DNA from: an uncultured Gemmatimonadales bacterium
GTDB taxonomy: Bacteria; Gemmatimonadota; Gemmatimonadetes; Gemmatimonadales; GWC2-71-9
Assembly (NCBI GenBank): GCA_963798915.1
Contig: CAWCVB010000002.1
Coordinates: forward strand, 672,001 to 736,000
Length of the DNA stretch: 64,000 nucleotides
Direction of reading: 5' to 3'
Shown here: positions 1-64,000 of the stretch, piece after piece
How positions within the stretch are numbered: the stretch's first letter is position 1
Layout: every line of letters starts with the position of its first letter
The notes under the pieces: model-generated
Seen by the model: only the letters and a program-made list of their open reading frames with translations
Told to the model about the DNA's origin: nothing
The model's database searches: none
Program-made: the position numbers and the translations under genes

Positions 1-80
1 CGTTCGGTGCGCGTGAACTGGTCGCCTCGGCAGTGATCATTGCCGGCGTGGCCATGATCATCAGTACCCGCCGGCGCTAG
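1..80 (+). CDS. 3' end of a probable EamA/DMT-family transporter (partial)
   Basis: Frame from base 3 reads FGARELVASAVIIAGVAMIISTRRR*, a typical last TM helix plus basic tail of DMT proteins. Confidence 0.5.
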   Translation, partial: FGARELVASAVIIAGVAMIISTRRR

Positions 81-834
81 CGGCGCCGGGCTCGCGCGCC
101 TTTCCGGCCGAGCAACCATTCGCGTCGACCTTATCGCCAGCCGGAGTGGCAGGGCAGGCATCGTTGATGTCAATCACGCCGTCGCCATCGGTATCCCGGC
201 GTCGCACGCAGCCGATCCCGTCCACCGTCGCACCGGGCGCCGTTCCTGGGCAGGCATCATCCCCGTTGCGAACGCCGTCGGCGTCGTCGTCAGCACCGGG
301 CCCGGCTCCGCCGGCCCGGCCCGGAAAATACGACAATCCAAGAGTGGCGCCGAGGTTCCCGTACGAGGGGCTGCCAGCCTGGGTGATCATGACCCAGTCC
401 CACGTGCCGCTCAGGCGCAGCATGACCCGGGACGTGATGCCGAAGCGTGCGCCCGCCGCGGTGCCGAGACCAAGGTTTGTGGCGGCGAGATCCTTGCCGT
501 AGAGGTCCAGGACAGGACCGGTGCCAAGGAAGGCGGACAAGCGCTCCGAGAAGGGCAGGTTGAGCAGGATGCGCAGGTGCACCGGGACATGAGAGCCGGT
601 GAGGGCGCCCACGTCGCTGCTCGACCAGGAGCCATCGGCATCAATGGAGAGCACCGGAGACAGGTAATACGCGGCGAGGACGCCGGGGCCGGCCGCATCG
701 CCCAGCCCGATGTCGGAGGAATAGTGCGTGTAGCGGGCGAACACGCCCGCTTCGATGGCGTGGGGCTGCTGCGCCAGGAGCGGCGGGGCGACGATACTCA
801 GGACGGCAATGGCATGGATGGCGTATCGGCTCAC
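61..834 (-). CDS. Outer-membrane beta-barrel protein with thrombospondin type-3-like Ca-binding repeats (OmpA-like, no C-terminal PG-binding domain)
   Basis: Signal peptide; amphipathic beta strands ending LGLSYF; DDDADGVRNGDDACPGT and DTDGDGVIDINDACPAT repeats. Confidence 0.8.
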   Translation of the reverse strand: MSRYAIHAIAVLSIVAPPLLAQQPHAIEAGVFARYTHYSSDIGLGDAAGPGVLAAYYLSPVLSIDADGSWSSSDVGALTGSHVPVHLRILLNLPFSERLSAFLGTGPVLDLYGKDLAATNLGLGTAAGARFGITSRVMLRLSGTWDWVMITQAGSPSYGNLGATLGLSYFPGRAGGAGPGADDDADGVRNGDDACPGTAPGATVDGIGCVRRRDTDGDGVIDINDACPATPAGDKVDANGCSAGKAREPGAASAGGY

Positions 835-948
835 GATGGTGCCCCGGGCATGGATGCGATTGACAAGTTAGCGGCGTCGCATCCCGAATGGCGAACCGCC
901 TCCCGGCACTGCCGGGAGGCGGTTCGATCGTTCGGTGCGGCGGGTGAC

Positions 949-2247
949 TTACTGCAGGCGGACCAGCTCGGTCCGGCGGTTACGCGCCCGCCCAGCCTTG
1001 GTGGAATTGGACGCCACCGGGCGATCCCATGCATAACCCTTGGTGGTCATGCGATCGGCGGCGATACCCTTGCTTACGAGATAATTCTTGACCGCATCAG
1101 CGCGCTGCTGCGAAAGGCGCTCGTTCAGCGCACGCGGCCCGGTATTGTCAGTATGCCCCGCGACCTCGACCCGCACGTTGGGGTTCTCGGAGAGCGTGGC
1201 CGCAACTTCGTCGAGGATGAAGCGAGAACTCTGCGTCAGCGTGGAGGTGCCGGTGGCGAAATTGACACCCGGCAGGGTCACGTTGGCGTTGGCATTTGCC
1301 GTCAGCTTGGCCAGGCTGTCGCGCAGGGCGTCGATCTGGCTGCGGCTGATGCCCGCGGCCATGGCCGCGCTGTCACGCGCCGCCTGGGCAGCGGCTCGCT
1401 CAGCGGCTGCGATGGAATCGGCGCGGGCGCGCTCAACCTTGGCGATCGAGTCGGCACGAGCCCGCTCAGCGGCGGCGATGGAATCTTCACGCGCCTTGGC
1501 GGCAGCGGCCTGTGCGGCAGCGGCCTGCGCCGCGTTGATGGAATCCTGATTGACCGGCGGGCACCCCGAGGCGTTGACTTCGCTGCCACGCGGTGAGTCG
1601 GGACACTGGTCAATGTCGTCCTTCACGCCGTCCTTGTCGGCATCGCCCACACGGCCCATACCGGCATTGTTGCCGAAGAGCCAGGACAGACCGGCGGTGA
1701 AGCCCCAGTGCTGGTCGGTCGTATCGGGCGCCGAGTTCAGGGCAAAGTTTGGATCGCCCATCAGGCCCATGAAGTCCAGGGTGCCGTCAACCCGGACGGA
1801 CAGGCGGCTGCCGAGCCCAAACCGAAAGCCGGCAATGGCGCCGGGGCCGGTCTCGTCACCTTCGGCAGAAATGCCCGGGATGGAATCGCCGCGATCCCAG
1901 TACTTGTTGAAGACGTAGCGGCCGCCAAGGAACATGGCGGCATGCTCGCCCAAGGGGATATGCCCAAGCAGCTCAGCCGCGGCGTTCAGGGCGTCCACCC
2001 GGCCATTGCGGAGGTCATAGCGCGTGGGCGTATAGGCCGCGCTCACGTCGAGTTCAATCCCACCCACGGGGAAGATGCCCAGGCGCAAGCCACCGCCAGT
2101 GCGATCGGCGAGACCGTAGCTGGTTCCGTACCAGTTCTTGCGCGCGAACAAGCCGAACTCAACCGTGCCCGCCCCCTGGGCACTCGCCGCGGGCGCGAGC
2201 AGCGCCGCCAGCAGCCCGGACAGTACAAGGCCTCGAAGCTTCATCAT
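949..2247 (-). CDS. OmpA family protein (beta-barrel + TSP3 repeat + Ala-rich linker + OmpA_C domain)
   Basis: Start MMKLRGLVLSG after GGAG; DADKDGVKDDIDQCPDS; VNFATG...AGHTDNTG...NERLSQQRA...NRRTE OmpA_C motifs. Confidence 0.9.
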   Translation of the reverse strand: MMKLRGLVLSGLLAALLAPAASAQGAGTVEFGLFARKNWYGTSYGLADRTGGGLRLGIFPVGGIELDVSAAYTPTRYDLRNGRVDALNAAAELLGHIPLGEHAAMFLGGRYVFNKYWDRGDSIPGISAEGDETGPGAIAGFRFGLGSRLSVRVDGTLDFMGLMGDPNFALNSAPDTTDQHWGFTAGLSWLFGNNAGMGRVGDADKDGVKDDIDQCPDSPRGSEVNASGCPPVNQDSINAAQAAAAQAAAAKAREDSIAAAERARADSIAKVERARADSIAAAERAAAQAARDSAAMAAGISRSQIDALRDSLAKLTANANANVTLPGVNFATGTSTLTQSSRFILDEVAATLSENPNVRVEVAGHTDNTGPRALNERLSQQRADAVKNYLVSKGIAADRMTTKGYAWDRPVASNSTKAGRARNRRTELVRLQ

Positions 2248-2746
2248 GCACTCCGCTGGAAAAGTTGAAAACGTGGCGGACACGCCCGCCCCTGATCAGT
2301 GCTGCTGCAACTTGCGCTGCCTATCCATGCATCGCGGTGAGGCGTCTCACGCATGCAACGCCTCACCCTCCAGTGCTGCCGACGGAAACCGCCGAAGAAA
2401 AAATCCGCCTCGAAGCCTCGCAAAAGGCACGGCGACAAGGGTTTCCCCGTCGGGTAGTAAGATACACCTCCTCTCCCGAAAGTCGAGATTACGGGGCCGA
2501 GCCGGTGAGGTCGTCCGGATGATGAAACATTGGGACGGCTGCCGCCCGGCCCGCGCCGGTCGCCTGAGCGGCCGATCCCCCGGCGCTTTCGGTATTTGTT
2601 CTCTGACGGAACCGGGCCCATCCCCCAATATGGAGTTGGTGCGTTCGGCCGGGTCGTGGCCTGTGCCGGCGAGTGGCGCCTCCAACCATCATTCCTGTTG
2701 CCGGCGCCGTGCCACGCGCCGGCCCGGCCGCATGAGGGACTATGTG

Positions 2747-3058
2747 ATGACCACCATTGCCCTCGAGCAGGAGCGCCTGCTGGTTGCCGAGCGCATCCTG
2801 CACGAAACAGAACGGCGACACGGCCTTCCCTTTTCCGACCACCCCGACCTCCAACCAGCAGTCATCGACCGTTTCCTCGTGGCGTACCTTCCCGAGACCC
2901 GGGATGGCGAACCCGCGCCCGTCACGGTCGAGTATGCCTTCACCAGTTCGATTACCGACGCCGTCGAGTTGCTGCGGCGGGTGGTGGATGAATCCCCTGA
3001 TGGCTGGGGAAGCGCCGCCTACGTTCACGACCTCGACACCGGCACCGGCACGCGTTGA
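2747..3058 (+). CDS. Hypothetical protein (~103 aa)
   Basis: GAGGG upstream of ATG 2747; protein-like composition confined to the 3' third of the 2138..3058 ORF. Confidence 0.55.
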   Translation: MTTIALEQERLLVAERILHETERRHGLPFSDHPDLQPAVIDRFLVAYLPETRDGEPAPVTVEYAFTSSITDAVELLRRVVDESPDGWGSAAYVHDLDTGTGTR

Positions 3059-3161
3059 ATCCAGCGGCATGAATCGCCCTGTTGGCTGACCGGACCGGAA
3101 CGCCAATCCCTGTCCGGTCGCCGATGCGGCAACACACGAACCCACCCACCCCGACTCTCCC

Positions 3162-4100
3162 ATGAGAACAGGCAGTCTTGCGGCAGCGATCGTTACGCTT
3201 GCGGCAGCGCCGCTCACCGCCCAGCAGGGCACCTCCGCCGCGCTGGTCCTGCGGCTGGCGGCCATCCCGGCCCCCCTTGGCTACGAGAAGCGCCTGGCCG
3301 ACACGCTCGCCGCTCTCCTGCCGCGCGCGACGCTCGACCGCGCCGGCAACGTCATTGTGACGCTCGGGAGCGGGCAACCCCGGCGCATGATCGCGTGCCC
3401 AATGGATGAGCCGGGCTGGGTGGTTGGCGGCATTCGGGAGGATGGCTACCTGACCGTTCGGCGCCTGCCTGGTCGCACACCCGCACTGTTCGACCAGCAG
3501 GCCGAAGGACAGCGCATCACCCTGCTCGGCACCCATGGCGACTTGCCTGGCGTGGTGGGCGTCCGCTCCGTACATCTGACGCGCGGCCGGGCCAGCAGCG
3601 ACAGTCCGTTCACCGCGGATGACGCTTTTGTGGATGTGGGCGCCAGTTCAGCGGACGAGGCCCGGGCACTTGGAGTCCGAGTCACCACCCCCTTCGTCCT
3701 CAGCAAGGCCCCGCTCCGCTATGGCGCCAACCTCGCCGCGGCACCGTCCATCGGCACCAGGGCGGCCTGCGCCGCCCTGGTCCGGGCGGCTTCGGCCCGG
3801 TCCCGGGGCACGGTCGTGCTCGCGTTCGTGGTGGAGCAGGGCCTCTCTGCACGCGGGCTGCTCGCCGCCGCAACCATGCACGGGCCCTTCGCCGAGACCC
3901 TGATCCTCGGTGCCGCGCCCGGCGACAGCGCCGTCCATGCTGATTCGCTGCCCCGCCTCCGTCAGGGAGCGGGGCTCGGCCACGTCAGGGTGTGGCGCCT
4001 TCGCGATCGATTCGATGGCTGGGCGGTGGAAACCGTGGCGCTGGACGACGTGGACCTGCTCCAAGCGCGCTTGCGCGCGTGGATCGGGGGCGCGCCATGA
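3162..4100 (+). CDS. M42 (TET) peptidase homologue, metal ligands lost, with signal peptide
   Basis: M42 fold motifs (DRAGNVIV, CPMDEPGWVV, FVDVGA) present, but His, Asp-Asp, Glu-Glu and the C-terminal His are replaced. Confidence 0.8.
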   Translation: MRTGSLAAAIVTLAAAPLTAQQGTSAALVLRLAAIPAPLGYEKRLADTLAALLPRATLDRAGNVIVTLGSGQPRRMIACPMDEPGWVVGGIREDGYLTVRRLPGRTPALFDQQAEGQRITLLGTHGDLPGVVGVRSVHLTRGRASSDSPFTADDAFVDVGASSADEARALGVRVTTPFVLSKAPLRYGANLAAAPSIGTRAACAALVRAASARSRGTVVLAFVVEQGLSARGLLAAATMHGPFAETLILGAAPGDSAVHADSLPRLRQGAGLGHVRVWRLRDRFDGWAVETVALDDVDLLQARLRAWIGGAP

Positions 4101-5182
4101 CTCGCTTTGGACTGACAGCCATGATGCTCGCAAGCGTCGTGTCATCGCTCGCCGGGCAGGGTGCTCCCGTGAATGAGGCCGAGTCGGTGCTCCGGACGCT
4201 GGTGGAGAGCTACGGGCCGTCCGGCGCCGAAGCGCCGGTGCGAGACGCCGTGAAGCGATTGCTGCCGTCCGGCCTGCATACCGAAACGGACAGTGCAGGC
4301 AATCTGTGGGTGCGCTTTGGCCGGGGGCCGTCCCCCACGGTGTTCGTGGCACATCTCGACGAGATCGGCTGGCGCGTCACGGACATCAATGCCGACGGCA
4401 CGCTCTCGCTGGAGCGCCTTGGCGGATTCTTCCCCTCGCTCTATGAAGGGAAACCGGCGCTGATCCACACGCCGGCGGGCCCGGTCAGCGCCGTCTTCAT
4501 GCCACGTGATTCGGTTGGCCGGCGACCAGACCGGACCCCGGAGGCGATCCGGGTGGATCCAGGCACCGGTTCTGCCGCAGCCAGCCGCCAGAAGGGCATC
4601 GCCGTCGGCAGTACCGTGACCATGCCCAAGTCGTATCAGCGGCTCGCCGGCACCCGGGCAACCGGACGTTCCTTCGATGACCGGGTCGGCTGCACCGCGC
4701 TGATCCTGGCCGCGCGGCGCCTCGCCGACCGCCCGCCGGCACATCCGGTGGTGTTCATCTGGAGTGTGCGCGAAGAGGTGGGCCTCGAAGGTGCCGCCGT
4801 CGCGGCCGATGCCCTGGGTGTCGGTGTCTCCCGGGTGCACGCAGTGGATACCTTTGTCTCCGCCGACGCGCCGCTGGAACTTCCGGCCTACGGGCTCGCG
4901 CCCCTGGGGGCGGGCGCGGTGATCCGGGCCGTAGACAACAGCAACGTGGCGCCCGCCGCGCTGGTGGACTCGGTACTTGCCCTGGCAGCGCGTGAGGAGA
5001 TTCCCCTCCAGTTCGGCGCCACCAGTGGCGGCAACGACGGATCGGTCTTCGCGCCATGGGGAGTGCCGGACATTCCGCTGGCGTGGCCACTGCGCTACTC
5101 GCATTCGCCAGTCGAGGTGGTGGACCTCAAGGATGTGGTGGCACTGGGCCGGCTGGTGGAGGCGCTGGCGCGCCAGGAGTAA
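4097..5182 (+). CDS. M42 family metallo-aminopeptidase with signal peptide
   Basis: AHLDEIG, SFDDRVG, VREEVG, AVDT and RYSHSPVE all intact; ATGA overlap with the upstream paralogue. Confidence 0.9.
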   Translation: MTRFGLTAMMLASVVSSLAGQGAPVNEAESVLRTLVESYGPSGAEAPVRDAVKRLLPSGLHTETDSAGNLWVRFGRGPSPTVFVAHLDEIGWRVTDINADGTLSLERLGGFFPSLYEGKPALIHTPAGPVSAVFMPRDSVGRRPDRTPEAIRVDPGTGSAAASRQKGIAVGSTVTMPKSYQRLAGTRATGRSFDDRVGCTALILAARRLADRPPAHPVVFIWSVREEVGLEGAAVAADALGVGVSRVHAVDTFVSADAPLELPAYGLAPLGAGAVIRAVDNSNVAPAALVDSVLALAAREEIPLQFGATSGGNDGSVFAPWGVPDIPLAWPLRYSHSPVEVVDLKDVVALGRLVEALARQE

Positions 5183-5201
5183 GCGGCCCGCGAGCCGCGA
5201 C

Positions 5202-5238
5202 TTGCGACATCCCGATCCCGTCTGCATATTTATGCATT
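5202..5238 (+). promoter_or_regulatory. sigma70-like promoter (TTGCGA-17-CATATT) overlapped by an ARG box (TGCATATTTATGCA)
   Basis: AT-rich palindrome at 5223-5236 directly before argG, in an operon that ends in argR. Confidence 0.8.
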
Positions 5239-6465
5239 ATGCAGAAACGCCCGATTGTCGCCCTCGCCTTCTCCGGCGGCCTGGATACCTCCTACTGCGT
5301 CCCTGTTCTCGCCGAGGCGGGCTACGACGTCCACACCGTCTTCGTCAACACGGGCGGCGCCTCCGCCGCCGACCGGGAGGCCATTGACCGCCAGGCCCGC
5401 GCGGTCGGCGCGGTCCAGCACCATGAAGTCGATGCCCGCGAAGCGGTGTTCGATCGCTTTGTCCGTTTTCTGATCCAGGGCAACGTGCTCCGCGGTGAGG
5501 TCTACCCGCTGTCCGTTGCCGCCGAGCGCACCCAGCAGGCCATGTCCGTCATCGGCATCGCGCGCGCCGTCGGCGCACGGGCGGTGGCGCATGGTTCCAC
5601 CGGCGCCGGCAACGACCAGATCCGCTTTGACATCGCCCTTCGGGTGCTGGCTCCGGAACTCGCCATCATCACGCCCATTCGCGAGCAGGCGGTCAGGCGT
5701 GAGGAATCCATCGCCTATCTCGAGGTGCGGGGCCTTCCGGTGCCGGCCCGGGCATCAGCGTACTCCATCAATCGCGGGCTCTGGGGCACCACCTGGGGCG
5801 GCGGCTGGACCCACGACACCTGGGCTGGCCCGCCGCCCGAATTGATCGAGCCACCTGCCGACGCGCCAGCACCGACCGAACTGGAGTTGGGCTGGGACCG
5901 GGGACTACCGGTGACGCTCGATGGAGCCAACCTGGCGGGGGCCGAACTGGTCGACCGTCTGGGTGCCATCGCCGAGTCGTACGGCATCGGCCGCTCGATT
6001 CACGTCGGCGAAACCGCGCTTGGCATCAAGGGTCGGATCGGATTCGAGGCGGGTGCCGCGCTGCTGCTGATCGGGGCGCACCGCGAGCTGGAGAAGCTGG
6101 TGCTCACTCGCTGGCAGGCGTTCTGGAAGGATCAGCTGGGCCGTTTCTATGGTGACCGGCTGCACGAGGGGCAGTACTTCGATCCGGCGCTGCGCGACAT
6201 CGAGGCGATGGTCACCAGCTCACAGCAGCGCGTCAGCGGCGAGACCCGAGTGCGCCTTTGGCCCGGCCGGTTTCAGGTGGTCGGTACCCGCAGTCCGTAC
6301 TCCATGATGGACCCGGGCGTCGCGACGTACGGCGAGGAGAACCGGCTCTGGACCGGTGAGGAAGCCCGCGACTTTGCGCGGGTATCGGCCATTCCGTCCT
6401 TGCTGGCCGTGCGTGCGGCCGAGCACAGCAAGGCGGCTGGGGCGGAGGCGACATCATGGTCGTGA
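5239..6465 (+). CDS. argG: Argininosuccinate synthase
   Basis: LAFSGGLDTS, AHGSTGAGNDQIRF, GIKGRIGFE. Confidence 0.95.
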   Translation: MQKRPIVALAFSGGLDTSYCVPVLAEAGYDVHTVFVNTGGASAADREAIDRQARAVGAVQHHEVDAREAVFDRFVRFLIQGNVLRGEVYPLSVAAERTQQAMSVIGIARAVGARAVAHGSTGAGNDQIRFDIALRVLAPELAIITPIREQAVRREESIAYLEVRGLPVPARASAYSINRGLWGTTWGGGWTHDTWAGPPPELIEPPADAPAPTELELGWDRGLPVTLDGANLAGAELVDRLGAIAESYGIGRSIHVGETALGIKGRIGFEAGAALLLIGAHRELEKLVLTRWQAFWKDQLGRFYGDRLHEGQYFDPALRDIEAMVTSSQQRVSGETRVRLWPGRFQVVGTRSPYSMMDPGVATYGEENRLWTGEEARDFARVSAIPSLLAVRAAEHSKAAGAEATSWS

Positions 6466-7547
6466 CCACGCGCGTCCGGCTGGATCGAATCGCGTCCAGC
6501 ACCCGCAATGCCCAGCTGGCTTCCGAAGTGATTATCGGGAACGAAATCGTGGCGCAGGAAGGCTACGTGCTGGCGGTGCGCATCCTGGCCGACAAGGCCA
6601 GCTACAACACGCTCGAAGACCTGAGCGGGCGCATGGTCTCGCTGCGCGGGGGAGACGTCATCGCGGGTGTGCTGGGTGCGCGCCGGGCACTGCGCGGGTA
6701 CGCCGGCGAGGTGCCCCGGCACGTCGCTGCGGGCGACACCATCCAGGTGCTCAATCTCGGCGGCATCCTGGGGCGCTGCACCTCGGAAAATCCCGACATA
6801 GGTCCGCCCTTCGATGCCGAGGTGCTGGGCGCCGTGCTGACCTTTCCGGCGTTGGGTGACCGGGTGGGCCGGCCGGCCCACATCCGCGACCGCGCGGTTC
6901 CGCCGGCCGATCGCCTGGAGAGCAGGGTGCCGGTCGTCTACGTCGCGGGCACCTGCATGAACGCCGGGAAGACGGTCGCTGCAACCGAGCTCGTGCGCGG
7001 GCTCGCGCGGGGCGGGCTCAAGGTGGCAGCCGCCAAGCTGACCGGAGTCTCGCTGATGCGCGACGCGCTGTCGATGCAGGATGCCGGCGCGTTGTCGGCG
7101 CTCACGTTCAACGATGTGGGAATTGCAACCACGCATCCGGGCGTGACGGTGGCCACAGCCAAGGGCGTCTTCAACCGGCTGGCAGCGAGCAAGCCTGATG
7201 TCATCGTTGCCGAGCTGGGCGACGGCATCCTGGGCGAATACGGCGTACAGGATATTCTGGCGGACCCGGAGCTGGCCGCGATCGGCGCCGCCTGGGTCAT
7301 GGCCGCTCCCGACCCGGTCGCCTGCTGGGGTGCTGTGGAACTGATGCGCCGCCAGTTCGGCCTGCCGGTCACGGTGATTACCGGACCGGCCACCGACAAT
7401 GACGTGGGCCGGAGCTACATCCGCGGCTCCCTCGGGTTGCCGGCGCACAACGCCCGTCGTGATGCCGCGGGGCTCCTGGCGGCGGTGCGCGAGAGCCTCG
7501 ACGCGTGGGTTGCGCCGGAGCCGACCACGGCCGGGGCCGAGTCGTGA
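6456..7547 (+). CDS. DUF1611/DgcN-like P-loop protein within the arg operon; candidate N-acetylglutamate synthase
   Basis: AGTCMNAGKT P-loop, AAKLTG...DAGA, ELGDGILG; overlaps both argG and argC. The function is inferred. Confidence 0.75.
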   Translation: MVVTTRVRLDRIASSTRNAQLASEVIIGNEIVAQEGYVLAVRILADKASYNTLEDLSGRMVSLRGGDVIAGVLGARRALRGYAGEVPRHVAAGDTIQVLNLGGILGRCTSENPDIGPPFDAEVLGAVLTFPALGDRVGRPAHIRDRAVPPADRLESRVPVVYVAGTCMNAGKTVAATELVRGLARGGLKVAAAKLTGVSLMRDALSMQDAGALSALTFNDVGIATTHPGVTVATAKGVFNRLAASKPDVIVAELGDGILGEYGVQDILADPELAAIGAAWVMAAPDPVACWGAVELMRRQFGLPVTVITGPATDNDVGRSYIRGSLGLPAHNARRDAAGLLAAVRESLDAWVAPEPTTAGAES

Positions 7548-8593
7548 CCCAGGCCCTGCGCGTGGCGGTTGTCGGAGCCGCGGGTTATGCAGGAGGCGAG
7601 TTGCTTCGCCTGCTGTTGCAGCATCCCCACGTGGGGGAAGTGCTGGCGACGAGCCGCAGCCAGGCGGGCAAGCCCATTGCCGACGTCCATCCTGGTCTCG
7701 CACCACTCACCGAGGCTCGCTTCTCGGGCTTCTCGCCGGGAGAAGCGGCCGATGGCAGGGACGTGGTCTTCCTCGCCCTGGAGCATGGTGAGTCATCCCG
7801 GCTTGCGAGTGAGGTCTTTGCCGCCGGTCCTGGCCTGGTCATCGACCTCGCCGCGGATTTCCGGATCCAGGAGCCGCGTCTCTACGAGCAGTTCTACGGT
7901 CCGCATGCCGCGCCCGACTATGTGCACCGCTTTGCCTACGGTCTGGCCGACGTCGCCGGCACCGGGCTTCGCGGCGCCGCCGCGATCGCGGCACCGGGTT
8001 GTTTTGCGACTGCCGCACAGCTGGCGCTCTGGCCCATCGCACGGGCCGGACTGGCGTGCGAACCCGCCATGTTCGCCATCACCGGATCCAGCGGCGCCGG
8101 CGTGCATCCGCGTCCGACCACGCATCATCCCGCCCGGGCCAACAACGTGTTTGCCTACGCCGTGTTGTCGCACAGGCACGAGGCCGAAGTGCTGGCAAGC
8201 TGGCGCACCTGGACCGGCCGGAGCGACGCCCACGCACGGCTGATGGTCCACGCGGGACCATTCGTCCGCGGGATCTACCTGACGCTGCATGCCCGACTGT
8301 CCGCTGCCGACGCGTCGCGGCTCGAGGCCGCACTGCCACTCTATCGCGAGGCGTACGCCGGCCGGCCCTTTGTGCGAGTGCTTGACCGGGTTCCCGACCT
8401 CACCCAGGCGGTGGGTACCAATTTCGCCTTTATCCACGCCGCCAGGTCCGCGGATGGCCGGGAGCTTCAGGTCGTGGTCGCCGAAGACAACCTGGTGAAG
8501 GGGGCGGGCGGCCAGGCCATCCAGGCCATGAACCTGGCCCTGGGTCTCGATGAGACTGCCGGACTCGAGTCGGTCGGATTCCATCCATGCTGA
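7544..8593 (+). CDS. argC: N-acetyl-gamma-glutamyl-phosphate reductase
   Basis: VVGAAGYAGGEL, IDLAADFR, APGCFAT, DNLVKGAGGQAIQAMN; GTG start at 7544. Confidence 0.95.
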   Translation: MTQALRVAVVGAAGYAGGELLRLLLQHPHVGEVLATSRSQAGKPIADVHPGLAPLTEARFSGFSPGEAADGRDVVFLALEHGESSRLASEVFAAGPGLVIDLAADFRIQEPRLYEQFYGPHAAPDYVHRFAYGLADVAGTGLRGAAAIAAPGCFATAAQLALWPIARAGLACEPAMFAITGSSGAGVHPRPTTHHPARANNVFAYAVLSHRHEAEVLASWRTWTGRSDAHARLMVHAGPFVRGIYLTLHARLSAADASRLEAALPLYREAYAGRPFVRVLDRVPDLTQAVGTNFAFIHAARSADGRELQVVVAEDNLVKGAGGQAIQAMNLALGLDETAGLESVGFHPC

Positions 8594-9738
8594 GCACGGC
8601 CGGCGTGGGTGCGTTGCTACCGGTCTATGCCCAGATGCCGGTGAAGCCAGTCACGGGTCGTGGGTCATGGGTCATGGATGAAGATGGCAACCGCTGGCTC
8701 GATGCCTACGGAGGCCACGCGGTGGCGGCCACCGGCCACAGCCATCCGGCAGTGGTGAAGGCGATCAGCGAGCAGGCCGAAGCACTCCTGTTCTACTCCT
8801 CGGTGCTGCCCCATCCGAACCGGGAGCGGCTGGCGGCCGAGCTGGTGCGGCGCATGCCGGCGGGCTTGTCGCATGTGTTCTTCGCCAACTCCGGAGCGGA
8901 AGCCAACGAATCCGCCATGCTGCTGGCGCGGAAAGTGACCGGTCGCTCGCGCATGCTCTCGGTCGCTGGCGGGTGGCACGGTCGTACCATCGCGTGTCTC
9001 TCCGTCACCGACGGCGAGAAGTACGAGGCCGGTGCTCGCGCCGCCGGCATGCCGCTGTCGGTCAAGGTCGGGTTCAACGATGTCAGCGCGCTCGATGAGC
9101 TGATTGACGACTCGGTCGCCGCGGTCATCGTGGAACCAGTGCAGGGAATGAAGGGCGCCCGTGACTGCGCTCCCGAATTTCTGGACGCTGCGCGTCAGTT
9201 GACTGCCGCGCGTGGTTCCCTGCTCATTTTCGACGAGATTCAGTGTGGCGTGGGCCGGACCGGCGCATTCACCGCCGCCGAGTCATTCGGGGTCGTGCCC
9301 GATCTCCTGACCATGGCCAAGGGACTCGGTTCCGGGCTGCCGATCAGTGCGGTCGTGGCGACTGCAGCAATTGCCGGTCAGGTCAAGGTGGGGGACCTGG
9401 GCAGCACCTTCGGTGGCGGGCCGGTGCCCTGCGCCGCCGCCCTCGCCACGCTTCAGGTTATCGATGACGAGGACCTGCTGCTCAACGTGCGCAGGATGGC
9501 ACAGCGGCTTCGCGCTGGCGCATTGCGGGCGGGAGTGCAGGCGGTGCAGGGCCGGGGCCTGCTGCTTGGACTTCGGCTCGATCGGCCGGCGACTGACGTG
9601 CAGCGCGCGCTGTTCCAGCGACGGATTCTGACCGGCACGTCCACCGATCCCGCCGTGCTTCGGCTGATGCCCCCATTGTCATTTTCCGCCGACGAGGCGG
9701 ACCTGCTGATCGCGACGCTGGTCGAGGTCCTCGCATGA
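8587..9738 (+). CDS. argD: Acetylornithine aminotransferase
   Basis: Class III PLP motifs NSGAEANE, FDEIQCGVGRTG, MAKGLG, GSTFGG; operon context. Confidence 0.9.
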   Translation: MLSTAGVGALLPVYAQMPVKPVTGRGSWVMDEDGNRWLDAYGGHAVAATGHSHPAVVKAISEQAEALLFYSSVLPHPNRERLAAELVRRMPAGLSHVFFANSGAEANESAMLLARKVTGRSRMLSVAGGWHGRTIACLSVTDGEKYEAGARAAGMPLSVKVGFNDVSALDELIDDSVAAVIVEPVQGMKGARDCAPEFLDAARQLTAARGSLLIFDEIQCGVGRTGAFTAAESFGVVPDLLTMAKGLGSGLPISAVVATAAIAGQVKVGDLGSTFGGGPVPCAAALATLQVIDDEDLLLNVRRMAQRLRAGALRAGVQAVQGRGLLLGLRLDRPATDVQRALFQRRILTGTSTDPAVLRLMPPLSFSADEADLLIATLVEVLA

Positions 9739-10748
9739 GCGGCCGCGACTTCCTGGCGATGGAGGACTGGGGCAGCGAGGGCGTGGAATCCCTTCTCTCG
9801 CTGGCGGCGCGCATCAAGCGCGGGGAGGTGACGGGTGGACTCGAGCGCAAGATCCTGGCCGCCATCTTCATGGACCCGAGCCTGCGCACCCGGTCCAGCT
9901 TCGAGGCCGGCATGTTCCTTCACGGCGGGCACGCGATCATCCTGGAGCCGGGGAAGGGAAGCTGGGCCCTGGAAACGGAACATGGCGTCGTGATGGACGG
10001 TGCCTCGGTCGAGCATGTGATCGAGGCGGCACGGGTGCTCAGCCGTTATGCCGATGCGCTCGCGGTCCGGGCATTTCCGAAGGGCGGGACCTGGCAAGCG
10101 GCGCGCGAGGACCGGGTCATCCGGGACTTCGCACGCCATGCGTCGAAGCCGGTCATCAACATGGAGAGCACGCGCCGCCATCCCTGCCAGGGGCTGGCCG
10201 ACGCCATGACCTTGCGCGAACACCTGGGCACCACCCGGCGGAAGCGGTTCGTCCTCGCCTGGGCGTGGCACCCCAGGGCGCTTCCGACGGCCGTGCCCGC
10301 CAGCGCCGCCATTGCGGCCGCGATGCTGGGAATGGATGTGGTGATTGCCCGGCCCCCGGGCTATCAGCTCGACCCCGATGACATGGCCACCATCGCGCGC
10401 TGCGCCGATGAGGCGGGCGGCAGTGTGACGGAATCGGAGGAGCTCGACGCGGCCCTGGAGGGTGCCGACGCCGTGTACGTCAAGTCATGGGGCGCGCTCT
10501 CCGCATTTGGCCGACCGGAGGCCGAGGCCGTGCTGCGCGAACCGCACCGTGGCTGGCGCATGACCGCCGGCCGCCAGCACCTGAGCCGTGGCGGTGCGGG
10601 TATCGTCATGCACTGCCTGCCGGTGCGTCGGAACGTCGAGATCGATGATGCCGTGCTCGACGGCCCGCACTCGGTGGTCGTGGATGAAGCGGAGAACCGC
10701 CTGCATGTACAGCGGGCGTTGTTGCTCGAGATACTCGCTGAACGCTGA
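9735..10748 (+). CDS. argF: N-acetylornithine carbamoyltransferase (ArgF'/AOTCase type)
   Basis: PSLRTRSSFE, HPCQ, WAWHPRALPTAVP loop and HCLPVRRNVE, as in Xanthomonas-type AOTCase. Confidence 0.9.
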   Translation: MSGRDFLAMEDWGSEGVESLLSLAARIKRGEVTGGLERKILAAIFMDPSLRTRSSFEAGMFLHGGHAIILEPGKGSWALETEHGVVMDGASVEHVIEAARVLSRYADALAVRAFPKGGTWQAAREDRVIRDFARHASKPVINMESTRRHPCQGLADAMTLREHLGTTRRKRFVLAWAWHPRALPTAVPASAAIAAAMLGMDVVIARPPGYQLDPDDMATIARCADEAGGSVTESEELDAALEGADAVYVKSWGALSAFGRPEAEAVLREPHRGWRMTAGRQHLSRGGAGIVMHCLPVRRNVEIDDAVLDGPHSVVVDEAENRLHVQRALLLEILAER

Positions 10749-10760
10749 GGCACTATTGTC

Positions 10761-10820
10761 GCACAGCGCACAGCGCACAGGAAGCGCACAGCGCACAGCG
10801 CACAGCGCACAGCGCATAGC
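10761..10820 (+). repeat. Heptamer tandem repeat (GCACAGC) x ~8
   Basis: Directly visible between argF' and argB, with one interruption. Confidence 0.95.
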
Positions 10821-10823
10821 CTC

Positions 10824-11786
10824 TTGTCACCCAAGGAGCTCACCCTGTCACTGGATCCAACTCAGGGCATTGCCGGCCTCAAGGGCGCGCTGCGCTACGT
10901 ACGCGCCTATCGCGACCAGGTGTTCGTGGTCAAGCTGGGCGGCGACGTGCTGCGGGATGCCGACCTGCTCGACCAGGTCGCCACTCAGCTGGCCTTGCTC
11001 CACTCGCTGAGCATCCGTCTCGTCGTCGTCCATGGCGGCGGGCCCCAGGCGTCGGCGCTGATGCGCCGCCTGGGCCAGGAGCCCGTCATGGTCGGCGGCC
11101 GCCGGGTCACCGACGATGCGGCGCTGGAAGTCGTCAAGATGGTGTACGCCGGGTTGCTGAACACCGATCTCGTTTCCGCGCTGCGCGGGCATCGGGTGCA
11201 GCCGGTCGGCTTGAGCGGAGTGGATGCCGACCTGCTCACCGCCCATCGGCGGCCCCCGGTGGATGTGGTGGACGATGAGGGACGCAGCCGCCTGGTGGAC
11301 TTCGGCCATGTTGGCGACCTGGACCGGGTGGATGTCCGTGTCCTGGTCACGCTCATGGATGCGCGGTTCGTGCCGGTGGTGGCGAGCCTCGCGGGAGACG
11401 ACGACGGCAATGTGTTCAACGTCAACGCCGACACCGTGGCCGAAGCACTCGCCACGGCGCTGCGGGCCCAGAAACTGATCTTCCTGACCGGCGTGCCTGG
11501 TGTGCTTCGGGATCGCAACGATCCTTCCACGCTCGTGACATTCGCCGATCCGGACGACCTGATCGGCCTGATGCAGAGTGGCGCTCTGGCCGGAGGCATG
11601 CGGCCCAAGGTGGAGGCCTGTATCCGCGCCGCCACTGGCGGCGTCGAGCGGACCCACATCGTGGATGGCCGTCAGCCCGACGCGTTGCTGACCGAGGTCT
11701 TCACTGGTGCTGGTTGCGGGACCATGATCGTCGGCAGGAAGGAGAAGGCGACCTACCTTGGCGTTGACCTGGCCGCCCGAGATTGA
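10824..11786 (+). CDS. argB: Acetylglutamate kinase (no fused GNAT domain)
   Basis: FVVKLGG, VVHGGGPQ, GRRVTD, NVNADT, GGMRPKV; start is TTG 10824 or possibly CTG 10845. Confidence 0.92.
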   Translation: MSPKELTLSLDPTQGIAGLKGALRYVRAYRDQVFVVKLGGDVLRDADLLDQVATQLALLHSLSIRLVVVHGGGPQASALMRRLGQEPVMVGGRRVTDDAALEVVKMVYAGLLNTDLVSALRGHRVQPVGLSGVDADLLTAHRRPPVDVVDDEGRSRLVDFGHVGDLDRVDVRVLVTLMDARFVPVVASLAGDDDGNVFNVNADTVAEALATALRAQKLIFLTGVPGVLRDRNDPSTLVTFADPDDLIGLMQSGALAGGMRPKVEACIRAATGGVERTHIVDGRQPDALLTEVFTGAGCGTMIVGRKEKATYLGVDLAARD

Positions 11787-12834
11787 GCTGCTCCGCAGCC
11801 TGGTCGCGACTCCTTCGGTCAGCGGGACCGAGGCGGCGGCAGGCGAGGTCGTGGCGGTGCAGGCCCGCGAGTGGGGACTCGACGCGGTGCGCGATGCGCA
11901 TGGGGTGCGCGTGGAAGTTCGCGGCGGGCTCCCGGGGCCGACCCTGGCCCTGGTGTCGCACCTCGACACCGTGCCTCCGGGCGAGGGGTGGACTCGCGAT
12001 CCCTACCGGGCCACCATCGAGGCCGGGCGGCTGTACGGTCGTGGCGCGGGCGATGCGAAAGGGCCGGTTTCAGCGATGCTCGCTGCCGCCTGGGACGTGG
12101 CGCGCGAGCAGCGCCTGGCCCGCGGGCGCTTGCTGGTCCTGCTGGGCTATGGCGAGGAGACACGGCACACGACCATGCCCGCCGCGGTAGCCGGCGCAGG
12201 CCCCATTGACGCGGCCATCATCGGCGAGCCAACCAATCTGGACTTTGCGGTGGCCCAGCGCGGCCTCATGATGGTGGACCTTGTGGCTGCGGGCGATCAG
12301 CGGCATGCGGGGTACGCCGCGGCTGATGGCGAGTTCACCAACGCGGCGCTGGTGCTGGCGGCCGACCTGCTCCGGCTGGGCCAGCTCTTCCATGAACGGG
12401 CGCACCCGATGCTCGGTTTTCCTACCATCACTCCAACCATGCTCGAAGCCGGGGTAAGCCGGAACGTGACTCCGCCATCCGCTCGAGCCGTGCTCGACAT
12501 CAGGAGTACGCCGACATGGCCTCACGCTGAAATCGCCGAGCGTCTTCGGCGCGAGCTTCGGTCGGAGGTGGCCGTCACCTCGGACCGGCTGGTTCCCTGC
12601 GAGACGCCGGAGAGTTCGCGACTGCTTGGCGTGATGCGACAGGCCCGCGCGGCCTCCCGCTCGTACGGCAGCCCGACCTGCTCGGACTGGGTATTCCTGC
12701 GCGATCACGACACCGTGAAGTGCGGGCCCGGCACCAGCCGTCGCTCGCATACGCCCGACGAATTCATTGACCTGCATGAGGTGAGTGCCGCGCGAGACCT
12801 CTACGCACGGGTCGCGGAGAGTTACCTCCAGTGA
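11764..12834 (+). CDS. argE: M20 deacetylase ArgE (acetylornithine/acetylcitrulline deacetylase)
   Basis: SHLDTVP, GRGAGDAKG, GEET, GEPT, SHTPDE; operon context. Confidence 0.85.
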   Translation: MTWPPEIELLRSLVATPSVSGTEAAAGEVVAVQAREWGLDAVRDAHGVRVEVRGGLPGPTLALVSHLDTVPPGEGWTRDPYRATIEAGRLYGRGAGDAKGPVSAMLAAAWDVAREQRLARGRLLVLLGYGEETRHTTMPAAVAGAGPIDAAIIGEPTNLDFAVAQRGLMMVDLVAAGDQRHAGYAAADGEFTNAALVLAADLLRLGQLFHERAHPMLGFPTITPTMLEAGVSRNVTPPSARAVLDIRSTPTWPHAEIAERLRRELRSEVAVTSDRLVPCETPESSRLLGVMRQARAASRSYGSPTCSDWVFLRDHDTVKCGPGTSRRSHTPDEFIDLHEVSAARDLYARVAESYLQ

Positions 12835-14198
12835 GACGCCCGGAAATGCTCTGGTCTCCCGGGGCCGAACCCAATGTGCAGATGCTGGCGTACACAGTGG
12901 GCGATGATCCGGTGTGGGATGCGGCGCTGCTCCGCTGGGACGTGCTGGGCAGTCTGGGGCACGTGGCTGGGCTCAAGGCATCGTCGCTGCTGAGCGAACG
13001 GGAGTATCGCAGTCTTCGCGCCGGACTCCGCGCGGCGCTCAAGGCGGTGGATGCCGGCCGCCTGACCATTGGCCGGAACCATGAGGACGCCCACTCTGCC
13101 GTCGAGGCGTGGCTGACTGGCCGCAGCAGGGTGGCGGGCGAGCGGTTGCATACCGGACGTTCGCGCAACGACCAGATCGCCGTGGACCTGCGGCTGTTCC
13201 TGAAGCACACCCTGCTCGAGATTCATGCCTCGGCGAGCTCCTTGGCCATGGCGCTGGTGCGGTTCGGCGTTGGCCATCGCGCCGTCCTGTGGCCGGGCTA
13301 CACCCATCAGCGCCGGGCAATGCCGTCCTCGGCGGCGCTCTGGGCCGGCGCACTCGCCGAAGGTCTGCTCGACACCCTGGAAGACCTGCCGACCCTCTGG
13401 CGGCGGGTGGACCGCTCGCCGCTGGGCAGCGCCGCTGGTTACGGCGTGCCGCTTCCGCTCAAGCGCGAGGCGGCAGCGCGGGCCCTCGGCTTCGCCGGGC
13501 TGGACCGGAACGTGGCCAGTGTGCAGAACAGCCGGGGCAAGCTCGAGGCCTCGGTGCTGGCCTGGTGTGGCCAGCTGGGTCACGACCTGTCCAAGCTGGC
13601 GAGCGACGTCATGCTCTTCACAGCGGAGGAATTTGGCTACCTCATCCTGCCGCCGGCCCTGGCCACCGGTTCCAGCATCATGCCCCATAAGCGGAACCCG
13701 GATCTCTTCGAATTGACCCGCGGGCGGGCGGCCGCGTTGGACGGCGATCTGGTCACCATGCTGCTGCTCAAGGGCAAGCTCGGCACGGGCTATCACCGCG
13801 ACTTTCAGTTGCTCAAGGAGCCGCTCTTCCGGGGATTGCACCGCACCCAGGAGATGCTGGCCATGATGACCACCGCCGTGCCGATGCTGAAGGTGGACCC
13901 GGAGCGCTGTCGCGCTGCGCTGGCTGGCGGTGCACTCGCCACGGACGAAGTGATGCGGCGGGTCGAAGCGGGCGTTCCCTTCCGCCGGGCCTACCGCGAG
14001 GTGGCCGCTGCCATCCGTCGGGGCGAAGCATTCGAGGCGCCGAGCCCGCGGCAGATCGTCGCGCGCCGGCGCTCAACCGGCGGCCTCGGCAATGTGGGGC
14101 TGGCCGAGGCGGCGGCCCGGATCCGCGCGGCGGAACGCTGGCAGCGTGCCGAGCGAAGGCGATTCATGACGGCGATGCGCCGTCTGGCTGGGAGCTGA
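12831..14198 (+). CDS. argH: Argininosuccinate lyase
   Basis: HTGRSRNDQ, PGYTHQRRA, GSSIMPHKRNPD; 455 aa, so no ArgA fusion. Confidence 0.95.
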   Translation: MRRPEMLWSPGAEPNVQMLAYTVGDDPVWDAALLRWDVLGSLGHVAGLKASSLLSEREYRSLRAGLRAALKAVDAGRLTIGRNHEDAHSAVEAWLTGRSRVAGERLHTGRSRNDQIAVDLRLFLKHTLLEIHASASSLAMALVRFGVGHRAVLWPGYTHQRRAMPSSAALWAGALAEGLLDTLEDLPTLWRRVDRSPLGSAAGYGVPLPLKREAAARALGFAGLDRNVASVQNSRGKLEASVLAWCGQLGHDLSKLASDVMLFTAEEFGYLILPPALATGSSIMPHKRNPDLFELTRGRAAALDGDLVTMLLLKGKLGTGYHRDFQLLKEPLFRGLHRTQEMLAMMTTAVPMLKVDPERCRAALAGGALATDEVMRRVEAGVPFRRAYREVAAAIRRGEAFEAPSPRQIVARRRSTGGLGNVGLAEAAARIRAAERWQRAERRRFMTAMRRLAGS

Positions 14199-14202
14199 GA
14201 CG

Positions 14203-14661
14203 GTGAGCAGCGATCGCCGCAAACGCCAGCTCAAGATCCTCGAGATGATCGAGACCCGGGCATTGCGTACCCAGGAGGAGGTGGCGGACGCACTCGCATC
14301 GGAAGGCTGGGACGTGACCCAGTCCAGCGTGAGCCGGGATATCGCAGCGCTTGGATTGGTCAAGGTGGGCGGGGCATACCGGCGTCCCGCTGCGATCGCT
14401 GTCAATGCGGACGATCCCGACGAGCGGCGTCTGGCCGAGGGTGTGCTGACGGCCGAACCGGCGGGTGACGGACTGGTGGTGCTGCACACGCCTCCGGGCG
14501 AGGCGAGTCGCGTGGGGGCGGCACTCGACCGGCTGGCCTGGAATGAGATCGTGGGAACCATTGCCGGTGACGATACCATTTTTCTCGCCACCAACGGCCG
14601 GGCCGCGCAGCGGCGACTGCTGCGGCTGGTGGGGCGATTTGTGAGCACCGGGCGAGCTTGA
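14203..14661 (+). CDS. argR: Arginine repressor
   Basis: TQEEV, VTQSSVSRDI, GTIAGDDTIF. Confidence 0.95.
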   Translation: MSSDRRKRQLKILEMIETRALRTQEEVADALASEGWDVTQSSVSRDIAALGLVKVGGAYRRPAAIAVNADDPDERRLAEGVLTAEPAGDGLVVLHTPPGEASRVGAALDRLAWNEIVGTIAGDDTIFLATNGRAAQRRLLRLVGRFVSTGRA

Positions 14662-14725
14662 CGGCTCGGTGGCTCGGCGGAAAGATGGCGCGTTGCGAGC
14701 TCGGTACCTCCAGCCGTCCAGCCGT
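14661..14725. repeat. Degenerate inverted octamer repeats between convergent genes (possible bidirectional terminator)
   Basis: GACGGCTC/GGTGGCTC on the left, CCAGCCGT x2 on the right. Confidence 0.45.
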
Positions 14726-16416
14726 TACTCCTTCCGCCACCCTGGTCCCCGCAGGAACCGCCCCGGCGTCGCGCCGGTATGCTCACCGTCCTTGAGCACC
14801 TGCATGCCGTTCACGAACACGTCCCGGACGCCGGTCGAGTACTGGTGTGGCTTCTCGAAGGTCGCATGGTCAATGATGGTTGCCGGATCGAAGATGACCA
14901 CGTCCGCGAAGTACCCGGGAGCGAGCCGGCCCCGTCGGACAAGCTTGAGATTGGCAGCCGGGAGCGACGTAAGCTTCCGAATCGCCTCGGTCAGCGGCAA
15001 AGCGTGCTGCTCCCGCACGTAGCGGCCGAGCAGCCGGGCCACGTTGCCATAGGCGCGCGGATGGGTACCGGTTCGAAGGAAGACTCCCTCGGTGGCATAG
15101 CTTCCCGCGTCCGACCCGAAGCTCACCCACGGGATCGCCACCTTCTTCCTGACATTCTCTTCTGACATGGTGAAGAAGACACAGCCGACGCGGCTGTCGT
15201 CCTGGATGACCAGGTCCATGGCAGTGGCCTCTGGTGAGGTGCCGCGCAGCCGTGCTACTTCGCCCAGGGTCTTGCCAATCAGGTAGCGCAACGAATCCTG
15301 GCGGAAGCTCACGAGGAGGATGCCGTCCGGGCCGCCCGCGTTGGCAAACGAATTGTCGTAACCGTCCGCGCCACCTCGCATTTCCCGCACGAGGCGCGCA
15401 CGAATGGCGGGATCGCGAAGCCGGGCGACCCACGCATCGTGACCGCCCTCCTGCACCCAGGTTGGCATGGTGGCGTCGAGACCCGTGGAGCTGGCAGGGT
15501 ACGTATACATGTCGGCCGTGATGGCGAGGCCGGCCCGGCGCGCTGAGTCCACCTTGGCGACAATGGAATCGAGTTTGCCCCAGTTGGCCCGGCCCGAAGC
15601 CTTGAGGTGATAGATTTCGGCGGGCACGCCTGCTGCGTCGGCGATGTGAATCAGTTCGTCCAGGGCGTCGAGCACGTGCGAGCCCTCGTCGCGCATGTGC
15701 GAGATGTACATCCCGTGATACTCACCGGCCGCCCGCGCCAATCCGACCAGCTCCTCGGTCGTGGCGTAGTTGTCCGGGGCGTAGATCAGCGAGGAACCGA
15801 CGCCAAGCGCCCCCTCGCGCATCGCCTGGCGCACCAGCTCCTTCATGCGGTCCAGCTCTGCCGGCGTGGCGGGCCGGTTGGCGTAGCCGACCTCGTGGAT
15901 CCTGACGGTGCCCGCACCGACGAACGAGGCCACGTTGGTCGAGATGCCGCGCCGCTCGAGATATTCCAGGTACTCGCCGAGGGTGGTCCAGGGTATTGCA
16001 TACTTGATGTCCTGCTGGCGGGCGATGGCCTCGGCGCGCATCGAATCGGTCAGCGGGCCCATCGAGCTGCCTTCGCCCATGACCTCGAGCGTTACGCCCT
16101 GGCGGATCCCGCCCTGCGAGCGCCCGTCCTGGATCAGGGAAACATTTGCCCAGCTCAGCATGTTGATGAAGCCGGGCGCCACGGCCATGCCCCTGGCATC
16201 GACTTCGGTGGCCGCGCTGCCGGGTGGCACCGGCCCCACAGCGGCAATGCTGTCGCCGATCAGGGCCACGTCGGTCATGACGGGTGGCGATCCGCTGCCG
16301 TCGTACACGGTGCCGCCCCGGATAACGACGTCGTAGCGATGCGCCGCCGCGCTGGTGCCACAACCTGCGATTCCCAGAAGCAGCCCCCCGGACGCCGCCA
16401 GGGCGACGGTGCGCAC
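14725..16416 (-). CDS. N-acyl-D-amino-acid deacylase (D-aminoacylase family amidohydrolase), probable lipoprotein
   Basis: VIRGGTVYDGSG, APGFINM, SHMRDEG, HPRAYG, GYFADVVIFDP; GTG 16416 after GGAG; IAGC lipobox. Confidence 0.9.
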   Translation of the reverse strand: MRTVALAASGGLLLGIAGCGTSAAAHRYDVVIRGGTVYDGSGSPPVMTDVALIGDSIAAVGPVPPGSAATEVDARGMAVAPGFINMLSWANVSLIQDGRSQGGIRQGVTLEVMGEGSSMGPLTDSMRAEAIARQQDIKYAIPWTTLGEYLEYLERRGISTNVASFVGAGTVRIHEVGYANRPATPAELDRMKELVRQAMREGALGVGSSLIYAPDNYATTEELVGLARAAGEYHGMYISHMRDEGSHVLDALDELIHIADAAGVPAEIYHLKASGRANWGKLDSIVAKVDSARRAGLAITADMYTYPASSTGLDATMPTWVQEGGHDAWVARLRDPAIRARLVREMRGGADGYDNSFANAGGPDGILLVSFRQDSLRYLIGKTLGEVARLRGTSPEATAMDLVIQDDSRVGCVFFTMSEENVRKKVAIPWVSFGSDAGSYATEGVFLRTGTHPRAYGNVARLLGRYVREQHALPLTEAIRKLTSLPAANLKLVRRGRLAPGYFADVVIFDPATIIDHATFEKPHQYSTGVRDVFVNGMQVLKDGEHTGATPGRFLRGPGWRKE

Positions 16417-16447
16417 CAATTCACTCCACAACGAGGCAGAATCGGTC

Positions 16448-16945
16448 ATGGCCATCAGAGACGGACTCCTTGGAGAATTCGATCACGAGATGAGGAATAC
16501 CCGGAGGACGCTCGAGCGGGTGCCCTTCGAGAAGGCGGACTGGCGGCCGCACGGCAAGTCCCCTACGCTGGGTGGCCTCGCCGTGCATCTGGCGATGCTC
16601 CCGCGCCTGGCCGTGCCGGTGCTGACCGCGACGGAACTGGATATCACCACTGCCGGCAGCAAGGACGCGGCACCGGACAGCACGACGGCCCTGTTGCAGC
16701 GCTTCGACGCCTGCACAGCGGCCGCCCGGACGGCGCTGCTCGGACTGGATGACGACGATATCCGCACGCCCTGGACCTTGCGGGTCGGTGAGCGCGAACT
16801 CTGGACGATGCCCCGGCTCGCGGCCTACCGTGCGTTTGTGATGAATCATCTGGTGCATCACCGGGCACAGATTGGCGTGTACCTCCGGCTCAACGACGTG
16901 GCGGTCCCGGCCATCTATGGCCCGTCGGCCGATGAGGCGGTCTGA
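16448..16945 (+). CDS. DinB/YfiT family protein
   Basis: EMRNTRRTLERVP, WRPHGKS, LAVHLA, NHLVHHRAQIGVYLRL. Confidence 0.9.
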   Translation: MAIRDGLLGEFDHEMRNTRRTLERVPFEKADWRPHGKSPTLGGLAVHLAMLPRLAVPVLTATELDITTAGSKDAAPDSTTALLQRFDACTAAARTALLGLDDDDIRTPWTLRVGERELWTMPRLAAYRAFVMNHLVHHRAQIGVYLRLNDVAVPAIYGPSADEAV

Positions 16946-17391
16946 GCTTCGCTGACCCGGCGCGCAAAGTCATTCCAGAAATCTTCCGTAAATGAACGCA
17001 CCACGCCCTCCAGCAGGCGGGCGCCCAGCCCGGCCAGGGCGCCTTGCACTTCTCCCTCGGCGTTCCAGTGGAGCCGTTGGCGATCGGCAGCGAGCGTCTC
17101 GATGCGGACGCGCGATCGCACCTCGACCTCCGTGCCCGGCGCCGTGCCCGTGGCGGTAAGGCTGGCGTGTTCCTGGGGCACGAGGTCGTGCATGCGCACA
17201 TGCATCACGATATGAAGCTTGAAGACGGAAACGCCCAGGCCCAGATGCAGGTCGTAGCGTTCCGGCGAGAGCACCTCGACGTCATCCACACCTGGCGCCG
17301 AGGCGGCGACAAACCGCGGATCGAGCAAGGCGCGCCAGACCCGGTCGCGGGTGGCGGTGACGTCTGGCGAGCCCGCGAAGTGCAGTTTCAT
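16915..17391 (-). CDS. CoxG/SRPBCC family protein
   Basis: VWRALLDP...PG, GALAGLGARLL. Confidence 0.85.
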   Translation of the reverse strand: MKLHFAGSPDVTATRDRVWRALLDPRFVAASAPGVDDVEVLSPERYDLHLGLGVSVFKLHIVMHVRMHDLVPQEHASLTATGTAPGTEVEVRSRVRIETLAADRQRLHWNAEGEVQGALAGLGARLLEGVVRSFTEDFWNDFARRVSEAQTASSADGP

Positions 17392-17450
17392 GAAGGGGCT
17401 GTCCGGGTCATGGTCGCGAGTTTCCGCCTCATGGCGATAAGTTAGGGTGC

Positions 17451-18596
17451 ATGCGCGTAGCCATCTTCTCCGAAGTCTACTGGCCGATGGTCAGTGGCGT
17501 GGGGGTGACCCTCCGGCGCCTGGCCGACAGCCTGCTGGCGCGGGGCCACGCCGTGCGGGTCTATTCCGCATCCTACGCGCTGCCGCATTCCGGCGATCGG
17601 CCGGAAGTCTGCCGCTCCCCCAGCCGGCCCTTCTTTCTGTACCCCGACGTGCAATGGGCCTTCCCTCGTCATCGGACGCTGGTAGCCGATGTCGCGCGGT
17701 TTCAGCCGGACGTTGTTCACCTGGCCACCGAATTTGCCATGGGATACGCCGGCGCCAGGGTGGCGCGCCAGCTGGCCCTTCCGGTGGTGGCCTCCGCCCA
17801 TACCGATTACGAACAGTACGCCTCCCGTTATCGGGTGGACTGGGCGGTCCGCGCTGGTTGGCGCTATCTCCGCTGGTTTTACGGCCAGGCCGAAACCGTG
17901 CTTTGTCCGACGCGAATCTATGAGGAGCACCTGCATGCTCGAGGCGTGACCAACACCGGGATCTGGTCGCGCGGGGTGGACGCCCGCGTCTTTCATCCCG
18001 ACTTCCGCTCCAACGCGTTTCGCGGGGCGCTGGGCGCCCGCGAAGGCGACCTGGTGGTAACCTACATCGGGCGGATGGCGCGGGAAAAGAATCTGGAGCT
18101 GCTGCTCGAGGCGTGGACGCTGCTTCGGGCGAGGCATCCGTCGGCCCGGCTGGTGCTGGTGGGGGAGGGTCCCCTGGAGGAGCAGATCGCGCAACGCGCC
18201 CTCCCAGGTGTGCACCTCACCGGCCTCCTCACCGGCCGTGACCTCGCCGAAGCCTACGCCTCGGCCGACCTGTTCGCATTTCCCAGCGTCACCGAGACAT
18301 TCGGCAATGTCCTGCTCGAGGCAATGGCGTCAGGACTCCCGTCGGTGGTGGCAGCGGCCGGTGGCGTGCTGGAGTTCGCGCGCCACGGCCGGAATGCCTG
18401 GCTGGTCGAGCCGAGCTCGGCCGACGCCCTCGCTCACGGCATGGACCGCCTGCTGACCGACCATGAACTTCGCCACGGACTCGGCCGGGGCGCGCTCGCA
18501 ACGGCGGCGGCGCGGGGATGGGAAGGGGTGGATGACCAGCTTCTGCAGGACTACCAGGAGGTGGCGGAGCGCTTTGCCGCTCGGCAGGCGGCATAG
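17451..18596 (+). CDS. GT4 glycosyltransferase (MgtA/PimB-like)
   Basis: YWPMVSGVG, WSRGVD, GRMAREKN, ETFGNVLLEAMASG. Confidence 0.92.
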   Translation: MRVAIFSEVYWPMVSGVGVTLRRLADSLLARGHAVRVYSASYALPHSGDRPEVCRSPSRPFFLYPDVQWAFPRHRTLVADVARFQPDVVHLATEFAMGYAGARVARQLALPVVASAHTDYEQYASRYRVDWAVRAGWRYLRWFYGQAETVLCPTRIYEEHLHARGVTNTGIWSRGVDARVFHPDFRSNAFRGALGAREGDLVVTYIGRMAREKNLELLLEAWTLLRARHPSARLVLVGEGPLEEQIAQRALPGVHLTGLLTGRDLAEAYASADLFAFPSVTETFGNVLLEAMASGLPSVVAAAGGVLEFARHGRNAWLVEPSSADALAHGMDRLLTDHELRHGLGRGALATAAARGWEGVDDQLLQDYQEVAERFAARQAA

Positions 18597-19413
18597 CGGG
18601 CCCGCTCACTCGACGATCCCTCCGATCGATCCACTGCACGAAAAGCATACCCGCTGTCACCAGGTAGATGAGCCCGGCCGGTATCCACATGATCAGGCCC
18701 GCCACCTGCTGGTCCTGCATTGGTGTCAGGCCCCAGGCGGCAGTCGCCGCTGCATGCACGGCATACCACGGTGATCGCGAAAGCGTCAGCAGCGCACCGA
18801 GCAGCCCGCACTGGAGCCCGGCGGTAAAGACGTACAGGATCCCAAGCCCCCGGTCCATGCGGCGTCCGGGATGGCGAAAGAGCAGCCACCAGAAGGCGAA
18901 GCCGGTGCAGAGGAAGGATGCGTGCTCGAGCGCATGAATGGTCTCATGGCGAACTGCCGCATCGTAGGCGCGCGGCAGGTGCCAGCTCCAGAGCACGATG
19001 GCGCTGGCGACCCAGACGCTGGCCGGCCGCAGGGCCTGCCGGACCAGCGCGCGGAGCCCGTCGGTGGCTCGCCACCACCTGCCCAGCCAATGCCGCCATC
19101 GTCTCGGTAGTGCCCAGAGCGAGATATGAACTGGCGCTGCCATGACCAGGAGCGGCGGCGCCACCAGCAACAGCAGCAGGTGCTGCACCATGTGCGCGGA
19201 GAAGAGCACGTGACCCAGTTCGTCGAGGGGGGAGAGCAGCGCCAGAACCAGTACCATCAGTGCCGCCGCCGCACTGACGACGCGCCACATTGCCACCCCC
19301 CTGCCGCGGCCGGCCCGGTGCCAGAGACGCGTGATACCGGTGCTGTAGACGGCCGCGCCGCATGCGAGCCCGGCCATCACACCAGGATGGAAGTCCCAGC
19401 CGATCGTCAACAC
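18289..19413 (-). CDS. ctaG: Caa3-type cytochrome c oxidase assembly factor CtaG (3' end runs ~300 bp into the opposite gene; conserved part ends near 18620)
   Basis: LFSAHMVQHLLL, WSWHLP, HALEH, DQQVAGLIMWIP. Confidence 0.85.
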   Translation of the reverse strand: MLTIGWDFHPGVMAGLACGAAVYSTGITRLWHRAGRGRGVAMWRVVSAAAALMVLVLALLSPLDELGHVLFSAHMVQHLLLLLVAPPLLVMAAPVHISLWALPRRWRHWLGRWWRATDGLRALVRQALRPASVWVASAIVLWSWHLPRAYDAAVRHETIHALEHASFLCTGFAFWWLLFRHPGRRMDRGLGILYVFTAGLQCGLLGALLTLSRSPWYAVHAAATAAWGLTPMQDQQVAGLIMWIPAGLIYLVTAGMLFVQWIDRRDRRVSGPAMPPAERQSAPPPPGSPAEAGHPPLPIPAPPPLRARPGRVRGEVHGRSAGGPCRERGRRPSSARPARHSGRGARTPARHRPLPPPTGVLTPLPRAGHCRMSR

Positions 19414-19754
19414 AGCGGCGCCAGCACAAGGGCAATCGCAAAGAAGACAAGCCCGCCAAGGAACAGCAGGTTCAGGAATATTCCAGCTCGTGCCATGAAG
19501 CGGATGCGCCGGGCGTGCGGGCCATCAGCCTGACGGAAGGCACGGACAGACGCCCGGAAGGACCACGCGCTCGCCGCGGTCGCCGCGATCGTAATTCCGG
19601 CTAGCAGCCACCATCCCGGGCCGAACCGCGACATGCCTGCCGGTGATCGCAGGCACCGGGCGGCTCCGATGGAGACGACAAGCAACAGGTCGCCACTCCA
19701 GGCCGCCGCAGCACCGAATGCCGCCAGCCAGAGCGTGCGCGCGCTGGTACTCAC
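19407..19754 (-). CDS. Small 3-TM membrane protein of the oxidase operon
   Basis: GTG overlapping the coxIII stop; hydrophobic helices; ends ...LAPLC. Confidence 0.7.
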   Translation of the reverse strand: MSTSARTLWLAAFGAAAAWSGDLLLVVSIGAARCLRSPAGMSRFGPGWWLLAGITIAATAASAWSFRASVRAFRQADGPHARRIRFMARAGIFLNLLFLGGLVFFAIALVLAPLC

Positions 19755-20350
19755 AGGCCGAATCGCGGGCTCAGGTACAGTGACGTGAAGACCGCGATCC
19801 ACACGGCATCAACGAAATGCCAGTACAGCGCCGCATTGTGGAGGTAGTGTCGATGCGTCCGATCCAGCTGGCCTCGCAAGGCCATGGCGAGCACAAAGCC
19901 CAATACGAAGAGACCCACCAGTACGTGCGTCCCATGCAGCCCGGTGACGATGAAGAACACCGATCCGTATGCGTGGCTCGCAGGGGTAAAGGTCTGCTTG
20001 CTGTATTCGACACCCTGCAAGGCCAGGAAGGAGGCACCAAGGATGATCGTCGCGGTCAGGCCCAGCCATGACCGCTGCAGCTGCCCGCGATCCAGGTTCC
20101 GCTCCGCCCACCAGAGCGCAACGCTGCTGGCAAGCAGGAGCCCCGTGTTGGGGAGTGCAATGGTGAGTTCCGGCGGCCCGCCTGGGGGCCACGGTGTGGC
20201 GGACCGTGCCGCCAGGTAGAAGTAGCTGAAGAGCAGGTAGGCAAAGAGCGATGCTTCCGTCACGATCAGGAGCAGCATGCCCCACTGGCCCGGCGGGTGC
20301 GGCTCGGCGGCCTTTCCGACCGGCATGGAGGCGAGCGTGGAAGCCGTCAT
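19751..20350 (-). CDS. ctaE: Cytochrome c oxidase subunit III (short form)
   Basis: LIVTEASLF, YGSVFFIVTGLHGTHV, LYWHFVDAVW. Confidence 0.92.
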   Translation of the reverse strand: MTASTLASMPVGKAAEPHPPGQWGMLLLIVTEASLFAYLLFSYFYLAARSATPWPPGGPPELTIALPNTGLLLASSVALWWAERNLDRGQLQRSWLGLTATIILGASFLALQGVEYSKQTFTPASHAYGSVFFIVTGLHGTHVLVGLFVLGFVLAMALRGQLDRTHRHYLHNAALYWHFVDAVWIAVFTSLYLSPRFGL

Positions 20351-22275
20351 GGCGCGCGCTCCGGCGACATCCGCTCACCACGATCCTCGAGATGCACGGC
20401 ATGTGCTCCGGGCCAGAGCCACGCGCCGACACACACTGCGCTGGCCACCGCTCCAATCACCGCCAAGACCCATTGACTGAAGAGCAGTGCGTAGAACAGC
20501 ACCAGGAGGGCGACGGCCAGGTAGAACGGCCAGAGGCTGTCGCCTGGCATCGGGAGGATGGCAGTCGGCTCGGCGTCCAGGGCCGAGGTGCTGACCGCCT
20601 GGTGGCCATCGTCGAGCGCCGGGCCCTGGTCCAGGACCGTGCCGCCGCCGCCCAGGTCTGCCTCCCAGAGCGGATGACGGCTCGCCACGCGCGGGATGCA
20701 GGCAAAGTTGTAGGGCGGCGGCGGCGATGGCGTCGACCATTCCAGTGTGCCCGCGCCCCAGGGATTGCCCTCCGCGGGCACGCCATGATGCCGGCTTCGC
20801 CAGACATTCACCAGGAAGAGCAGGACGCCGAGGGCGAAGGCAAAGGATCCCGCGGTCACCACCAGGTTCCACGGACCCCACCCCAGCCCGGCGGGATAGG
20901 TGTAGATCCGGCGGGGCATGCCCAGGAAGCCCAGGATGTGCATGGGGAAGAAGCCCACGTTGAACCCGAGCAACATGAGCCAGAAACTCCACCGGCCCAG
21001 CCGCTCCGACATCATGCGGCCGGTCATCTTGGGGAACCAGTAGTGCACCGCAGCAAAGACCGGGAAGAGATTGATGCCGACCAGCACGTAGTGCAGGTGG
21101 GCAACCACGAAATACGAATCGGTGGCCTGCCAGTCGAACGGCACCGCCGCCGTCATGGAGCCGCTCACTCCCCCGATGACAAAGAGGATGATGAACCCCG
21201 CCAGGAAGAGGAACGGCGTCCGGAAGACGGGCCGGCCCTGCCAGATGGTCGCGATCCACGCGAATACCGACACCGCGCTGGGCACCGCGATCACCATGCT
21301 GGCGCCGCTGAAGAAGGAAAGTGAGACGGTCGAGAGTCCGGTGGCGAACATGTGGTGCACCCACACGCCAAAGCCAAGAATGCCGACGGCCACCGTGGCG
21401 AGGGCGACGTAGGCGTAACCGACAAGCGGCCGGCGACAGAACACCGGGATCATGTCCGATGCCATGCTCATGGCTGGCAGGACGATGATGTAGACCCAGG
21501 GATGCCCGAAGATCCAGAAGAGGTGCTGCCAGAGCAGCGGCTGTCCGCCATGCGCCGCGTCGTAGAAGTGGGTCCCGAAGTGGCGATCGAGGTACAGGAA
21601 CAGACAGGCGGCCGTGAGTGAGGGGAGCGCGAACAGGATCGAGACCGATGCCGTCACCGTGCCCCAGAGCAGGATGGGCAGGCGGTCGAGCGACATGCCC
21701 GGCGCCCGCATCTTGAAGAACGTGACCACGAAATTGATGGCGCCCACTGTCGTGGACATGCCGAGGAAGATCATCCCCAGGGCAAAGAAATCGATGTTGG
21801 GTCCCGACAGGTAGCTGGAAGAGGCGAGCGGCACATAGTTGAACCAGCCGGCATTCGGCGCCAGCCCCAGCGGGAAGCTGGTATAGAGAAAGATGCCGGC
21901 GGCCAGGAAGAGCCAGTAGCTCAGCGCATTCACCCTGGGGAAGGCCATGTCGCGCGCGCCGATCATCAGTGGCCAGAGGTAGTTGCTGAAGCCCGACAGG
22001 ATCGGCAGCGCAAACAGGAAGAGCATGGTGACGCCGTGCATCGTGAACAACTGGTCATACGCCGCCGGCGAGACGAGCGATGCGTCCGCATGGGCAAGCT
22101 GGATGCGCATCACCAGCGCCTCGAGTCCGCCCAGCACGAGGAAGGCAAAGGCCGTCACCAGGTAGCGAATGCCGATGACCTTGTGATCCACGCAGGCGAG
22201 TGCCCCGAGGGCCCCGGGCGGCGTTTCCCACAGGCGATGAAGCCGTTCGCGCGCGTCGAGGCACGGCGCCGTCAC
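20347..22275 (-). CDS. ctaD: Heme-copper oxidase subunit I, A-family scaffold with atypical proton channels
   Basis: TMHG, GHPWVY, WVHHMF, AHLHYV, GMPRR; GTG 22275 overlaps the coxII stop. Confidence 0.95.
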   Translation of the reverse strand: MTAPCLDARERLHRLWETPPGALGALACVDHKVIGIRYLVTAFAFLVLGGLEALVMRIQLAHADASLVSPAAYDQLFTMHGVTMLFLFALPILSGFSNYLWPLMIGARDMAFPRVNALSYWLFLAAGIFLYTSFPLGLAPNAGWFNYVPLASSSYLSGPNIDFFALGMIFLGMSTTVGAINFVVTFFKMRAPGMSLDRLPILLWGTVTASVSILFALPSLTAACLFLYLDRHFGTHFYDAAHGGQPLLWQHLFWIFGHPWVYIIVLPAMSMASDMIPVFCRRPLVGYAYVALATVAVGILGFGVWVHHMFATGLSTVSLSFFSGASMVIAVPSAVSVFAWIATIWQGRPVFRTPFLFLAGFIILFVIGGVSGSMTAAVPFDWQATDSYFVVAHLHYVLVGINLFPVFAAVHYWFPKMTGRMMSERLGRWSFWLMLLGFNVGFFPMHILGFLGMPRRIYTYPAGLGWGPWNLVVTAGSFAFALGVLLFLVNVWRSRHHGVPAEGNPWGAGTLEWSTPSPPPPYNFACIPRVASRHPLWEADLGGGGTVLDQGPALDDGHQAVSTSALDAEPTAILPMPGDSLWPFYLAVALLVLFYALLFSQWVLAVIGAVASAVCVGAWLWPGAHAVHLEDRGERMSPERAP

Positions 22276-23195
22276 CGCAGCCCCCTGAGGTATCGGTTTA
22301 CATCCGTCGTCTCTTGATCGGTGAGTCCGGTGCGGGGCATGAGCACTCCCGGCTTGATGGAATCGGGAGCCGAGAGCCACCGGTCGAGTGCCGCTGCCGT
22401 GTTTGGAAGGACGCCAGCGGCAATGGTGGCCCGGCTGGCCAGGTGAGTCAGGTCCGGACCTGCGTCGCCGTCAGCCGCAGAGCCTCGGATCGTGTGGCAC
22501 GCGGCGCAGCCTCGCTCGAAGAACAGGCTGTCCGGGGCCGTGCGCGCTGGCTCGCGCTGGCGGTGTTCCCAGCGGGCAAAGCCCGCCCCGTCATCCACGA
22601 CCACCGCGAGCCGCATGTTGGCGTGCGCCAGCCCGCAGAACTCCGCACACTGTCCATAAAGGCGCCCTGCCGAGTCGGCCTCGATCCACATCGTGTTGGT
22701 CTGGCCAGGAATGAGGTCGGTCTTCCCGGCGAGCGCCGGCACCCAGAAGCTGTGGATCACGTCGCCAGACAGGAGCTGGAGGCGCACCCGCATGCCGGCG
22801 GGGATATGGAGCTCGTTGGCGGTGACGAAGTCCGTCGCGCCGGACGGCGCCAGGTATTCGAGTTTCCACCAGTAGCGATAGCCGGTGACGCGAACGGTCA
22901 ACCCGGGATCGCGACCGCCACGGGCATAGTCGGTGAGCACGGTCAGGGTGTAGGCAAAGATGCCGAGGAGAATGACCACCGACACGCCAGCGCCGATCAC
23001 GATCCACCGACGTCCCGCGGCCTCGCCGTCGTCCGAGATGCCGACCGCGGGCACGCGGCGGCGGAACAGCGCCATCAGCAGGAGGCCCGCGACCACCAGT
23101 ACTACTACAGTGGCCGTGGCGGCGAGCACCCAGCTCAGCCGCCCGATGGCGAGCGAGGAAGCGCTGCCGTGCGACACGATCGTTGGCGCGCTCAT
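22272..23195 (-). CDS. ctaC: Cytochrome c oxidase subunit II with fused cytochrome c (caa3 type)
   Basis: DVIHSFWVP, CuA motif CAEFCGLAHANM, heme-c motif CAACH...MP. Confidence 0.93.
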   Translation of the reverse strand: MSAPTIVSHGSASSLAIGRLSWVLAATATVVVLVVAGLLLMALFRRRVPAVGISDDGEAAGRRWIVIGAGVSVVILLGIFAYTLTVLTDYARGGRDPGLTVRVTGYRYWWKLEYLAPSGATDFVTANELHIPAGMRVRLQLLSGDVIHSFWVPALAGKTDLIPGQTNTMWIEADSAGRLYGQCAEFCGLAHANMRLAVVVDDGAGFARWEHRQREPARTAPDSLFFERGCAACHTIRGSAADGDAGPDLTHLASRATIAAGVLPNTAAALDRWLSAPDSIKPGVLMPRTGLTDQETTDVNRYLRGLR

Positions 23196-24610
23196 GGCCC
23201 CTGGCCTGTCGGCTCACGCCGCCGTGTCACAAGAAAGGCTCGCAAGGTGTCGACCTGGCCTGCCGAGAGCACCTTGCCGAACGCCGGCATGTTGTGGCCG
23301 CCATTCTCGATCCATTGGGCGATCTGGGGCCCGGGCAGGCGATCACCCACATGGGTGAGGTCTGGGCCGCGGATTCCTCCCAGGCCAGCGATGCGATGGC
23401 AGTTCTCGCATCCCCGGCTGTGAAAGAGCACCGCACCGCGCTGCACGGCCACGTCGCTTGATGCGACAACGGAGTCCGGCAAGAGCGGGGCGTCGAAATG
23501 GGGTGACCACGGAGCCCTGACCCCGAGCCGCCAGAAGACGCCGACACCCGCGACGATGACCAGGACGGACACGAGCGCCCACGGCCGTCGCCGGACATGG
23601 CGTTCGCCCCGGTTGAAGAGAATGGGGAGCAGCAGCAGGACGAGGCCGCCCGTGAGCGGCAGGATCCAGATGAGGTACTCCTCGGACCCATGCGGCAGTA
23701 CCGCGAGGATGGCGAAGTACCAGAGCAGGTACCAGTCCGGCCGTGGCTGGGCATCAACCAGCGAAGGATTGGGCGGCTTGCCGAGAGGCTTGGGGCCAAT
23801 GACAATCGCAAGCCCGAGCACGATCAGCACCACCACGAGCGCAAAGACCACGTCGCGCCAGGCCGCGTCCGGCCAGTAGGGGACGCCGCGCTCGTTCAGG
23901 AGCTGCTGGTAGTCCGCCTGGTAGGTGGCAGGGTCCACCGGCCGGCCCGGCTCCGCGGGCTCCGAGATGCCATGCCGGATCACGAGATACAGGTGGAGCC
24001 CGATCAGCAGAATGATGAGCCCCGGTACGACGAAGACATGGTACGCAAAGAGGTGGCTCAGCGTCGCGGCGCCGATTCGCTCTCCCGCGAGGATGAAACG
24101 TGCAAGGGCGTGCCCGAAGAACGGCACCCGTCCCGCCTGTTCGGCGGCCACCACGGTGGACCAGACGCCGTCCTGGTCCCACCGAAGCACCTGACCACTG
24201 AATCCCATCACGATGGTCAGGCCGAGGAGCACGACGCCCGAAATCCAGTTGAGCTCACGCGGGAACTTGAACGATCCCGTCAGGAACACCCGGATCGCGT
24301 GCACGCCGATCAGCAGGATCATGGCGGACGCGCCAAAGTAGTGCAGGCCGCGGAGCACGCGCCCGAGCAGTGCCTGATGGGAGATGTACTGGAGGCTCTG
24401 GTAGGCATCCCCGGCTGCGGGGACATAGATGGTGGCCAGGGCGATGCCGGTCACAACCTGCAGCAGGAACGCCGCCAGCACGGCACTGCCGAAGACGTAT
24501 TTCCAGCGTGCGCCGGGCGGTACCTTGTGCCGAAGCACCGGAAGGATGTTCTCCCGGAACCCGATCCTGCGATCGAGCCAGTCGAGCAGGCGACGCCACG
24601 CGCCGCTCAT
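23192..24610 (-). CDS. qcrB: Cytochrome b of a bc complex with C-terminal fused cytochrome c
   Basis: RGLHYFGAS...VH, AYHVF...LHL, PDWY Qo motif, CENCH...MP. Confidence 0.9.
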   Translation of the reverse strand: MSGAWRRLLDWLDRRIGFRENILPVLRHKVPPGARWKYVFGSAVLAAFLLQVVTGIALATIYVPAAGDAYQSLQYISHQALLGRVLRGLHYFGASAMILLIGVHAIRVFLTGSFKFPRELNWISGVVLLGLTIVMGFSGQVLRWDQDGVWSTVVAAEQAGRVPFFGHALARFILAGERIGAATLSHLFAYHVFVVPGLIILLIGLHLYLVIRHGISEPAEPGRPVDPATYQADYQQLLNERGVPYWPDAAWRDVVFALVVVLIVLGLAIVIGPKPLGKPPNPSLVDAQPRPDWYLLWYFAILAVLPHGSEEYLIWILPLTGGLVLLLLPILFNRGERHVRRRPWALVSVLVIVAGVGVFWRLGVRAPWSPHFDAPLLPDSVVASSDVAVQRGAVLFHSRGCENCHRIAGLGGIRGPDLTHVGDRLPGPQIAQWIENGGHNMPAFGKVLSAGQVDTLRAFLVTRRREPTGQGP

Positions 24611-25122
24611 TCGATGATGGGAATCGGCCGAGTCCAGACCTCCACCTGGCCATTCCGGACTCGAACGGGATGATGTTTCAGCGGTTCAGGGGGAGGACCG
24701 GCGGCAACCTGGCCATCACGGTAGAAGACGCCACCGTGGCAGGGGCACATGAAGAGGTCGGCATCGGGCAGCCAGCGCACCGGGCAGCCGAGGTGCGTGC
24801 AATCCAGCGAGAAGGCGGTGAAGCTCCCGTCCTGTTCGCGGCGGAGCCAGGCGCCCATTTCGGATGCGACGCCGGACCAACGCTCGGGCGACGGGTCGCG
24901 GAAAGTCACTTCCACCGTGGCGCCGGCGGAAAAGCCGGCCTCCGGACCCACCGGGCGCCACACCCCGCGGCGTGCGCGCACGATCGGCCCCAGGAGCGTC
25001 GCCACTGGCGGCAGTGCCACCACTGCAGCGGCGAGCGCCCCCAGTGCCAGTGAGATCCGGGAAAGAAATGCACGCCGCTCGACCCCATCGTGGGTCTCGC
25101 GGCCTGGGGAATTCATGAGCAT
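24607..25122 (-). CDS. qcrA: Rieske iron-sulfur subunit
   Basis: Tat motif RRAFL, CTHLGC, CPCHGG. Confidence 0.92.
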   Translation of the reverse strand: MLMNSPGRETHDGVERRAFLSRISLALGALAAAVVALPPVATLLGPIVRARRGVWRPVGPEAGFSAGATVEVTFRDPSPERWSGVASEMGAWLRREQDGSFTAFSLDCTHLGCPVRWLPDADLFMCPCHGGVFYRDGQVAAGPPPEPLKHHPVRVRNGQVEVWTRPIPIIE

Positions 25123-25262
25123 GAACCTTCCCGTGGCCGCAACACGCGGCCCGCGGAGCCGTCAGTGCTCTGCGCACCCGGGAAACCTGCGAGTCATCCC
25201 TGCTGCAACGCCTGCATTTTCAACTTGAGCGTGCCCCTACAGCGATGCAAGGCCGCGCCGAA

Positions 25263-27068
25263 TCACCGCGCGGCTGGCGCCCGGGGTGTCCCGTCACGCG
25301 ACGGCTCCCGGCAGTGCTCGAGATCGAATGCGGTGTTGGTCAGCGCAATATGGGAGAGTGCCTGCGGGAAGTTGCCGCAGAGGCGGCCCTCAGCCGTGTC
25401 ATACTCCTCTGCCAGGAGGCCCACATCATTGGCCAGCCCGAGCACCCGCTCGAAGAGGGCAGTCGCGTCGTCGAGCCGCCCCATGAACGCAAGATCGCTC
25501 GCCATCCAGCAGCTGCAGGCAATGAAGGCGCCCTCGGCACCGGGAAGTCCGTCATCTGACGCCGAGGTGTCGTACCGCAGGATCAGCCCATCGCGCGACA
25601 GGTTGCGCTGGATGGCCTCGACGGTGCGCCGAACCCGTTCGTCGTCGTGCGGCAGGAAGCCGACCAGCGGCATGAGCAGGAGCGACGCGTCGAGCGCATC
25701 GGTGTCGTAGGCCTGAATGAAGGTGCCGCGTCGCCTGCTGTAGCCGCGCTGGCACACCTCGGCATGGATGGCGTCACGAAGCTGACGCCACCGGTCAAGC
25801 GGCGCGTTGGTGCCCAGTTGGGTCGCGATACGGATCGCGCGGTCGAACGCCACCCACGCCATGACCCGGGAGTGCGTGAAGTGCTGCCGCTCGCCGCGGA
25901 TCTCCCAGATGCCCTCGTCGGGCTCCTGCCAGACCTGCTCCAAGTGGCCGACCAGCCCGCAGATCAGCGCAAAGTCCAGTTCGCGCGAAGCGCCCAGTCC
26001 GCCCAGCGCATGGAAAAAGGCATCGGTGACCTCGCCATAGATGTCGAGCTGCAGCTGGCCAGCCGCGGCATTGCCGATGCGCACCGGCTTCGAGCCCGCG
26101 TATCCGGACAGCCAGTCGACCGTCCACTCGGGCACGTTCCGCCCGCCCCGAATATCGTAGAGGACCTGGACCTGATCGGGGCTGCCGGCCACGGCGCGGA
26201 GGAGCCAGCGCATCCAGTCACGCGCCTCCGCATGGCGGCCGCCATTGACCAGCGCGAGCAGCGTGAAGGTCGCATCGCGCAGCCAGCAGTAGCGGTAGTC
26301 CCAGTTGCGCGGACCGCCGAGCTGCTCCGGCAGAGACGTCGTGGGCGCCGCAACGATGCCGCCGGTAGGGAGGAATGTCAGCGCCTTGAGGGTGATGAGC
26401 GAGCGCTCCACCGCGGGACGATAGCGCCCCTGGTAGCTGCAGTTCTCGACCCACCGGGTCCAGAAGTCACGCGTCTCGGCGAGCGCCGCATCCGGATCAA
26501 TGGGGCGGGGCGTTTCCAGGTGAGAGGCGCCATAGGTCAGGACGAACGGTACGCACTCATCGGGGCCCACGGTGAATTCCGCATGGGTCCGCAGGTCCTC
26601 ACTGGTGAGCGGAACCGGGGTTCGCAGGACCACCAGGTCCGGGCCACCCACCGCTGTCCACCCTGACTCCTCGTGACGAACCCAGGGCACCAGGCTTCCG
26701 TAACTGAACCGCACGACCAGCTCCATGCGCATTGGCACCCGGCCGCGGATCCCGCGCACCAGGCGCACTACATCGGAGTTCTCGCCGCGGAGCGGCATGA
26801 AGTCCAGCAGCTGGACCGTGCCGTCGGGCGTCTCGAAGGTCGTTTCGAGTATGAGCGAGTGAGCTTCGTACCGGCGGTGGGTGGCGGTGATTTCGCCGGC
26901 GGGGCCCAGGCGCCAGAACCCGTTGTCGTCATCGCCGAGCAGGCGGCCAAAACAGGAGGTGGAACTGAAGTCGGGCCAGCAGAGCCAGTCGATGCTGCCG
27001 TCGCGCCGGACCAGCGCGGCGGTCTGGCAGTCACCGATCAGGGCATAATCTTCAAGTGGTGCGCTCAC
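25263..27068 (-). CDS. GH15 glycoside hydrolase (trehalase/glucoamylase-like)
   Basis: LEDYALIGD, AAPTTSLPE, RNWDYRYCWLRD, GIWEIRG, LLAEE, GNFPQALSH. Confidence 0.93.
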   Translation of the reverse strand: MSAPLEDYALIGDCQTAALVRRDGSIDWLCWPDFSSTSCFGRLLGDDDNGFWRLGPAGEITATHRRYEAHSLILETTFETPDGTVQLLDFMPLRGENSDVVRLVRGIRGRVPMRMELVVRFSYGSLVPWVRHEESGWTAVGGPDLVVLRTPVPLTSEDLRTHAEFTVGPDECVPFVLTYGASHLETPRPIDPDAALAETRDFWTRWVENCSYQGRYRPAVERSLITLKALTFLPTGGIVAAPTTSLPEQLGGPRNWDYRYCWLRDATFTLLALVNGGRHAEARDWMRWLLRAVAGSPDQVQVLYDIRGGRNVPEWTVDWLSGYAGSKPVRIGNAAAGQLQLDIYGEVTDAFFHALGGLGASRELDFALICGLVGHLEQVWQEPDEGIWEIRGERQHFTHSRVMAWVAFDRAIRIATQLGTNAPLDRWRQLRDAIHAEVCQRGYSRRRGTFIQAYDTDALDASLLLMPLVGFLPHDDERVRRTVEAIQRNLSRDGLILRYDTSASDDGLPGAEGAFIACSCWMASDLAFMGRLDDATALFERVLGLANDVGLLAEEYDTAEGRLCGNFPQALSHIALTNTAFDLEHCREPSRDGTPRAPAAR

Positions 27069-27180
27069 GTCGCCTCGCGTCATGCGTGAATGGTCGTGCC
27101 ATCACGAGGGAAGTCCCAGATCGAAACGGATGGCGGCGCCCGGCAGGCGGCGGCATGTGGCGGAGGACACGGTCACACCA

Positions 27181-27201
27181 TGCGACATGCCTTATGTTGC
27201 A
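27181..27201. promoter_or_regulatory. Palindromic operator/UAS candidate TGCGACAT-N5-ATGTTGCA
   Basis: 7 of 8 positions form an inverted repeat, midway between divergent genes. Confidence 0.5.
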
Positions 27202-27296
27202 AAAGTATGCCGTTGCGGCGGTCCATGCATGCAGCCTGCAGTCACTGTATTTCCGCCCGAACGGCCATCTGACGACTGATTTCCGGTCAGGCCGCC

Positions 27297-27311
27297 TGGC
27301 ATGACTGCAGC
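27297..27311 (+). promoter_or_regulatory. sigma54-like -24/-12 promoter (TGGCATG-N4-CAGC)
   Basis: GG and GC at canonical spacing, ~30 bp before the ASRT ATG. Confidence 0.4.
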
Positions 27312-27342
27312 CGCGGCCGCCGGACGTGAAGGGATATTCCGC

Positions 27343-27726
27343 ATGGCAACCCCACCCGGTCGCACTCGGTGGGCCATCGCCGAGGGCTACATCCCCGGCT
27401 GGAGCACCGGTCCGGAGCCGCAGTTCACCAGCCACGAGACCGCCTGCATCCTCAACGCCGGGCCGACGCCGGCCCACGTCACGATCACGGTGTACTTCAG
27501 CGATCGCGACCCTGCAGGCCCCTATCGCCTGACCGTGCCGGCGGCGCGCACCCGGCACATTCGCTTCAACGATCTTACCGATCCCGAGCCGATTCCGCGG
27601 GACACCGACTACGCCAGCGTCCTCGAGTCGGACGTCCCGGTGGTGGTCCAGCACACCCGCCTTGATTCGCGACAGGCCGAGAACGCACTGCTCTCGACGG
27701 TTGCCTATGCCGACAGCCCGTCCTGA
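27343..27726 (+). CDS. ASRT (Anabaena sensory rhodopsin transducer) family protein
   Basis: GRTRWAIAEGYIP, SHETACILN, RTRHIRFNDL, PVVVQHTRLDSRQAENALLST. Confidence 0.9.
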   Translation: MATPPGRTRWAIAEGYIPGWSTGPEPQFTSHETACILNAGPTPAHVTITVYFSDRDPAGPYRLTVPAARTRHIRFNDLTDPEPIPRDTDYASVLESDVPVVVQHTRLDSRQAENALLSTVAYADSPS

Positions 27727-27801
27727 CTCGCCAGTCAGGCCGGGCCTTGAACTCCTGCCGTGTGCCGCCGGGGTGGTACGCCGCGGGGAAAGGTCACAGC
27801 A

Positions 27802-29631
27802 ATGACATCCACGATCGCCAGACTGCTCCACAGCGACACGACCAGCGATTTCCTCATCAAGCGGCTCCATGAATGGGGCGTGCGCCGGATCTATGGCTAC
27901 CCCGGCGACGGAATCAACGGGGTCATGGAAGCGCTCAATCGTCACCAGGACGAGATCCGGTTCATCCAGGCCCGCCATGAGGAGCTGGCCGCATTCATGG
28001 CCTGCGCGCACGCCAAGTTCACCGGCGAGGTGGGCGTGTGCGTCGCCACCTCGGGTCCGGGAGCCATACACCTGCTGAATGGCCTGTACGACGCGAAGAT
28101 GGACCACCAGCCGGTGGTGGCGATCGTGGGGCAGCAGGCCACCATCGGGCTGGGTGCCGACTTTCAGCAGGAAGTGGACCTGATCAGTCTCTTCAAGGAC
28201 GTGGCGCACGAGTACGTCCACATGGCCTCGGACCCGGCGCAGATCCGCCACCTGGTGGACCGCGCCATGCGAATCGCGAAGGCGGAACGCACCGTCACCT
28301 GCATCATCCTGCCCAACGACGTGCAGGAGATGGAGGCGGTGACGAGCCCGCCGCGTACGCACGGGGCGACCTTCTCGGGCGTGGGCTACACCCGGCCCCG
28401 CGTGGTGCCCTATGAGGATGATCTGCGGCGCGCAGCAGAGGTGCTCAACAGTGGTGAGAAGGTGGCCATGCTGGTGGGCGCTGGCGCCTTCGGTGCCGAG
28501 GCCGAGGTGATCGAGGCGGCCGAGCGCCTGGGAGCCGGCGTGGCCAAGGCGCTGCTCGGCAAGGCGGTGCTCCCGGATGACCTGCCCTTTGTCACCGGTG
28601 CCATTGGCCTGCTCGGCACGAAGCCGAGCTGGGACCTCATGATGGACTGCGACACCCTGTTCATGATCGGCACCGCCTTTCCCTATTCGGAGTTCCTGCC
28701 CCCGGAAGGGCAGGCGCGGGCGGTGCAGATCGACATCTCCCCCCGCATGCTCGGGCTGCGCTACCCCACCGAGGTGAATCTCTGCGGCGACAGCCGCGAG
28801 ACCCTCCGCGCCCTGCTCCCGATGCTCAGGCGGAAGGAAGACCGCACGTGGCGCGAGGGCATCGAAGCGGGCCTCAAGGATTGGTGGGAGGTGCTCGAGG
28901 CGCGTGCCATGAACAGCGCCGACCCGATCAATCCACAGCGGGTCTTCTGGGAGCTGTCCCCTCGGCTGCCGGACCGGTGCATTCTGACCTCGGATTCGGG
29001 CTCGTCCGCCAACTGGTTCGCGCGTGACATCAAGATTCGCGAGGGGATGATGGCCTCGCTCTCCGGCAACCTCGCGACCATGTGCCCGGGCGTGCCCTAT
29101 GCCCTCGCCGCAAAATTTGCGTATCCCGACCGGGTCGTGGTGGCGCTGGTGGGCGATGGCGCCATGCAGATGCTGGGCAACAACGGCCTCGTCACCATGG
29201 CCGAGCACTGGAAGGAATGGGAGGACCCCCGGCTCATCGTGCTGGTGCTCAACAACCAGGACCTGAACCAGGTCACCTGGGAGCAGCGCGTACTGTCGGG
29301 CGACCCGAAGTTCGAGGGCTCCCAGCACCTGCCCGATTTCCCCTTCGCCGCGTACGCCGACCTGCTGGGCCTGAGCAGCGTGCGTATGAACACGCCTGAC
29401 GACATCGGACCGGGCTGGGACGCTGCCCTGCGGGCCGACCGGCCAGTGGTGGTCGAGGCCCGGACCGATCCGGAAGTGCCACCGCTCCCCCCGCACATCA
29501 CCCTGAAGCAGGCGCGCGGCTTCAGTGAGGCCGTGGCCAAGGGCGATCCCGACTCCGGCCACATGATCAAGCAGGCGATGAAGGATGCGGTGGAGCAGTT
29601 CCTCCCGCACAAGCGGGGGCAGAAGGTGTGA
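27802..29631 (+). CDS. Thiamine-pyrophosphate enzyme, pyruvate oxidase/quinone-dependent pyruvate dehydrogenase-like
   Basis: YGYPGDGING, ARHEE, TSGPGAIHLLNGLYDA, GDGAMQM...NN. Confidence 0.92.
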   Translation: MTSTIARLLHSDTTSDFLIKRLHEWGVRRIYGYPGDGINGVMEALNRHQDEIRFIQARHEELAAFMACAHAKFTGEVGVCVATSGPGAIHLLNGLYDAKMDHQPVVAIVGQQATIGLGADFQQEVDLISLFKDVAHEYVHMASDPAQIRHLVDRAMRIAKAERTVTCIILPNDVQEMEAVTSPPRTHGATFSGVGYTRPRVVPYEDDLRRAAEVLNSGEKVAMLVGAGAFGAEAEVIEAAERLGAGVAKALLGKAVLPDDLPFVTGAIGLLGTKPSWDLMMDCDTLFMIGTAFPYSEFLPPEGQARAVQIDISPRMLGLRYPTEVNLCGDSRETLRALLPMLRRKEDRTWREGIEAGLKDWWEVLEARAMNSADPINPQRVFWELSPRLPDRCILTSDSGSSANWFARDIKIREGMMASLSGNLATMCPGVPYALAAKFAYPDRVVVALVGDGAMQMLGNNGLVTMAEHWKEWEDPRLIVLVLNNQDLNQVTWEQRVLSGDPKFEGSQHLPDFPFAAYADLLGLSSVRMNTPDDIGPGWDAALRADRPVVVEARTDPEVPPLPPHITLKQARGFSEAVAKGDPDSGHMIKQAMKDAVEQFLPHKRGQKV

Positions 29632-30738
29632 GTCCCGCTCCCTCGGCAGGTGACCCGCTCGTCCAGCGCGTCACCGTGAGCTGCTTCACCGTGCCAACGG
29701 ACGCACCGGAATCCGATGGTACCCTGACGTGGGAGTCCACCACGATCGTTGTCGTCGAAGTGACCGGGGGTGACACCGCCGGGCTCGGCTACACCTACGC
29801 GCACCCCGCGGCAGGACTCCTGATCCAGTCGACGCTGGCAGAGGTCGTGACGGGCCGGAGCGCGCTGGCGGTCCCCGCCGCCTGGCAAGCCATGGTGCAC
29901 GAGGTGCGCAACCTCGGTCGACCGGGGCTCTGCTCCATGGCCATCGCGGCGGTGGACAGCGCCCTCTGGGATCTCAAGGCCCGGTTGCTCGGCCTCCCGC
30001 TGGTCACGCTGCTGGGACAGATGCGCCAGGCCGTTCCCCTCTATGGCAGCGGGGGATTTACCTCCTACGATGAACAACGACTCCGCGACCAGCTCGGCAG
30101 CTGGGCGTCTGACGGATTCTCGATGGTCAAGATGAAGGTCGGGCGCGACCCGGCGGCCGATCCGGCGCGGGTGCGATCTGCGCGTGAAGCCATCGGGCCG
30201 TCGACAGCGCTGTTCGTTGACGCCAACGGTGCCTACCGGCGAAAGCAGGCTCTCGAGCTGGCGATGCACTTTGCCGAGAGCTGGGGTGAGCTGGTTCGAG
30301 GAGCCGGTGTCCTCCGATGACCTGGCCGGCCTCCACCTGCTGCGCGATGCCGGACCTTCCGGCATGGCCATCGCGGCAGGCGAATACGGGTGGGGATTGC
30401 CGTATTTCCGGCAGATGCTCGACGCCGGTGCCGTCGACATCCTGCAGGCCGATGCGACGCGCTGCGCGGGCATCACCGGGTTCATGCGGGTGGGTGCGCT
30501 CTGTGAGGCCTGCGGCATCCCGCTCTCGGCCCATACCGCACCGGCGCTGCATCTGCACCCGTGCTGCGCCCTGCCATCCATCATTCACCAGGAATTCTTT
30601 CATGATCACGTGCGCCTGGAGCGGATGCTGTTCGACGGCATCACCGAGCCTCGCGCCGGAACTCTCGCCCCCGACCTGTCCCGCCCCGGCATGGGGCTCG
30701 AGCTGCGACGCGCCGACGCCCGGCGCTTCGCGGCGTGA
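29628..30738 (+). CDS. Mandelate racemase/muconate lactonizing (enolase superfamily) enzyme; one frameshift near 30280
   Basis: ALWDLKAR, KMKVG, VDANG in ORF 29628..30320, continuing as WFEEP, AGEYG, SAHT in ORF 30184..30738. Confidence 0.88.
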
Positions 30739-30761
30739 CAGCGGGGAGGAAGGCTGTTCGC

Positions 30762-33700
30762 ATGGCCACTGCCAGCCGTCCTGATCTCTCTGCCCGGTCC
30801 CGTGCCACGCCCACCGCCGGGAATCTCAGGTCGCACGACGTGGATGCACGCCACCTCGCTTCGGCACTCCGGGAGGTCGTGAAGGGCGAGGTGCGCTTTG
30901 ATGACGGGAGTCGGGCGCTCTATGCGACGGATGGGTCGAATTACCGACAGGTGCCGATCGGCGTCGTGCTTCCCCGCGACAAGGAGGACGTGGTTGCCAC
31001 GGTCGGTCTCTGCCGGCGCTACGGTGCGCCGGTCCTCTCCCGAGGAGGCGGGACCAGCCTGGCAGGCCAGTGCTGCAACGTCGCGGTCGTGATGGACATG
31101 TCGAAGTACCTGAGCGGCGTGCTGGAAATTGACGCCGACCGTCGCCTTGCCCGGGTGCTGCCGGGCACGGTCCTCGACGACCTGCGCAAGGCCACGGCGC
31201 CATACGGCCTCACGTTCGGCCCCGACCCCGCCACGCACACCCACTGCACCCTGGGCGGGATGATCGGCAACGACTCCTGCGGCATCCACTCCGTCATGGC
31301 CGCGCGTGATGGCGACGGGGCGCGCGTCGCTGACAACATCGCTGAACTGGAGATTCTGACCTGGGACGGCGCGCGGTTCCGGGTGGGCCGGACGAGCGAT
31401 GACGAGCTGCGACCGCATCGTGGGAGGAGGGAGGACGTCGTGGTGCCATCTACGCGGGCCTTCGCGACCTCCGGGACCGCTACGCCGATCGCATCCGGGC
31501 TCGGTTTCCCGACATTCCGCGTCGAGTCTCGGGCTACAATCTCCCGCAGTTGTTGCCGGAGCATGGATTCGACGTGGCCCGGGCCCTGGTTGGTTCGGAG
31601 GGCACCTGCGTCACGGTGCTGGAGGCGACGGTCAACCTGATTCCCGCGCCAGCGGCCCGCTCACTCCTGGTGCTGGGCTACCCTGACGTCTTCGCGGCGG
31701 CGGACCACGTCCCCGCCATCATGGAGCACGGCCCGGTGGGTCTCGAAGGGCTGGACGACCGGCTCATCAGCTACATGCAGAAGAAGGGCCTGCACCCGAA
31801 GGACGTGAAGCTGCTTCCCGATGGCAGCGGCTGGCTGCTGGTCGAGTTTGACGGGGCGAGCAAGGCCGAGTCCGATGACAAGGCTCGTCAGGTAATGGCG
31901 GCGCTCAAGGAAAAGGGCGACGCGCCGAGCATGAAGCTGTTCGACGACCCGGCGGAGGAGGCGCAGGTCTGGGAGGTGCGTGAGTCGGGGCTTGGTGCGA
32001 CTGCCACACGTGCCCGGCGCTCCCCGCCAGCTGGCCGGGCTGGGAAGATTCCGCCGTGCCGCCCGAGCATGAGGGCGCCTACCTCCGAGACCTGCGGCAG
32101 CTGCTCGACAAGTACGACTACGACTGCGCACTCTACGGACACTTCGGCCAGGGATGCATCCACGTCCGCATCGACTTCGACCTGGAGACGCATGAGGGCA
32201 TCACCCGCTATCGGGCGTTCATCGATGACGCCGCCGATCTCGTGGTGCGCTATGGCGGCTCACTCTCCGGCGAGCATGGCGACGGCCAGGCGCGGGCCGC
32301 GCTGCTGCCCCGCATGTTCGGTGAGGAGCTCGTCGAGGCGTTCCGGGAGTTCAAGCGCGTTATGGGACCCCGAGGGCAAGATGAATCCCGGGCAAGGTGG
32401 TCGATCGCTATGCCCCCACCGCCAACCTGCGCCTCGGTACCGATCACCATCCCCGTCACCCCTTTACCCACTTCGCGTTTCCCGACGACCACGGCAGCTT
32501 CGCCGAGGCAACCAAGCGCTGTGTCGGCGTGGGCAAGTGCCGGCGGCGACGAAGGCGGGCACAATGTGTCCGAGCTACATGGCCACACGCGAGGAGGCGC
32601 ACTCCACTCGCGGCCGTGCCCGGCTCCTGTTCGAGTTTCTGCAGGGAGACGTCATCGGCCAGCGCGGGTGGCGTGACGAGAGTGTACGTGATGCGCTGGA
32701 TCTGTGCCTGGCCTGCAAGGGCTGCAAGGCCGACTGCCCCGTCAACGTGGACATGGCCACCTACAAGGCCGAATACCTGTCCCACTACTACGAGGGACGC
32801 CTGCGGCCGCGCCAGGCGTATGCGTTCGGGCTCATCATGTACTGGTCGCGCCTGGCAGGGCGTATGCCGCAAGCCTGGTCAATGTGCTGGCCCATGCGCC
32901 GGGATTGGCCCGGGTCGCCAAGTTCATGCGGGCGTCGCGCCCGAGCGCACCATCCCACGCTATGCGCCTGAGACCTTCAGGCGCTGGTTTCACGATCGCG
33001 AGCCTCGCGCGGTCGACGGACCGAAAGTGCTGCTGTGGCCCGACACCTTCAACAACTATTTCGGCCCGGGACGGCTCGCGCGGCCACCGAGGTACTCGAG
33101 TCGGCCGGCTATCCGGGTGGAGCTGCCGAGCGCGCTGGCTCTGCTGTGGCCGGCCCGCTATACGACTTCGGGATGCTCGGACGTGGCGCGCAAGCTGCTC
33201 CAGGGCATCCTGGACGCCCTGCGCGACGATATCCGGGCCGGTACGCCGCTGATCGTCCTGGAGCCGAGCTGTGCGGCCGGCCTTCCGGGACGAACTCATC
33301 AACTCTTTCCCCACGACGAAGATGCTCACCGACTGAGCCGCCAGACCCTGCTGCTGAGCGAATTTCTCGAGCGGGAGAAGCCGGGGTTCGGGCACTGCCG
33401 CACGTCGGGCGCACGGCGCTGGTGCACGGGCATTGCCACCAGAAGTCCATGATGGGCATGAGCGACGAGCAGGCCGTCCTGCGAGCGCCTCGGCGTCGAT
33501 ATCAGCATGCCTGACCCGGCTGCTGCGGCATGGCCGGGCGCATTCGGGTTCAGTCGGGGTGAGCACTACGATGTGTCGATCAAGTGCGGCGAGCGGCGTG
33601 CTGCTGCCGGCGGTCCGGGAGGCGGACAAGCGACACGATGATCATCGCCGACGGATTCAGCTGCCGGGAACAGATCGAGCAGACCACGGGTCGACGCATG

Positions 33701-33777
33701 CGCTGCATCTCGCCGAGGTGCTCCAGATGGCGCTGCCGCATGCAGACGAACGGGGAAAGGAAGGTGCACATGCCTGA
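30762..33777 (+). pseudogene. FAD-binding + (Fe-S)-binding oxidoreductase (D-lactate/glycolate dehydrogenase-like), broken by many frameshifts
   Basis: RGGGTSLAGQ, GSEGTC, YGHFGQGCIH, SGEHGDG, CVGVGKC, CLACKGCKADCP, HGHCHQ are spread over different frames. Confidence 0.85.
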
Positions 33778-34786
33778 GGGCCAACACGCCAGCCGCGTCG
33801 TCGTCATTACCGGCGCATCCGCCGGCGTCGGGCGCGCGACGGTTCGCCGATTCGCTCGCGAAGGGGCGCGGATCGGGCTGATTGCGCGCGGCCGAGCCGG
33901 GCTCGAGGCGGCCGCGCGCGAGGTGGAAGCTGCCGGCGGCACCGCGCTGGTGCTGCCCCTGGACGTGGCCGATGCGGACGCGGTCGAGGCCGCGGCAGCC
34001 AGGGTCGAGGATGAGCTCGGGCCTATTGACCTGTGGATCAATGTGGCAATGACGTCGGTCTTCTCCCCGGTCAAGGAAATGAAGCCGGAGGAGTTCAAGC
34101 GTGTGACCGAGGTGACCTACCTTGGCTACGTCTACGGCACACTCGCGGCGCTCAAGCGGATGCTGCCGCGCGACCGCGGCGTCATCGTCCAGGTCGGCTC
34201 GGCCCTGGCCTACCGCGGCATACCGCTCCAGTCCGCATACTGCGCGTCGAAGCACGCCATCCAGGGCTTCATGGATTCGCTCCGGACCGAGTTGCTACAC
34301 GACGGAAGCAACGTGAAGGTGACGATGGTGCAGATGCCAGCCCTCAATACTCCGCAATTCCGGTGGGTCCTGAGTCGACTGCCGCGAGAAGCGCAGCCGG
34401 TGCCGCCCATCTTCCAGCCCGAAGTGGCGGCCGACGCAGTCCATTTCGCGGCCGCTCATCCGAGGCGTGAACTGCTCGTGGGTTTTCCGACCGTGCGGGC
34501 GGTGGTGGGCAACAAGCTGGTACCCGGAGTGGCCGACGCCGTGCTGGCCCGCAATGGATATGCGAGCCAGCAGACGAAGCAGCGACGCACAGTGCGCCCG
34601 GACAACCTCTGGGAGCCGGTGGATGGCGAGGTTGACCATGGCGCACATGGGGTATTCAATGGGCGCGCCCGTCCCTGGAGTGCCCAGCTCTGGGCCAGCA
34701 TGCACCGGGGCGGTATCACCCTGGTGCTCGCCGGCCTGAGCGTGGCGACAGCGGCAGCCGCGATAGCGCGCAGCCGGCGCGGATGA
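33770..34786 (+). CDS. SDR family oxidoreductase
   Basis: TGASAGVG, QVGS, YCASK; C-terminal TM helix. Confidence 0.92.
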   Translation: MPEGQHASRVVVITGASAGVGRATVRRFAREGARIGLIARGRAGLEAAAREVEAAGGTALVLPLDVADADAVEAAAARVEDELGPIDLWINVAMTSVFSPVKEMKPEEFKRVTEVTYLGYVYGTLAALKRMLPRDRGVIVQVGSALAYRGIPLQSAYCASKHAIQGFMDSLRTELLHDGSNVKVTMVQMPALNTPQFRWVLSRLPREAQPVPPIFQPEVAADAVHFAAAHPRRELLVGFPTVRAVVGNKLVPGVADAVLARNGYASQQTKQRRTVRPDNLWEPVDGEVDHGAHGVFNGRARPWSAQLWASMHRGGITLVLAGLSVATAAAAIARSRRG

Positions 34787-34808
34787 GCGTGCCGGCGCCA
34801 GCGGCCCA

Positions 34809-35369
34809 CTATTCGGGGAGAGTGAAACTTTCCTTCAGCGTCCACACCTTCAGTGCAAAGAAGATGCGGATCATCGTCGCGTAGTCGCCTTCGCTGACAA
34901 GCACCACCAGCGCTTTCGCGTCGGTGCCCCTGGTGCGATTGACGTTTTCCTTGACGCGCATCCTGCCCTTGAGACCATCGAACCACGATGGCAGCAGGCT
35001 GCGCTGGTCACCCCGCACAATGACCCGACTGCGTCCACCCGTCGGATCGGCCAGGGCCACCTGGCAATAGCGCTTGCCCCGCGCCTCGCCGAGGGTGGCA
35101 CGCATGAAGGTGATGGATCGGTCCGGAAGCTCGGCCCAGACCTTGATGTTCGGCGTGGTGCGAGGCCGGATCTCCAGGCGATCCTTGGCGCGCTTGGGAA
35201 TCCGCGCCATGAACTCCCAGGTGCTGCGAGCGCTGAAGTTGCCATCAGTGACGAGAAAGGTCTGCTCGGTACCCTGCTGAGCGGTGCCGCCAAATGTCCA
35301 GCTGGCCGGTCGCCGGTCGCCGGCCTCCACCACAACCTTGTCGAGCTGGTACTTGCGTCGCCTCGGCAT
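34809..35369 (-). CDS. Hypothetical basic protein (186 aa)
   Basis: GGAG before ATG; globular-looking sequence; no family recognised. Confidence 0.7.
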   Translation of the reverse strand: MPRRRKYQLDKVVVEAGDRRPASWTFGGTAQQGTEQTFLVTDGNFSARSTWEFMARIPKRAKDRLEIRPRTTPNIKVWAELPDRSITFMRATLGEARGKRYCQVALADPTGGRSRVIVRGDQRSLLPSWFDGLKGRMRVKENVNRTRGTDAKALVVLVSEGDYATMIRIFFALKVWTLKESFTLPE

Positions 35370-35491
35370 CGGTAGCTCCTTGGACGTCGGGAAGTCGGGA
35401 ACGAACAGCCGGACAGCAGTTCGTCAAGGCATCATCCCGGGTGCTCATGGGTTCCGACGTGTGTCGGAACGACCACCGGGCAGGTCACTGG

Positions 35492-35518
35492 CCGTCCAAC
35501 CGTCTAGCCGTCTAGCCG
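35492..35518 (+). repeat. Short octamer tandem repeat (CCGTCTAG-like) x ~3
   Basis: ccgtccaa ccgtctag ccgtctag ccg at the end of the PPIase gene. Confidence 0.6.
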
Positions 35519-36937
35519 CCTGATAGACAAAATCACGTCTCCCTCCAGGATGCCGTCAACCACATCCATGCCCTCGACCACCTCGCCAAAGACGGTGTAA
35601 TCGGGGTTGAGCCGGAGGTTGTCGCGCAGGTTCACGAACCACTGGGCGTCGCCGGTGTCGTGCGCACGTGTGCTCATGCCCACTGTGCCGCGCACATGGG
35701 GCACGCCCCCGAGTTCGTCCCGGAAATAGCGAGCGTATCCCGAATACTCGTTGTTGAGCGGGCCGCCGCCCTGGATCACGAAGTCAGGCTCCACCCGATG
35801 CCATGTCATGCCGTCGTAATAGCGCTGGTCGACGAGGTCCAGGATGCGTGCTGCCGTGATCGGCGCCGCATCCCCGCGGAGTCGCACCACGAAGCTGCCG
35901 CCGCCGCTGGCCGGACTCAAGGTGACACGCACGCGAATGTCCGCTCCCAGGGCGAGCGCCACCGCTTCCGGTGGCAAGGAGGCATCCGCAGCCGGCGGCC
36001 GGTCATCGCTCGCAGGCCGGCCGGCGGCCTTGAGCAGCGCCAGCCGAACATCGCGTGCCGACGCATTGGCGCGGTGAACCCATTGCTCGAATGTTGCGCT
36101 CGCCCGTCGCGGCACGCTTGAGTCGGGCGAGCCCACCAGCGCCAGGGCAGCTGCTCGCACCACTTGCGGTGCGTCGGTCGAGAGCGCCTTGAGGAAGATT
36201 GCGTCGGCGCGATGTCCACTGAGCCGGGCGAGTGCCTCGAGCGCGGCCTCGCGCACGTTGGGATCGGCGTCGGTCGCCAACGCGGTCAGGGTCGTGGTAT
36301 CGCCAAGCACGGCTGCCGCTCGCGCGGCATAGAGCCGAAGATGCGCATTCGGATGCGCCACGAGGCGTTGCACCCAGCGGCCCGCGCGCTCGGGCTGGAG
36401 CCGCGTGAGCGCCACCAGCGCATGGGCGGCCGCCTGCCAGGATACGCCCCCGCGGATCCGATGCGAAACATCACCGGGCATGGAGTCGAGCCACTGTACG
36501 ACCCTGCCCACCAGCGCCGTATCATCGGCACAGCTTGCACGCGCCAGGTCCGCGGCATGGAGCCGCACGGGCCAGGCGCTGTCGCTCAGGGCTGCGCGGA
36601 GGGCTGGGCAATCATCACGCGCCGCGCCGAGTGCCCGGAAGCGCAGCCGCCACGCAGGTTCCGGCCAGTGCGTCGGTGCCGGGAGCGCGGGCAACGAGTC
36701 ACGAGCGCGGAAGGCGGTATCCCTGATCCGGCCTATCGCTCGAATTGCCAGCAGGCGCACCACCGGGCTGTCGTGCCGGACGCCCTGCGCCAGCGCTGGA
36801 TCGGCGGAATCGCGTCGGTCCTCGGCGAGCAGCACCCGTCCAATCAGCGCCGAGTCGGCCCGGGTGATGCTGGCGCCCTGGGCGGTCAGCATCCGCGAGC
36901 CGGCAGAGAACAGGGCGAGCACCAGGAGAGCGCGCAC
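35504..36937 (-). CDS. HEAT-repeat + cyclophilin-type peptidyl-prolyl isomerase
   Basis: Signal peptide; HEAT-like repeats; YYDGMTWHRVEPDFVIQGG, RGTVGMS, YTVFGEVVEGMDVV. Confidence 0.9.
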   Translation of the reverse strand: MRALLVLALFSAGSRMLTAQGASITRADSALIGRVLLAEDRRDSADPALAQGVRHDSPVVRLLAIRAIGRIRDTAFRARDSLPALPAPTHWPEPAWRLRFRALGAARDDCPALRAALSDSAWPVRLHAADLARASCADDTALVGRVVQWLDSMPGDVSHRIRGGVSWQAAAHALVALTRLQPERAGRWVQRLVAHPNAHLRLYAARAAAVLGDTTTLTALATDADPNVREAALEALARLSGHRADAIFLKALSTDAPQVVRAAALALVGSPDSSVPRRASATFEQWVHRANASARDVRLALLKAAGRPASDDRPPAADASLPPEAVALALGADIRVRVTLSPASGGGSFVVRLRGDAAPITAARILDLVDQRYYDGMTWHRVEPDFVIQGGGPLNNEYSGYARYFRDELGGVPHVRGTVGMSTRAHDTGDAQWFVNLRDNLRLNPDYTVFGEVVEGMDVVDGILEGDVILSIRRLDG

Positions 36938-37025
36938 GTGAAACCCGCGTTGAGGAAGAACAGGATTAATGAAGCGATCCGGTTGAATGTCCTGCTTTTG
37001 GGCCCTGCGCGCTACTCCCCGCCCC

Positions 37026-37493
37026 CTAGCCGCGCAGCCTGGGAGAGGCGGCCAGGACGTCCAGCAGCGGAACCTGTGCCGGCAGAATGCGGCGGCGGGC
37101 CTCGTCCAGCGAAAACCACTCGGCGCGATCCACTTCCGGATAATGATGAATTCGGCCTGAGCCTCTGGGCCACTCCACCGCAAACATGCTGCTGGTGAGC
37201 GTCTGCGGATCAAAGTCTCCCTCGAGGGCCCACGCATGCACCAGCTTTCCGCCCCGCTGCTTCACATGCCCCAACGCAAATGGCTCACCCACCGGCTCCA
37301 ATCCCGTCTCTTCACGGAATTCGCGCCGGGCGGCGGCAAGCAGGTCCTCGCCGGGCGCCACCTCGCCCTTGGGCAGTGACCACGCACCAAGATCCTTGCG
37401 TGCCCAGAACGGCCCGCCGAGGTGAACCAGCAGGACCTCGGGTCCAGAGGGCCGCCGGCGAAAGAGAATGAGTCCGGCCGAGATCACGGGCAT
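37026..37493 (-). CDS. NUDIX hydrolase (predicted NTP pyrophosphohydrolase)
   Basis: SAGLILFR, HLGGPFW, PKGE...AARREFREETG, PEVDRAEWF. Confidence 0.9.
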   Translation of the reverse strand: MPVISAGLILFRRRPSGPEVLLVHLGGPFWARKDLGAWSLPKGEVAPGEDLLAAARREFREETGLEPVGEPFALGHVKQRGGKLVHAWALEGDFDPQTLTSSMFAVEWPRGSGRIHHYPEVDRAEWFSLDEARRRILPAQVPLLDVLAASPRLRG

Positions 37494-37621
37494 CCCGGGA
37501 AGTAGGAGCCGACGCGGGCAAGCGCAAGTACCGCGCGGGCACATGCAATTTGGAGGTACCTTGACTGGGACCGGGCCCGGCCCGCCTATCATCCACCCTC
37601 TCCTTCCACTCGGGACAGCCC

Positions 37622-39323
37622 ATGACGTCTCGCCGGGACTTTGTGCAGCAGGGCGCGCTCGGCATTGCCGCCCTGTCCGCACCCGCCACCATCCTCGTCT
37701 CGCCCCGTCGCATGCACGCTCGTGCTGCGTCACCCGGTATGCCCGACCTGCGGCGGCCGCCAGATCTCGTCGCCGCGGAAATTCCGGAGCGGAGTGCTTC
37801 TCGCCCAGGCCTCCGGCGGCGAGCGCTGGGAGGGAGCCGGGCTCGCCATCAGGATCAGCGACACGGCGGGCGGGATGCGTGTCGCGCTGTCTGCGCCGGG
37901 CGTGGCCGTCAGGCGACTTCACCTTCGCTGGCGAATGCGGATGGACTCCGCCCGGCTGCTGCTTGGCGATGCCTGGGAGCGGGCCTACGGCGATCTGGAA
38001 TGGCGCGGCATGGTGCCTGACCGGGTCTTGCCCTGGTACGCAGCCCTCTGGGATGGCGACCGCGCGCACTGCCTCGGTGTCCAGACCGGCGCGGGTGCAT
38101 TCTGCTTCTGGCAGGTCGATCCTGAAGGCGTGAGTCTCTGGGCCGATGTACGGAGCGGCGGAATGGGCGTCGAGCTGGGACGGCGCTCACTACATGTCTG
38201 CACCATCATTGCGCACGCCGGCGATGCGGGCGAAAGCGCTTTCTCGGCGATTCATGCTTTCTGCCGCCAGATGTGTCCGGCGCCAAGGCTTCCGTCGCAG
38301 CCGGTCTATGGAACCAATGACTGGTACTGGGCTTACGGCAAAAACAGCGGCGTGTCGGCCTTGCGCGATGCCGAGACCATCGTCGCGCTGTCACCAGGCG
38401 GCGCGAACCGGCCTTTCAGTGTCATTGACGACGGCTGGCAACCGGGACGAGGAGCCGCGAAGGCGGACGCCGGCAGGTGGGATCATGGCAACGAGAAATT
38501 CCCGGACATGCCGGCCACGGCGGCTGCCATCAGGCGCGCGGGTGCGCGACCGGGCATCTGGATCCGGCCGCTGGAGGCGCCATCGGACGCTCCCGAGAGT
38601 TGGCGGCTTCCCCGAGAACACTCGACGCTCGATCCGACAGTGGCCGGCGTGCGCGAGAAGATCACCGGGGACATTCGCCGGCTGGCCGACTGGGGATTCG
38701 AACTCATCAAGCATGACTATTCGACCTATGACCTGATGGGCCGATGGGGCTTTGCCATGGGTGCGGCGCTCACCGACGACAACTGGACCTTCGCCGAGGG
38801 GCCCATCCGGACCACTGCCGAAGTGATTGACGGGCTTTACCGCACCATGCGCGAGGCGGCGGGCGAGGCCATGCTCCTGGGATGCAACACGATCAGCCAT
38901 CTCTCCGCGGGTCACTTCGAGATGTGCCGCATCGGCGACGACACCAGTGGCACCGAGTGGTTGCGGACCCGGAAGATGGGCGTGAATGCATTGGCCTTTC
39001 GCGGGCCGCAGCATGGCGCCTTCTACGCTGCCGATCCCGATTGCGTTGGCGTCACCACCCACATTCCGTGGGAGGAGAATCGCCAGTGGCTCGACCTGCT
39101 GGCACGCAGTGGGACCATGCTGTTTGTCTCGCTCGCTCCGGATGCGCTTGATGATGCCAAGCGTCGTGACCTGCGCTCGGCCCTGGCGGTCGCGGCCCAG
39201 TCGCAGCCGTTGGGTGAGCCGCAGGACTGGCAGCGGAGCACCTGGCCCGAGCGGTGGCGGCTGACGGGCGACCAGCAGTCCTACGATTGGATCGGACCTG
39301 AAGGAATTTCGTCACCGTCATGA
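37622..39323 (+). CDS. Tat-exported GH36/GH27-clan alpha-galactosidase-like enzyme; frameshift near 37780
   Basis: MTSRRDFV Tat signal in frame 37622; IDDGWQ, GIWIRP, IKHDY, CRIGDD in frame 37641. Confidence 0.8.
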
Positions 39324-39438
39324 GCAGCTGGGTGCGGGTTGGTGGGGAGTGACCCTTCAAGCTGCAACCGGTGCCGGCAGGCCGCCAGAGCGTGCGCAAC
39401 CGGCATATTATTCCTTGGTGCATCTTCCGGAGCAGACC

Positions 39439-40539
39439 ATGACAAAGATTCAGGATCGACCCGACGCGCTCGCTGCCCCCGTGGCCGGCGGGCTTTCCAC
39501 TCGAGGCTATGCGGCGAGCAAGGCCCGCGCACCACTCGAACCATTCGCTTTCGAGCGGCGCGCGCCCGGTCCCACGGATGTTCACATCGACATTCTCTAC
39601 TGCGGGGTGTGCCATTCCGACATTCATCAAGCGCGGGATGAATGGGGCGGCTCGATGTTTCCCATGGTGCCGGGCCACGAAATCATCGGCCGGGTACGGG
39701 AGAGTGGCGCCGCCGTCTCGACATTTGAGCGGGGCGACCTGGTCGGCGTGGGCTGCCTGGTCGATTCGTGCCGGGAGTGCGCCGAGTGTCGCCAGGGGCT
39801 GGAGCAGTTCTGCGAGCGAGGCGCGACGCCGACCTACAACGGTCCCGATCCGATCATGGGCGGCAGCACGTACGGCGGATACTCCACCCAGATCGTGGTG
39901 GATCAGGCCTTTGTGCTTCGGGTGCCGGAGGCATTGGATCCGGCGGCCGCGGCGCCGCTGCTCTGTGCCGGCATTACCACCTGGTCGCCGCTCCGGCACT
40001 GGGATGTGGGTCCCGGCAAGCGGGTGGGCGTCGTCGGGCTGGGCGGCCTCGGGCACGTGGGCATCAAGCTGGCCAGGGCGCTTGGTGCCGATGTGTCGTT
40101 GTTCACCACCTCACCGGGCAAGGCCGACGATGCCCGCCGGTTCGGCGCCGACGAGGTGATCATCTCGACCGATGCGGCCGACATGAAGCGGCACGCCAAC
40201 CGATTCGATTTCATCCTCGATACCGTGGCCGCGCCCCACAACCTCGATGCCTATCTGCAGCTGCTCAGGCGGGACGGGACATTGTGCCTGGTTGGCTTGC
40301 CGGACCAGCCGCATCCGGCGCCGGCCGTGTTCAACCTGGTCATGCGGCGGCGTCAGCTCACCGGCTCGCCGATCGGCGGCATCCGGGAAACCCAGGAAAT
40401 GCTGGATTTCTGTGCTGCGCACGGCGTCGTGTCTGATGTGGAAGTGATTCCGATGCAGGAGATCAACCGGGCCTATGAGCGGATGATCAGGAGCGACGTG
40501 AAGTATCGCTTCGTGATCGACATGAAGTCACTGGCGTAG
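39439..40539 (+). CDS. Zn-dependent NADPH alcohol/aldehyde dehydrogenase (YahK/AdhC-like)
   Basis: CGVCHSD, PGHEIIG, CxxCxxC, GLGGLG, VKYRFVIDM. Confidence 0.93.
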   Translation: MTKIQDRPDALAAPVAGGLSTRGYAASKARAPLEPFAFERRAPGPTDVHIDILYCGVCHSDIHQARDEWGGSMFPMVPGHEIIGRVRESGAAVSTFERGDLVGVGCLVDSCRECAECRQGLEQFCERGATPTYNGPDPIMGGSTYGGYSTQIVVDQAFVLRVPEALDPAAAAPLLCAGITTWSPLRHWDVGPGKRVGVVGLGGLGHVGIKLARALGADVSLFTTSPGKADDARRFGADEVIISTDAADMKRHANRFDFILDTVAAPHNLDAYLQLLRRDGTLCLVGLPDQPHPAPAVFNLVMRRRQLTGSPIGGIRETQEMLDFCAAHGVVSDVEVIPMQEINRAYERMIRSDVKYRFVIDMKSLA

Positions 40540-40564
40540 TTCGGGCCGCGGCCGCCCCGTGCCG

Positions 40565-41593
40565 CTATCGCAGCGCCAGGAAGCAGAGCGCCGCGATCAC
40601 CGCCGCCATGGGAATGGTGAGCAACCACGCCCAGATGATGCGCGTCGCGACATTCCAGCGCACCGAGGTGGGCCGGTTCGCCGAGCCGACGCCAACGATG
40701 GCGCCGGTAATCGTGTGCGTGGTGCTCACCGGCACGCCCAGCATGGATGCAATGAGTACTGAGATCCCGCCCGCCGTCTCGGCGCAGAAACCGCCGAATG
40801 GCCTCAGCCTGGTGATGCGCGTGCCCATCGTCTTGACAATGCGCCAGCCGCCCAGCGCCGTTCCCAGGGCGATCGCCGTATAGGCGCCCATTTCGACCCA
40901 GAGAGGAATGTGGTTGGCATTGACCAGGTAGAGATGGTGCATCCAGCCTGTGGAGCCCTGGAAGAGTGCCTGGGTCGAGACCAGCAGTCCCACCACAATA
41001 CCCATGGTCTTCTGTGCATCGTTGGCGCCATGGCTCAGCGAATAGAGACCGGCCGAGAGCAGTTGCAGCCGGCGGAACGTCCGATCCACCGGCGCCGGCC
41101 GGGCAAAGCGCAACAGCCAGCTCAGTCCCACGGTCAGCGACAGCGCCAGGACGAATCCCAGCAGCGGCGAGATGACGATGAAGAGCACCGGCTTGATCCA
41201 GCCGCTGAGGATGAGCGCGTTGAAACCGGCCTTCGCGACCGCCGCGCCGCCGAAGCCGCCCAGCAGGGCATGCGAGGATGAGGTCGGCAGCCCCAGCCAC
41301 CAGGTGATCAGGTCCCACAGGATGGCGCCCAGCAACGCGGCCAGCACCACGATCGGATCCACGATGGATGGATCCACCAGACCGGCGCCGATGGTGCGGG
41401 CCACCGCCGTACCCACGATGAAGGCGGCGGCAAAGTTGAAGAAGGCGGCCCAGAACACCGCCACGCCGGGCGACAGCACCCGGGTGGAGACCACGGTGGC
41501 GATCGAATTGGCGCTGTCATGAAAACCATTGATGAAATCGAAGACCAGGGCGACGGCGATGATGCCCAGGACCAGGCCGACGGAAGACTCCAT
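40565..41593 (-). CDS. pit: Inorganic phosphate transporter, PiT family
   Basis: NGFHDSANSIAT, HGANDAQK, PVSTTH. Confidence 0.95.
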   Translation of the reverse strand: MESSVGLVLGIIAVALVFDFINGFHDSANSIATVVSTRVLSPGVAVFWAAFFNFAAAFIVGTAVARTIGAGLVDPSIVDPIVVLAALLGAILWDLITWWLGLPTSSSHALLGGFGGAAVAKAGFNALILSGWIKPVLFIVISPLLGFVLALSLTVGLSWLLRFARPAPVDRTFRRLQLLSAGLYSLSHGANDAQKTMGIVVGLLVSTQALFQGSTGWMHHLYLVNANHIPLWVEMGAYTAIALGTALGGWRIVKTMGTRITRLRPFGGFCAETAGGISVLIASMLGVPVSTTHTITGAIVGVGSANRPTSVRWNVATRIIWAWLLTIPMAAVIAALCFLALR

Positions 41594-41595
41594 CG

Positions 41596-42216
41596 TCAGG
41601 CGTGCTTGATGAAGATGGACTCGAGGACATTGGAGACGTCCTCCGCCTGGTCCAGCGTCCGCTCCAGGTTGTCATAGATGCCCTTCCACTTGATGACCAC
41701 CAGGGCATCAGGGCTGCCCTCGAACAGGTCACCCACCCATTCGTGGTAGAGCGAGTCACCTTCCTCCTCCAGCTCCTTCACCTGCTTGCATGCCTCCAGC
41801 ACGACGCCATTGCGGTCCTTCTCCAGCGAACTCACCGCCAGGAGCAGTTGCTCGCACGCCCGACGGATGACGTCGGCCATCTGACCGGCCCCCGACGGGG
41901 CATGACCGGCGTGGAACATCTGGATCCGCCTGGCGGTCCCATCCATCAGGTCCATCACGTCATCCAGCCGGGCGGCGAGCATGTGGATGTCTTCCCGGTC
42001 CAGCGGCGTGATGAAGGTCCGGTCCAGCCGCCCGACGACATCATGGGTGATCTCATCGGCCTCGTGCTCCTTCCGCTTGATGGCGTCCACGATCGGCCGT
42101 CGGCGCTCGGGATCGGCAGCGAGCAGGTCCTGCAGCAGCTGGGCCGCATCCACATTGAGCTGGGCCACAATGCGGAACAGATGAAAGAACTTCTCGTCGC
42201 GGGGCAGCAAGCGCAT
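41596..42216 (-). CDS. DUF47/PhoU-like PiT accessory protein
   Basis: EHEADEIT, FITPLDREDI, LEEEGD; adjacent to pit. Confidence 0.92.
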   Translation of the reverse strand: MRLLPRDEKFFHLFRIVAQLNVDAAQLLQDLLAADPERRRPIVDAIKRKEHEADEITHDVVGRLDRTFITPLDREDIHMLAARLDDVMDLMDGTARRIQMFHAGHAPSGAGQMADVIRRACEQLLLAVSSLEKDRNGVVLEACKQVKELEEEGDSLYHEWVGDLFEGSPDALVVIKWKGIYDNLERTLDQAEDVSNVLESIFIKHA

Positions 42217-42237
42217 CGGCCAGGTCCTCTCGAAGTC

Positions 42238-42906
42238 TCAGTTGGATACGGCGTCGGGGGCCAGTTCGCGGGCCAGCGTGAGCAGGTCGCCGGGCTGCTC
42301 CAGCCAGAAGTCGGGCTCGCTCGGCTCGAGGTGCGAACGTGCAAACGGGCCCCAGAGCACGGCCGCCGTCCGGACCCCGGCGGCGCGTCCCGCCTGCATG
42401 TCGTGCACGCTGTCACCGACATAGATCGTCTCGGCGGCGCTCACTCCCAGATGGTCCAGCGCCTTGAAGACCGGCTCGGGATGGGGCTTGGGATTCTCCA
42501 CATCGTCCGCACCCACCAGCACGTCCATGGTGCCCTCAAGGCCGGCGATTCGCAGGCCACGCTCCGCACCCGAGCGGTTCTTGCTCGTCACCATGCCGGT
42601 GCGAAAGCCGGCCGCGCGGATCGCGAGCACCATGTCCGCCACCCCGGGATAGGCCAGGACCCGGCTGTCGTGATGCGTGAGGTTGAACTCCCTGTAGGTC
42701 TGGATCATCTGCTCGATGCCCGGGTGCTCGGCCCAGTCGGCGAACTGGATCCGGAGCGGCGTGCCGATCCCCGCCAGCCACTCCTCGTCGGTGCGGGCCG
42801 GGAGGCCATGCGTCCGGAGCGTGTGATGATAACTGTCAATGATGAGGCGAACGGAATCGATGATGGTGCCGTCGAGGTCGAACAGCACCGTGGTCAGCTG
42901 AGGCAT
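42238..42906 (-). CDS. HAD-IA hydrolase (PpaX pyrophosphatase-like)
   Basis: FDLDGTIIDS, VTSK, KPHPEP, YVGDS..D. Confidence 0.9.
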   Translation of the reverse strand: MPQLTTVLFDLDGTIIDSVRLIIDSYHHTLRTHGLPARTDEEWLAGIGTPLRIQFADWAEHPGIEQMIQTYREFNLTHHDSRVLAYPGVADMVLAIRAAGFRTGMVTSKNRSGAERGLRIAGLEGTMDVLVGADDVENPKPHPEPVFKALDHLGVSAAETIYVGDSVHDMQAGRAAGVRTAAVLWGPFARSHLEPSEPDFWLEQPGDLLTLARELAPDAVSN

Positions 42907-42960
42907 GGCGGAAAATAGGCGGGAAGGGATCGGAATGTAGGGGCACGGCATGCCGTGCCC

Positions 42961-45201
42961 CTACGCACGCGACGTCCGGCCTTCCCGCCTTCCCGTCTTC
43001 CCGTCTTCCGGCCTTCCCGCCGTATCTCCCGCCTTCCCGTCTCCAAAAACAACCAGCCCAGCCACCCGCACTTCAAACCGCTGAATAGGGCGGGCCGCAG
43101 GCAGGAGCGCCATGGTACGGAGCGCCGCCCGCCCGGAAGACCGCGCCAGGTCCTTGAGCATCAGCGCCTCGCCTGCCGTGCAGCCTCCTGAGGCCAGCTG
43201 CATGACGCTGGACACGATCCCGACGGTGGTGGCGTCGCGATCCGCGACTGCTCGCCGACGGATATGTCGCAGCCGCTCAAGCAGCCCGTTCAGGTGACTC
43301 CGGCGCGTTGTGTCCCAGGCCTGCCCATTGAGGCTCCGGAGGAGTTCAGCGGCGGCGGCGTCCGCCTGCTCGAGGACGGTGCGCGGCAGCACCGCGTCCG
43401 CCGTGCCCGATTGGGGTGCGGCAAGTGCTGCCAGCAGCGGCTCGCGTATCGTCGCAACATCCGCCCGCGCGCCCTGGGACTGAATCCAGAGCAGCCGGCC
43501 GCCCCGCACAACCCGGCCGTGCGAATCGAGGCCGGTAATTTCGAGCCCGACCAGCAATCCCTGCAGCGATGTCTGCGTGAGCCATGCCGCCGCCGGCTGT
43601 CCTTGCCGGAATGCTCCTGATCCGGCCGCGAGCGTGGCCGGCCATCCCGCCAGGGCGGCATTCGCCAGCTGGGCCCGCTCTGGCAGCGTCAATTTTCGCT
43701 CCAGCGTCTCAGCCGATCGGATCAAGCGCTCCAGGCGTGCAGGCGGGTCGAATCGCACCACTCGGACGCGAGGCACCACGCTTCCCAGCCGCGCCGCGCG
43801 GCCAACCCGCTGCGCCAATCGTGCGGGCGTCCAGGGCAAGTCATAGTGCACGACGCGTTCAATACGTTGCAGGTCCAGGCCTTCTGCCGCTACGTCGGTG
43901 CTGATGAGGACCGATGGCACGATGCCCACGCTCTCCGGGCCATACAATTTGAAAATCTCGTGACGGGGCCAGCGGGCCATGCCGATTCCCGCGCCTTCGC
44001 CGCTGCACCAGGCCACCCGGTGATAGCCAATGGCTCGGCGGAGCCAGGCGACTGTCTCGCGTGCCACCGTGAAGACCAGTGTTCGGCGGCCGTCGCCGAG
44101 GAGCGTCAGCAGTCGGCTGGCCTTCGGATCACCACCCGGAGTGAAGGAGGTGAGGCGGCCAAGCAGGGCGCGAACGCGGGTGTGGTCCGAGTCGCAGAGG
44201 AGCACCGGCTCGCCGCCGGCAGCGACCATGGGCCACAGTGCGGTTTGCTCGCCCGTGGCGCCTGCCCAGCGGCGAAGGTCATCACGGCTTACCGCGCAGC
44301 CGAACCGCGCAGCATCGGCATGGTTGGCCAGCAGACATGAATAGCGCCTCAGTGAGGCGAGCAGCGCGGCAGGACTCGAGGCGGCGCTCCGCAGGAGCAC
44401 TCCCTGCACCAGCATTCTGACGCCGCGATCCTGACTGACCGTGAGCCGCCGGACCTCGCGAATGACGCCCGACATGGGTCGGCTGCTCTGGAAGCGAACG
44501 CGAACCAGGTCGGCCACCGGAAGGCCCGGCGTCTCTGGTGACCGTATGACGAGCCTGGCGATGGCCTCGGGAAGCCGGTCCGCCTGCCGAAGCGAGCGAA
44601 GCGAGGGGACACCGTGCACCGCCAGCACGTCGTCGCGGACAACCAGCGCGAGCTGGTGCAGCAGGTCCTCGAGCCGGTTGACGACTGGCGAGCCCGAAAG
44701 AAGGATGACCTGCCGGCCGACCAGGCATCGCGCGACCGTGTCGTATCGTTTGATGTGAGGATTGCGGTACTGATGGCTCTCATCCACGATCACCAGCGGA
44801 TTGAGCCACGGAAGCCGGCCCCGGCTTGCCTGTTCGTGCGTGCCGATATCGATCGCCAATCCTGCCCGGGCCGCCGCCATGGTCCACTGGCCCTGCACGA
44901 CAGCAGGGACCAGACAGGTGACGCGCTGCCGGGCGAGGGCCTTGGCGGCTGCCAGCGCCATCCAGGTCTTGCCGCTGCCGGGTGCCTCGGCAAGCATGGC
45001 TCCGCGATATTGCCTCACCGCGCCAAGGAGTCGGCGCCAGGGGGCCACCTGCGCCGGCCGCAGCCATGACGGCGGCCCATCGTTGGCGAGCACCGGACAA
45101 GCGAGCTGCGCCAGGGACCTCGCGACCGCCCCTGGCGACGCGGGCGCCAGCCTCTGCGCCGGAAGGGGCGCGTCATCGGTCGCCTGCAGCGACTCCGCCA
45201 C
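42961..45201 (-). CDS. SNF2-like superfamily 2 helicase/ATPase
   Basis: EAPGSGKT, IVDESH, LSGSP, STDVAAEGLDLQ, YDLPWTPARLAQRVGR; likely GTG start at 45201. Confidence 0.85.
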   Translation of the reverse strand: MAESLQATDDAPLPAQRLAPASPGAVARSLAQLACPVLANDGPPSWLRPAQVAPWRRLLGAVRQYRGAMLAEAPGSGKTWMALAAAKALARQRVTCLVPAVVQGQWTMAAARAGLAIDIGTHEQASRGRLPWLNPLVIVDESHQYRNPHIKRYDTVARCLVGRQVILLSGSPVVNRLEDLLHQLALVVRDDVLAVHGVPSLRSLRQADRLPEAIARLVIRSPETPGLPVADLVRVRFQSSRPMSGVIREVRRLTVSQDRGVRMLVQGVLLRSAASSPAALLASLRRYSCLLANHADAARFGCAVSRDDLRRWAGATGEQTALWPMVAAGGEPVLLCDSDHTRVRALLGRLTSFTPGGDPKASRLLTLLGDGRRTLVFTVARETVAWLRRAIGYHRVAWCSGEGAGIGMARWPRHEIFKLYGPESVGIVPSVLISTDVAAEGLDLQRIERVVHYDLPWTPARLAQRVGRAARLGSVVPRVRVVRFDPPARLERLIRSAETLERKLTLPERAQLANAALAGWPATLAAGSGAFRQGQPAAAWLTQTSLQGLLVGLEITGLDSHGRVVRGGRLLWIQSQGARADVATIREPLLAALAAPQSGTADAVLPRTVLEQADAAAAELLRSLNGQAWDTTRRSHLNGLLERLRHIRRRAVADRDATTVGIVSSVMQLASGGCTAGEALMLKDLARSSGRAALRTMALLPAARPIQRFEVRVAGLVVFGDGKAGDTAGRPEDGKTGRREGRTSRA
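42981..43040 (+). repeat. Octamer tandem repeat (CTTCCCGY) x ~7
   Basis: Directly visible; encodes the low-complexity helicase tail. Confidence 0.9.
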
Positions 45202-45217
45202 GATGAGCGGTACCCCG

Positions 45218-48178
45218 TCAGTGCAGCGCAAGAAGCACCCGGCTGTCGCGCCGGTCGATACCCAGCAGATCGGTGGCAAGCGCGTCCAGATCACCGTCGC
45301 AGGCGGCGCCACCCATGCCGGCACGCGCCAGTTCCACCAGGGCGGGATTGGCACACGCAGCGATGGGAAACGGGACACGCCCCACCACGGTCGCGTTGAA
45401 GCGGCGGAACCCGCCCGAGGCCTCGCTGCTGGCCGCGCGGGCAATGGCCCGCACCAGCGGCGTGTTCAGCCATGCCACGACGGCCAGGAGTGCTTCGCGT
45501 GTCGGCATGCTCGCCAGGTAGCAGCTGTTGAGCGGCACCGCACGCCGGAGCGCCCCGATCAGGGGCGTTGCCACCAGCGCCCGGGCCAGGTCGGGCCAAG
45601 CGGCGCGGTGCGGATCCAGCGCGCCGCGAGTTCGGAACAACTGCCAGAGCGGTTGTGCCGCATCGTGATCACGACGCGCAAGCAGTGAGCGGCGATGGCG
45701 CTCGATCCAATTCGCCGCGCCGGGTGGAAGCCCGGGCAACGCCTGGCCGGCGTCGTCGCAGGGCCAGAGTAGCGTGTGCCGGGACGAAGCGACAAACGGG
45801 CGCAGGTCGCGACCGCGCAGGAGCGGGCGCACCAGTTCCGGTTCCACGCCGTCAGGATCGATGAACGCACGGTCGGCGCCGGTCTTCACTCCAAGCCGGC
45901 AGCGGTATCGCTGGCCCAGCAGCGGGTGGGTGCGGGCGAGCGCATCGATGATGGCCGGCAGATGGCCGCCCCGCAGGACCCAGGGTCCTTCCCGGTAGAG
46001 CTGGAGCGGCGTTCCGCCCCCGCAGGGTTCCAAGGTCGAGCGGACCAGCGCCGCGGGGGATGCCGATCGCCGGGTTGCGACGAGGGCCATGGGATACACG
46101 GTGGCCGCGAAACGCACTTCAGGCTCAGCGCCCAGTGGCACGATTGCATGCAGTGTGGTGCGGCGAGCAAGAAGGCCCCGAATCGCGGTGGCATAGCCGG
46201 CGGTCGCGATCTTTGATGGCAGCAGTAGTGTCACCGCTCCGCCGGGTTTGGTCAGCTCCACGGCCCGCTCGAGGAAGGCAACGGCGAGGTCGGGCTGGTG
46301 CCGGTATCCCGCTGTGCCCCCGGCGCACCACGAGCGGTAGCGCCGAGCGAGCATTGCCCTGTGCCGGGGGGAAAGCTGTTCCGCCCTGACCCAGGGCGGA
46401 TTGCCGATCACCAGGTCAAACCCGCCATCAGCCATGACATCGCCGAAGTGACCCGCAAAACTGAACCAGGGAAGCTCGCCATCCCGCGCGGCACGCCGCC
46501 GGCTCGCGCGCAGGCGGTGCAGTTCGCGCCGAAGGCGGCGCAAGGAGCTGCGATCTTCGCGCGAAAGGCGCCCGGCTACCTCGAAGAGCGCCGGCGCACG
46601 CGCAGCATCAACCAGTTCCCGGATCCGCAGCGTGACGCGCTCCTCGGCCATGGCGATCGATGCCACCGCGGCTTCGAGCTCAAGTTGTCGCAGCTCGTGA
46701 TGCACCCGCCGCTTTTCCGCGTCTGACACCTGGACGAGGTGCTCTCGCACGACGCGCAGTCGTGTTGCGAGAGGCGAGGGAGGTAGCCCGAGTTCCGCCG
46801 GCTCGAGGAGCGTGTCGCCCTGCCGGACGAGGCAATCGAGGTTGGGCAGGGGCCCCACCGCATCCGGCCTGCCCTCGGGTTCTTCCGCAACCACCGCCAG
46901 CCACAGGCGCAGTTCGGCCAGCCGTACGGCCATGGGATCGAGGTCCACGCCGTAGAGATTGCGCGCGAGCACGCGGCGGCGCGCCGCGGGTGAAGGCTCG
47001 CCCCTGAGGGTGCGCAAGGCGGCGAGGCGCTCCAGTGCACCAAGGAGGAACGCGCCCGAGCCGCATGCCGGATCGAGTATGCGGATGCCGAGCGCGTGGC
47101 GCATCATTGCAGGATCCCGGGCATCCAGGCGGCCGAGTGCCTCCGCATCGGGCAGACCTGAGTCCGCCGCCAGCACTGCTGCGAGACCGGCATCTACCAT
47201 TCGGCGGACCAGGGCGGACGGCGTGTAGAAGGTGCCCGATGCTTTCCGCCTCTCCGGTGTCATGAGACCCTCGAAGGCCCGGCCGAGCATGTCGGGGGCA
47301 ATCGTGCTGACGTCGTCGGTACCTTCGCGTACGGTGAAGTGGTAGCGTTCGAAGAGCTGGTCAAACGCGTCACGCCAGACGGGATTGGGAAGGCGGAAAC
47401 GGTGACTGCGCTCGAGCTGATGCGGCTCGAAGAGCCCGCCGTTCAGGAAGGGAATCTGTCCGAAGCCCCGGGCGGCGCTGCTGCGTCGGTGGTTGGGACG
47501 ATTCAGGGCGCCAAAAAAGAGCGGCTGGATGAGGTGTCGGTGCACATTCCGTCGGTGGCCAAGGCACCGGTCCAGTTCCTCCCGAAGAAAGGAACGGCGC
47601 CCGTCCAGCCATCCCTTGCTCTCGATGAAGTAGAGAAACAGGAGGCGGGTGAGCTGCACGAGTGCCAGCGTACGGCGGTCCGCCGGGCCGATCGTCGGTG
47701 GCAGCGCGCCAGCAAACCGGTCGATCGCGGATCTCAAGTCACGGAAGAATGCGGTGCCGGCTTCGGTGCCCCTGAGTGCCGCATGCACTCGATCCGGATA
47801 CCAGATATCGGCGGACACTGCCGCCAACCGCTCGAGGCACGCGACATGCACAGGCGCCGGAGAATCCAGCGGCACGACCAGATGATGCGGGCCGCTCGCA
47901 ATCGCAAGTCGCCGCGCTTCGGGGTAGAATCCTAGGACTCCGGCAACGCGACCCTCAGCGGCCAGGCGCCTGGCCAGTCCCCGCACGGCGGCCGGTGGCG
48001 CGCCTGCGGCCTCGAGCGCAAGCCAGGTGAAGTCCGCCGCGTGGCCGGCGATGGCCAGGCGGCGGCAGCCCGGCGGCGGCGGAATTTCGACCCAGCACGG
48101 CACCGCGCCAAGCGCGCCTGCCATGGCTGGCAGGTCGGTGACCGAGGCAACGCGCCGTAACAGCTCCGGCAATCGCAC
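45218..48178 (-). CDS. Large N6-adenine DNA methyltransferase (Eco57I/type IIG-like, gamma motif order)
   Basis: IPFLNGGLFE, GTFYTP, LDPACGSGAFL, YGVDLD, PLPNLD, GFDLVIGNPPW. Confidence 0.9.
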   Translation of the reverse strand: MRLPELLRRVASVTDLPAMAGALGAVPCWVEIPPPPGCRRLAIAGHAADFTWLALEAAGAPPAAVRGLARRLAAEGRVAGVLGFYPEARRLAIASGPHHLVVPLDSPAPVHVACLERLAAVSADIWYPDRVHAALRGTEAGTAFFRDLRSAIDRFAGALPPTIGPADRRTLALVQLTRLLFLYFIESKGWLDGRRSFLREELDRCLGHRRNVHRHLIQPLFFGALNRPNHRRSSAARGFGQIPFLNGGLFEPHQLERSHRFRLPNPVWRDAFDQLFERYHFTVREGTDDVSTIAPDMLGRAFEGLMTPERRKASGTFYTPSALVRRMVDAGLAAVLAADSGLPDAEALGRLDARDPAMMRHALGIRILDPACGSGAFLLGALERLAALRTLRGEPSPAARRRVLARNLYGVDLDPMAVRLAELRLWLAVVAEEPEGRPDAVGPLPNLDCLVRQGDTLLEPAELGLPPSPLATRLRVVREHLVQVSDAEKRRVHHELRQLELEAAVASIAMAEERVTLRIRELVDAARAPALFEVAGRLSREDRSSLRRLRRELHRLRASRRRAARDGELPWFSFAGHFGDVMADGGFDLVIGNPPWVRAEQLSPRHRAMLARRYRSWCAGGTAGYRHQPDLAVAFLERAVELTKPGGAVTLLLPSKIATAGYATAIRGLLARRTTLHAIVPLGAEPEVRFAATVYPMALVATRRSASPAALVRSTLEPCGGGTPLQLYREGPWVLRGGHLPAIIDALARTHPLLGQRYRCRLGVKTGADRAFIDPDGVEPELVRPLLRGRDLRPFVASSRHTLLWPCDDAGQALPGLPPGAANWIERHRRSLLARRDHDAAQPLWQLFRTRGALDPHRAAWPDLARALVATPLIGALRRAVPLNSCYLASMPTREALLAVVAWLNTPLVRAIARAASSEASGGFRRFNATVVGRVPFPIAACANPALVELARAGMGGAACDGDLDALATDLLGIDRRDSRVLLALH

Positions 48179-48266
48179 AGGAAGTCGCTCCGTCAGGTGA
48201 CGGGCGCAGAATGCGGCCGGAACCGGATCCGAGTATCACCCTTGCGACGCAGGAGGTAGCCGGACG

Positions 48267-50381
48267 ATGCAGATCGAGGCGGACGGCCCTCAGCGGCGGC
48301 AGCGCCGCGCGCCCCATCTGGTCCTTACGCCCGGCCGGATTGCGACCGGGTACCTCGTCGCCGCGATGGCCTGGATCCTCTTCAGCGACCGCGCGGCGAT
48401 CCTGGCAGCGCACGGCAGTCCCGCACTGCTCTCCCACATTCAATCCATCAAGGGGCTGGTGTTCATCGCCGGCACCGCGGCGCTCCTCTACGCGCTCATG
48501 CGGGCGGCGCGTCGCGAGCTGATGGCGAGCGAGGCACGGCATCGCGAAATGTTCGAGTTGTCGGGCGCCGTCTGCCTTCTCATCGACGTGTCCAGCGGCC
48601 GCATCGTGGAAGCTAATCCCGCCGCCTCGACCTTCTACGGCTGGTCCCGCGAGCAGCTGCTGGCGCGCCGCATCCAGGATATCAATACGCTCCCTTCGGA
48701 GCGCGTCACCGACCTGCTGAGTGTCGCGAACCGGCCGGGCGGTGAGCACTTCATGTTCCAACATCGCACCGCGCACGGCGAGGTCCGCGATGTCGAAGTC
48801 CACACCGGCCCGGTCGTGGTGGATGGCCGCCCGATGCTCTTCTCCATCATCCACGACATGACCGCCCGCGTGGCGGCGGAGCGTGCCCTCGAGGAGAGCG
48901 AGGAGCGCTACCGGACGCTGCTGGCCGAGGCGCCTGATGGATTCTTCGTGGCGCGTCCCGATGGCCGTCTGGTCGACGTCAACCCTGCCGCCTGCGTCAT
49001 GCTCGGCTACGATCGCGCCGAGCTCCTGGCGCTCCGGGTGCAGGCGCTGGTCGATCCCGCCGATTTCGAACGGCAGGCCGGCCACTGGCCCGACCTCGAG
49101 GACGGCCGGCACGTGATCGAGGAGCGGCACCTTCGGCGCAAGGATGGGACGCTCATTCCAGTGGAGGTCTCCGCCCGGCGTCGCGATGATGGCCTGCTTC
49201 AGACGCTGGCACGCGACATCAGCACGCGCCGGACACTGGAGGAGCAGTTGCGGCAGGCGCAGAAGATGGAGGCCGTGGGCCAGCTCACTGGCGGCATCGC
49301 CCACGACCTGAACAACGTGCTTGGTGTGGTGATCGCCAACGCGGACCTGATCCGCCATGCGCTCAAGCCGGGCCAGGATGAGGCGCGCGGGGACCTGGAT
49401 GAAATCCGGCGTGCAGCGCACCGGGGCGCGGAGATGATCCGGAAGTTGCTGGGCTTCAGCCGGCAGTCGGCGCTGGAACTCACCCCGGTGGACCTGGGTG
49501 GCAGCGTTTCGGAGATCATGAGCACGCTGCGGCGCCTGCTGCCGAGCGATATCAGGGTGGAGCTGGAGGGAGCGGTGGCAGGCATCGCTGTTCGCGCCGA
49601 TCGCGGGGCTCTTGAGCAGATCCTCGTCAACCTGGCCACCAACGCCCGCGACGCGATGCCGGATGGCGGCCAGCTCCAGATCTGCATCTCGCGCGAACTG
49701 AAAGGCCCCGATGGCGAGATGGCGTGCGTCACCGTTGCCGACACGGGGCATGGGATGAATCGGGAAGTACGAAACCGGGTCTTCGAGCCATTTTTCACCA
49801 CCAAGCCGCCCGATCGGGGATCGGGGCTTGGCATGGCGATGGTCTATGGCCTGGTGCGACAGATGGCGGGGACGATACAGCTGGACAGTGTGCCGGGCCG
49901 TGGCACCACCATCCGGCTCTGCTTTCCGGCGCTGCCGATGGCCGCCAAGCCGAACGACTTGCGGACCGGGGCGGATGCGCTGCCGCACGGCGATGAATTG
50001 ATCCTGGTGGTGGAGGACGAGGTTTCCCTGCGGGCGGCGACGGCCCGCATTCTTCGGCGGCTCGGCTATTCAGTGCTGACCGCGGGCGACGGCGAGGAGG
50101 CCCTGGACATCTTCCGACTTCAGCACGAGCACATACAACTGGTCATTTCCGACATCGTCATGCCACGCAAGAGCGGACTGGCGCTGTATGACGCGCTGCG
50201 GTCAGGCGGCTCCAACGTGCCCTTCCTCCTCTCCAGCGGGTATGCCGGCCAGATGCACCAGCGCGCCGAAGGTCCCGGAGCGCCGCCAATGCTCAGAAAG
50301 CCATGGTCGACCGAGGAACTCGCCCTGAAGGTTCGGGAAATGCTGGACCAGGCACCAAGCGCTCAGACGGTTGAACCATAG
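48267..50381 (+). CDS. Membrane PAS-PAS hybrid sensor histidine kinase/response regulator
   Basis: Two TM helices; two PAS domains; GIAHDLNN, NARDAM, DTGHG, FFTTK, GLG; receiver VVEDE...SDIVMP. Confidence 0.95.
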   Translation: MQIEADGPQRRQRRAPHLVLTPGRIATGYLVAAMAWILFSDRAAILAAHGSPALLSHIQSIKGLVFIAGTAALLYALMRAARRELMASEARHREMFELSGAVCLLIDVSSGRIVEANPAASTFYGWSREQLLARRIQDINTLPSERVTDLLSVANRPGGEHFMFQHRTAHGEVRDVEVHTGPVVVDGRPMLFSIIHDMTARVAAERALEESEERYRTLLAEAPDGFFVARPDGRLVDVNPAACVMLGYDRAELLALRVQALVDPADFERQAGHWPDLEDGRHVIEERHLRRKDGTLIPVEVSARRRDDGLLQTLARDISTRRTLEEQLRQAQKMEAVGQLTGGIAHDLNNVLGVVIANADLIRHALKPGQDEARGDLDEIRRAAHRGAEMIRKLLGFSRQSALELTPVDLGGSVSEIMSTLRRLLPSDIRVELEGAVAGIAVRADRGALEQILVNLATNARDAMPDGGQLQICISRELKGPDGEMACVTVADTGHGMNREVRNRVFEPFFTTKPPDRGSGLGMAMVYGLVRQMAGTIQLDSVPGRGTTIRLCFPALPMAAKPNDLRTGADALPHGDELILVVEDEVSLRAATARILRRLGYSVLTAGDGEEALDIFRLQHEHIQLVISDIVMPRKSGLALYDALRSGGSNVPFLLSSGYAGQMHQRAEGPGAPPMLRKPWSTEELALKVREMLDQAPSAQTVEP

Positions 50382-51505
50382 GTTCGTCCCTTCCACTCCA
50401 CCCGGCGTCCGCCACGCCAGATGGATCGCATCACAATTCCCAGCGCCACCGCTCCACCCACCGGTGCCAGCAACCCGTACCAGGCGGGAATCCGCATGGT
50501 GGCAGAGACGGCCGCCCAGTAGAGCAGTCCCGCGCCGGCGGCGATCGCGGCTGGCGCCACGAGGGCGGGCCATGCGCCAACCAGCGCGGCCGCCAGAGCC
50601 AGCACCGGAACCATCCAGAACCCGATGGCAAGGAGCAGCGCCGGCGCCACCAGTGCGCGCAGCAGCGGCTCATCCGCAAAGGACTGGCGGCCGCCAAGGT
50701 AGATGTTTTTCGACCAGCCCTCGATCAGGTGTGCGAGATCGTGGTACATCCGGGTTTCCATGAGCGAGCGTGCAAACGCAAACCAGATGCGCCGGCCCGA
50801 GGCATGGGCCCGCTGCGCCAGCTCGAGATCCTCGGCCACCGCGTGCCGAACCGCCTCGTGCGTGCCCACGGCTTCGTAGTCCTCGCGCCGCATGAGGATG
50901 AACTGGCCATTCGCGATCAGGTCGCGCGGGTTGCGGGCCCGATTCACCATGTCAGGATGAAACCGGAAGCCCAGCAATGCCCAGATCTGGGGCATCACGA
51001 CCCGCTCCCAGAAGGTCACGCAGCGAAGGTGCGGCGCCACGGTAATCAGCTCGCCCTTGCCCGCCTCGAGCGCTCCCAGCGCGTGCGGAAGCAGCATCGG
51101 CTGGTGACGGGTGTCGGCGTCGGTGAAGAGCAGTATCGCTCCACGGGATTCGCGGTAGCCCTGCAGGCATGCCCATGGCTTGCCGTACCAGCCGGGTGGG
51201 AGCGGGGCCCCGTGGACGAGTCGAGTGGCAACGGTCGACCCGAGTTGCGCCACCACGTCTGCGGTGCCGTCAGTGGACCGGTCATCCACCACAATCACTT
51301 CCACATTCCGATACGCGGAGCCAAGGACCGACGTGACGGCCGTTGCGATCGTGCGGGATTCGTTGCGGGCAGGAATGATGACGCTGACCAGCGGTCCTGT
51401 GAGGGCGGGCGCCACATCTTCCAGGCGGGGGCGGACCCGCAGCAGGCGCACGAGCATGCCGCACGCCGCCAGCCATGGCAGCGCAAGGAGCAGCGTCCAG
51501 GTCAC
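50363..51505 (-). CDS. GT2 glycosyltransferase (CrtQ/HpnB-like)
   Basis: IIPARNE, DDRSTD, GWYGKPWAC, FTDAD, ANGQ, AEDLELA. Confidence 0.9.
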   Translation of the reverse strand: MTWTLLLALPWLAACGMLVRLLRVRPRLEDVAPALTGPLVSVIIPARNESRTIATAVTSVLGSAYRNVEVIVVDDRSTDGTADVVAQLGSTVATRLVHGAPLPPGWYGKPWACLQGYRESRGAILLFTDADTRHQPMLLPHALGALEAGKGELITVAPHLRCVTFWERVVMPQIWALLGFRFHPDMVNRARNPRDLIANGQFILMRREDYEAVGTHEAVRHAVAEDLELAQRAHASGRRIWFAFARSLMETRMYHDLAHLIEGWSKNIYLGGRQSFADEPLLRALVAPALLLAIGFWMVPVLALAAALVGAWPALVAPAAIAAGAGLLYWAAVSATMRIPAWYGLLAPVGGAVALGIVMRSIWRGGRRVEWKGRTYGSTV

Positions 51506-51516
51506 CCCAGGGTCCG

Positions 51517-52074
51517 TCAGCGCGATCCGCTGATGGAGGCGAGCTCGCCCTCGAGAGTCCTCAGCCAGCGCTCGGCGTCGTCCGGCTCGCCGTGGCCGTT
51601 CTGCACGGGTACGCCATTGCGTCCCAGCATGGTGGCGACCAGTGCGTCAGTGTAGCCCACGACCGCCGAGGCGATGCCGTGATCCAGCACCCGGTTGAGC
51701 CGGAGCAGGATCGCCATGCCCTGGCGGGCGCGCATTGCAGCAACCACGGGAGCCAGGCGACGGGTGAGAATATCGCGGAGATGCAGCAGCTCCTCGACTA
51801 CTTCGCCGGCCGACAGGCCGCGAATGGATGCGTTGCGACCATATTGTTCACAGGCCCGGCGCCACATCGGTCGCGCTTCGCGACGCAGCGGGCCAATCAT
51901 CTGAGCAAGAATATCAACCAGCAGCCGCAACTCCCGTTCGACCGTGGAACGCGGTATCGTGGGGGCGGCAGTGATGCGATCGCCGAGCCGGCCAGCCCAT
52001 TCAGCGACGAGATCGTCGCGGGAATCCATGATCAGGCGGCCAGCAGCGAGCAACGCGGGTGGCGAGGCGCGCAC
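51517..52074 (-). CDS. Hypothetical helical protein, RsbRD N-terminal (globin-like) domain candidate
   Basis: AAGGAG before GTG; LVAEW...YGRNASIRGLSAGEVVEELLHLRD pattern. Confidence 0.6.
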   Translation of the reverse strand: MRASPPALLAAGRLIMDSRDDLVAEWAGRLGDRITAAPTIPRSTVERELRLLVDILAQMIGPLRREARPMWRRACEQYGRNASIRGLSAGEVVEELLHLRDILTRRLAPVVAAMRARQGMAILLRLNRVLDHGIASAVVGYTDALVATMLGRNGVPVQNGHGEPDDAERWLRTLEGELASISGSR

Positions 52075-52135
52075 AGCCGTACTCCTTCACGCTGATTTGA
52101 GCGAAAAAACCTTCGGAAGCTATAAGGAATGAGCC

Positions 52136-53104
52136 ATGGGGTCAAAGATCACTGTCCGGCCTCCACGGCTCCGGCCCGGCATCCGAGTGGCGCTCGTGGC
52201 GCCCGCCGGCCCTTTGCCTGAACTCGATGATCTGACCCGCGCTGCCGAACTCTGCCGGGCCCTCGGCTGGGAGCCCCTGGTCGCGCCACACGCCGGCGCC
52301 CAGCATGGGTACCTCGCCGGCACGGACGCCGAGCGACTCGGCGATCTCAACGACGCGCTGGCCGACACCACCGTGGGCGCCATCTGGTGCATTCGCGGCG
52401 GGTATGGCCTGACCCGCATTCTTGCCGGCGTGGACTACACCGCCGCCCGCAGTCATCCCAAGGTGGTGCTCGGCTTCAGCGATGTCACTGCGCTGCTGCT
52501 GGCCCTGCACCAGCAGGCAGGGCTCATCACTTTTCATGGACCGCTTGCCTTCCATTCCATGTCGGCGTTCACCCGGGCGCATCTGGAATCAGTGGTGACC
52601 GCGCCGGCGCCGGCCGGAGGCCTGCGGCCACCCGATCCGCCAGCCGGTCTGCTGGTGCCGCAGGCCGAGCGGATCATCTCGCTCGTGGGCGGTATGGCCG
52701 AAGGGCCGCTGGTCGGCGGGAACCTGTCCCTGCTCCAGTGCCTCATCGGGACGCCGTTTCTCCCCGCGCTTGATGGCGCCATCCTCTTTCTCGAGGATGT
52801 CGGCGAGGAACTCTATCGGATTGACCGGATCCTTTCGCATCTCCGGCTCGCCGGCCTGCTTCAGCGAGTGGCCGGGGTGGCGCTGGGCCGGTTCACCGAG
52901 ATGAATCGGCGGGGAAGCGAAGCCGCCACCGGTCTCGATCGCGTGCTCAGCGATTATCTCCTTCCGTTGCGGATCCCGGTCGTCATGGGCCTTCCCATCG
53001 GTCACGTCACCGACCAATGGACGCTGCCCATCGGCGCGCGTGCGCGGCTGGACGGGAATGCGGGGACGCTCGAGCTGCTCGAGGCGGCGGTGAGTGGGGA
53101 GTAG
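52136..53104 (+). CDS. ldcA: LD-carboxypeptidase (S66 family)
   Basis: AGTDAERLGDL, RGGYG, GFSDVT, GGNLS, FLEDVGE, PIGH. Confidence 0.92.
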   Translation: MGSKITVRPPRLRPGIRVALVAPAGPLPELDDLTRAAELCRALGWEPLVAPHAGAQHGYLAGTDAERLGDLNDALADTTVGAIWCIRGGYGLTRILAGVDYTAARSHPKVVLGFSDVTALLLALHQQAGLITFHGPLAFHSMSAFTRAHLESVVTAPAPAGGLRPPDPPAGLLVPQAERIISLVGGMAEGPLVGGNLSLLQCLIGTPFLPALDGAILFLEDVGEELYRIDRILSHLRLAGLLQRVAGVALGRFTEMNRRGSEAATGLDRVLSDYLLPLRIPVVMGLPIGHVTDQWTLPIGARARLDGNAGTLELLEAAVSGE

Positions 53105-53182
53105 GGATCAGGGAGCGGGGGTCAGGGGCCAGGGGAACCCTCCGTTCCCAGTCCTTGACCCCGAGCCGCCAGCCCTGGTCCC
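53097..53182. repeat. G-rich heptamer array (GGGnnnR) with downstream C-rich inverted copy
   Basis: GGGAGTA GGGATCA GGGAGCG GGGGTCA GGGGCCA GGGG ... TGACCCC ... CCCTGGTCCCT between convergent genes. Confidence 0.75.
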
Positions 53183-56100
53183 TCACCCTTGGTCCATCAT
53201 CGTGACCTCGACCGGTTCCTGGTCCCGCAGGACCTCCCGCACCGCCAGGTGCGGCTGCCGGGCGAGCTGCCGTCGGCGCCAGAGCAGGTAGATCGCGGGA
53301 ATGACCGCGAGGGTGAGCACGCTGGCGGTGAGCATGCCACCCACCATGGGCGAGGCGATCCGTCGCATGACGTCCGCCCCCGTTCCTGAACTCCAGAGGA
53401 TCGGCGCCAGGCCGGCGATGATGGCGGTGACCGTCATGACCACAGGGCGGAGCCGCTCCAGCGCGCCGTCCCGGACCGCCGCCACAACATCGGCTGGGCC
53501 CTGCATGCGCCCTTCCAGGCTGCGGCGGTGGAACGCCTCATCCAGGTAGATGAGCATCACGACGCCGGTCTCCGCCGCGACTCCGGCCAGCGCGATAAAG
53601 CCGACCCAGACTGCCACACTGGTGTTGTAGCCCAGCCCCCAGAGGAACCACACGCCGCCCACCAGCGCGAACGGCAGCGCCAGCATCACGATGAGCGCCT
53701 CGGGGACGCTCCTGAAGTTGAAATAGAGAAGCAGGAAGATGATCCCGAGGGTGACGGGAACCACGGTGCGCATCTTGTGGGCGACCCGCTGCATGAACTC
53801 GTACTGCCCGCTCCAGACCAGCGTATATCCGCTGGGCAGCGTAAGCTGCGCGGGCCACCGCCTGCTGCGCATCGCGCACATAGCTGCCCACGTCGCGCTC
53901 GCCGTTGTCCACGAAGATCGTGGTCACCGGGAATGCGTTCTCGGTCTTGACCGCCATCGGTCCCTGGACGATGCGGACCGCGGCCACCTGGCCCAGCGGA
54001 ATCTGCCGGCCGCCCATGGCGGGCACCACCACTTCCTTGAGCTTCTCGACGTTGTCCCGCAGCTCCCGGGGATAGCGCACGTTGACGGCATACCGCTCGC
54101 GCCCCTCAACGGTCATGGCGGCGGTGAGGCCGCCGACGGTGGCCATGATGGCGTTGTGGATATCACCCACGTTGAGTCCGTAGCGCGCCGCCTCGGTCCG
54201 GTCGACGTCGATGTCAACGTAATAGCCGGACACGCCGCGTTCGGCAAAGGCGCTTCGGGTGCCGGGTACGCGCTGCATGATGCGCTCGACCCGCTCACCC
54301 AGCATCTGGAGCGTATCAAGGTCGGGACCGAAGATCTTGATGCCGACGGGGGTGCGGATGCCGGTGGCCAGCATGTCGATCCGTCCCTTGATGGGCATGG
54401 TCCAGGCGTTGGTCACGCCCGGCATCCGGGTGGCCCGGTCCATGGCAGCCACGATCCGCTCATAGGTGAGCCCGGGGCGCCATTCCGACTCGGGCTTCAG
54501 CGTCACGGTCGTCTCATACATGTCCAGCGGGGCAGGGTCAGTGGCCGTTGACGCGCGGCCCACCTTGCCCAGTACTCGTGTCGACTTCCGGGAACGATGC
54601 TAGCACGCTGTCCTGGTAGCGCATGATGTCGCGTGCCTGCGCGATCGACACGCCGGGTACGGTCGTGGGCATGAAGAGGATCGTGCCCTCATGCAGCGGC
54701 GGCATGAACTCGCTGCCGAGGCGGCGCCACGGCAGAATCGTGAGCGCGAGCACGGCCACCGCTGACAGGATGACGGTCCACGGTCGTCGAAGCGCGAAGT
54801 CGATCACGGGCCGGTAGAGCCGCTGCAGGATGCGGTTGACCGGGTTCTCCCGCTCCGGGCGGATGTTTCCCCGGACCAGATATCCCATCAGCACGGGCAC
54901 CAGCGTGATCGACAGCAACGCCGCTCCGGCCATCGCAAAGGTCTTGGTAAACGCCAGCGGCTTGAAGAGCCGGCCTTCCTGCTGCTCCAGGCTGAAGACC
55001 GGCAGGAAGCTGAAGGTGATGATGAGCAGGGAAAAGAAGAGCGGCGGCCCCACCTGCTTGGCGCTCTCCAGCACGATCTCCCATCGCGACGTGCCCGGCT
55101 GCGCCCGCTCCAGGTGCTTGTGCATGTTCTCGATCATGACGATTGCCGCGTCCACCATGGCGCCGATGGCGATGGCGATGCCGCCCAGGCTCATGATGTT
55201 GGCATTCACCCCGATGGCGCGCATCACCAGGAAGGAGATCAGGATGCCCAATGGCAGGGTGATGATCGCGACCAGCGCCGAGCGGAAATGCAGCAGGAAG
55301 AGCATGGCCACCGCGGCGACGATCAGCGATTCTTCGATCAGCTTGTTCCGCAGGGTCTCGACCGCCCGGTGAATGAGGTCGCTGCGGTCGTAGGCGGTGA
55401 CGAGGCGCACACCGGCCGGGAGGCCGCGTTGAATGTCGGCGAGACGCGCCTTGACTGCCTCGATGGTCTTGAGCGCATCGGAGCCGAAGCGCATGACCAC
55501 AATGCCCGCCACCACCTCGCCCTTTCCATTGAGATCCGCCGCTCCCCGCCTCGGCGCTGGACCTACCTGAACATTGGCGACGTCGGCCACCCGGATGGGC
55601 GTCCCGTTCATGGTGGCGCCGACGGTAACGTCCTCGATGTCGGCCACGCCCTGGAGATAGCCCAGGCCGCGGATCATGTACTCCCGTCCGCCCATTTCCA
55701 GCACGCGGGCGCCGATGTCCACGTTGTGCGATCCGATTGCCTGTGCCACTCGTGTGACCGGGATGCTGAAGGCCCGCAGCCGCTCCGGGTCCACCTCCAC
55801 TTGATACTGTTTCTGGAATCCGCCCAGGCTCGCCACTTCGGACACGCCGGGAACCGCGGTGAGCTGGTAACGGATGTACCAGTCCTGGAGCGTCCTGAGC
55901 TGCGCCAGGTCCAGACTGTCGGACTCCAGCACGTACTCGAAGACCCAGCCCACGCCCGTGGCATCGGGACCCAGCGTCGGCTCCACCCCAGCGGGAAGGT
56001 TCTTCTGCACGCCATTCAGGTACTCCAGCACCCGGCTGCGGGCCCAGTAGATGTCGGTGCCGTCCTCGAAGATCACGTACACAAGACTGAGCCCGAAGAA

Positions 56101-56358
56101 CGAATAGCCCCGCACCACCCGCGCACCGGGCACCTTGAGCATCTCGGACGTGATGGGATAGGTGACCTGGTCCTCGACAATGCCCGGGGCCTGTTCAGCA
56201 AAGTCGGTCTGGATGATGACCTGGACGTCCGACAGGTCTGGAATGGCGTCGAGCGGGGTGCTGCGCATGGCCCATACACCGCCAGCGACCAGCGCGACGG
56301 TTGCCAGCAGGACCAGGAAGCGGTTCCGCAGCGACCAGGCAATGATGGCGTTAATCAT
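53183..56358 (-). CDS. cusA: CusA/CzcA heavy-metal RND efflux pump; frameshifts near 54560 and 53860
   Basis: DAIPDLSDVQVI, MSLGGIAIAIGAMVDA, EFMPPL, TDPAPLDM, WTMPIKGRIDM, RLRPVVMT, spread over three ORFs. Confidence 0.92.
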
Positions 56359-57577
56359 GGGAATGTCCCGCCTCGGCGGATGACGGCGACGGATTCACAT
56401 GCTGCATGCCCGGCATCGAGGCACCGGTGGTACCCAGGCGCGATTCGGCGTCCACCAGGAAGTTGGCGGAGCCGACAATCATCTCTCCGTCCTGCAACCC
56501 GCTCAGGACCTGGACGCGCTCACCCGCGCGGGCGCCGAGCACGATCTCGCGCGGCGAGAGCATGCCGCCCGAGTCGCGCACGAAGACCAGGTTCCGTTCA
56601 CCGGTGGCGATCACGGCGGCCGTGGGCACCGAGAGGTACCGTTCGCTGAGGTCGGAGTCGAAGTAGATGGTGGCGAACATGCCCGGTTTGAGACGGAGGT
56701 CGCGGTTGGGCACCGTGACCCGCACCCGGTTGGTGCGGCTATGCACGTCCACCGTCGGATACACGAAGCTCACGCGTCCCATCACATGCTCGCCCGGGTA
56801 GGCCGACACCTCGATGTGCGCCTGGGTGCCGGTGCGAACGAACTTGAGGTCCTGCTCGAACATCTCGCCTTCCACCCAGACGTCGCGCAGGTCGGCGACG
56901 CGATAGAGCTTCTCGCCCGGCATCACCCGCTGACCCAGCAGGACGTTCTTCTCCAGCACAATGCCATCGACCGGCGACACCAGCGCCAGCGTCTTGGTGA
57001 CCTCGCCGGTCCGCTCCAACCGGGCGATCTGGCCCGGCGAGATATCCCACCATGCCAGCCGCCGCCGGGCGGATTCCAGCGTGGCCTGGGCGCCGATCCA
57101 CGCCTCGCCGGCCGAGCTGTCCACCGCCTGCGCCAGTCGCCGGGCCGTGAGGAACTCCTCCTGCGCGGCAACCAGGTCGGGACTATAGATCGAGAGCAGG
57201 GGCTGGCCCCGATGCACCGACTCGCCGGTGGTGTTGACGTCGAGTCGTTCGACATACCCGGTCACCTTGGGGGTGACATCGGCGACATTCTGCTCCGGCG
57301 CCAGAATTTCACCCACCGTGCGGATGGTTCTGGTGAGCGGTTCCCGCCCGACCCGGGTATAAGTCACGCCCAGCGCCTGCTCCTGCTGCGCTGTCAGATG
57401 CACCGGCTGGCGGACGGCGGCACCCGTGCTGTCCATGGCACCCTGTGTCCCTCCCGCCTGCATTCGTGCATGCTCGTCGGGGGTCATCCCCGTCATGGTC
57501 GATCCTGGTTCGGGAGACTTGCCGCACCCGGTGATGCCCAGGGCCACGATCAGCGCCGCGCTCAGCATCGTTCTCAT
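56351..57577 (-). CDS. cusB: CusB-type RND membrane-fusion lipoprotein
   Basis: ITGC lipobox; Met/His-rich ends; YSPDLVAAQEE, LKPGMFA, NFLVDAES. Confidence 0.93.
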   Translation of the reverse strand: MRTMLSAALIVALGITGCGKSPEPGSTMTGMTPDEHARMQAGGTQGAMDSTGAAVRQPVHLTAQQEQALGVTYTRVGREPLTRTIRTVGEILAPEQNVADVTPKVTGYVERLDVNTTGESVHRGQPLLSIYSPDLVAAQEEFLTARRLAQAVDSSAGEAWIGAQATLESARRRLAWWDISPGQIARLERTGEVTKTLALVSPVDGIVLEKNVLLGQRVMPGEKLYRVADLRDVWVEGEMFEQDLKFVRTGTQAHIEVSAYPGEHVMGRVSFVYPTVDVHSRTNRVRVTVPNRDLRLKPGMFATIYFDSDLSERYLSVPTAAVIATGERNLVFVRDSGGMLSPREIVLGARAGERVQVLSGLQDGEMIVGSANFLVDAESRLGTTGASMPGMQHVNPSPSSAEAGHSHD

Positions 57578-58858
57578 CAGTCCAGTTCCTCCGTACCCAG
57601 CAAGGCGCCGATGCGTGCCCTGGCCTGCTGCCAGGATGCTGCGAGGCGCAACACATCGATCTCGTATTGATTCACGGTCATTTCATTCTGGATCAGCGTC
57701 TGGAAATCGACCCGGCCGACCCGGTACGCGGAGAGCGCCGACTCCACCGCGGCGCGCGCCTGGGGCAGGATCGCCGTTCGGTACAGATCGGCCAGCTGCC
57801 GTGCCTGTTCGGCCTCGGCGCGTTGCTCGGTCAATTGAGCCCAGGTCTCGTTGTAGAGATTCTGTGCGTTCGCCTCCGCCCGGGCCTGGGTGGCGGCCAT
57901 CTCCCGACGCAGGGGGAGCTGGCGCTTGCCGGCCCAGATGGGAAGACTCACGCCCAGCGCGATACTGACCATGTCATCGAATTGGGGTCGCTGGCCGTAG
58001 CCCACGGAGAGCATCAGATCGGGGTAGAGAGTTCGGCGTGCCGCACGGTAGCCGGCGTGCGCGGCCTGCACTCGTTCGGAGGCGGCCGCCAGTGCGGGCC
58101 GGTGGCGCAGGGCGACCGCAATGAGGGAGTCCGCTGATGGCAGCAGGTCTCCTGGCGCTGGAAGGACCAATGCACCGACTGGCTCGGTTGCGTTCCGGCC
58201 CAGCAGCGCGTTGAACCGGGCCGCCGTCGCCTCACGCTGCTGCTCGAGCGTGGCGATGTCGCCACTCATCCGGGCGATGGCCACCTGGGCCTGCAGTACG
58301 TCCTGCTGCAGGCCCTCGCCGCTCGCGTATCGACTCTGGGAGACCCGGAAGAAATCGCGCAGCAGATCCCGGGTCCGATTCATCACCGTGAGTGCCCGGT
58401 CCATGGAAGCCAGTGCATAGTAGGAGACGGTGACCTGGGCGGTGAGCTGCAGGTCGGCCTCATCGGCCTCCAGCGCCCCGGCGCGCGAGAGATGCACCGA
58501 TTGGTCCCGCTCCAGGCCGAGCTTGCCCGGCCAGGGCAGCATCTGGGTCACGGTCGCCTGATTCATGGTCATCGCCTCGCCGGTGCCAAATCCGGTTATC
58601 GGGCGGTTCATGAGTCCCAAGGTGAGCCGCGGGTCTGGAAGGACCCCCATGCGGGACGCCCGTTCCGCATCGGCCAGCGCCGTGCTGCGCGCGGCCTTGA
58701 GCGCCGGGTTCTGCTGGTGGGCGAGACGCACGGCGTCGTCCAGTCGCAGGGTGTCACCGGCCGAGCATCTGCGCAGCAAGTCGAGCCGGGCTCAGCAGGG
58801 CGATCGTGAACACCAGGCCCAGAGACAGCGGGCCGGTGCATAGTCTTGGCAGGGACAT
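57577..58858 (-). CDS. TolC/CusC-family outer-membrane efflux protein; frameshift just after the signal peptide (~58770)
   Basis: GAGGAG + ATG 58858 MSLPRLC...LAAQ in a different frame; body LPDPRL, QMLPWPGK, YRVGRVDF. Confidence 0.85.
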
Positions 58859-58945
58859 ACCTCTCCTCGTCCGCGAGCGATGATTGAGCGTAGGACCCGG
58901 CGCGCCGACCTTCGACGCGACGGGACACACATCAACTGGGAGAGG

Positions 58946-59278
58946 TCAGGCTTGGGGAGGCGGTGGGAGCGGTGCGGCGACGTCGGCCGGGAGGAGTCGG
59001 TCGGTATCCTCGACCGAGATACGATGCACAGGCATGGCAAACAACACGGTCAGCACTGATGGCAGCCCAGCCGCCGAAGGCAGGTTGCATGGGGTCGGCA
59101 TGGAGCATTCGGTCGAGGATGGCGCGCTTGGCATCGTTGGCATGTGACCACGTGCTGTCGCCGCCTGGTGGCAGGCAGCGGCGGGCGCCATGCGGCACAG
59201 CGCCGGGGTGGCGACTGAGAACAGCTGCGCCACGAACAACAGAGCTGTCAGCATCCGAGCAATCAGCACGAGCCGCAC
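58946..59278 (-). CDS. Small Cys/Met/His-rich protein with polyproline C-terminus (DUF2946-like leader)
   Basis: N-terminal hydrophobic helix; C..CH..HM..M..C.M..C; ends PLPPPPQA; start may be GTG 59269. Confidence 0.7.
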   Translation of the reverse strand: MRLVLIARMLTALLFVAQLFSVATPALCRMAPAAACHQAATARGHMPTMPSAPSSTECSMPTPCNLPSAAGLPSVLTVLFAMPVHRISVEDTDRLLPADVAAPLPPPPQA

Positions 59279-59682
59279 TCCTCACTTCAATCCTCACGCG
59301 CCCGAACGGCGATCCGGACCACCGGCCGGTTGAAGCCAAATCTGGCCCACGTGCCTGTGAATTGCGTGAAAGGTTCGTGAACCGTCGTTCAAGGTATCGG
59401 ATTGTCACCCGCCATGCCTCGCCAGCGGCGGCGCACTGAAGCGTGACGGCGGCACTGTCGCCGGCATGCCGCGCGAGGGTTGGCGCCATCGCACGCATGG
59501 TCCGACCGACCCGGACGCACAACCGGTTGACCAGGAGACAGTTAGGGACACAGGTCGGCTGGGTTGCAGGACGGGTTGCACGTGCTCCGTAACGGGTGGT
59601 CGACCGGGCTGTTCGCGTATTGTCGGGCGCCGCAACCGGTCGCTGCGTCGCGCCCCGCCTGCCCAGCTGCTACCCTTGTCCC

Positions 59683-60531
59683 ATGGCTACTCCTGTTCTC
59701 ACGCGCCATGTGCTTCCTGGCGCGCTTGGCGATCTCTTCATTGACGTGCGCGCGGCTGGTCGCGCATCGCCCCGGCCCGCCGTTGTCATGGTCCATGGTT
59801 TCAAGGGGTTCAAGGACTGGGGGTTCTGGCCTCCCTTCGCCGAACGGCTGGCACGCGCCGGCTTCTCGGCCGTGAGCTTCAACATGAGCGGTAGTGGCGT
59901 GGATGCCGACGGCAACCCGACGCTGGGCCAGCGCTTCTCCCACAACACCTTTTCCGCCGACCTCGCTGACCTGGCTGCCGTCGTGGACGCCGTCACTGAT
60001 GGCGCGCTCGGCATGGCGCCACCTTCGGCGCTGGGGCTGGTTGGCCATTCACGCGGCGGCGGTATCAGCATTCTGCACGCCGCGCAGGACCCACGCATCA
60101 GAGCGCTGGTGACGTGGGCCGCAATCGCCAGCACCAATCGGTGGGGTCCCGAGACGCGAAAACGATGGCGCGCTGCAGGGTTCCTGAATGTCACCAACGC
60201 CCGCACCGGCCAGGTGCTGCCGATGTTCACTGAGCTGCTCGACGACGTCGAGCGCCACGCAGACTCCCTCGATGTCATACGGGCGGCGTCGAGCATCACC
60301 ATACCGTGGCTCATCGTTCATGGCCGGCAGGATGAAACAGTCTCGTTTGCTGACGCGGAATCGCTGCGCGCTGCCGCCACCAACGGTGCTACCACACTGC
60401 TCGCGATGGACACCGGTCATACATTTGGTGCCGCACACCCGTGGCGTCCGGCACCGGCTGCGGAACAACTCTTTGCCGACAGCGTCAGGTTTCTTGGACA
60501 TGCGCTGGTTGATGGAGGAGCCGCACCCTGA
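59683..60531 (+). CDS. Alpha/beta hydrolase
   Basis: HGFKGFKDWG, GHSRGG, HGRQDETV, GHTFG. Confidence 0.9.
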   Translation: MATPVLTRHVLPGALGDLFIDVRAAGRASPRPAVVMVHGFKGFKDWGFWPPFAERLARAGFSAVSFNMSGSGVDADGNPTLGQRFSHNTFSADLADLAAVVDAVTDGALGMAPPSALGLVGHSRGGGISILHAAQDPRIRALVTWAAIASTNRWGPETRKRWRAAGFLNVTNARTGQVLPMFTELLDDVERHADSLDVIRAASSITIPWLIVHGRQDETVSFADAESLRAAATNGATTLLAMDTGHTFGAAHPWRPAPAAEQLFADSVRFLGHALVDGGAAP

Positions 60532-60533
60532 AC

Positions 60534-61097
60534 ATGTCGCGTGTGCGGCTCGCGGCCCGGCTGGCGCAGCGAATGCCACGGGAGCATCACGGCACCGGCC
60601 GGTCATGGGCCGCTGTGTCGCTGATCCTGGCGCCTGCTCCGGAGTCGCTTCTGCTGATCCGGAGGGCTGAGCGCGGGGGCGACCCCTGGTCCGGGCATGT
60701 GGCCTTGCCGGGCGGGCGACGCGAGGCCAGCGATGTGGACCTGGCCGCAACCGCAATCCGCGAGACATCCGAAGAGGTCGGCATCGCGCTCGATCGCTCA
60801 CAGCTGCTGGGAACGCTGGACGACGTGGCGCCGGTGACGCCCGTGCTGCCGGCCATCGCGGTCCGGCCATTTGTCTTTGCGCTCGACGCCCAGCCGGCGC
60901 TGGTGCTCAGTCCCGAAGTGGCCACCGCGCACTGGGAGCCACTCAGCGCACTGTTGCATGCGGATGCAAAGGGGGAGCTGGAGCTCGCGCTCGCAGGCGG
61001 GGTGCGTCGGGTTCCGGCCTACTCCACCAGCGCCGGCCAACTCTGGGGCATGACCGAGCGGATCCTGGATGGGTTCCTGCCGATGCTGGGCACCTGA
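60534..61097 (+). CDS. CoA pyrophosphatase (Nudix, NudL/YeaB-like)
   Basis: DPWSGHVALPGGR...TAIRETSEEVG, LWGMT. Confidence 0.9.
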   Translation: MSRVRLAARLAQRMPREHHGTGRSWAAVSLILAPAPESLLLIRRAERGGDPWSGHVALPGGRREASDVDLAATAIRETSEEVGIALDRSQLLGTLDDVAPVTPVLPAIAVRPFVFALDAQPALVLSPEVATAHWEPLSALLHADAKGELELALAGGVRRVPAYSTSAGQLWGMTERILDGFLPMLGT

Positions 61098-61179
61098 GGT
61101 CAAGGATGTTGGGCCACCCGATTACTTCGCACGCCATCGGCGTGCTCGCAATGACGGGCAGGTGAGCTACTCCCTCCAA

Positions 61180-61236
61180 CTCGCCGTCTCGCCGTCTCGC
61201 CGTCTCGCCATCGCGCCGTCTCGCCAACTCGCCGTC
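61180..61236 (+). repeat. Octamer tandem repeat (CTCGCCGT) x 7
   Basis: Directly visible, ending ~20 bp before the mntR -35 box. Confidence 0.92.
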
Positions 61237-61255
61237 TTCTTTTGCCCACCACAAC

Positions 61256-61298
61256 TTGACATCTTTTTCGTCTATCATAAGATTTAGTCATGCCTAAC
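61256..61298 (+). promoter_or_regulatory. sigma70 promoter (TTGACA-16-TAAGAT) with a DtxR/MntR-type operator TTAG-N6-CTAA
   Basis: TTTAGTCATGCCTAA at 61283-61297, upstream of a DtxR-family gene. Confidence 0.75.
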
Positions 61299-61312
61299 TC
61301 TCGGGGAGTCCG

Positions 61313-61999
61313 GTGACCGCCTCCGGTCCGGCTGATGCCTATACCAGGTCGGTCGAGGATTATCTCAAGGCCGTCTACCGGCTGTCATCCGACGAGCGCG
61401 CCGCATCCACCACCGAAATTGCCCAGCGGCTGGCGCTGTCGCCCGCGTCGGTCAGCGCCATGATCAAGCGCCTGGCCGAACAGGGCCTGGTGGAACATGA
61501 GCGCTATCGCGGAGTGCGCCTCACGTCCGAGGGGCGGCGCGCCGCGCTGCGCATTGTCCGCCGCCACCGGCTGGTTGAGACCTATCTGGTCGAGTTTCTC
61601 GGGTATGACTGGGACAACGTCCACGCCGAGGCGGAAAAGCTGGAGCATGCCATGTCGGATGCGCTGGTGGAGCGGATGGCTGCGGCGCTCGGGCATCCTT
61701 CGTTTGACCCGCATGGCGATCCGATTCCCGCCGCCGACGGCAGCGTGTCCGATGTCAAGGCCACGCCGCTCACCGGAATGGCGCCCGGCGCCTGCGGGGT
61801 GCTTGCCCGGGTGGAGCTGGGTGACTCCGAGCGGCTTCGCTACCTGGGCTCGCTGGGGATCCGGCCGGGGCTCCGGTTCACCGTGCTGGACCGCGCCCCC
61901 TTCGACGGGCCCGTGACGATCGAGACATCGTCGGGCGCCAAGGTGCTGGGCTACGCGATCGCCACTGGATTGCTGTGCATGCCCGAGGCATCGAGATGA
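61313..61999 (+). CDS. mntR: DtxR/MntR family metal-dependent repressor with FeoA domain
   Basis: [32 protein letters not shown]. Confidence 0.92.
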
Positions 62000-63354
62000 G
62001 CGCGGCATCGCATCCGCCGGTGGAGGCGCACGTCGGCTGGCGGCGACCGCGCAAGATGCCCAGCCTGCCGGAATCGTATCGCACCATCAAGGTTCCGGGC
62101 GGCCCCGGGTTCTGGCGCAAGGCGCTGGCCTTTGCCGGGCCGGGCTATCTGGTGGCCGTGGGGTATATGGACCCTGGGAACTGGGCCAGCGACCTTGCCG
62201 GTGGGGCCCAGTTCGGGTACACGCTGCTGAGCGTCATCCTGCTCTCCAACCTGATGGCCATGCTGCTGCAGGGACTCGCCGTTCGTCTGGGCATTGGCAC
62301 GGGGCGGGACCTGGCCCAGGCCTGCCGGGACCATTATCCGGTTCCGGTCGCCATGGGGCTGTGGGTGCTCTGCGAAATTGCCATCGCGGCGTGCGACCTG
62401 GCCGAGGTGATCGGCAGCGCCATTGCGCTCAATCTGCTGTTCGGCATTCCCCTGCTGTGGGGCGTGTGCCTCACGGCGCTCGACGTACTGATCATCCTCT
62501 TTCTGCACCAGCGCGGCTTCCGCTGGCTCGAGGCGATCGTGATCGGCTTGATTGCGGTCGTCGGTGCCTGCTTCGCGACCGAGCTGTTTCTGTCCCGGCC
62601 CGACGCAGGCGAGGTGGCGCGCGGACTGCTTCCGACCACGCAGATTCTCTCCAACCCGATGATGCTCTACATCGCCATCGCCATTCTCGGCGCGACGGTG
62701 ATGCCCCACAACCTGTACCTGCATTCGTCCATCGTGCAGACCCGGCAGTTCGGCGACGACCTCGAGTCCCGGCGGGAAGCGATCCGTTTTTCGACCTTCG
62801 ATTCGACGGTTGCGCTGCTGTTCGCCTTCTTCATCAACGGCGCCATCCTCATCCTGAGTGCCGCGACCTTCCACTTCTCCGGCTTCAGCGGCGTCGCCGA
62901 CATCGCGGACGCGCACCGACTGCTGGCGCCCCTCCTGGGCACCACGGCCGCAAGCGTGCTGTTTGCGGTCGCGCTTCTGGCATCAGGGCAGAACTCCACC
63001 ATCACCGGCACGCTGGCGGGCCAGATCGTGATGGAGGGTTTTCTCAACCTCAGGCTGGCGCCCTGGCTGCGCCGGCTGGTCACCCGCGGCATCGCCATCG
63101 TGCCGGCCATCATCGTGACGGCGATCTACGGCGTCAGGGGTACCGTGGCCCTGCTCATCCTCAGCCAGGTCATCCTGTCGTTGCAGCTCTCGTTCGCGGT
63201 GATTCCGCTGGTGCAGTTCACCGGCGACAAGGCCAAGATGGGCCCGCTGGTGATCCGGCCCATCACCAAGGTCGCGGCATGGAGTGTGGCGGGTGTGATT
63301 CTGAGTCTCAATGCCTGGCTGCTGGTGAGCACCTTCCGGGAGTGGCTCTCCTGA
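61996..63354 (+). CDS. mntH: Nramp Mn2+ transporter
   Basis: [32 protein letters not shown]. Confidence 0.95.
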
Positions 63355-63402
63355 GGTTTCGGGCGCATCTTTAGCGGGTCTCCACTCAAGGATCCGCAGA
63401 CC

Positions 63403-64000
63403 ATGTTCCGCAAGTTCCCCATTGCGTCCGGACTCGCCCTGGCGCTCCTCGTCGCGCCCGTTTCGCTCGCGGCGCAGGCCGCGTCGGGTTCGCTGCCCGA
63501 CCTCTCCGCGGGCGCCTCGGTCGAGGGCATCCACGAGTACACCCTCCCCAACGGCCTGCGGGTGCTGCTGTTCCCTGACCAGTCCAAGCCTACCGTCACC
63601 GTCAACGTCACCTACCTCGTCGGGTCGCGGCATGAGGGGTATGGCGAGACGGGCATGGCGCATCTGCTGGAGCACATGGTCTTCAAGGGAACGCCATCGC
63701 ATCCCGACATTCCGGCCGAGCTGAGCCAGCACGGCTCCAATGCCAACGGGACCACCTGGTACGACCGCACCAACTATTTCGAGACCGTCTCGTCCACCCC
63801 TGAGAACCTGGCGTGGGCGCTCGACATGGAATCGGACCGGATGGTCAACAGCTACATCGCGAAGAAGGACCTCGAGAGCGAATTCACGGTGGTGCGCAAT
63901 GAATTCGAGTCGGGCGAGAATTCGCCGTTCAACGTGCTGGAGGAGCGGTTGCTCTCCACCGCGTTCCTCTGGCAGAACTACGGCCACAGCACCATCGGAG
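63403..64000 (+). CDS. M16 (pitrilysin-family) zinc protease, partial at window edge
   Basis: Signal peptide; [20 protein letters not shown] (HxxEH), [11 protein letters not shown]. Confidence 0.92.

Follow-up and report, generated by a model that had tools for sequence, protein, structure and literature searches.

The first step of arginine synthesis, the N-acylation of L-glutamate, has been assigned to enzymes of several kinds. The GNAT-type set, as laid out in the part of a review that treats it (PMC4490483), comprises classical ArgA, the bifunctional NAGS/K enzymes and the S-, O-, H- and C-NAGS forms, and the type represented by Bacteroides BT3761 has been proposed to be an N-succinylglutamate synthase (PMC7311316). 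DgcN is reported to be a D-glutamate N-acetyltransferase, as cited in the portion of the GapMind 2026 preprint that concerns such enzymes (bioRxiv 10.1101/2024.10.14.618325). In that same portion, ACG33_RS14135 of Steroidobacter denitrificans is predicted to be an N-succinylglutamate synthase; its homologues are stated to lie "virtually always" in arg operons and never to co-occur with homologues of P. aeruginosa ArgA, and 90% of the 70 ArgF' proteins that adjoin members of the family are stated to have A, P, S or V at position 92. Steroidobacter is described there as having a member of the family and no recognisable ArgE, and a Foldseek search is given that links its protein to DgcN (7XRJ, E 1.4e-07).

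The window that we analysed, a stretch of 64,000 nucleotides (64 kb) from a Gemmatimonadota lineage, contains an ArgR-box operon with the gene order argG-X-argC-argD-argF'-argB-argE-argH-argR, as established from an ORF listing together with Pfam and NCBIfam searches. At its head is an ARG box, an ArgR operator-like palindrome (TGCATATTTATGCA; positions 5223..5236, given without a strand) that lies 3 nt 5' of the argG ATG, has 0 mismatches and is the sole match in the 64 kb. argG (5239..6465, on the + strand, like every feature described below) encodes argininosuccinate synthase (Pfam Arginosuc_synth and Arginosuc_syn_C; TIGR00032 at 280.7 bits, cut-off 268.2); its reading frame is open from 5056 (5056-6465), and it probably starts at ATG 5239, with the N-terminus MQKRPIVALAFSGGLDTS. 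X (P0001; 6456..7547), a candidate N-succinyl-L-glutamate synthase or synthetase of 363 residues, follows. argC (7544..8593) matches TIGR01850 at 328.5 bits (cut-off 233.6) in an alignment that runs from residue 19 of the ORF at 7505-8593; its start is probably GTG 7544, and a further GTG is present at 7505. The class III N-acylornithine aminotransferase gene argD (8587..9738; Pfam Aminotran_3, E 7.7e-94) has acetylornithine transaminases as its best NCBIfam models, each under its own cut-off. argF' (9735..10748; NF003384 at 419.4 bits, cut-off 288) encodes an N-acylornithine carbamoyltransferase with a succinyl-type specificity triad, and argB (10824..11786) an N-acylglutamate kinase of 320 residues (TIGR00761 at 219 bits, cut-off 151.3). 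The gene in the argE position (11758..12834) encodes an M20 deacylase of the ArgE/DapE family (Pfam Peptidase_M20 and M20_dimer; NCBIfam equivalogs all under their cut-offs) that is likely an N-acylcitrulline deacylase. The operon closes with argH (12831..14198), for an argininosuccinate lyase of 455 residues (TIGR00838 at 281.4 bits, cut-off 279.5), and argR (14203..14661), for the arginine repressor (Pfam Arg_repressor and Arg_repressor_C).

X is the only + strand ORF at its coordinates and starts with ATG. It overlaps the end of argG by 10 nt (6456-6465), and its overlap with argC is 4 nt (GTGA) or 43 nt, depending on whether argC starts at GTG 7544 or at GTG 7505. We show that X is translationally coupled to both of its neighbours and lies under the ARG box. 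An earlier note on this DNA had described just such a single ORF within an operon that encodes ArgB, C, D, F', E, G, H and R without ArgA or ArgJ, and had considered ArgB and ArgH too short to carry a fused GNAT domain; our searches bear out each of these points. In particular, Pfam detects no fused acyltransferase or GNAT domain in ArgB (AA_kinase over residues 33-281 only) or in ArgH (Lyase_1 only), and no GNAT or ArgJ domain in any of the 72 ORFs that we scanned in the 64 kb. (The 72 comprise 15 picked from the 87 listed at 1-16 kb, and 57 beyond 14 kb and at 61-834; the set of 57 was drawn from 67 ORFs with a length of 90 aa or more and a GC3 of at least 0.72, less 10 short nested ones and one already scanned, plus 61-834.) The operon is complete except for the first step, and X is its sole unassigned gene.

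X is a real gene and not a chance ORF, because it belongs to a large family (of 8000 scored candidates, 3796 90%-clusters are homologous, and 1453 50%-representatives match at E <= 0.001) and its AlphaFold2 model has a mean pLDDT of 96.7 (pTM 0.93). No Pfam or NCBIfam family matches it at E <= 0.001. We show that the protein consists of two domains, an all-beta N-terminal domain that is specific to the family and a P-loop domain like that of dethiobiotin synthetase. The N-terminal domain (residues 1 to ~150, 6456..6905) has 10 strands and one short helix by DSSP on the models, and residues 1-130 are all-beta in two models; S14, E54, R76 and P87 are conserved in an alignment of 61 representatives. 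Foldseek gave 0 matches for this domain in the PDB at E <= 0.001 (best E 0.33, TMq 0.29), and the named Atlas clusters were all below 0.9. The C-terminal domain (residues ~155-352, 6918..7511) is alpha/beta, and both Foldseek and hhalign identify it as dethiobiotin-synthetase-like. It contains the Walker A loop GTCMNAGKT (residues 165-173, 6948..6974), which aligns with GTDTEVGKT of BioD, as well as K194 in VAAAKLTG (7035..7037), aligned with BioD Lys37, and E253 in VAELGDG (7212..7214), aligned with BioD Glu115. Among the 61 representatives, which are 28-59% identical, G171, K172, K194 and E253 never vary, and at least 90% have T173. One fusion, P0236 (626 aa), consists of X followed by an amino-acid-kinase domain and reads as genuine protein over its full length.

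When the whole model of X was compared with the PDB using Foldseek, BioD came out on top (3of5, E 1.4e-06; also 1dae, 1dts and 4wop), followed by MeaB/MMAA, SRP/FtsY, HypB and ParA; dethiobiotin synthetases occupied ranks 1-3, 5 and 6 (E 1.4e-06 to 1.1e-05, TMt 0.50-0.54). Alignment of the X family profile with E. coli BioD by hhalign (probability 71.8%, E 3.5e-05, 101 columns) matched residues 163-173 of X to the BioD loop and paired T166, K172 and T173 of X with T11, K15 and T16 of BioD, K194 with K37, and E253 with E115, and a profile search against the PDB also aligned the K194 motif with M. tuberculosis BioD. These residues of BioD serve Mg-ATP and acyl-phosphate chemistry. We rejected the assignment of X as BioD proper, since TIGR00347 scores it at 15.9 bits against a cut-off of 83.3 and its gene is part of an arg operon rather than of a bio operon.

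The P-loop that the earlier note had read in X, AGTCMNAGKT...AAKLTG, is present in the translation at residues 164-173 and 192-197, but the labels that the note attached to it, a DUF1611-type P-loop in a DgcN-like protein, are not supported. Pfam PF07755 (DUF1611) reaches 18.1 bits with X (E 0.0019; cut-off 25 bits), and the match places residues 155-195 on profile positions 9-49 of 201, that is, some 40 positions around the P-loop. Such a match is non-specific: at E <= 0.01, Pfam finds DUF1611 in 15, CbiA in 25 and MobB in 25 of the 61 representatives, and MobB models give the commonest weak matches (42 of the 61 by NCBIfam). Neither X nor any of the 61 members gave a Pfam match to DUF1611_N (which we take to be PF17396, described by Pfam as Rossmann-like). 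A sub-threshold match confined to the P-loop, no DUF1611_N and an all-beta N-terminal domain do not support the placing of X in the DUF1611/DgcN family. The DgcN structure 7XRJ is absent from the best 50 of at least 500 Foldseek matches of the X model. Nor did Pfam find the Acetyltransf family in X at E <= 10, or a CoA-binding or GNAT domain in X and the 61 members.

To place X in its genomic context we used the 80 best of at least 511 confirmed relatives in species-representative genomes, with up to 10 kb viewed on each side (21-kb loci); the counts that follow apply to these 80 closest relatives, the other 431 relatives and the representatives of 28-45% identity standing outside them. In all 78 loci with at least 300 nt downstream, argC directly follows X, and argG directly precedes it in 74 of 78. 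The same 80 loci, many of them on incomplete contigs, contain argB (65), argF' (63), the M20 gene (63), argH (61) and argR (56), and 51 of 70 related loci have an ARG box with at most 1 mismatch between -150 and +40 relative to the start of the argG match. Sixty-two of the loci are labelled Gemmatimonad and 18 Myxococcales/Myxococcota/"Deltaproteobacteria", Acidobacteriota/Thermoanaerobaculia, Planctomycetia or Elusimicrobia; at least five phylum-level labels thus share the conserved order of genes. No GNAT or ArgJ domain was found in 96 flanking ORFs from 13 diverse loci. Paralogues at 23-26% identity lie outside arg operons, and those on plasmids keep K172, T173, K194 and E253. The plasmid paralogues adjoin carbamoyltransferases in phosphonate-type gene clusters, and one of them is annotated "dethiobiotin synthase".

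The carbamoyltransferase of the operon provides an indication of which acyl group is used. In X. campestris numbering, ArgF' of the window has V92, P185 and E302 (the proline is at its own position 184). The part of a review that covers the work of Shi et al. gives V/P/E as the signature of N-succinylornithine transcarbamylase (SOTCase), and Glu92, Asn185 and Lys302 as that of acetylornithine transcarbamylase (AOTCase) (PMC4581275). The triads of all 63 neighbouring ArgF' proteins are of the SOTCase type (VPE 55, VPV 3, APV 2, IPE 1, VPI 1 and PPE 1), with position 92 occupied by V in 59, A in 2, I in 1 and P in 1, and by Glu in 0. The best PDB match of ArgF' is 3l06, whose alignment departs from that of wild-type 3kzc only by V at query residue 92 and which we read as an E92V mutant. 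Over its length ArgF' scores higher with X. campestris AOTCase (323 bits) than with B. fragilis SOTCase (183 bits), so the succinyl call rests on the three specificity residues. The triad makes N-succinyl-L-glutamate the more likely product of the first step, and the group put on glutamate is probably succinyl, not acetyl; the acetyl-type ArgF' and the L-glutamate acetylation that the earlier note had proposed do not agree with V92/P185/E302 in the window and in its 63 neighbours.

In view of the conserved gene order and ARG box, X is by context a well-supported candidate for the missing N-acyl-glutamate synthase, the sole gap in the operon, as the earlier note had suggested and in line with the prediction in the relevant part of the GapMind 2026 preprint. 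We consider it reasonably probable that X is the first enzyme of arginine synthesis and that its product is most likely N-succinyl-L-glutamate. [quoted passage not shown] The P-loop domain may hold the nucleotide part of the acyl donor, and the beta domain, together with the GPxTDN loop at residues 310-315, which is arg-specific, may hold glutamate. To our knowledge, every characterised N-acyl-glutamate synthase uses acyl-CoA or acetylornithine. For this reason, and because DgcN is reported to be an acetyltransferase, we lean slightly towards succinyl-CoA over free succinate and ATP as the donor.

The likeness to BioD raises the possibility, which we put forward tentatively and as distinctly less probable, that X is an ATP-dependent succinate:L-glutamate ligase (N-succinylglutamate synthetase) on a dethiobiotin-synthetase scaffold. 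Such an enzyme would act via succinyl phosphate, the carboxylate being phosphorylated as in dethiobiotin synthetase and the CobB/CobQ amidases and the glutamate amine displacing the phosphate; succinate freed by the M20 deacylase could be re-used at the price of one ATP and no acyl-CoA. Product and pathway role would be those of our preferred reading, and the acyl donor alone would differ. The best whole-model structural matches are indeed dethiobiotin synthetases, not acyltransferases, and X has equivalents of BioD T11, K15, T16, K37 and E115, of which those corresponding to K172, K194 and E253 are invariant in the family, that of T173 nearly so (at least 90%), and all four are kept even in the paralogues of 23-26% identity. 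However, the Pfam DUF1611 P-loop model also covers the stretch through K194; DgcN-type proteins, which are reported to be acetyltransferases, may share residues of this region, in which case these would not discriminate. The failure to detect a CoA-binding or GNAT domain in the family with Pfam is likewise consistent with a ligase, although P-loops can bind the diphosphate of CoA. The sole approximately full-length match among those listed by Foldseek, 8oru (cyclic 2,3-diphosphoglycerate synthetase, an ATP-dependent enzyme), covers 354 columns, with a TMq of only 0.23. Counting against a ligase, none of the known N-acyl-glutamate synthases treated in the relevant part of the NAGS review is ATP-dependent (PMC4490483).

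It is improbable, in our estimate, that X is instead a non-GNAT ArgA with acetyl-CoA:L-glutamate N-acetyltransferase activity, at the head of an acetylornithine transcarbamylase route. Such a role would accord with the name of NCBIfam NF003384 (N-acetylornithine carbamoyltransferase, 419.4 bits for ArgF'), with the overall similarity of ArgF' to X. campestris AOTCase and with the acetyltransferase activity that the GapMind preprint, in the part concerned, cites for DgcN. It is at odds with V, P and E in ArgF' at the positions of AOTCase Glu92, Asn185 and Lys302, with the V that 3l06 has at the wild-type Glu92 position and with the lack of Glu at position 92 in all 63 neighbours, and the same part of the preprint likewise concluded succinyl for its family. 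Slightly more doubtful still is the idea that X is an accessory NTPase (either a regulator of ArgB/ArgC or a SIMIBI-class metallochaperone or assembly factor that serves the M20 deacylase) and that the first-step enzyme is encoded elsewhere. Foldseek does return MeaB/MMAA, HypB, ParA-like and SRP GTPases at E ~1e-05 to 1e-04, MobB models are the commonest weak matches, and the ArgA/ArgJ search covered only the 64-kb window of this genome; but the retained K194 is a BioD-type second lysine, a feature of enzymes rather than of switch GTPases, X adjoins argC in every one of 78 loci but an M20 gene was found in only 63 of 80, and the one convincing fusion joins X to an amino-acid kinase, not to an M20 enzyme. 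An accessory role also fits poorly with the statements in that portion of the preprint that no member of its family occurs together with an ArgA homologue and that the family is present in Steroidobacter, where ArgE is not recognisable.

The first committed step of arginine synthesis has been without a recognised gene in the Gemmatimonadota lineage of the window, and the same gap is seen in hundreds of genomes at species level, belonging to phyla that are major in soils and sediments (the species-representative collection has at least 511 relatives). The X family is automatically annotated "hypothetical protein", and relatives are sometimes mislabelled "DUF1611 domain-containing protein" or "dethiobiotin synthase"; as a result, the carriers would count as arginine auxotrophs in metabolic models. 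If our preferred reading is correct, X would be an N-acyl-amino-acid synthase whose P-loop fold has no relation to GNAT and whose beta domain has not been seen before, and the succinyl variant of the arginine pathway would extend well beyond the Bacteroidota. If X were the ligase, Gemmatimonadota, Acidobacteriota, Myxococcota, Elusimicrobiota and others would make arginine without acyl-CoA, and the plasmid paralogues would apply the logic of protecting, carbamoylating and deprotecting to other amines. The idea of an alternative ArgA, which the earlier note supposed others might already have had, is indeed in the part of the GapMind 2026 preprint described above; what is new here is a Gemmatimonadota example with an M20 deacylase, the three-residue check of ArgF' and the BioD-type catalytic residues, which raise the question of the acyl donor.

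Among described systems, X most closely resembles ACG33_RS14135, which is likewise a hypothetical protein in an arg cluster (argB, C, D, F', G, H and R) with a residue other than Glu at ArgF' position 92 and a proposed replacement for ArgA. On the strength of the matching context and ArgF' signature the two very probably belong to the same family. The named matches of the X family include none from Steroidobacter. They differ in that Steroidobacter, according to the portion of the preprint cited above, has no recognisable ArgE and its protein is linked to 7XRJ, whereas the X operon has an M20 candidate and 7XRJ is missing from the best 50 Foldseek matches of X. BioD shares with X the GTxxxxGKT loop, a lysine that follows strand 2 and a glutamate that follows strand 4, but only ~100 columns align and X carries an additional beta domain of 150 residues. 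DgcN acylates the amino group of glutamate, as is proposed for X, and its P-loop domain falls in the same broad class as that of X; unlike X, it serves D-glutamate catabolism rather than arginine synthesis, and its N-terminal domain is Rossmann-like rather than all-beta. The GNAT-type synthases occupy the pathway position proposed for X and are unrelated to it in sequence and fold. ArgJ supplies N-acylglutamate without a GNAT domain, as is proposed for X, but it recycles the acetyl group of acetylornithine and makes ArgE unnecessary, whereas the X operon encodes both a deacylase and an N-acylornithine transcarbamylase, with no match to ArgJ. Finally, the BT3761 type would make the same product as that proposed for X, in a pathway whose other members include a succinyl-type ArgF' and a desuccinylase.

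The candidate first enzyme of arginine synthesis, hereafter X, is encoded by a single open reading frame on the + strand that runs from an ATG at 6456 to a TGA at 7547 and specifies 363 aa, in a window whose G+C content is ~67–69%. In its translation, the motif AGTCMNAGKT occupies residues 164–173 and the motif AAKLTG residues 192–197. The nearest named relatives, at most 90% identical, are annotated as 'hypothetical protein' in Gemmatimonadales MAGs, and remoter relatives, named from Chloroflexia, Blastocatellia, Planctomycetales and Elusimicrobia, always carry the same label. Homologues of X at E ≤ 0.001 fell into 3796 clusters at 90% identity (8000 candidates scored); at 50% identity there were 1453 representatives at E ≤ 0.001 and 173 at E ≤ 1e-30. 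These numbers, together with a confident AlphaFold2 model made from 61 aligned representatives of the family (mean pLDDT 96.7, pTM 0.93), establish that the X gene is real.

Pfam and NCBIfam models place X immediately after argG (ORF 5056–6465, ATG 5239) and ahead of argC (from 7505 or 7544 to 8593), argD (8587–9738), argF' (9735–10748), argB (10824–11786; 320 aa, kinase domain only), an M20 gene of the ArgE/DapE family (11758–12834), argH (12831–14198; lyase domain only) and argR (14203–14661). Because the start of X and the end of argG overlap by 10 nt, and X shares the tetranucleotide GTGA at its own end with the likeliest argC start, its translation is coupled to that of both neighbours. 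The palindrome TGCATATTTATGCA, which is perfect, is present at 5223–5236, 3 nt 5' of the argG ATG, and is the sole match in the window. Matches to the ARG box with two or fewer mismatches arose by chance in 24 of 100 shuffles, so the weight of this site rests on its position and conservation; 51 of 70 related loci have an ARG box with at most one mismatch close to the start of argG. A scan of 4900–15200 for sigma-70 promoters and terminators was uninformative and gave 0 promoter-like sites. GNAT and ArgJ domains were absent from all 72 window ORFs scanned, and the operon and the motifs of X are as the earlier note had described them.

Some observations concern the remainder of the window. Three genes (29529–30735, 31403–32968 and 53186–56394) are split across reading frames, namely an enolase-superfamily (MR_MLE) gene in two pieces, an FAD-oxidase/4Fe-4S gene whose middle part is in another frame, and an AcrB-type efflux pump in three pieces (profile positions 2–604, 594–839 and 837–1019). 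Some related MAG loci (L009 and L032 among them) have arg genes broken up in a comparable way, and assembly frameshifts seem a more likely cause than pseudogene formation; X itself, unlike these three genes, is intact. On the minus strand, at 42964–48235, a gene for an SNF2-type helicase adjoins one for a 1005-aa Eco57I/MmeI-like N6-adenine methylase, a pair that may constitute a type IIG/ISP-like restriction unit or another defence unit. At 27280–27723 (+) lies the gene for a 148-aa protein with a nearly full-length match to the Anabaena sensory rhodopsin transducer family (PF07100, E 5.5e-56); no rhodopsin was detected among the window ORFs scanned.

To collect related loci we scanned one genome per species with a 7-sequence alignment as the query, which gave at least 511 confirmed relatives; the best 80 were kept, a set that this query skews toward close relatives. 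Record titles label 62 of these best 80 of at least 511 loci as Gemmatimonad and assign the remaining 18 to Myxococcales/Myxococcota/'Deltaproteobacteria', Acidobacteriota/Thermoanaerobaculia, Planctomycetia or Elusimicrobia. Neighbouring genes were located by tblastn with the window's own Arg proteins. In these loci, homologues of X sit in arg operons: argC lies directly 3' of X in all 78 loci with at least 300 nt downstream, and argG directly 5' of X in 74 of 78. In the four exceptions (L071, L072, L074 and L075), X is the first gene, and argG and argH are at the end. Mean identity to the window across the loci is 74.6% for X versus 75.2% for ArgB, the value for X being inflated because the loci were picked by X similarity. 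In 13 diverse loci, the 96 flanking ORFs examined contained no GNAT or ArgJ domain. The gene context thus supports well the proposal, made in the earlier note, that X is a non-GNAT enzyme that fills the ArgA gap in the pathway.

The four exceptional loci, which come from MAGs labelled Myxococcota or 'Deltaproteobacteria', have the order X-argC-(argD)-argB-M20-argR-argG-argH; their argG and argH are only 32–35% identical to those of the window, and ArgF' was not found in the 21 kb that each locus covers. In two Myxococcales-labelled MAGs, carA and carB are divergent beside the X-containing arg operon (L054, 4151–8601, and L057, 4177–8564; minus strand). Upstream of the arg operon in the window are tandem genes for M42-family aminopeptidases (3162–4100 and 3992–5182), which stop 41 nt short of the ARG box. 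One or both of these genes recur 5' of argG in ~25 of the 80 loci, every one of them Gemmatimonad by label; the recurrence may point to a connection with arginine or peptide metabolism or may be mere local synteny.

The earlier note had guessed that such an enzyme might already have been predicted, and this guess was right. Among the papers found by full-text search and consulted here, only one treats the X family, a preprint ('Novel enzymes for amino acid biosynthesis in diverse bacteria and archaea: GapMind 2026', bioRxiv 10.1101/2024.10.14.618325, version 2026-07-02), and a search on Gemmatimonadetes and N-acetylglutamate synthase returned nothing relevant; the excerpted text of a review of N-acetylglutamate synthases lists GNAT-related forms and ArgJ only (PMC4490483). 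In the excerpted preprint, ACG33_RS14135 of Steroidobacter denitrificans, a hypothetical protein found 'virtually always' in arg operons, is predicted to be an N-succinylglutamate synthase (10.1101/2024.10.14.618325). The same excerpts describe a family that does not co-occur with homologues of P. aeruginosa ArgA, relate the protein structurally, though very distantly, to DgcN (Foldseek match to 7XRJ, E 1.4e-07, rmsd 5.6 Å), and report that residue 92 of ArgF' is A, P, S or V in 90% of the 70 neighbouring proteins (10.1101/2024.10.14.618325). Compared by gene context and by the signature of ArgF' (N-acylornithine carbamoyltransferase), X and ACG33_RS14135 are very likely members of the same family, and the preprint's arguments from context and from ArgF' are reproduced here on independent loci. 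X is a new member of a predicted enzyme family, and the core idea of the earlier note, a non-GNAT enzyme in place of ArgA, is already in the preprint.

The neighbouring ArgF' gives an indication of the acyl group. The window ArgF' matches acetylornithine transcarbamylase of X. campestris with 323 bits, and its best PDB match is 3l06, which in the alignment is the same as wild-type 3kzc except for V in place of Glu at the position of query residue 92. According to excerpts of Shi et al. (PMC4581275), Glu92, Asn185 and Lys302 mark the acetyl-type enzyme (AOTCase), whereas the succinyl type (SOTCase) is marked by A/S/P/V/Q, P and V/I/E at the same three positions. The window ArgF' has V, P and E there, and a succinyl-type triad is present in 63 of 63 ArgF' proteins encoded beside X homologues (VPE in 55, VPV in 3, APV in 2, and IPE, VPI and PPE in 1 each); Glu at position 92 occurs in none of the 63. 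These triads indicate that the arginine pathway here is most likely the succinyl variant, which is known from Bacteroidota (PMC7311316, in excerpt), and that the product of X would most likely be N-succinyl-L-glutamate. The acetyl group that the earlier note had assigned as the acyl moiety is thus probably wrong.

The predicted structure of X has two domains, an all-beta domain (residues 1 to ~150) and an alpha/beta P-loop domain (~155–352). Foldseek comparison of the N-terminal domain with the PDB gave 0 matches at E ≤ 0.001 (best E 0.33), and the named clusters of the Atlas contained no named look-alike. At the sequence level, nothing under E 0.69 was found for X among PDB chains, and the family profile recovered only P-loop matches there (FtsY, BioD and MobB, E ~1e-04). 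The top Foldseek matches of the P-loop domain are dethiobiotin synthetases (3of5, E 1.4e-06; 1dae; 1dts; 4wop), followed by MeaB/MMAA, SRP/FtsY, HypB and ParA-type proteins. Profile–profile comparison with E. coli BioD (probability 71.8%, E 3.5e-05, 101 columns) equates T166, K172 and T173 of X with T11, K15 and T16, K194 with K37, and E253 with E115; the lysine motif of this alignment was recovered also in the profile search against the PDB. The aligned BioD residues are those that bind Mg-ATP and stabilise the acyl phosphate or carbamoyl phosphate. Among the 61 representatives, which are 28–59% identical, P87, G171, K172, K194 and E253 are invariant, and R76, D203, D220, D248, D286 and T173 are kept in at least 90%.

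X-like paralogues encoded on plasmids are 23–26% identical to X in an alignment that includes them (24.6–32.5% over tblastn pieces), and they retain the BioD-type residue set. The sequence GPxTDN (residues 310–315) is conserved in the arg-linked members and not in the plasmid paralogues, which makes this loop a candidate substrate-specificity element. Two paralogues, each 23% identical to X in the same alignment, lie at 7974–9035 of a locus on Priestia megaterium plasmid NZ_CP085446.1 (L081) and at 5866–6894 of a locus on Bacillus paranthracis plasmid NZ_CP116206.1 (L085), in clusters that contain a PEP-mutase-family gene, a split TPP-dependent enzyme, ATP-grasp ligases, an MFS transporter and a carbamoyltransferase, and that look like phosphonate natural-product clusters. 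Of these two, only the B. paranthracis paralogue directly adjoins the carbamoyltransferase; in Priestia the corresponding gene, for an ornithine carbamoyltransferase, is found three genes upstream of the paralogue, and an M20 peptidase is also in the cluster. The pairing of carbamoyltransferase and deacylase suggests, as a speculation by analogy, that such clusters might apply a logic of protection, carbamoylation and deprotection to another amine.

Two further paralogues, on Rhodobacterales plasmids, are located directly upstream of an ABC transporter gene (Sulfitobacter, L082, 7956–9053; Paracoccus, L083, 7851–8903) and carry the annotations 'DUF1611 domain-containing protein' and 'dethiobiotin synthase', names that derive from a sub-threshold P-loop match and are probably misleading. 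We considered the former as a bridge to true DUF1611 proteins and rejected it, these being X-like paralogues with such a match and without a PDB relative.

Membership of X in the DUF1611/DgcN family, as the earlier note had it, is unsupported. The Pfam DUF1611 model matches X over residues 155–195 only, with 18.1 bits against a cut-off of 25, and the DUF1611_N domain has no match in the X family; the latter domain is described as Rossmann-like, whereas the all-beta N-terminal domain of X is not. Weak Pfam matches at E ≤ 0.01 among the 61 members were to CbiA (25), MobB (25), DUF1611 (15) and the BioD-like AAA_26 (6), and weak NCBIfam matches were to MobB (42), BioD (19) and CobB (18); no DgcN-named model was among the 25 NCBIfam families listed of 76, and 7XRJ was absent from the 50 Foldseek matches listed for X. 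Given that the plasmid paralogues show a similar sub-threshold P-loop match, X belongs to a separate family within the BioD-like part of the P-loop world, which may share a remote ancestor with DUF1611.

As to chemistry, which is the main point of interest, X would attach succinate to the amino group of L-glutamate. For the donor, the conservative assumption is succinyl-CoA, because every characterised N-acyl-glutamate synthase known to us uses acyl-CoA or acetylornithine, and because DgcN is reportedly an acetyltransferase. However, a serious alternative is that X is an ATP-dependent succinate:glutamate ligase, since the BioD-type residues for Mg-ATP and acyl phosphate are strictly or almost strictly conserved (T173 in at least 90% of members) and persist even in paralogues only 23–26% identical, and X has no recognisable CoA-binding domain; such a ligase would also recycle the succinate that the M20 enzyme releases.

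Fused forms of X were assessed individually. Five longer X proteins, three with semialdehyde-dehydrogenase (ArgC-type) Pfam domains and two without Pfam matches, were not kept as fusions; each is a single member and may reflect read-through of overlapping genes. A 687-aa protein that joins X to an ArgC-like part (P0240) was rejected as a frameshift artefact on account of its long low-complexity, wrong-frame stretches. The fusion evidence kept is therefore P0236 only, an N-terminally truncated protein of 626 aa that represents a 50%-identity cluster and reads as a genuine protein throughout, with an X-family domain at residues 5–325 and an amino-acid-kinase domain at 363–597. This fusion of X to a kinase echoes the kinase-plus-acyltransferase architecture of classical ArgA.

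Follow-up and report, generated by a model that had tools for sequence, protein, structure and literature searches.

The window (the whole 64,000-nucleotide stretch of DNA that was analysed) carries an intact row of seven genes that code for a Rieske/cytochrome b-c complex, a caa3-type cytochrome oxidase and the assembly factor CtaG, with 4-base overlaps at at least 4 of the junctions. These genes, 2 neighbors and 2 codons of subunit I are given below.

18289..19413, minus strand: caa3-type CtaG assembly factor (PF09678, E 6.6e-59)
19407..19802, minus strand: small membrane ORF between subunit III and CtaG, up to 131 aa
19751..20350, minus strand: oxidase subunit III, short form, 199 aa (PF00510, E 1.4e-33), with a 4-base overlap with the end of subunit I
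20347..22275, minus strand: subunit I of the oxidase, 642 aa with 14 TM helices predicted (PF00115, 498.6 bits)
21268..21270, minus strand: codon of Ser336, aligned by motif with Lys362 (coordinate computed from the GTG start at 22275)
21496..21498, minus strand: codon TGG of Trp260, aligned by motif with R. sphaeroides Glu286
22272..23195, minus strand: caa3-type oxidase subunit II of 307 aa, carrying a CuA site and a cytochrome c fusion (PF00116 and PF00034)
23192..24610, minus strand: cytochrome b with a C-terminal mono-haem cytochrome c fusion, 472 aa (PF00033, PF13631, PF00032, PF13442)
24607..25122, minus strand: Rieske [2Fe-2S] protein, 171 aa (PF00355, E 2.3e-10), the end of which overlaps the cytochrome b start by 4 bases
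25263..27083, minus strand: GH15 glycoside hydrolase, trehalase-like (NF041084, 393.6 bits, below the cut-off of 820)
27760..29631, plus strand: TPP-requiring protein related to pyruvate oxidase (NF006129, 1043 bits, cut-off 724)

Gene row and respiratory context

Translation of subunit I probably begins with the GTG at 22275; this codon shares GTGA with the stop codon of subunit II and yields 642 aa, compared to 677 aa for the longest ORF. For the small ORF at 19407..19802, no Pfam or NCBIfam match was found; a hypothetical gene at the same position in Burkholderia multivorans shares 30% identity with it over 105 aa, and XoxF3 clusters have been described as carrying, between CoxIII and CtaG, a conserved small hypothetical protein of roughly 110-130 aa (available part of PMC10875860). 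Both neighbors of the row recur elsewhere next to this oxidase lineage, the members of which with a Trp in helix VI are called Trp type here (see below). By tblastn, the GH15 gene was found in 6 of 93 loci, recurring beside Trp-type oxidases in Burkholderiaceae and being annotated next to the oxidase in B. multivorans, while the TPP-requiring protein was found in 13 of the 93 at 55-66% identity, in three phyla and beside the same oxidase lineage.

The cytochrome b of the row is the sole PF00033 match in the assembly, which is 84.8% complete. Elsewhere, the genome encodes a canonical A1 caa3 oxidase (GHPEVY/...TGVK...) as well as a B-type oxidase. In the 15.7 kb that precede the canonical caa3 genes on their upstream side, no alternative complex III was found, nor a match to a PQQ dehydrogenase in the genome, nor denitrification genes in the flanks examined. 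Because the canonical A1 and B-type oxidases stand alongside it, the Trp-type oxidase is, judging by gene content, an accessory enzyme in this genome.

Subunit sequences and family placement

Subunit I belongs to the A family of haem-copper oxidases. It scores above the cut-off of TIGR02891 (697.5 bits compared to 670.75), all six His ligands (tmHg, gHpwvY, vHHmf, aHlHy) and the cross-link Tyr are present, and its AlphaFold2 model (pLDDT 93.8) superposes on solved A-type chains, with 2yev_A as the best Foldseek match (TM 0.86) and an rmsd of 1.3 to 1m56_A. Furthermore, it retains GMPRR and, with DMAFPRVN, the Asp and Asn residues of the A-family D-channel entrance (Asp109, Asn98, Asn116, and Asn181 are conserved). 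Subunit II carries the CuA motif H...CAEFCGLAHANM together with the CAACH haem-c site of a fused c-type cytochrome, which is the combination expected of a caa3 oxidase; it reaches 161.6 bits with TIGR02866 (cut-off 147.7), and among solved structures it matches the Thermus caa3 chain 2yev_B best (E 6.9e-47, residues 21-307).

Alignment to solved chains agreed with a preliminary description of this DNA in that the His ligands, the cross-link Tyr, the D-channel entry and GMPRR are kept, while both the D-channel Glu and the K-channel Lys are missing, with Trp260 and Ser336 in their places. In helix VI, subunit I reads GHPWVY where A1 oxidases carry GHPEVY; HMMER accordingly aligns it to M. smegmatis CtaD (6adq_F, E 9.7e-147) with 'fwifghpWvyii' over 'fwffghpEvyii'. 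In helix VIII, it reads IAVPSAVSVFAW where A1 oxidases carry the K-channel Lys, with 'iavpSAvSvfaw' over 'iavpTGiKffnw' in the alignment to 6adq_F. Likewise, subunit II was described as being devoid of an obvious K-channel entry Glu, and indeed it contains GRRWIVI where the canonical subunit II of the genome has TLEIIWT, the TM2 Glu of the K-channel entrance (LExxWT) being lost. The numbers E286, K362, and E101 of subunit II follow R. sphaeroides and were mapped by motif alignment. The argument drawn from the Mg site fared differently: subunit I does contain Thr-Asp, but the same pair is present in M. smegmatis CtaD and in the canonical paralogue of the genome, and the argument is therefore void.

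With respect to subtypes, Trp260 replaces the helix VI Glu of the A1 motif GHPEV, Ser336 and the loss of LExxWT set the enzyme apart from the Lys and TM2 Glu that A1 and A2 share, and positions 256-257 are Phe-Gly instead of the Tyr-Ser of A2 (YSHPxV). A B-family assignment is at odds with the E-values, which are 1e-8 to 1e-6 for ba3 chains compared to 1e-147 for A-type chains. The HCO-type NO reductases (cNOR, qNOR, eNOR, sNOR, gNOR, nNOR) do not fit either, as subunit I has the Tyr along with three CuB His; according to the available part of Murali et al. 2024 (PMC11214002), O2 reduction needs the cross-link Tyr, whereas NO reductases lack it and have an altered CuB/FeB ligand set.

Conservation within the Trp-type clade

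Conservation was counted by alignment column in the best 120 database homologues of subunit I, with the sequences covering each column as the denominator. At the helix VI Glu position, Trp occurs in 118 of these homologues, Glu in 1 and Leu in 1. The residue at the K-channel Lys position is nearly always small and chemically variable (Ala 71, Ser 35, Gly 9, Thr 4, Gln 1), and Thr359 is changed to Ser in 119/120. The six His, Tyr288, Ser299, and Arg481/482 were found in all of the best 120 that cover the respective column, and the D-channel entrance is almost as strictly kept (Asp132 110/111, Asn139 112/112, Asn121 110/111); Asn207 is retained in all 152 of 152 sequences compared. A pooled set of 154 sequences was chosen by the HPWV motif, so that Trp in 154/154 follows from that choice. 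Residues that are fixed in the clade, though not in canonical relatives, include Thr294 (154/154) and Thr297 (147/154; the window's subunit I has Val at this position), as well as Ser94, Ser97, Thr175, Thr176, Thr206, Thr208, Ser210, Thr375, and Ile401-Asn402. A search of the clade alignment for a relocated Glu, in helix II or elsewhere, revealed no new conserved acidic residue in any TM helix. In subunit II, LExxWT was found in 0/51 Trp-type rows with coverage, and every aligned sequence retains the Cys, His and Met ligands of CuA. Since acidic residues remain in the loop just before TM2, an alternative K entrance is conceivable.

The substitutions are not unique to this assembly, as Trp was found at helix VI in 118/120 best homologues and also in 52/80 genome loci. 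All Trp-type genes form one clade, which spans four phyla, and the HPWVY group anticipated by the preliminary description includes cultured Paraburkholderia, Caballeronia, Burkholderia, Nitrosospira, and Methylocystis. It sits inside the A-type sequences of the tree, and its sister in two trees is an actinobacterial clade with Glu/Asp in helix VI and Gln in place of the Lys. By its phylogenetic placement, the Trp type is a distinct, widespread sub-clade of the A family. The sister clade has Glu at position 294 in 15 loci, which suggests that this position lines the K pathway.

Nei-Gojobori dN/dS values of 0.083-0.335 over 12 pairs point to purifying selection; for the window gene, dS is near saturation because the protein encoded by the nearest DNA has only 64-67% identity across the aligned codons, and the closer Paraburkholderia pairs are the more informative ones. 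The conservation of the odd residues thus supports the earlier suggestion of a mechanistically different oxidase. The further suggestions of that description, a non-pumping enzyme, an electron sink or NO reactivity, gained no support from this analysis.

Proton delivery and relation to known oxidases

We consider it more likely than not that the window oxidase is a working and selectively maintained accessory caa3-type cytochrome c:O2 oxidoreductase whose proton delivery has been rebuilt on Ser/Thr and water, with little or no proton pumping expected. Conservation, clade structure, operon structure and intact redox ligands were observed directly, whereas O2 reduction, proton routes, pumping stoichiometry and physiological role are what we infer. 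In the clade, the uppermost Glu of the D channel is changed to Trp, the K-channel Lys to Ala/Ser/Gly, and the K-entrance Glu of subunit II is lost; both haem and copper sites are kept, as are CuA, the cross-link Tyr and the lower part of the D channel. Protons for water formation would reach the active site via paths consisting only of Ser/Thr hydroxyls and water. One such route would be a hydrated pore at the former Lys side chain, flanked by the newly fixed Thr294 and Thr297 of helix VII, which can be likened to the channel that B-type oxidases have without a Lys; a contribution from the lower D channel, which is retained, is possible too. As the Glu 'valve' is missing, the canonical pump cycle presumably cannot run, and a low or zero number of pumped H+/e- is expected. 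In this genome, the oxidase and its own Rieske/cytochrome b-c complex would form a self-contained quinol-to-O2 branch, the physiological role of which may be starvation or surface growth.

Based on helix boundaries and helical-wheel reasoning, Thr294 and Thr297 are predicted to face the K pore; the predicted place of Thr375 is close to where helix IX ends on the P side, and that of Asn402 is beneath the ligand of haem a. Separately, it should be noted that the strictly conserved lower D channel fits poorly with a model in which the K pore alone delivers protons, because B-type oxidases do not conserve those residues; where the D channel would deliver to, with its Glu changed to Trp, is unexplained in that model.

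The conserved D channel could instead serve a fully coupled pump, carrying both pumped and chemical protons, with Thr175/176, Thr83, Ser94/97 and water taking over from the Glu as Tyr-Ser does in A2 oxidases. This would be in line with the conservation of the D-channel entrance and middle in more than 150 sequences and with the additional Ser/Thr fixed in helices II, IV and V, and A2-type enzymes such as the R. marinus caa3 (reference 65 in the available part of PMC11214002) demonstrate that the Glu is replaceable. However, the A2 Tyr-Ser is missing (positions 256-257 are Phe-Gly or Phe-Ala), no ionisable residue has been gained in the TM helices, Trp is bulky and unable to carry a proton, and the K channel is dismantled too, which renders full coupling unlikely. 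Canonical enzymes need the K channel for the reductive half-cycle.

We regard it as equally improbable that the oxidase scavenges O2 or disposes of electrons with weak or no electrogenic activity, in which case it would draw its chemical protons from the periplasm as cNOR does and leave energy conservation to the adjacent bc complex. While both N-side pathways lack key residues, the operon-coupled bc complex conserves energy by itself, and cNOR and qNOR are without conserved N-side channels (PMC11214002, available part), the conserved N-side residues Asp132, Asn139, Asn121, Asn207, and Ser299 would then serve no purpose, and no periplasmic proton path was identified in the Trp-type oxidase. 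NO or another oxidant as the physiological substrate is highly unlikely: the one point in its favor is that haem-copper oxygen reductases generally show some NO reductase activity (same part of PMC11214002), but its active site is built like those of O2 reductases (120/120 best homologues have the cross-link Tyr and three CuB His), Glu ligands of the FeB type are missing, and the clade lies inside the A family with no denitrification genes in the examined flanks. An inactive relic or assembly artefact, for which nothing speaks beyond the loss of two residues essential in model enzymes, is scarcely credible and was rejected as far as sequence analysis allows, since the same residues are fixed in one clade over four phyla, dN/dS is 0.08-0.34, all ligands are intact and the seven-gene row is unbroken, with 4-base overlaps at 4 or more junctions, as the preliminary description had also argued against decay.

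Glu286 and Lys362 underlie most mechanistic models of A-type cytochrome oxidase, and mutating either cripples model enzymes. A large clade under purifying selection with Trp and Ala/Ser at these positions and no known substitute motif represents a natural experiment on proton delivery and gating, and our literature search revealed no description of a helix VI Trp variant of A-type oxidase. The variant occurs in Paraburkholderia, Caballeronia, Methylocystis, and Nitrosospira, hosts that are culturable and genetically tractable, and therefore activity, O2 affinity, H+/e- and structure can be measured. It is a tentative further proposal, and one we hold to be less likely than not, that a phylum-spanning A-type lineage reduces O2 without an ionisable relay residue in either N-side channel, pumping without a valve or being non-pumping by design, and that it is served by at least 3 electron inputs. 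If it still pumped, the helix VI Glu 'valve' would be dispensable even without the Tyr-Ser substitute of A2; if it did not, no A-type oxidase before it would have been non-pumping by design, and it would be kept as a branch for starvation or surface growth. The recruited electron inputs would comprise a dedicated bc complex, XoxF-type dehydrogenases and islands with a pyruvate-oxidase-like TPP enzyme. Annotation pipelines label Trp-type genes as ordinary ctaD (TIGR02891 above cut-off), and therefore genome-based estimates of respiratory efficiency for soil bacteria may be too high.

Among known systems, the A1 caa3/aa3 oxidases of Thermus (2YEV), M. smegmatis (CtaD, 6ADQ), P. denitrificans (1AR1), and R. 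sphaeroides (1M56) match subunit I with E 1e-147 to 1e-112 at 38-46% identity, and their solved chains share the fold of its model (TM 0.75-0.92). They have the six His, the cross-link Tyr, the D entrance, GMPRR, CuA, the fused cytochrome c, subunit III and a caa3-type CtaG in common with the window oxidase. In contrast, the Trp type has Trp for Glu in helix VI, Ser/Ala/Gly for Lys and Ser for Thr in helix VIII, no K-entrance Glu in subunit II, and new fixed Thr, Ser and Asn in helices II, IV, V, VII, IX, and X. A2 oxidases (YSHPxV, e.g., the Rhodothermus marinus caa3) resemble the Trp type in lacking the helix VI Glu and keeping the D entrance, but they have Tyr-Ser and the K-channel Lys, whereas the Trp type has Phe-Gly and no Lys.

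To ba3 oxidases, the likeness lies only in the possible way of working; the B-type gene of this genome is a separate one, and B-type oxidases are without the D-channel residues. In ba3 (Thermus 1EHK), a hydrophobic residue occupies the Glu position, helix VIII is devoid of the Lys, and the channel is made of Ser, Thr and Tyr. Of the residues of this channel, Ser309 is named in the available part of PMC11214002.

K-channel-less A-family oxidases have been listed from Fe-oxidising acidophiles, Thioclava and others (Degli Esposti et al., PMC8239418 Table S3; preprint 10.1101/2020.03.01.968255, available part), and like the Trp type, these are devoid of the Lys in helix VIII and of the Glu in subunit II but have kept the D entrance. 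They are classed as A1 or A2 in PMC8239418, the supplement of which states no significant D-channel change among its proteins; its Table S3 has no lost-K-channel row from Trp-type genera, and the Burkholderia, Methylocystis, and Gemmatimonadetes rows retain the Lys. The sister clade with Gln for Lys (actinobacterial and other) shares the operon core, the loss of the subunit II Glu and frequent bc-complex and TPP-enzyme neighbors with the Trp type, but differs in its helix VI Glu/Asp, in the Gln itself, and often in a Glu at position 294 or extra buried Glu at 94 and 181.

Megaplasmid copies of B. cenocepacia and B. multivorans carry GHPWVY/PSAVAVFAW, with the gene order subunit II-cytochrome c, fused subunit I+III, small ORF, and cytochrome c. 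The published order of caaBAC on the pc3 megaplasmid of B. cenocepacia H111 is the same, and this operon was 11-fold induced on minimal agar and silent in liquid, rich or low-O2 culture (PMC11742914, available part). Because other strains of B. cenocepacia and B. multivorans show this same architecture, the H111 caaBAC probably encodes a Trp-type enzyme. The Cox module of XoxF3 methanol-dehydrogenase clusters (PMC10875860, available part) is probably of the same type as well, and in the available text of either paper, channel residues are not mentioned for the H111 caa or this module. In a Methylocystis locus, PQQ-dehydrogenase, binding-protein and cytochrome c genes lie directly upstream of the Trp-type oxidase. 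In contrast to the XoxF3 clusters, the oxidase of this genome is coupled to a bc complex, and no match to a PQQ dehydrogenase was found there.

Gene row and channel residues of the oxidase

The oxidase is encoded within a row of seven genes that run head to tail on the minus strand (window 18289-25122).

Genes of the row, in window coordinates
24607-25122, minus strand: Rieske protein
23192-24610, minus strand: cytochrome b fused to a mono-haem cytochrome c
22272-23195, minus strand: oxidase subunit II, CuA domain with fused cytochrome c
20347-22275, minus strand: oxidase subunit I, 642 aa
19751-20350, minus strand: oxidase subunit III, short
19407-19802, minus strand: small membrane ORF
18289-19413, minus strand: caa3-type CtaG

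The genes overlap by 4 bases at no fewer than 4 junctions, with the junction between subunits II and I read directly as GTGA, and a simple scan detected neither promoter-like sites nor an enrichment of terminator-like sites within the row. Plain residue numbers (e.g., Trp260) count along the 642-aa product of window 20347-22275, while Glu286, Lys362, Thr359, Asp132, Asn121/139/207, Ser299, and Glu101(II) follow the R. sphaeroides numbering, with positions assigned by conserved-motif alignment to the solved mycobacterial chain and the canonical paralogue (the A1 caa3 oxidase encoded elsewhere in the genome).

Subunit I matched M. smegmatis CtaD (6adq_F) with an E-value of 9.7e-147, and the alignment confirmed the two losses reported in the preliminary description: in helix VI, FGHPWVY is aligned to FGHPEVY, with the Trp encoded by TGG at 21496-21498, and in helix VIII, IAVPSAVSVFAW is aligned to IAVPTGIKFFNW, so that the K-channel Lys is missing. 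The six His ligands, the cross-link Tyr, DMAFPRVN, and GMPRR were all found, as described, and subunit II keeps the CuA ligands and the CAACH haem site. The suspected absence of the K-channel entry Glu from subunit II was likewise borne out, with GRRWIVI at the place where the genome's canonical subunit II reads TLEIIWT. The Thr-Asp pair at the "Mg site", which had been listed as a further peculiarity, is not distinctive, as it is common to the mycobacterial enzyme and the canonical oxidase of the genome.

Subunit II varies in another respect among oxidases of the Trp type (the A-family clade with Trp at the helix VI Glu position and a small residue at the K-channel Lys position). In Burkholderiaceae and some others, the middle residue of the CuA motif is Gln (C-x-Q-x-C) in place of Glu (C-x-E-x-C) (loci L006, L009, L013-L016, L019-L022, L038, L058, L070, L076, and L077, as well as L079, L081, L097, L098, and others); the window's subunit II retains the Glu. 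In canonical enzymes, this Glu ligates the Mg/Mn site, which may therefore be absent where subunit II reads C-x-Q-x-C.

Distribution and phylogeny of the Trp type

The preliminary description had considered that the substitutions might be unique to this assembly, which is not the case. Among the best 120 matches from a collection of 5.8 billion proteins, scored by alignment column, the Glu position is Trp in 118 (Glu and Leu in 1 each), the Lys position is Ala in 71, Ser in 35, Gly in 9, Thr in 4, and Gln in 1, and the Thr359 position is Ser in 119 and Thr in 1. Every His ligand, Tyr288, Ser299, and Arg481/482 are present in all covering sequences, and Asp132 (110/111), Asn121 (110/111), and Asn139 (112/112) are kept in the sequences covering them. 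A scan of one genome per species gave 596 relatives, and 52 of the best 80 loci are of the Trp type, including those of cultured Paraburkholderia acidipaludis, P. phytofirmans, P. graminis, and P. tagetis, Caballeronia, Trinickia, Burkholderia pseudomultivorans, Nitrosospira multiformis, Methylocystis sp. JAN1, Massilia horti, Rhodanobacter, and Paralcaligenes. Trp was clear in 13 of 150 representatives of 50%-identity clusters and ambiguous in 1 more. Furthermore, 22 plasmid records match subunit I with 60-80% identity, and both records inspected, megaplasmids of B. multivorans and B. cenocepacia, contain GHPWVY and PSAVAVFAW. The proposed dN/dS calculation (Nei-Gojobori, 12 Trp-type gene pairs) gave values of 0.083-0.335, with the three pairs that include the window gene near saturation. 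The Trp-type feature is thus real, conserved, and widespread. As a separate observation, the homologue P0072 carries Leu at the helix VI Glu position within the Trp clade.

Occurrence within the window's phylum is scattered: of 401 genomes searched, 28 gave a match at E <= 1e-230 (58-69% identity; assigned to the Trp type by score alone), and these are confined to two families (14/166 and 13/93 genomes). The Trp motif was found in 2 among 30 close relatives, but not in any further genome of the window's genus (9 genomes, 69-100% complete). Two genomes of this genus without the Trp type (loci L088 and L089, genomes G006 and G008) contain another variant, with GHPEVY, PTGVQFFCW (Lys->Gln), Asn207->Glu, and Asn121->Leu.

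Two trees were built with FastTree, without bootstraps and with the root not tested. In the first (97 full-length representatives, SH-like support), the Trp-type rows form one clade (support 99) that is sister to a clade of 24 rows; together (support 100), they are set apart from 69 canonical A1/A2 rows. In the sister clade, helix VI still carries an acidic residue, Glu or Asp. Most rows show the replacements Lys->Gln and Asn207->Glu, and in nearly all, the Asn121 position is non-Asn, mostly hydrophobic. In the second tree (79 locus-derived sequences), all 51 Trp-type rows fall into one clade (support 94), as would be expected from a single Glu-to-Trp change; its sister group consists of 23 Actinomycetota rows (support 98). 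The basal rows inside the Trp clade, which are paraphyletic, come from Gemmatimonadota and, in one case, Acidobacteriota, and all 45 Pseudomonadota rows form one nested clade with mixed classes (support 99). One sister-clade locus from an Actinomycetota MAG (L041) combines Leu at the helix VI Glu position with Glu294 and Gln at the Lys position; this Leu is read as a second, independent loss of the helix VI Glu.

Neighbouring genes and respiratory context

The conserved core of Trp-type loci comprises subunit II-cytochrome c, subunits I and III, a small ORF, and CtaG; in some loci, subunits I and III are fused, and CtaG frequently carries a fused cytochrome c. A bc complex adjoins the oxidase in the window, in only two other Trp-type loci (L075 and L012), and in 16 sister-clade loci. 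In the 3.3-Mb assembly (84.8% complete), the row's cytochrome b gives the only PF00033 match (window 23981-24523; G000:C2:695981-696523 in the window's own assembly), and the bc complex therefore looks dedicated to the Trp-type oxidase. The genome also encodes haem A synthase, a canonical caa3 oxidase (GHPEVY and IAIPTGVKIFNW, with LEIIWT in subunit II) on the window's contig at a distance of approximately 40 kb, and, on another contig, a B-family-like subunit I (L003, G000:C10:37399-38748; FTGHAIVY, 569 aa). No match to a PQQ dehydrogenase was found in the assembly, and no ACIII genes were found within 15.7 kb upstream of the canonical caa3 oxidase.

In Methylocystis sp. JAN1 (L035), xoxFJG-like genes (2594-5972) for a PQQ dehydrogenase, a binding protein (SBP_bac_3), and a cytochrome c lie directly upstream of the Trp-type oxidase, which appears to be wired to a periplasmic dehydrogenase and not to a bc complex. 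This locus matches an association of Cox/CtaG genes with XoxF3 clusters that is described in PMC10875860.

Upstream of the window's row, a TPP-requiring pyruvate-oxidase-like protein is encoded (NF006129, 1043 bits), whose gene recurs near this oxidase lineage in 13 of 93 loci (55-66% identity; 10 Burkholderiaceae, 3 Actinomycetota). Two further upstream neighbours recur as well, a GH15 trehalase-like hydrolase in 6/93 loci and an enolase-superfamily ORF in 8/93, the latter with homologues beside the TPP gene. The enolase-superfamily ORF (29628-30320, plus strand; 230 aa) has L-talarate/galactarate dehydratase as its best NCBIfam match, below cut-off, which ends at about position 219 of the 371-position profile; a second ORF (30317-30784, plus strand) begins in another frame where the first one ends, and either a frameshift or a misassembly could account for the break. 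The GH15 and TPP genes flank a 141-aa ORF (27301-27726, plus strand) with no Pfam or NCBIfam match; tblastn matches of 52-66% identity lie near Trp-type oxidases in L011 (Nitrosospira MAG) and L082 (Castellaniella MAG).

The Trp-type cluster has the same architecture as caaBAC on megaplasmid pc3 of B. cenocepacia H111, a likeness drawn from architecture and not from the H111 sequence. According to PMC11742914, expression of caaBAC rises 11-fold on minimal agar, and the cluster stays silent in cultures that are liquid, rich, or low in O2. These data would be compatible with an accessory branch that serves during starvation or growth on surfaces.

Fixed residues and possible proton paths

For residues that distinguish the Trp type, we compared 154 Trp-type sequences (not de-replicated; picked by the HPWV motif and a length >600 aa) with 15 sister-clade and 32 canonical sequences.

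Residues fixed in the 154-sequence Trp-type set and not in the 32 canonical enzymes
Helix I: Arg37, Thr41
Helix II: Thr83, Ser94, Ser97
Helix IV: Thr175, Thr176
Helix V: Thr206, Thr208, Ser210
Helix VII: Thr294 (154/154), Thr297 (147/154; Val in the window)
Helix VIII: Ser333, Ala334
Helix IX: Thr375 (154/154)
Helix X: Ile401-Asn402 (Asn 153/154)

In this comparison, the transmembrane helices of the Trp type have gained no Asp or Glu, and the helix VI Glu has therefore not simply been relocated. Fifteen actinobacterial sister loci with Lys->Gln carry Glu at position 294. An AlphaFold2 model of subunit I (pLDDT 93.8, pTM 0.93, 14 helices) superposes on A-family chains (2yev_A, TM 0.86; 1m56_A, rmsd 1.3). 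By its helix limits, the N-side half of helix VII contains Thr294 and Thr297 (13 and 10 residues ahead of the CuB ligand His307), Thr375 is placed at the P-side end of helix IX, and Asn402 in mid-helix X, seven residues past the haem a ligand; the facing of these four side chains is predicted from helical periodicity.

Judged by its conserved residues, the enzyme has the redox machinery of a caa3 oxidase that reduces O2. A role as NO reductase is argued against by the presence of the cross-link Tyr, which, according to Murali et al. 2024 (PMC11214002), is needed for O2 reduction and missing from NO reductases.

A working D channel, with protons carried by water and the added hydroxyls, is an alternative to the path that we propose; its main argument is the strict retention of the lower D channel, which a hydrated pore in place of the K channel leaves unexplained. 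The Lys position favours such a pore: nothing large occurs there in the best 120 homologues apart from the single Gln, and the tolerance of Ala, Ser, Gly, and Thr fits selection for space (water) and not for a chemical group. This suggests a hydroxyl-lined, hydrated pore at the former Lys site, which would be lined by the small residue at the Lys position, by Thr294/Thr297 opposite to it, and by Ser333, Ser273, and Tyr262. Replacement of Glu by Trp would remove the canonical branching point of pumped and chemical protons, and with this loss we expect proton pumping to be reduced or absent; the mechanism as a whole is inferred from residue patterns.

Loss of the K channel in the A family has been published for Fe-oxidising acidophiles, Thioclava, some Archaea, and others (PMC8239418), and is also reported in a preprint (10.1101/2020.03.01.968255); A2 enzymes, in which Tyr-Ser takes the place of the Glu, have been described as well. 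No description of Trp at the helix VI Glu position was found in the literature covered, which leaves out most subscription journals, so that this substitution appears to be new, with an earlier mention possible. The pore of the Trp type is proposed as an analogue of the Lys-less channel of B-type enzymes.
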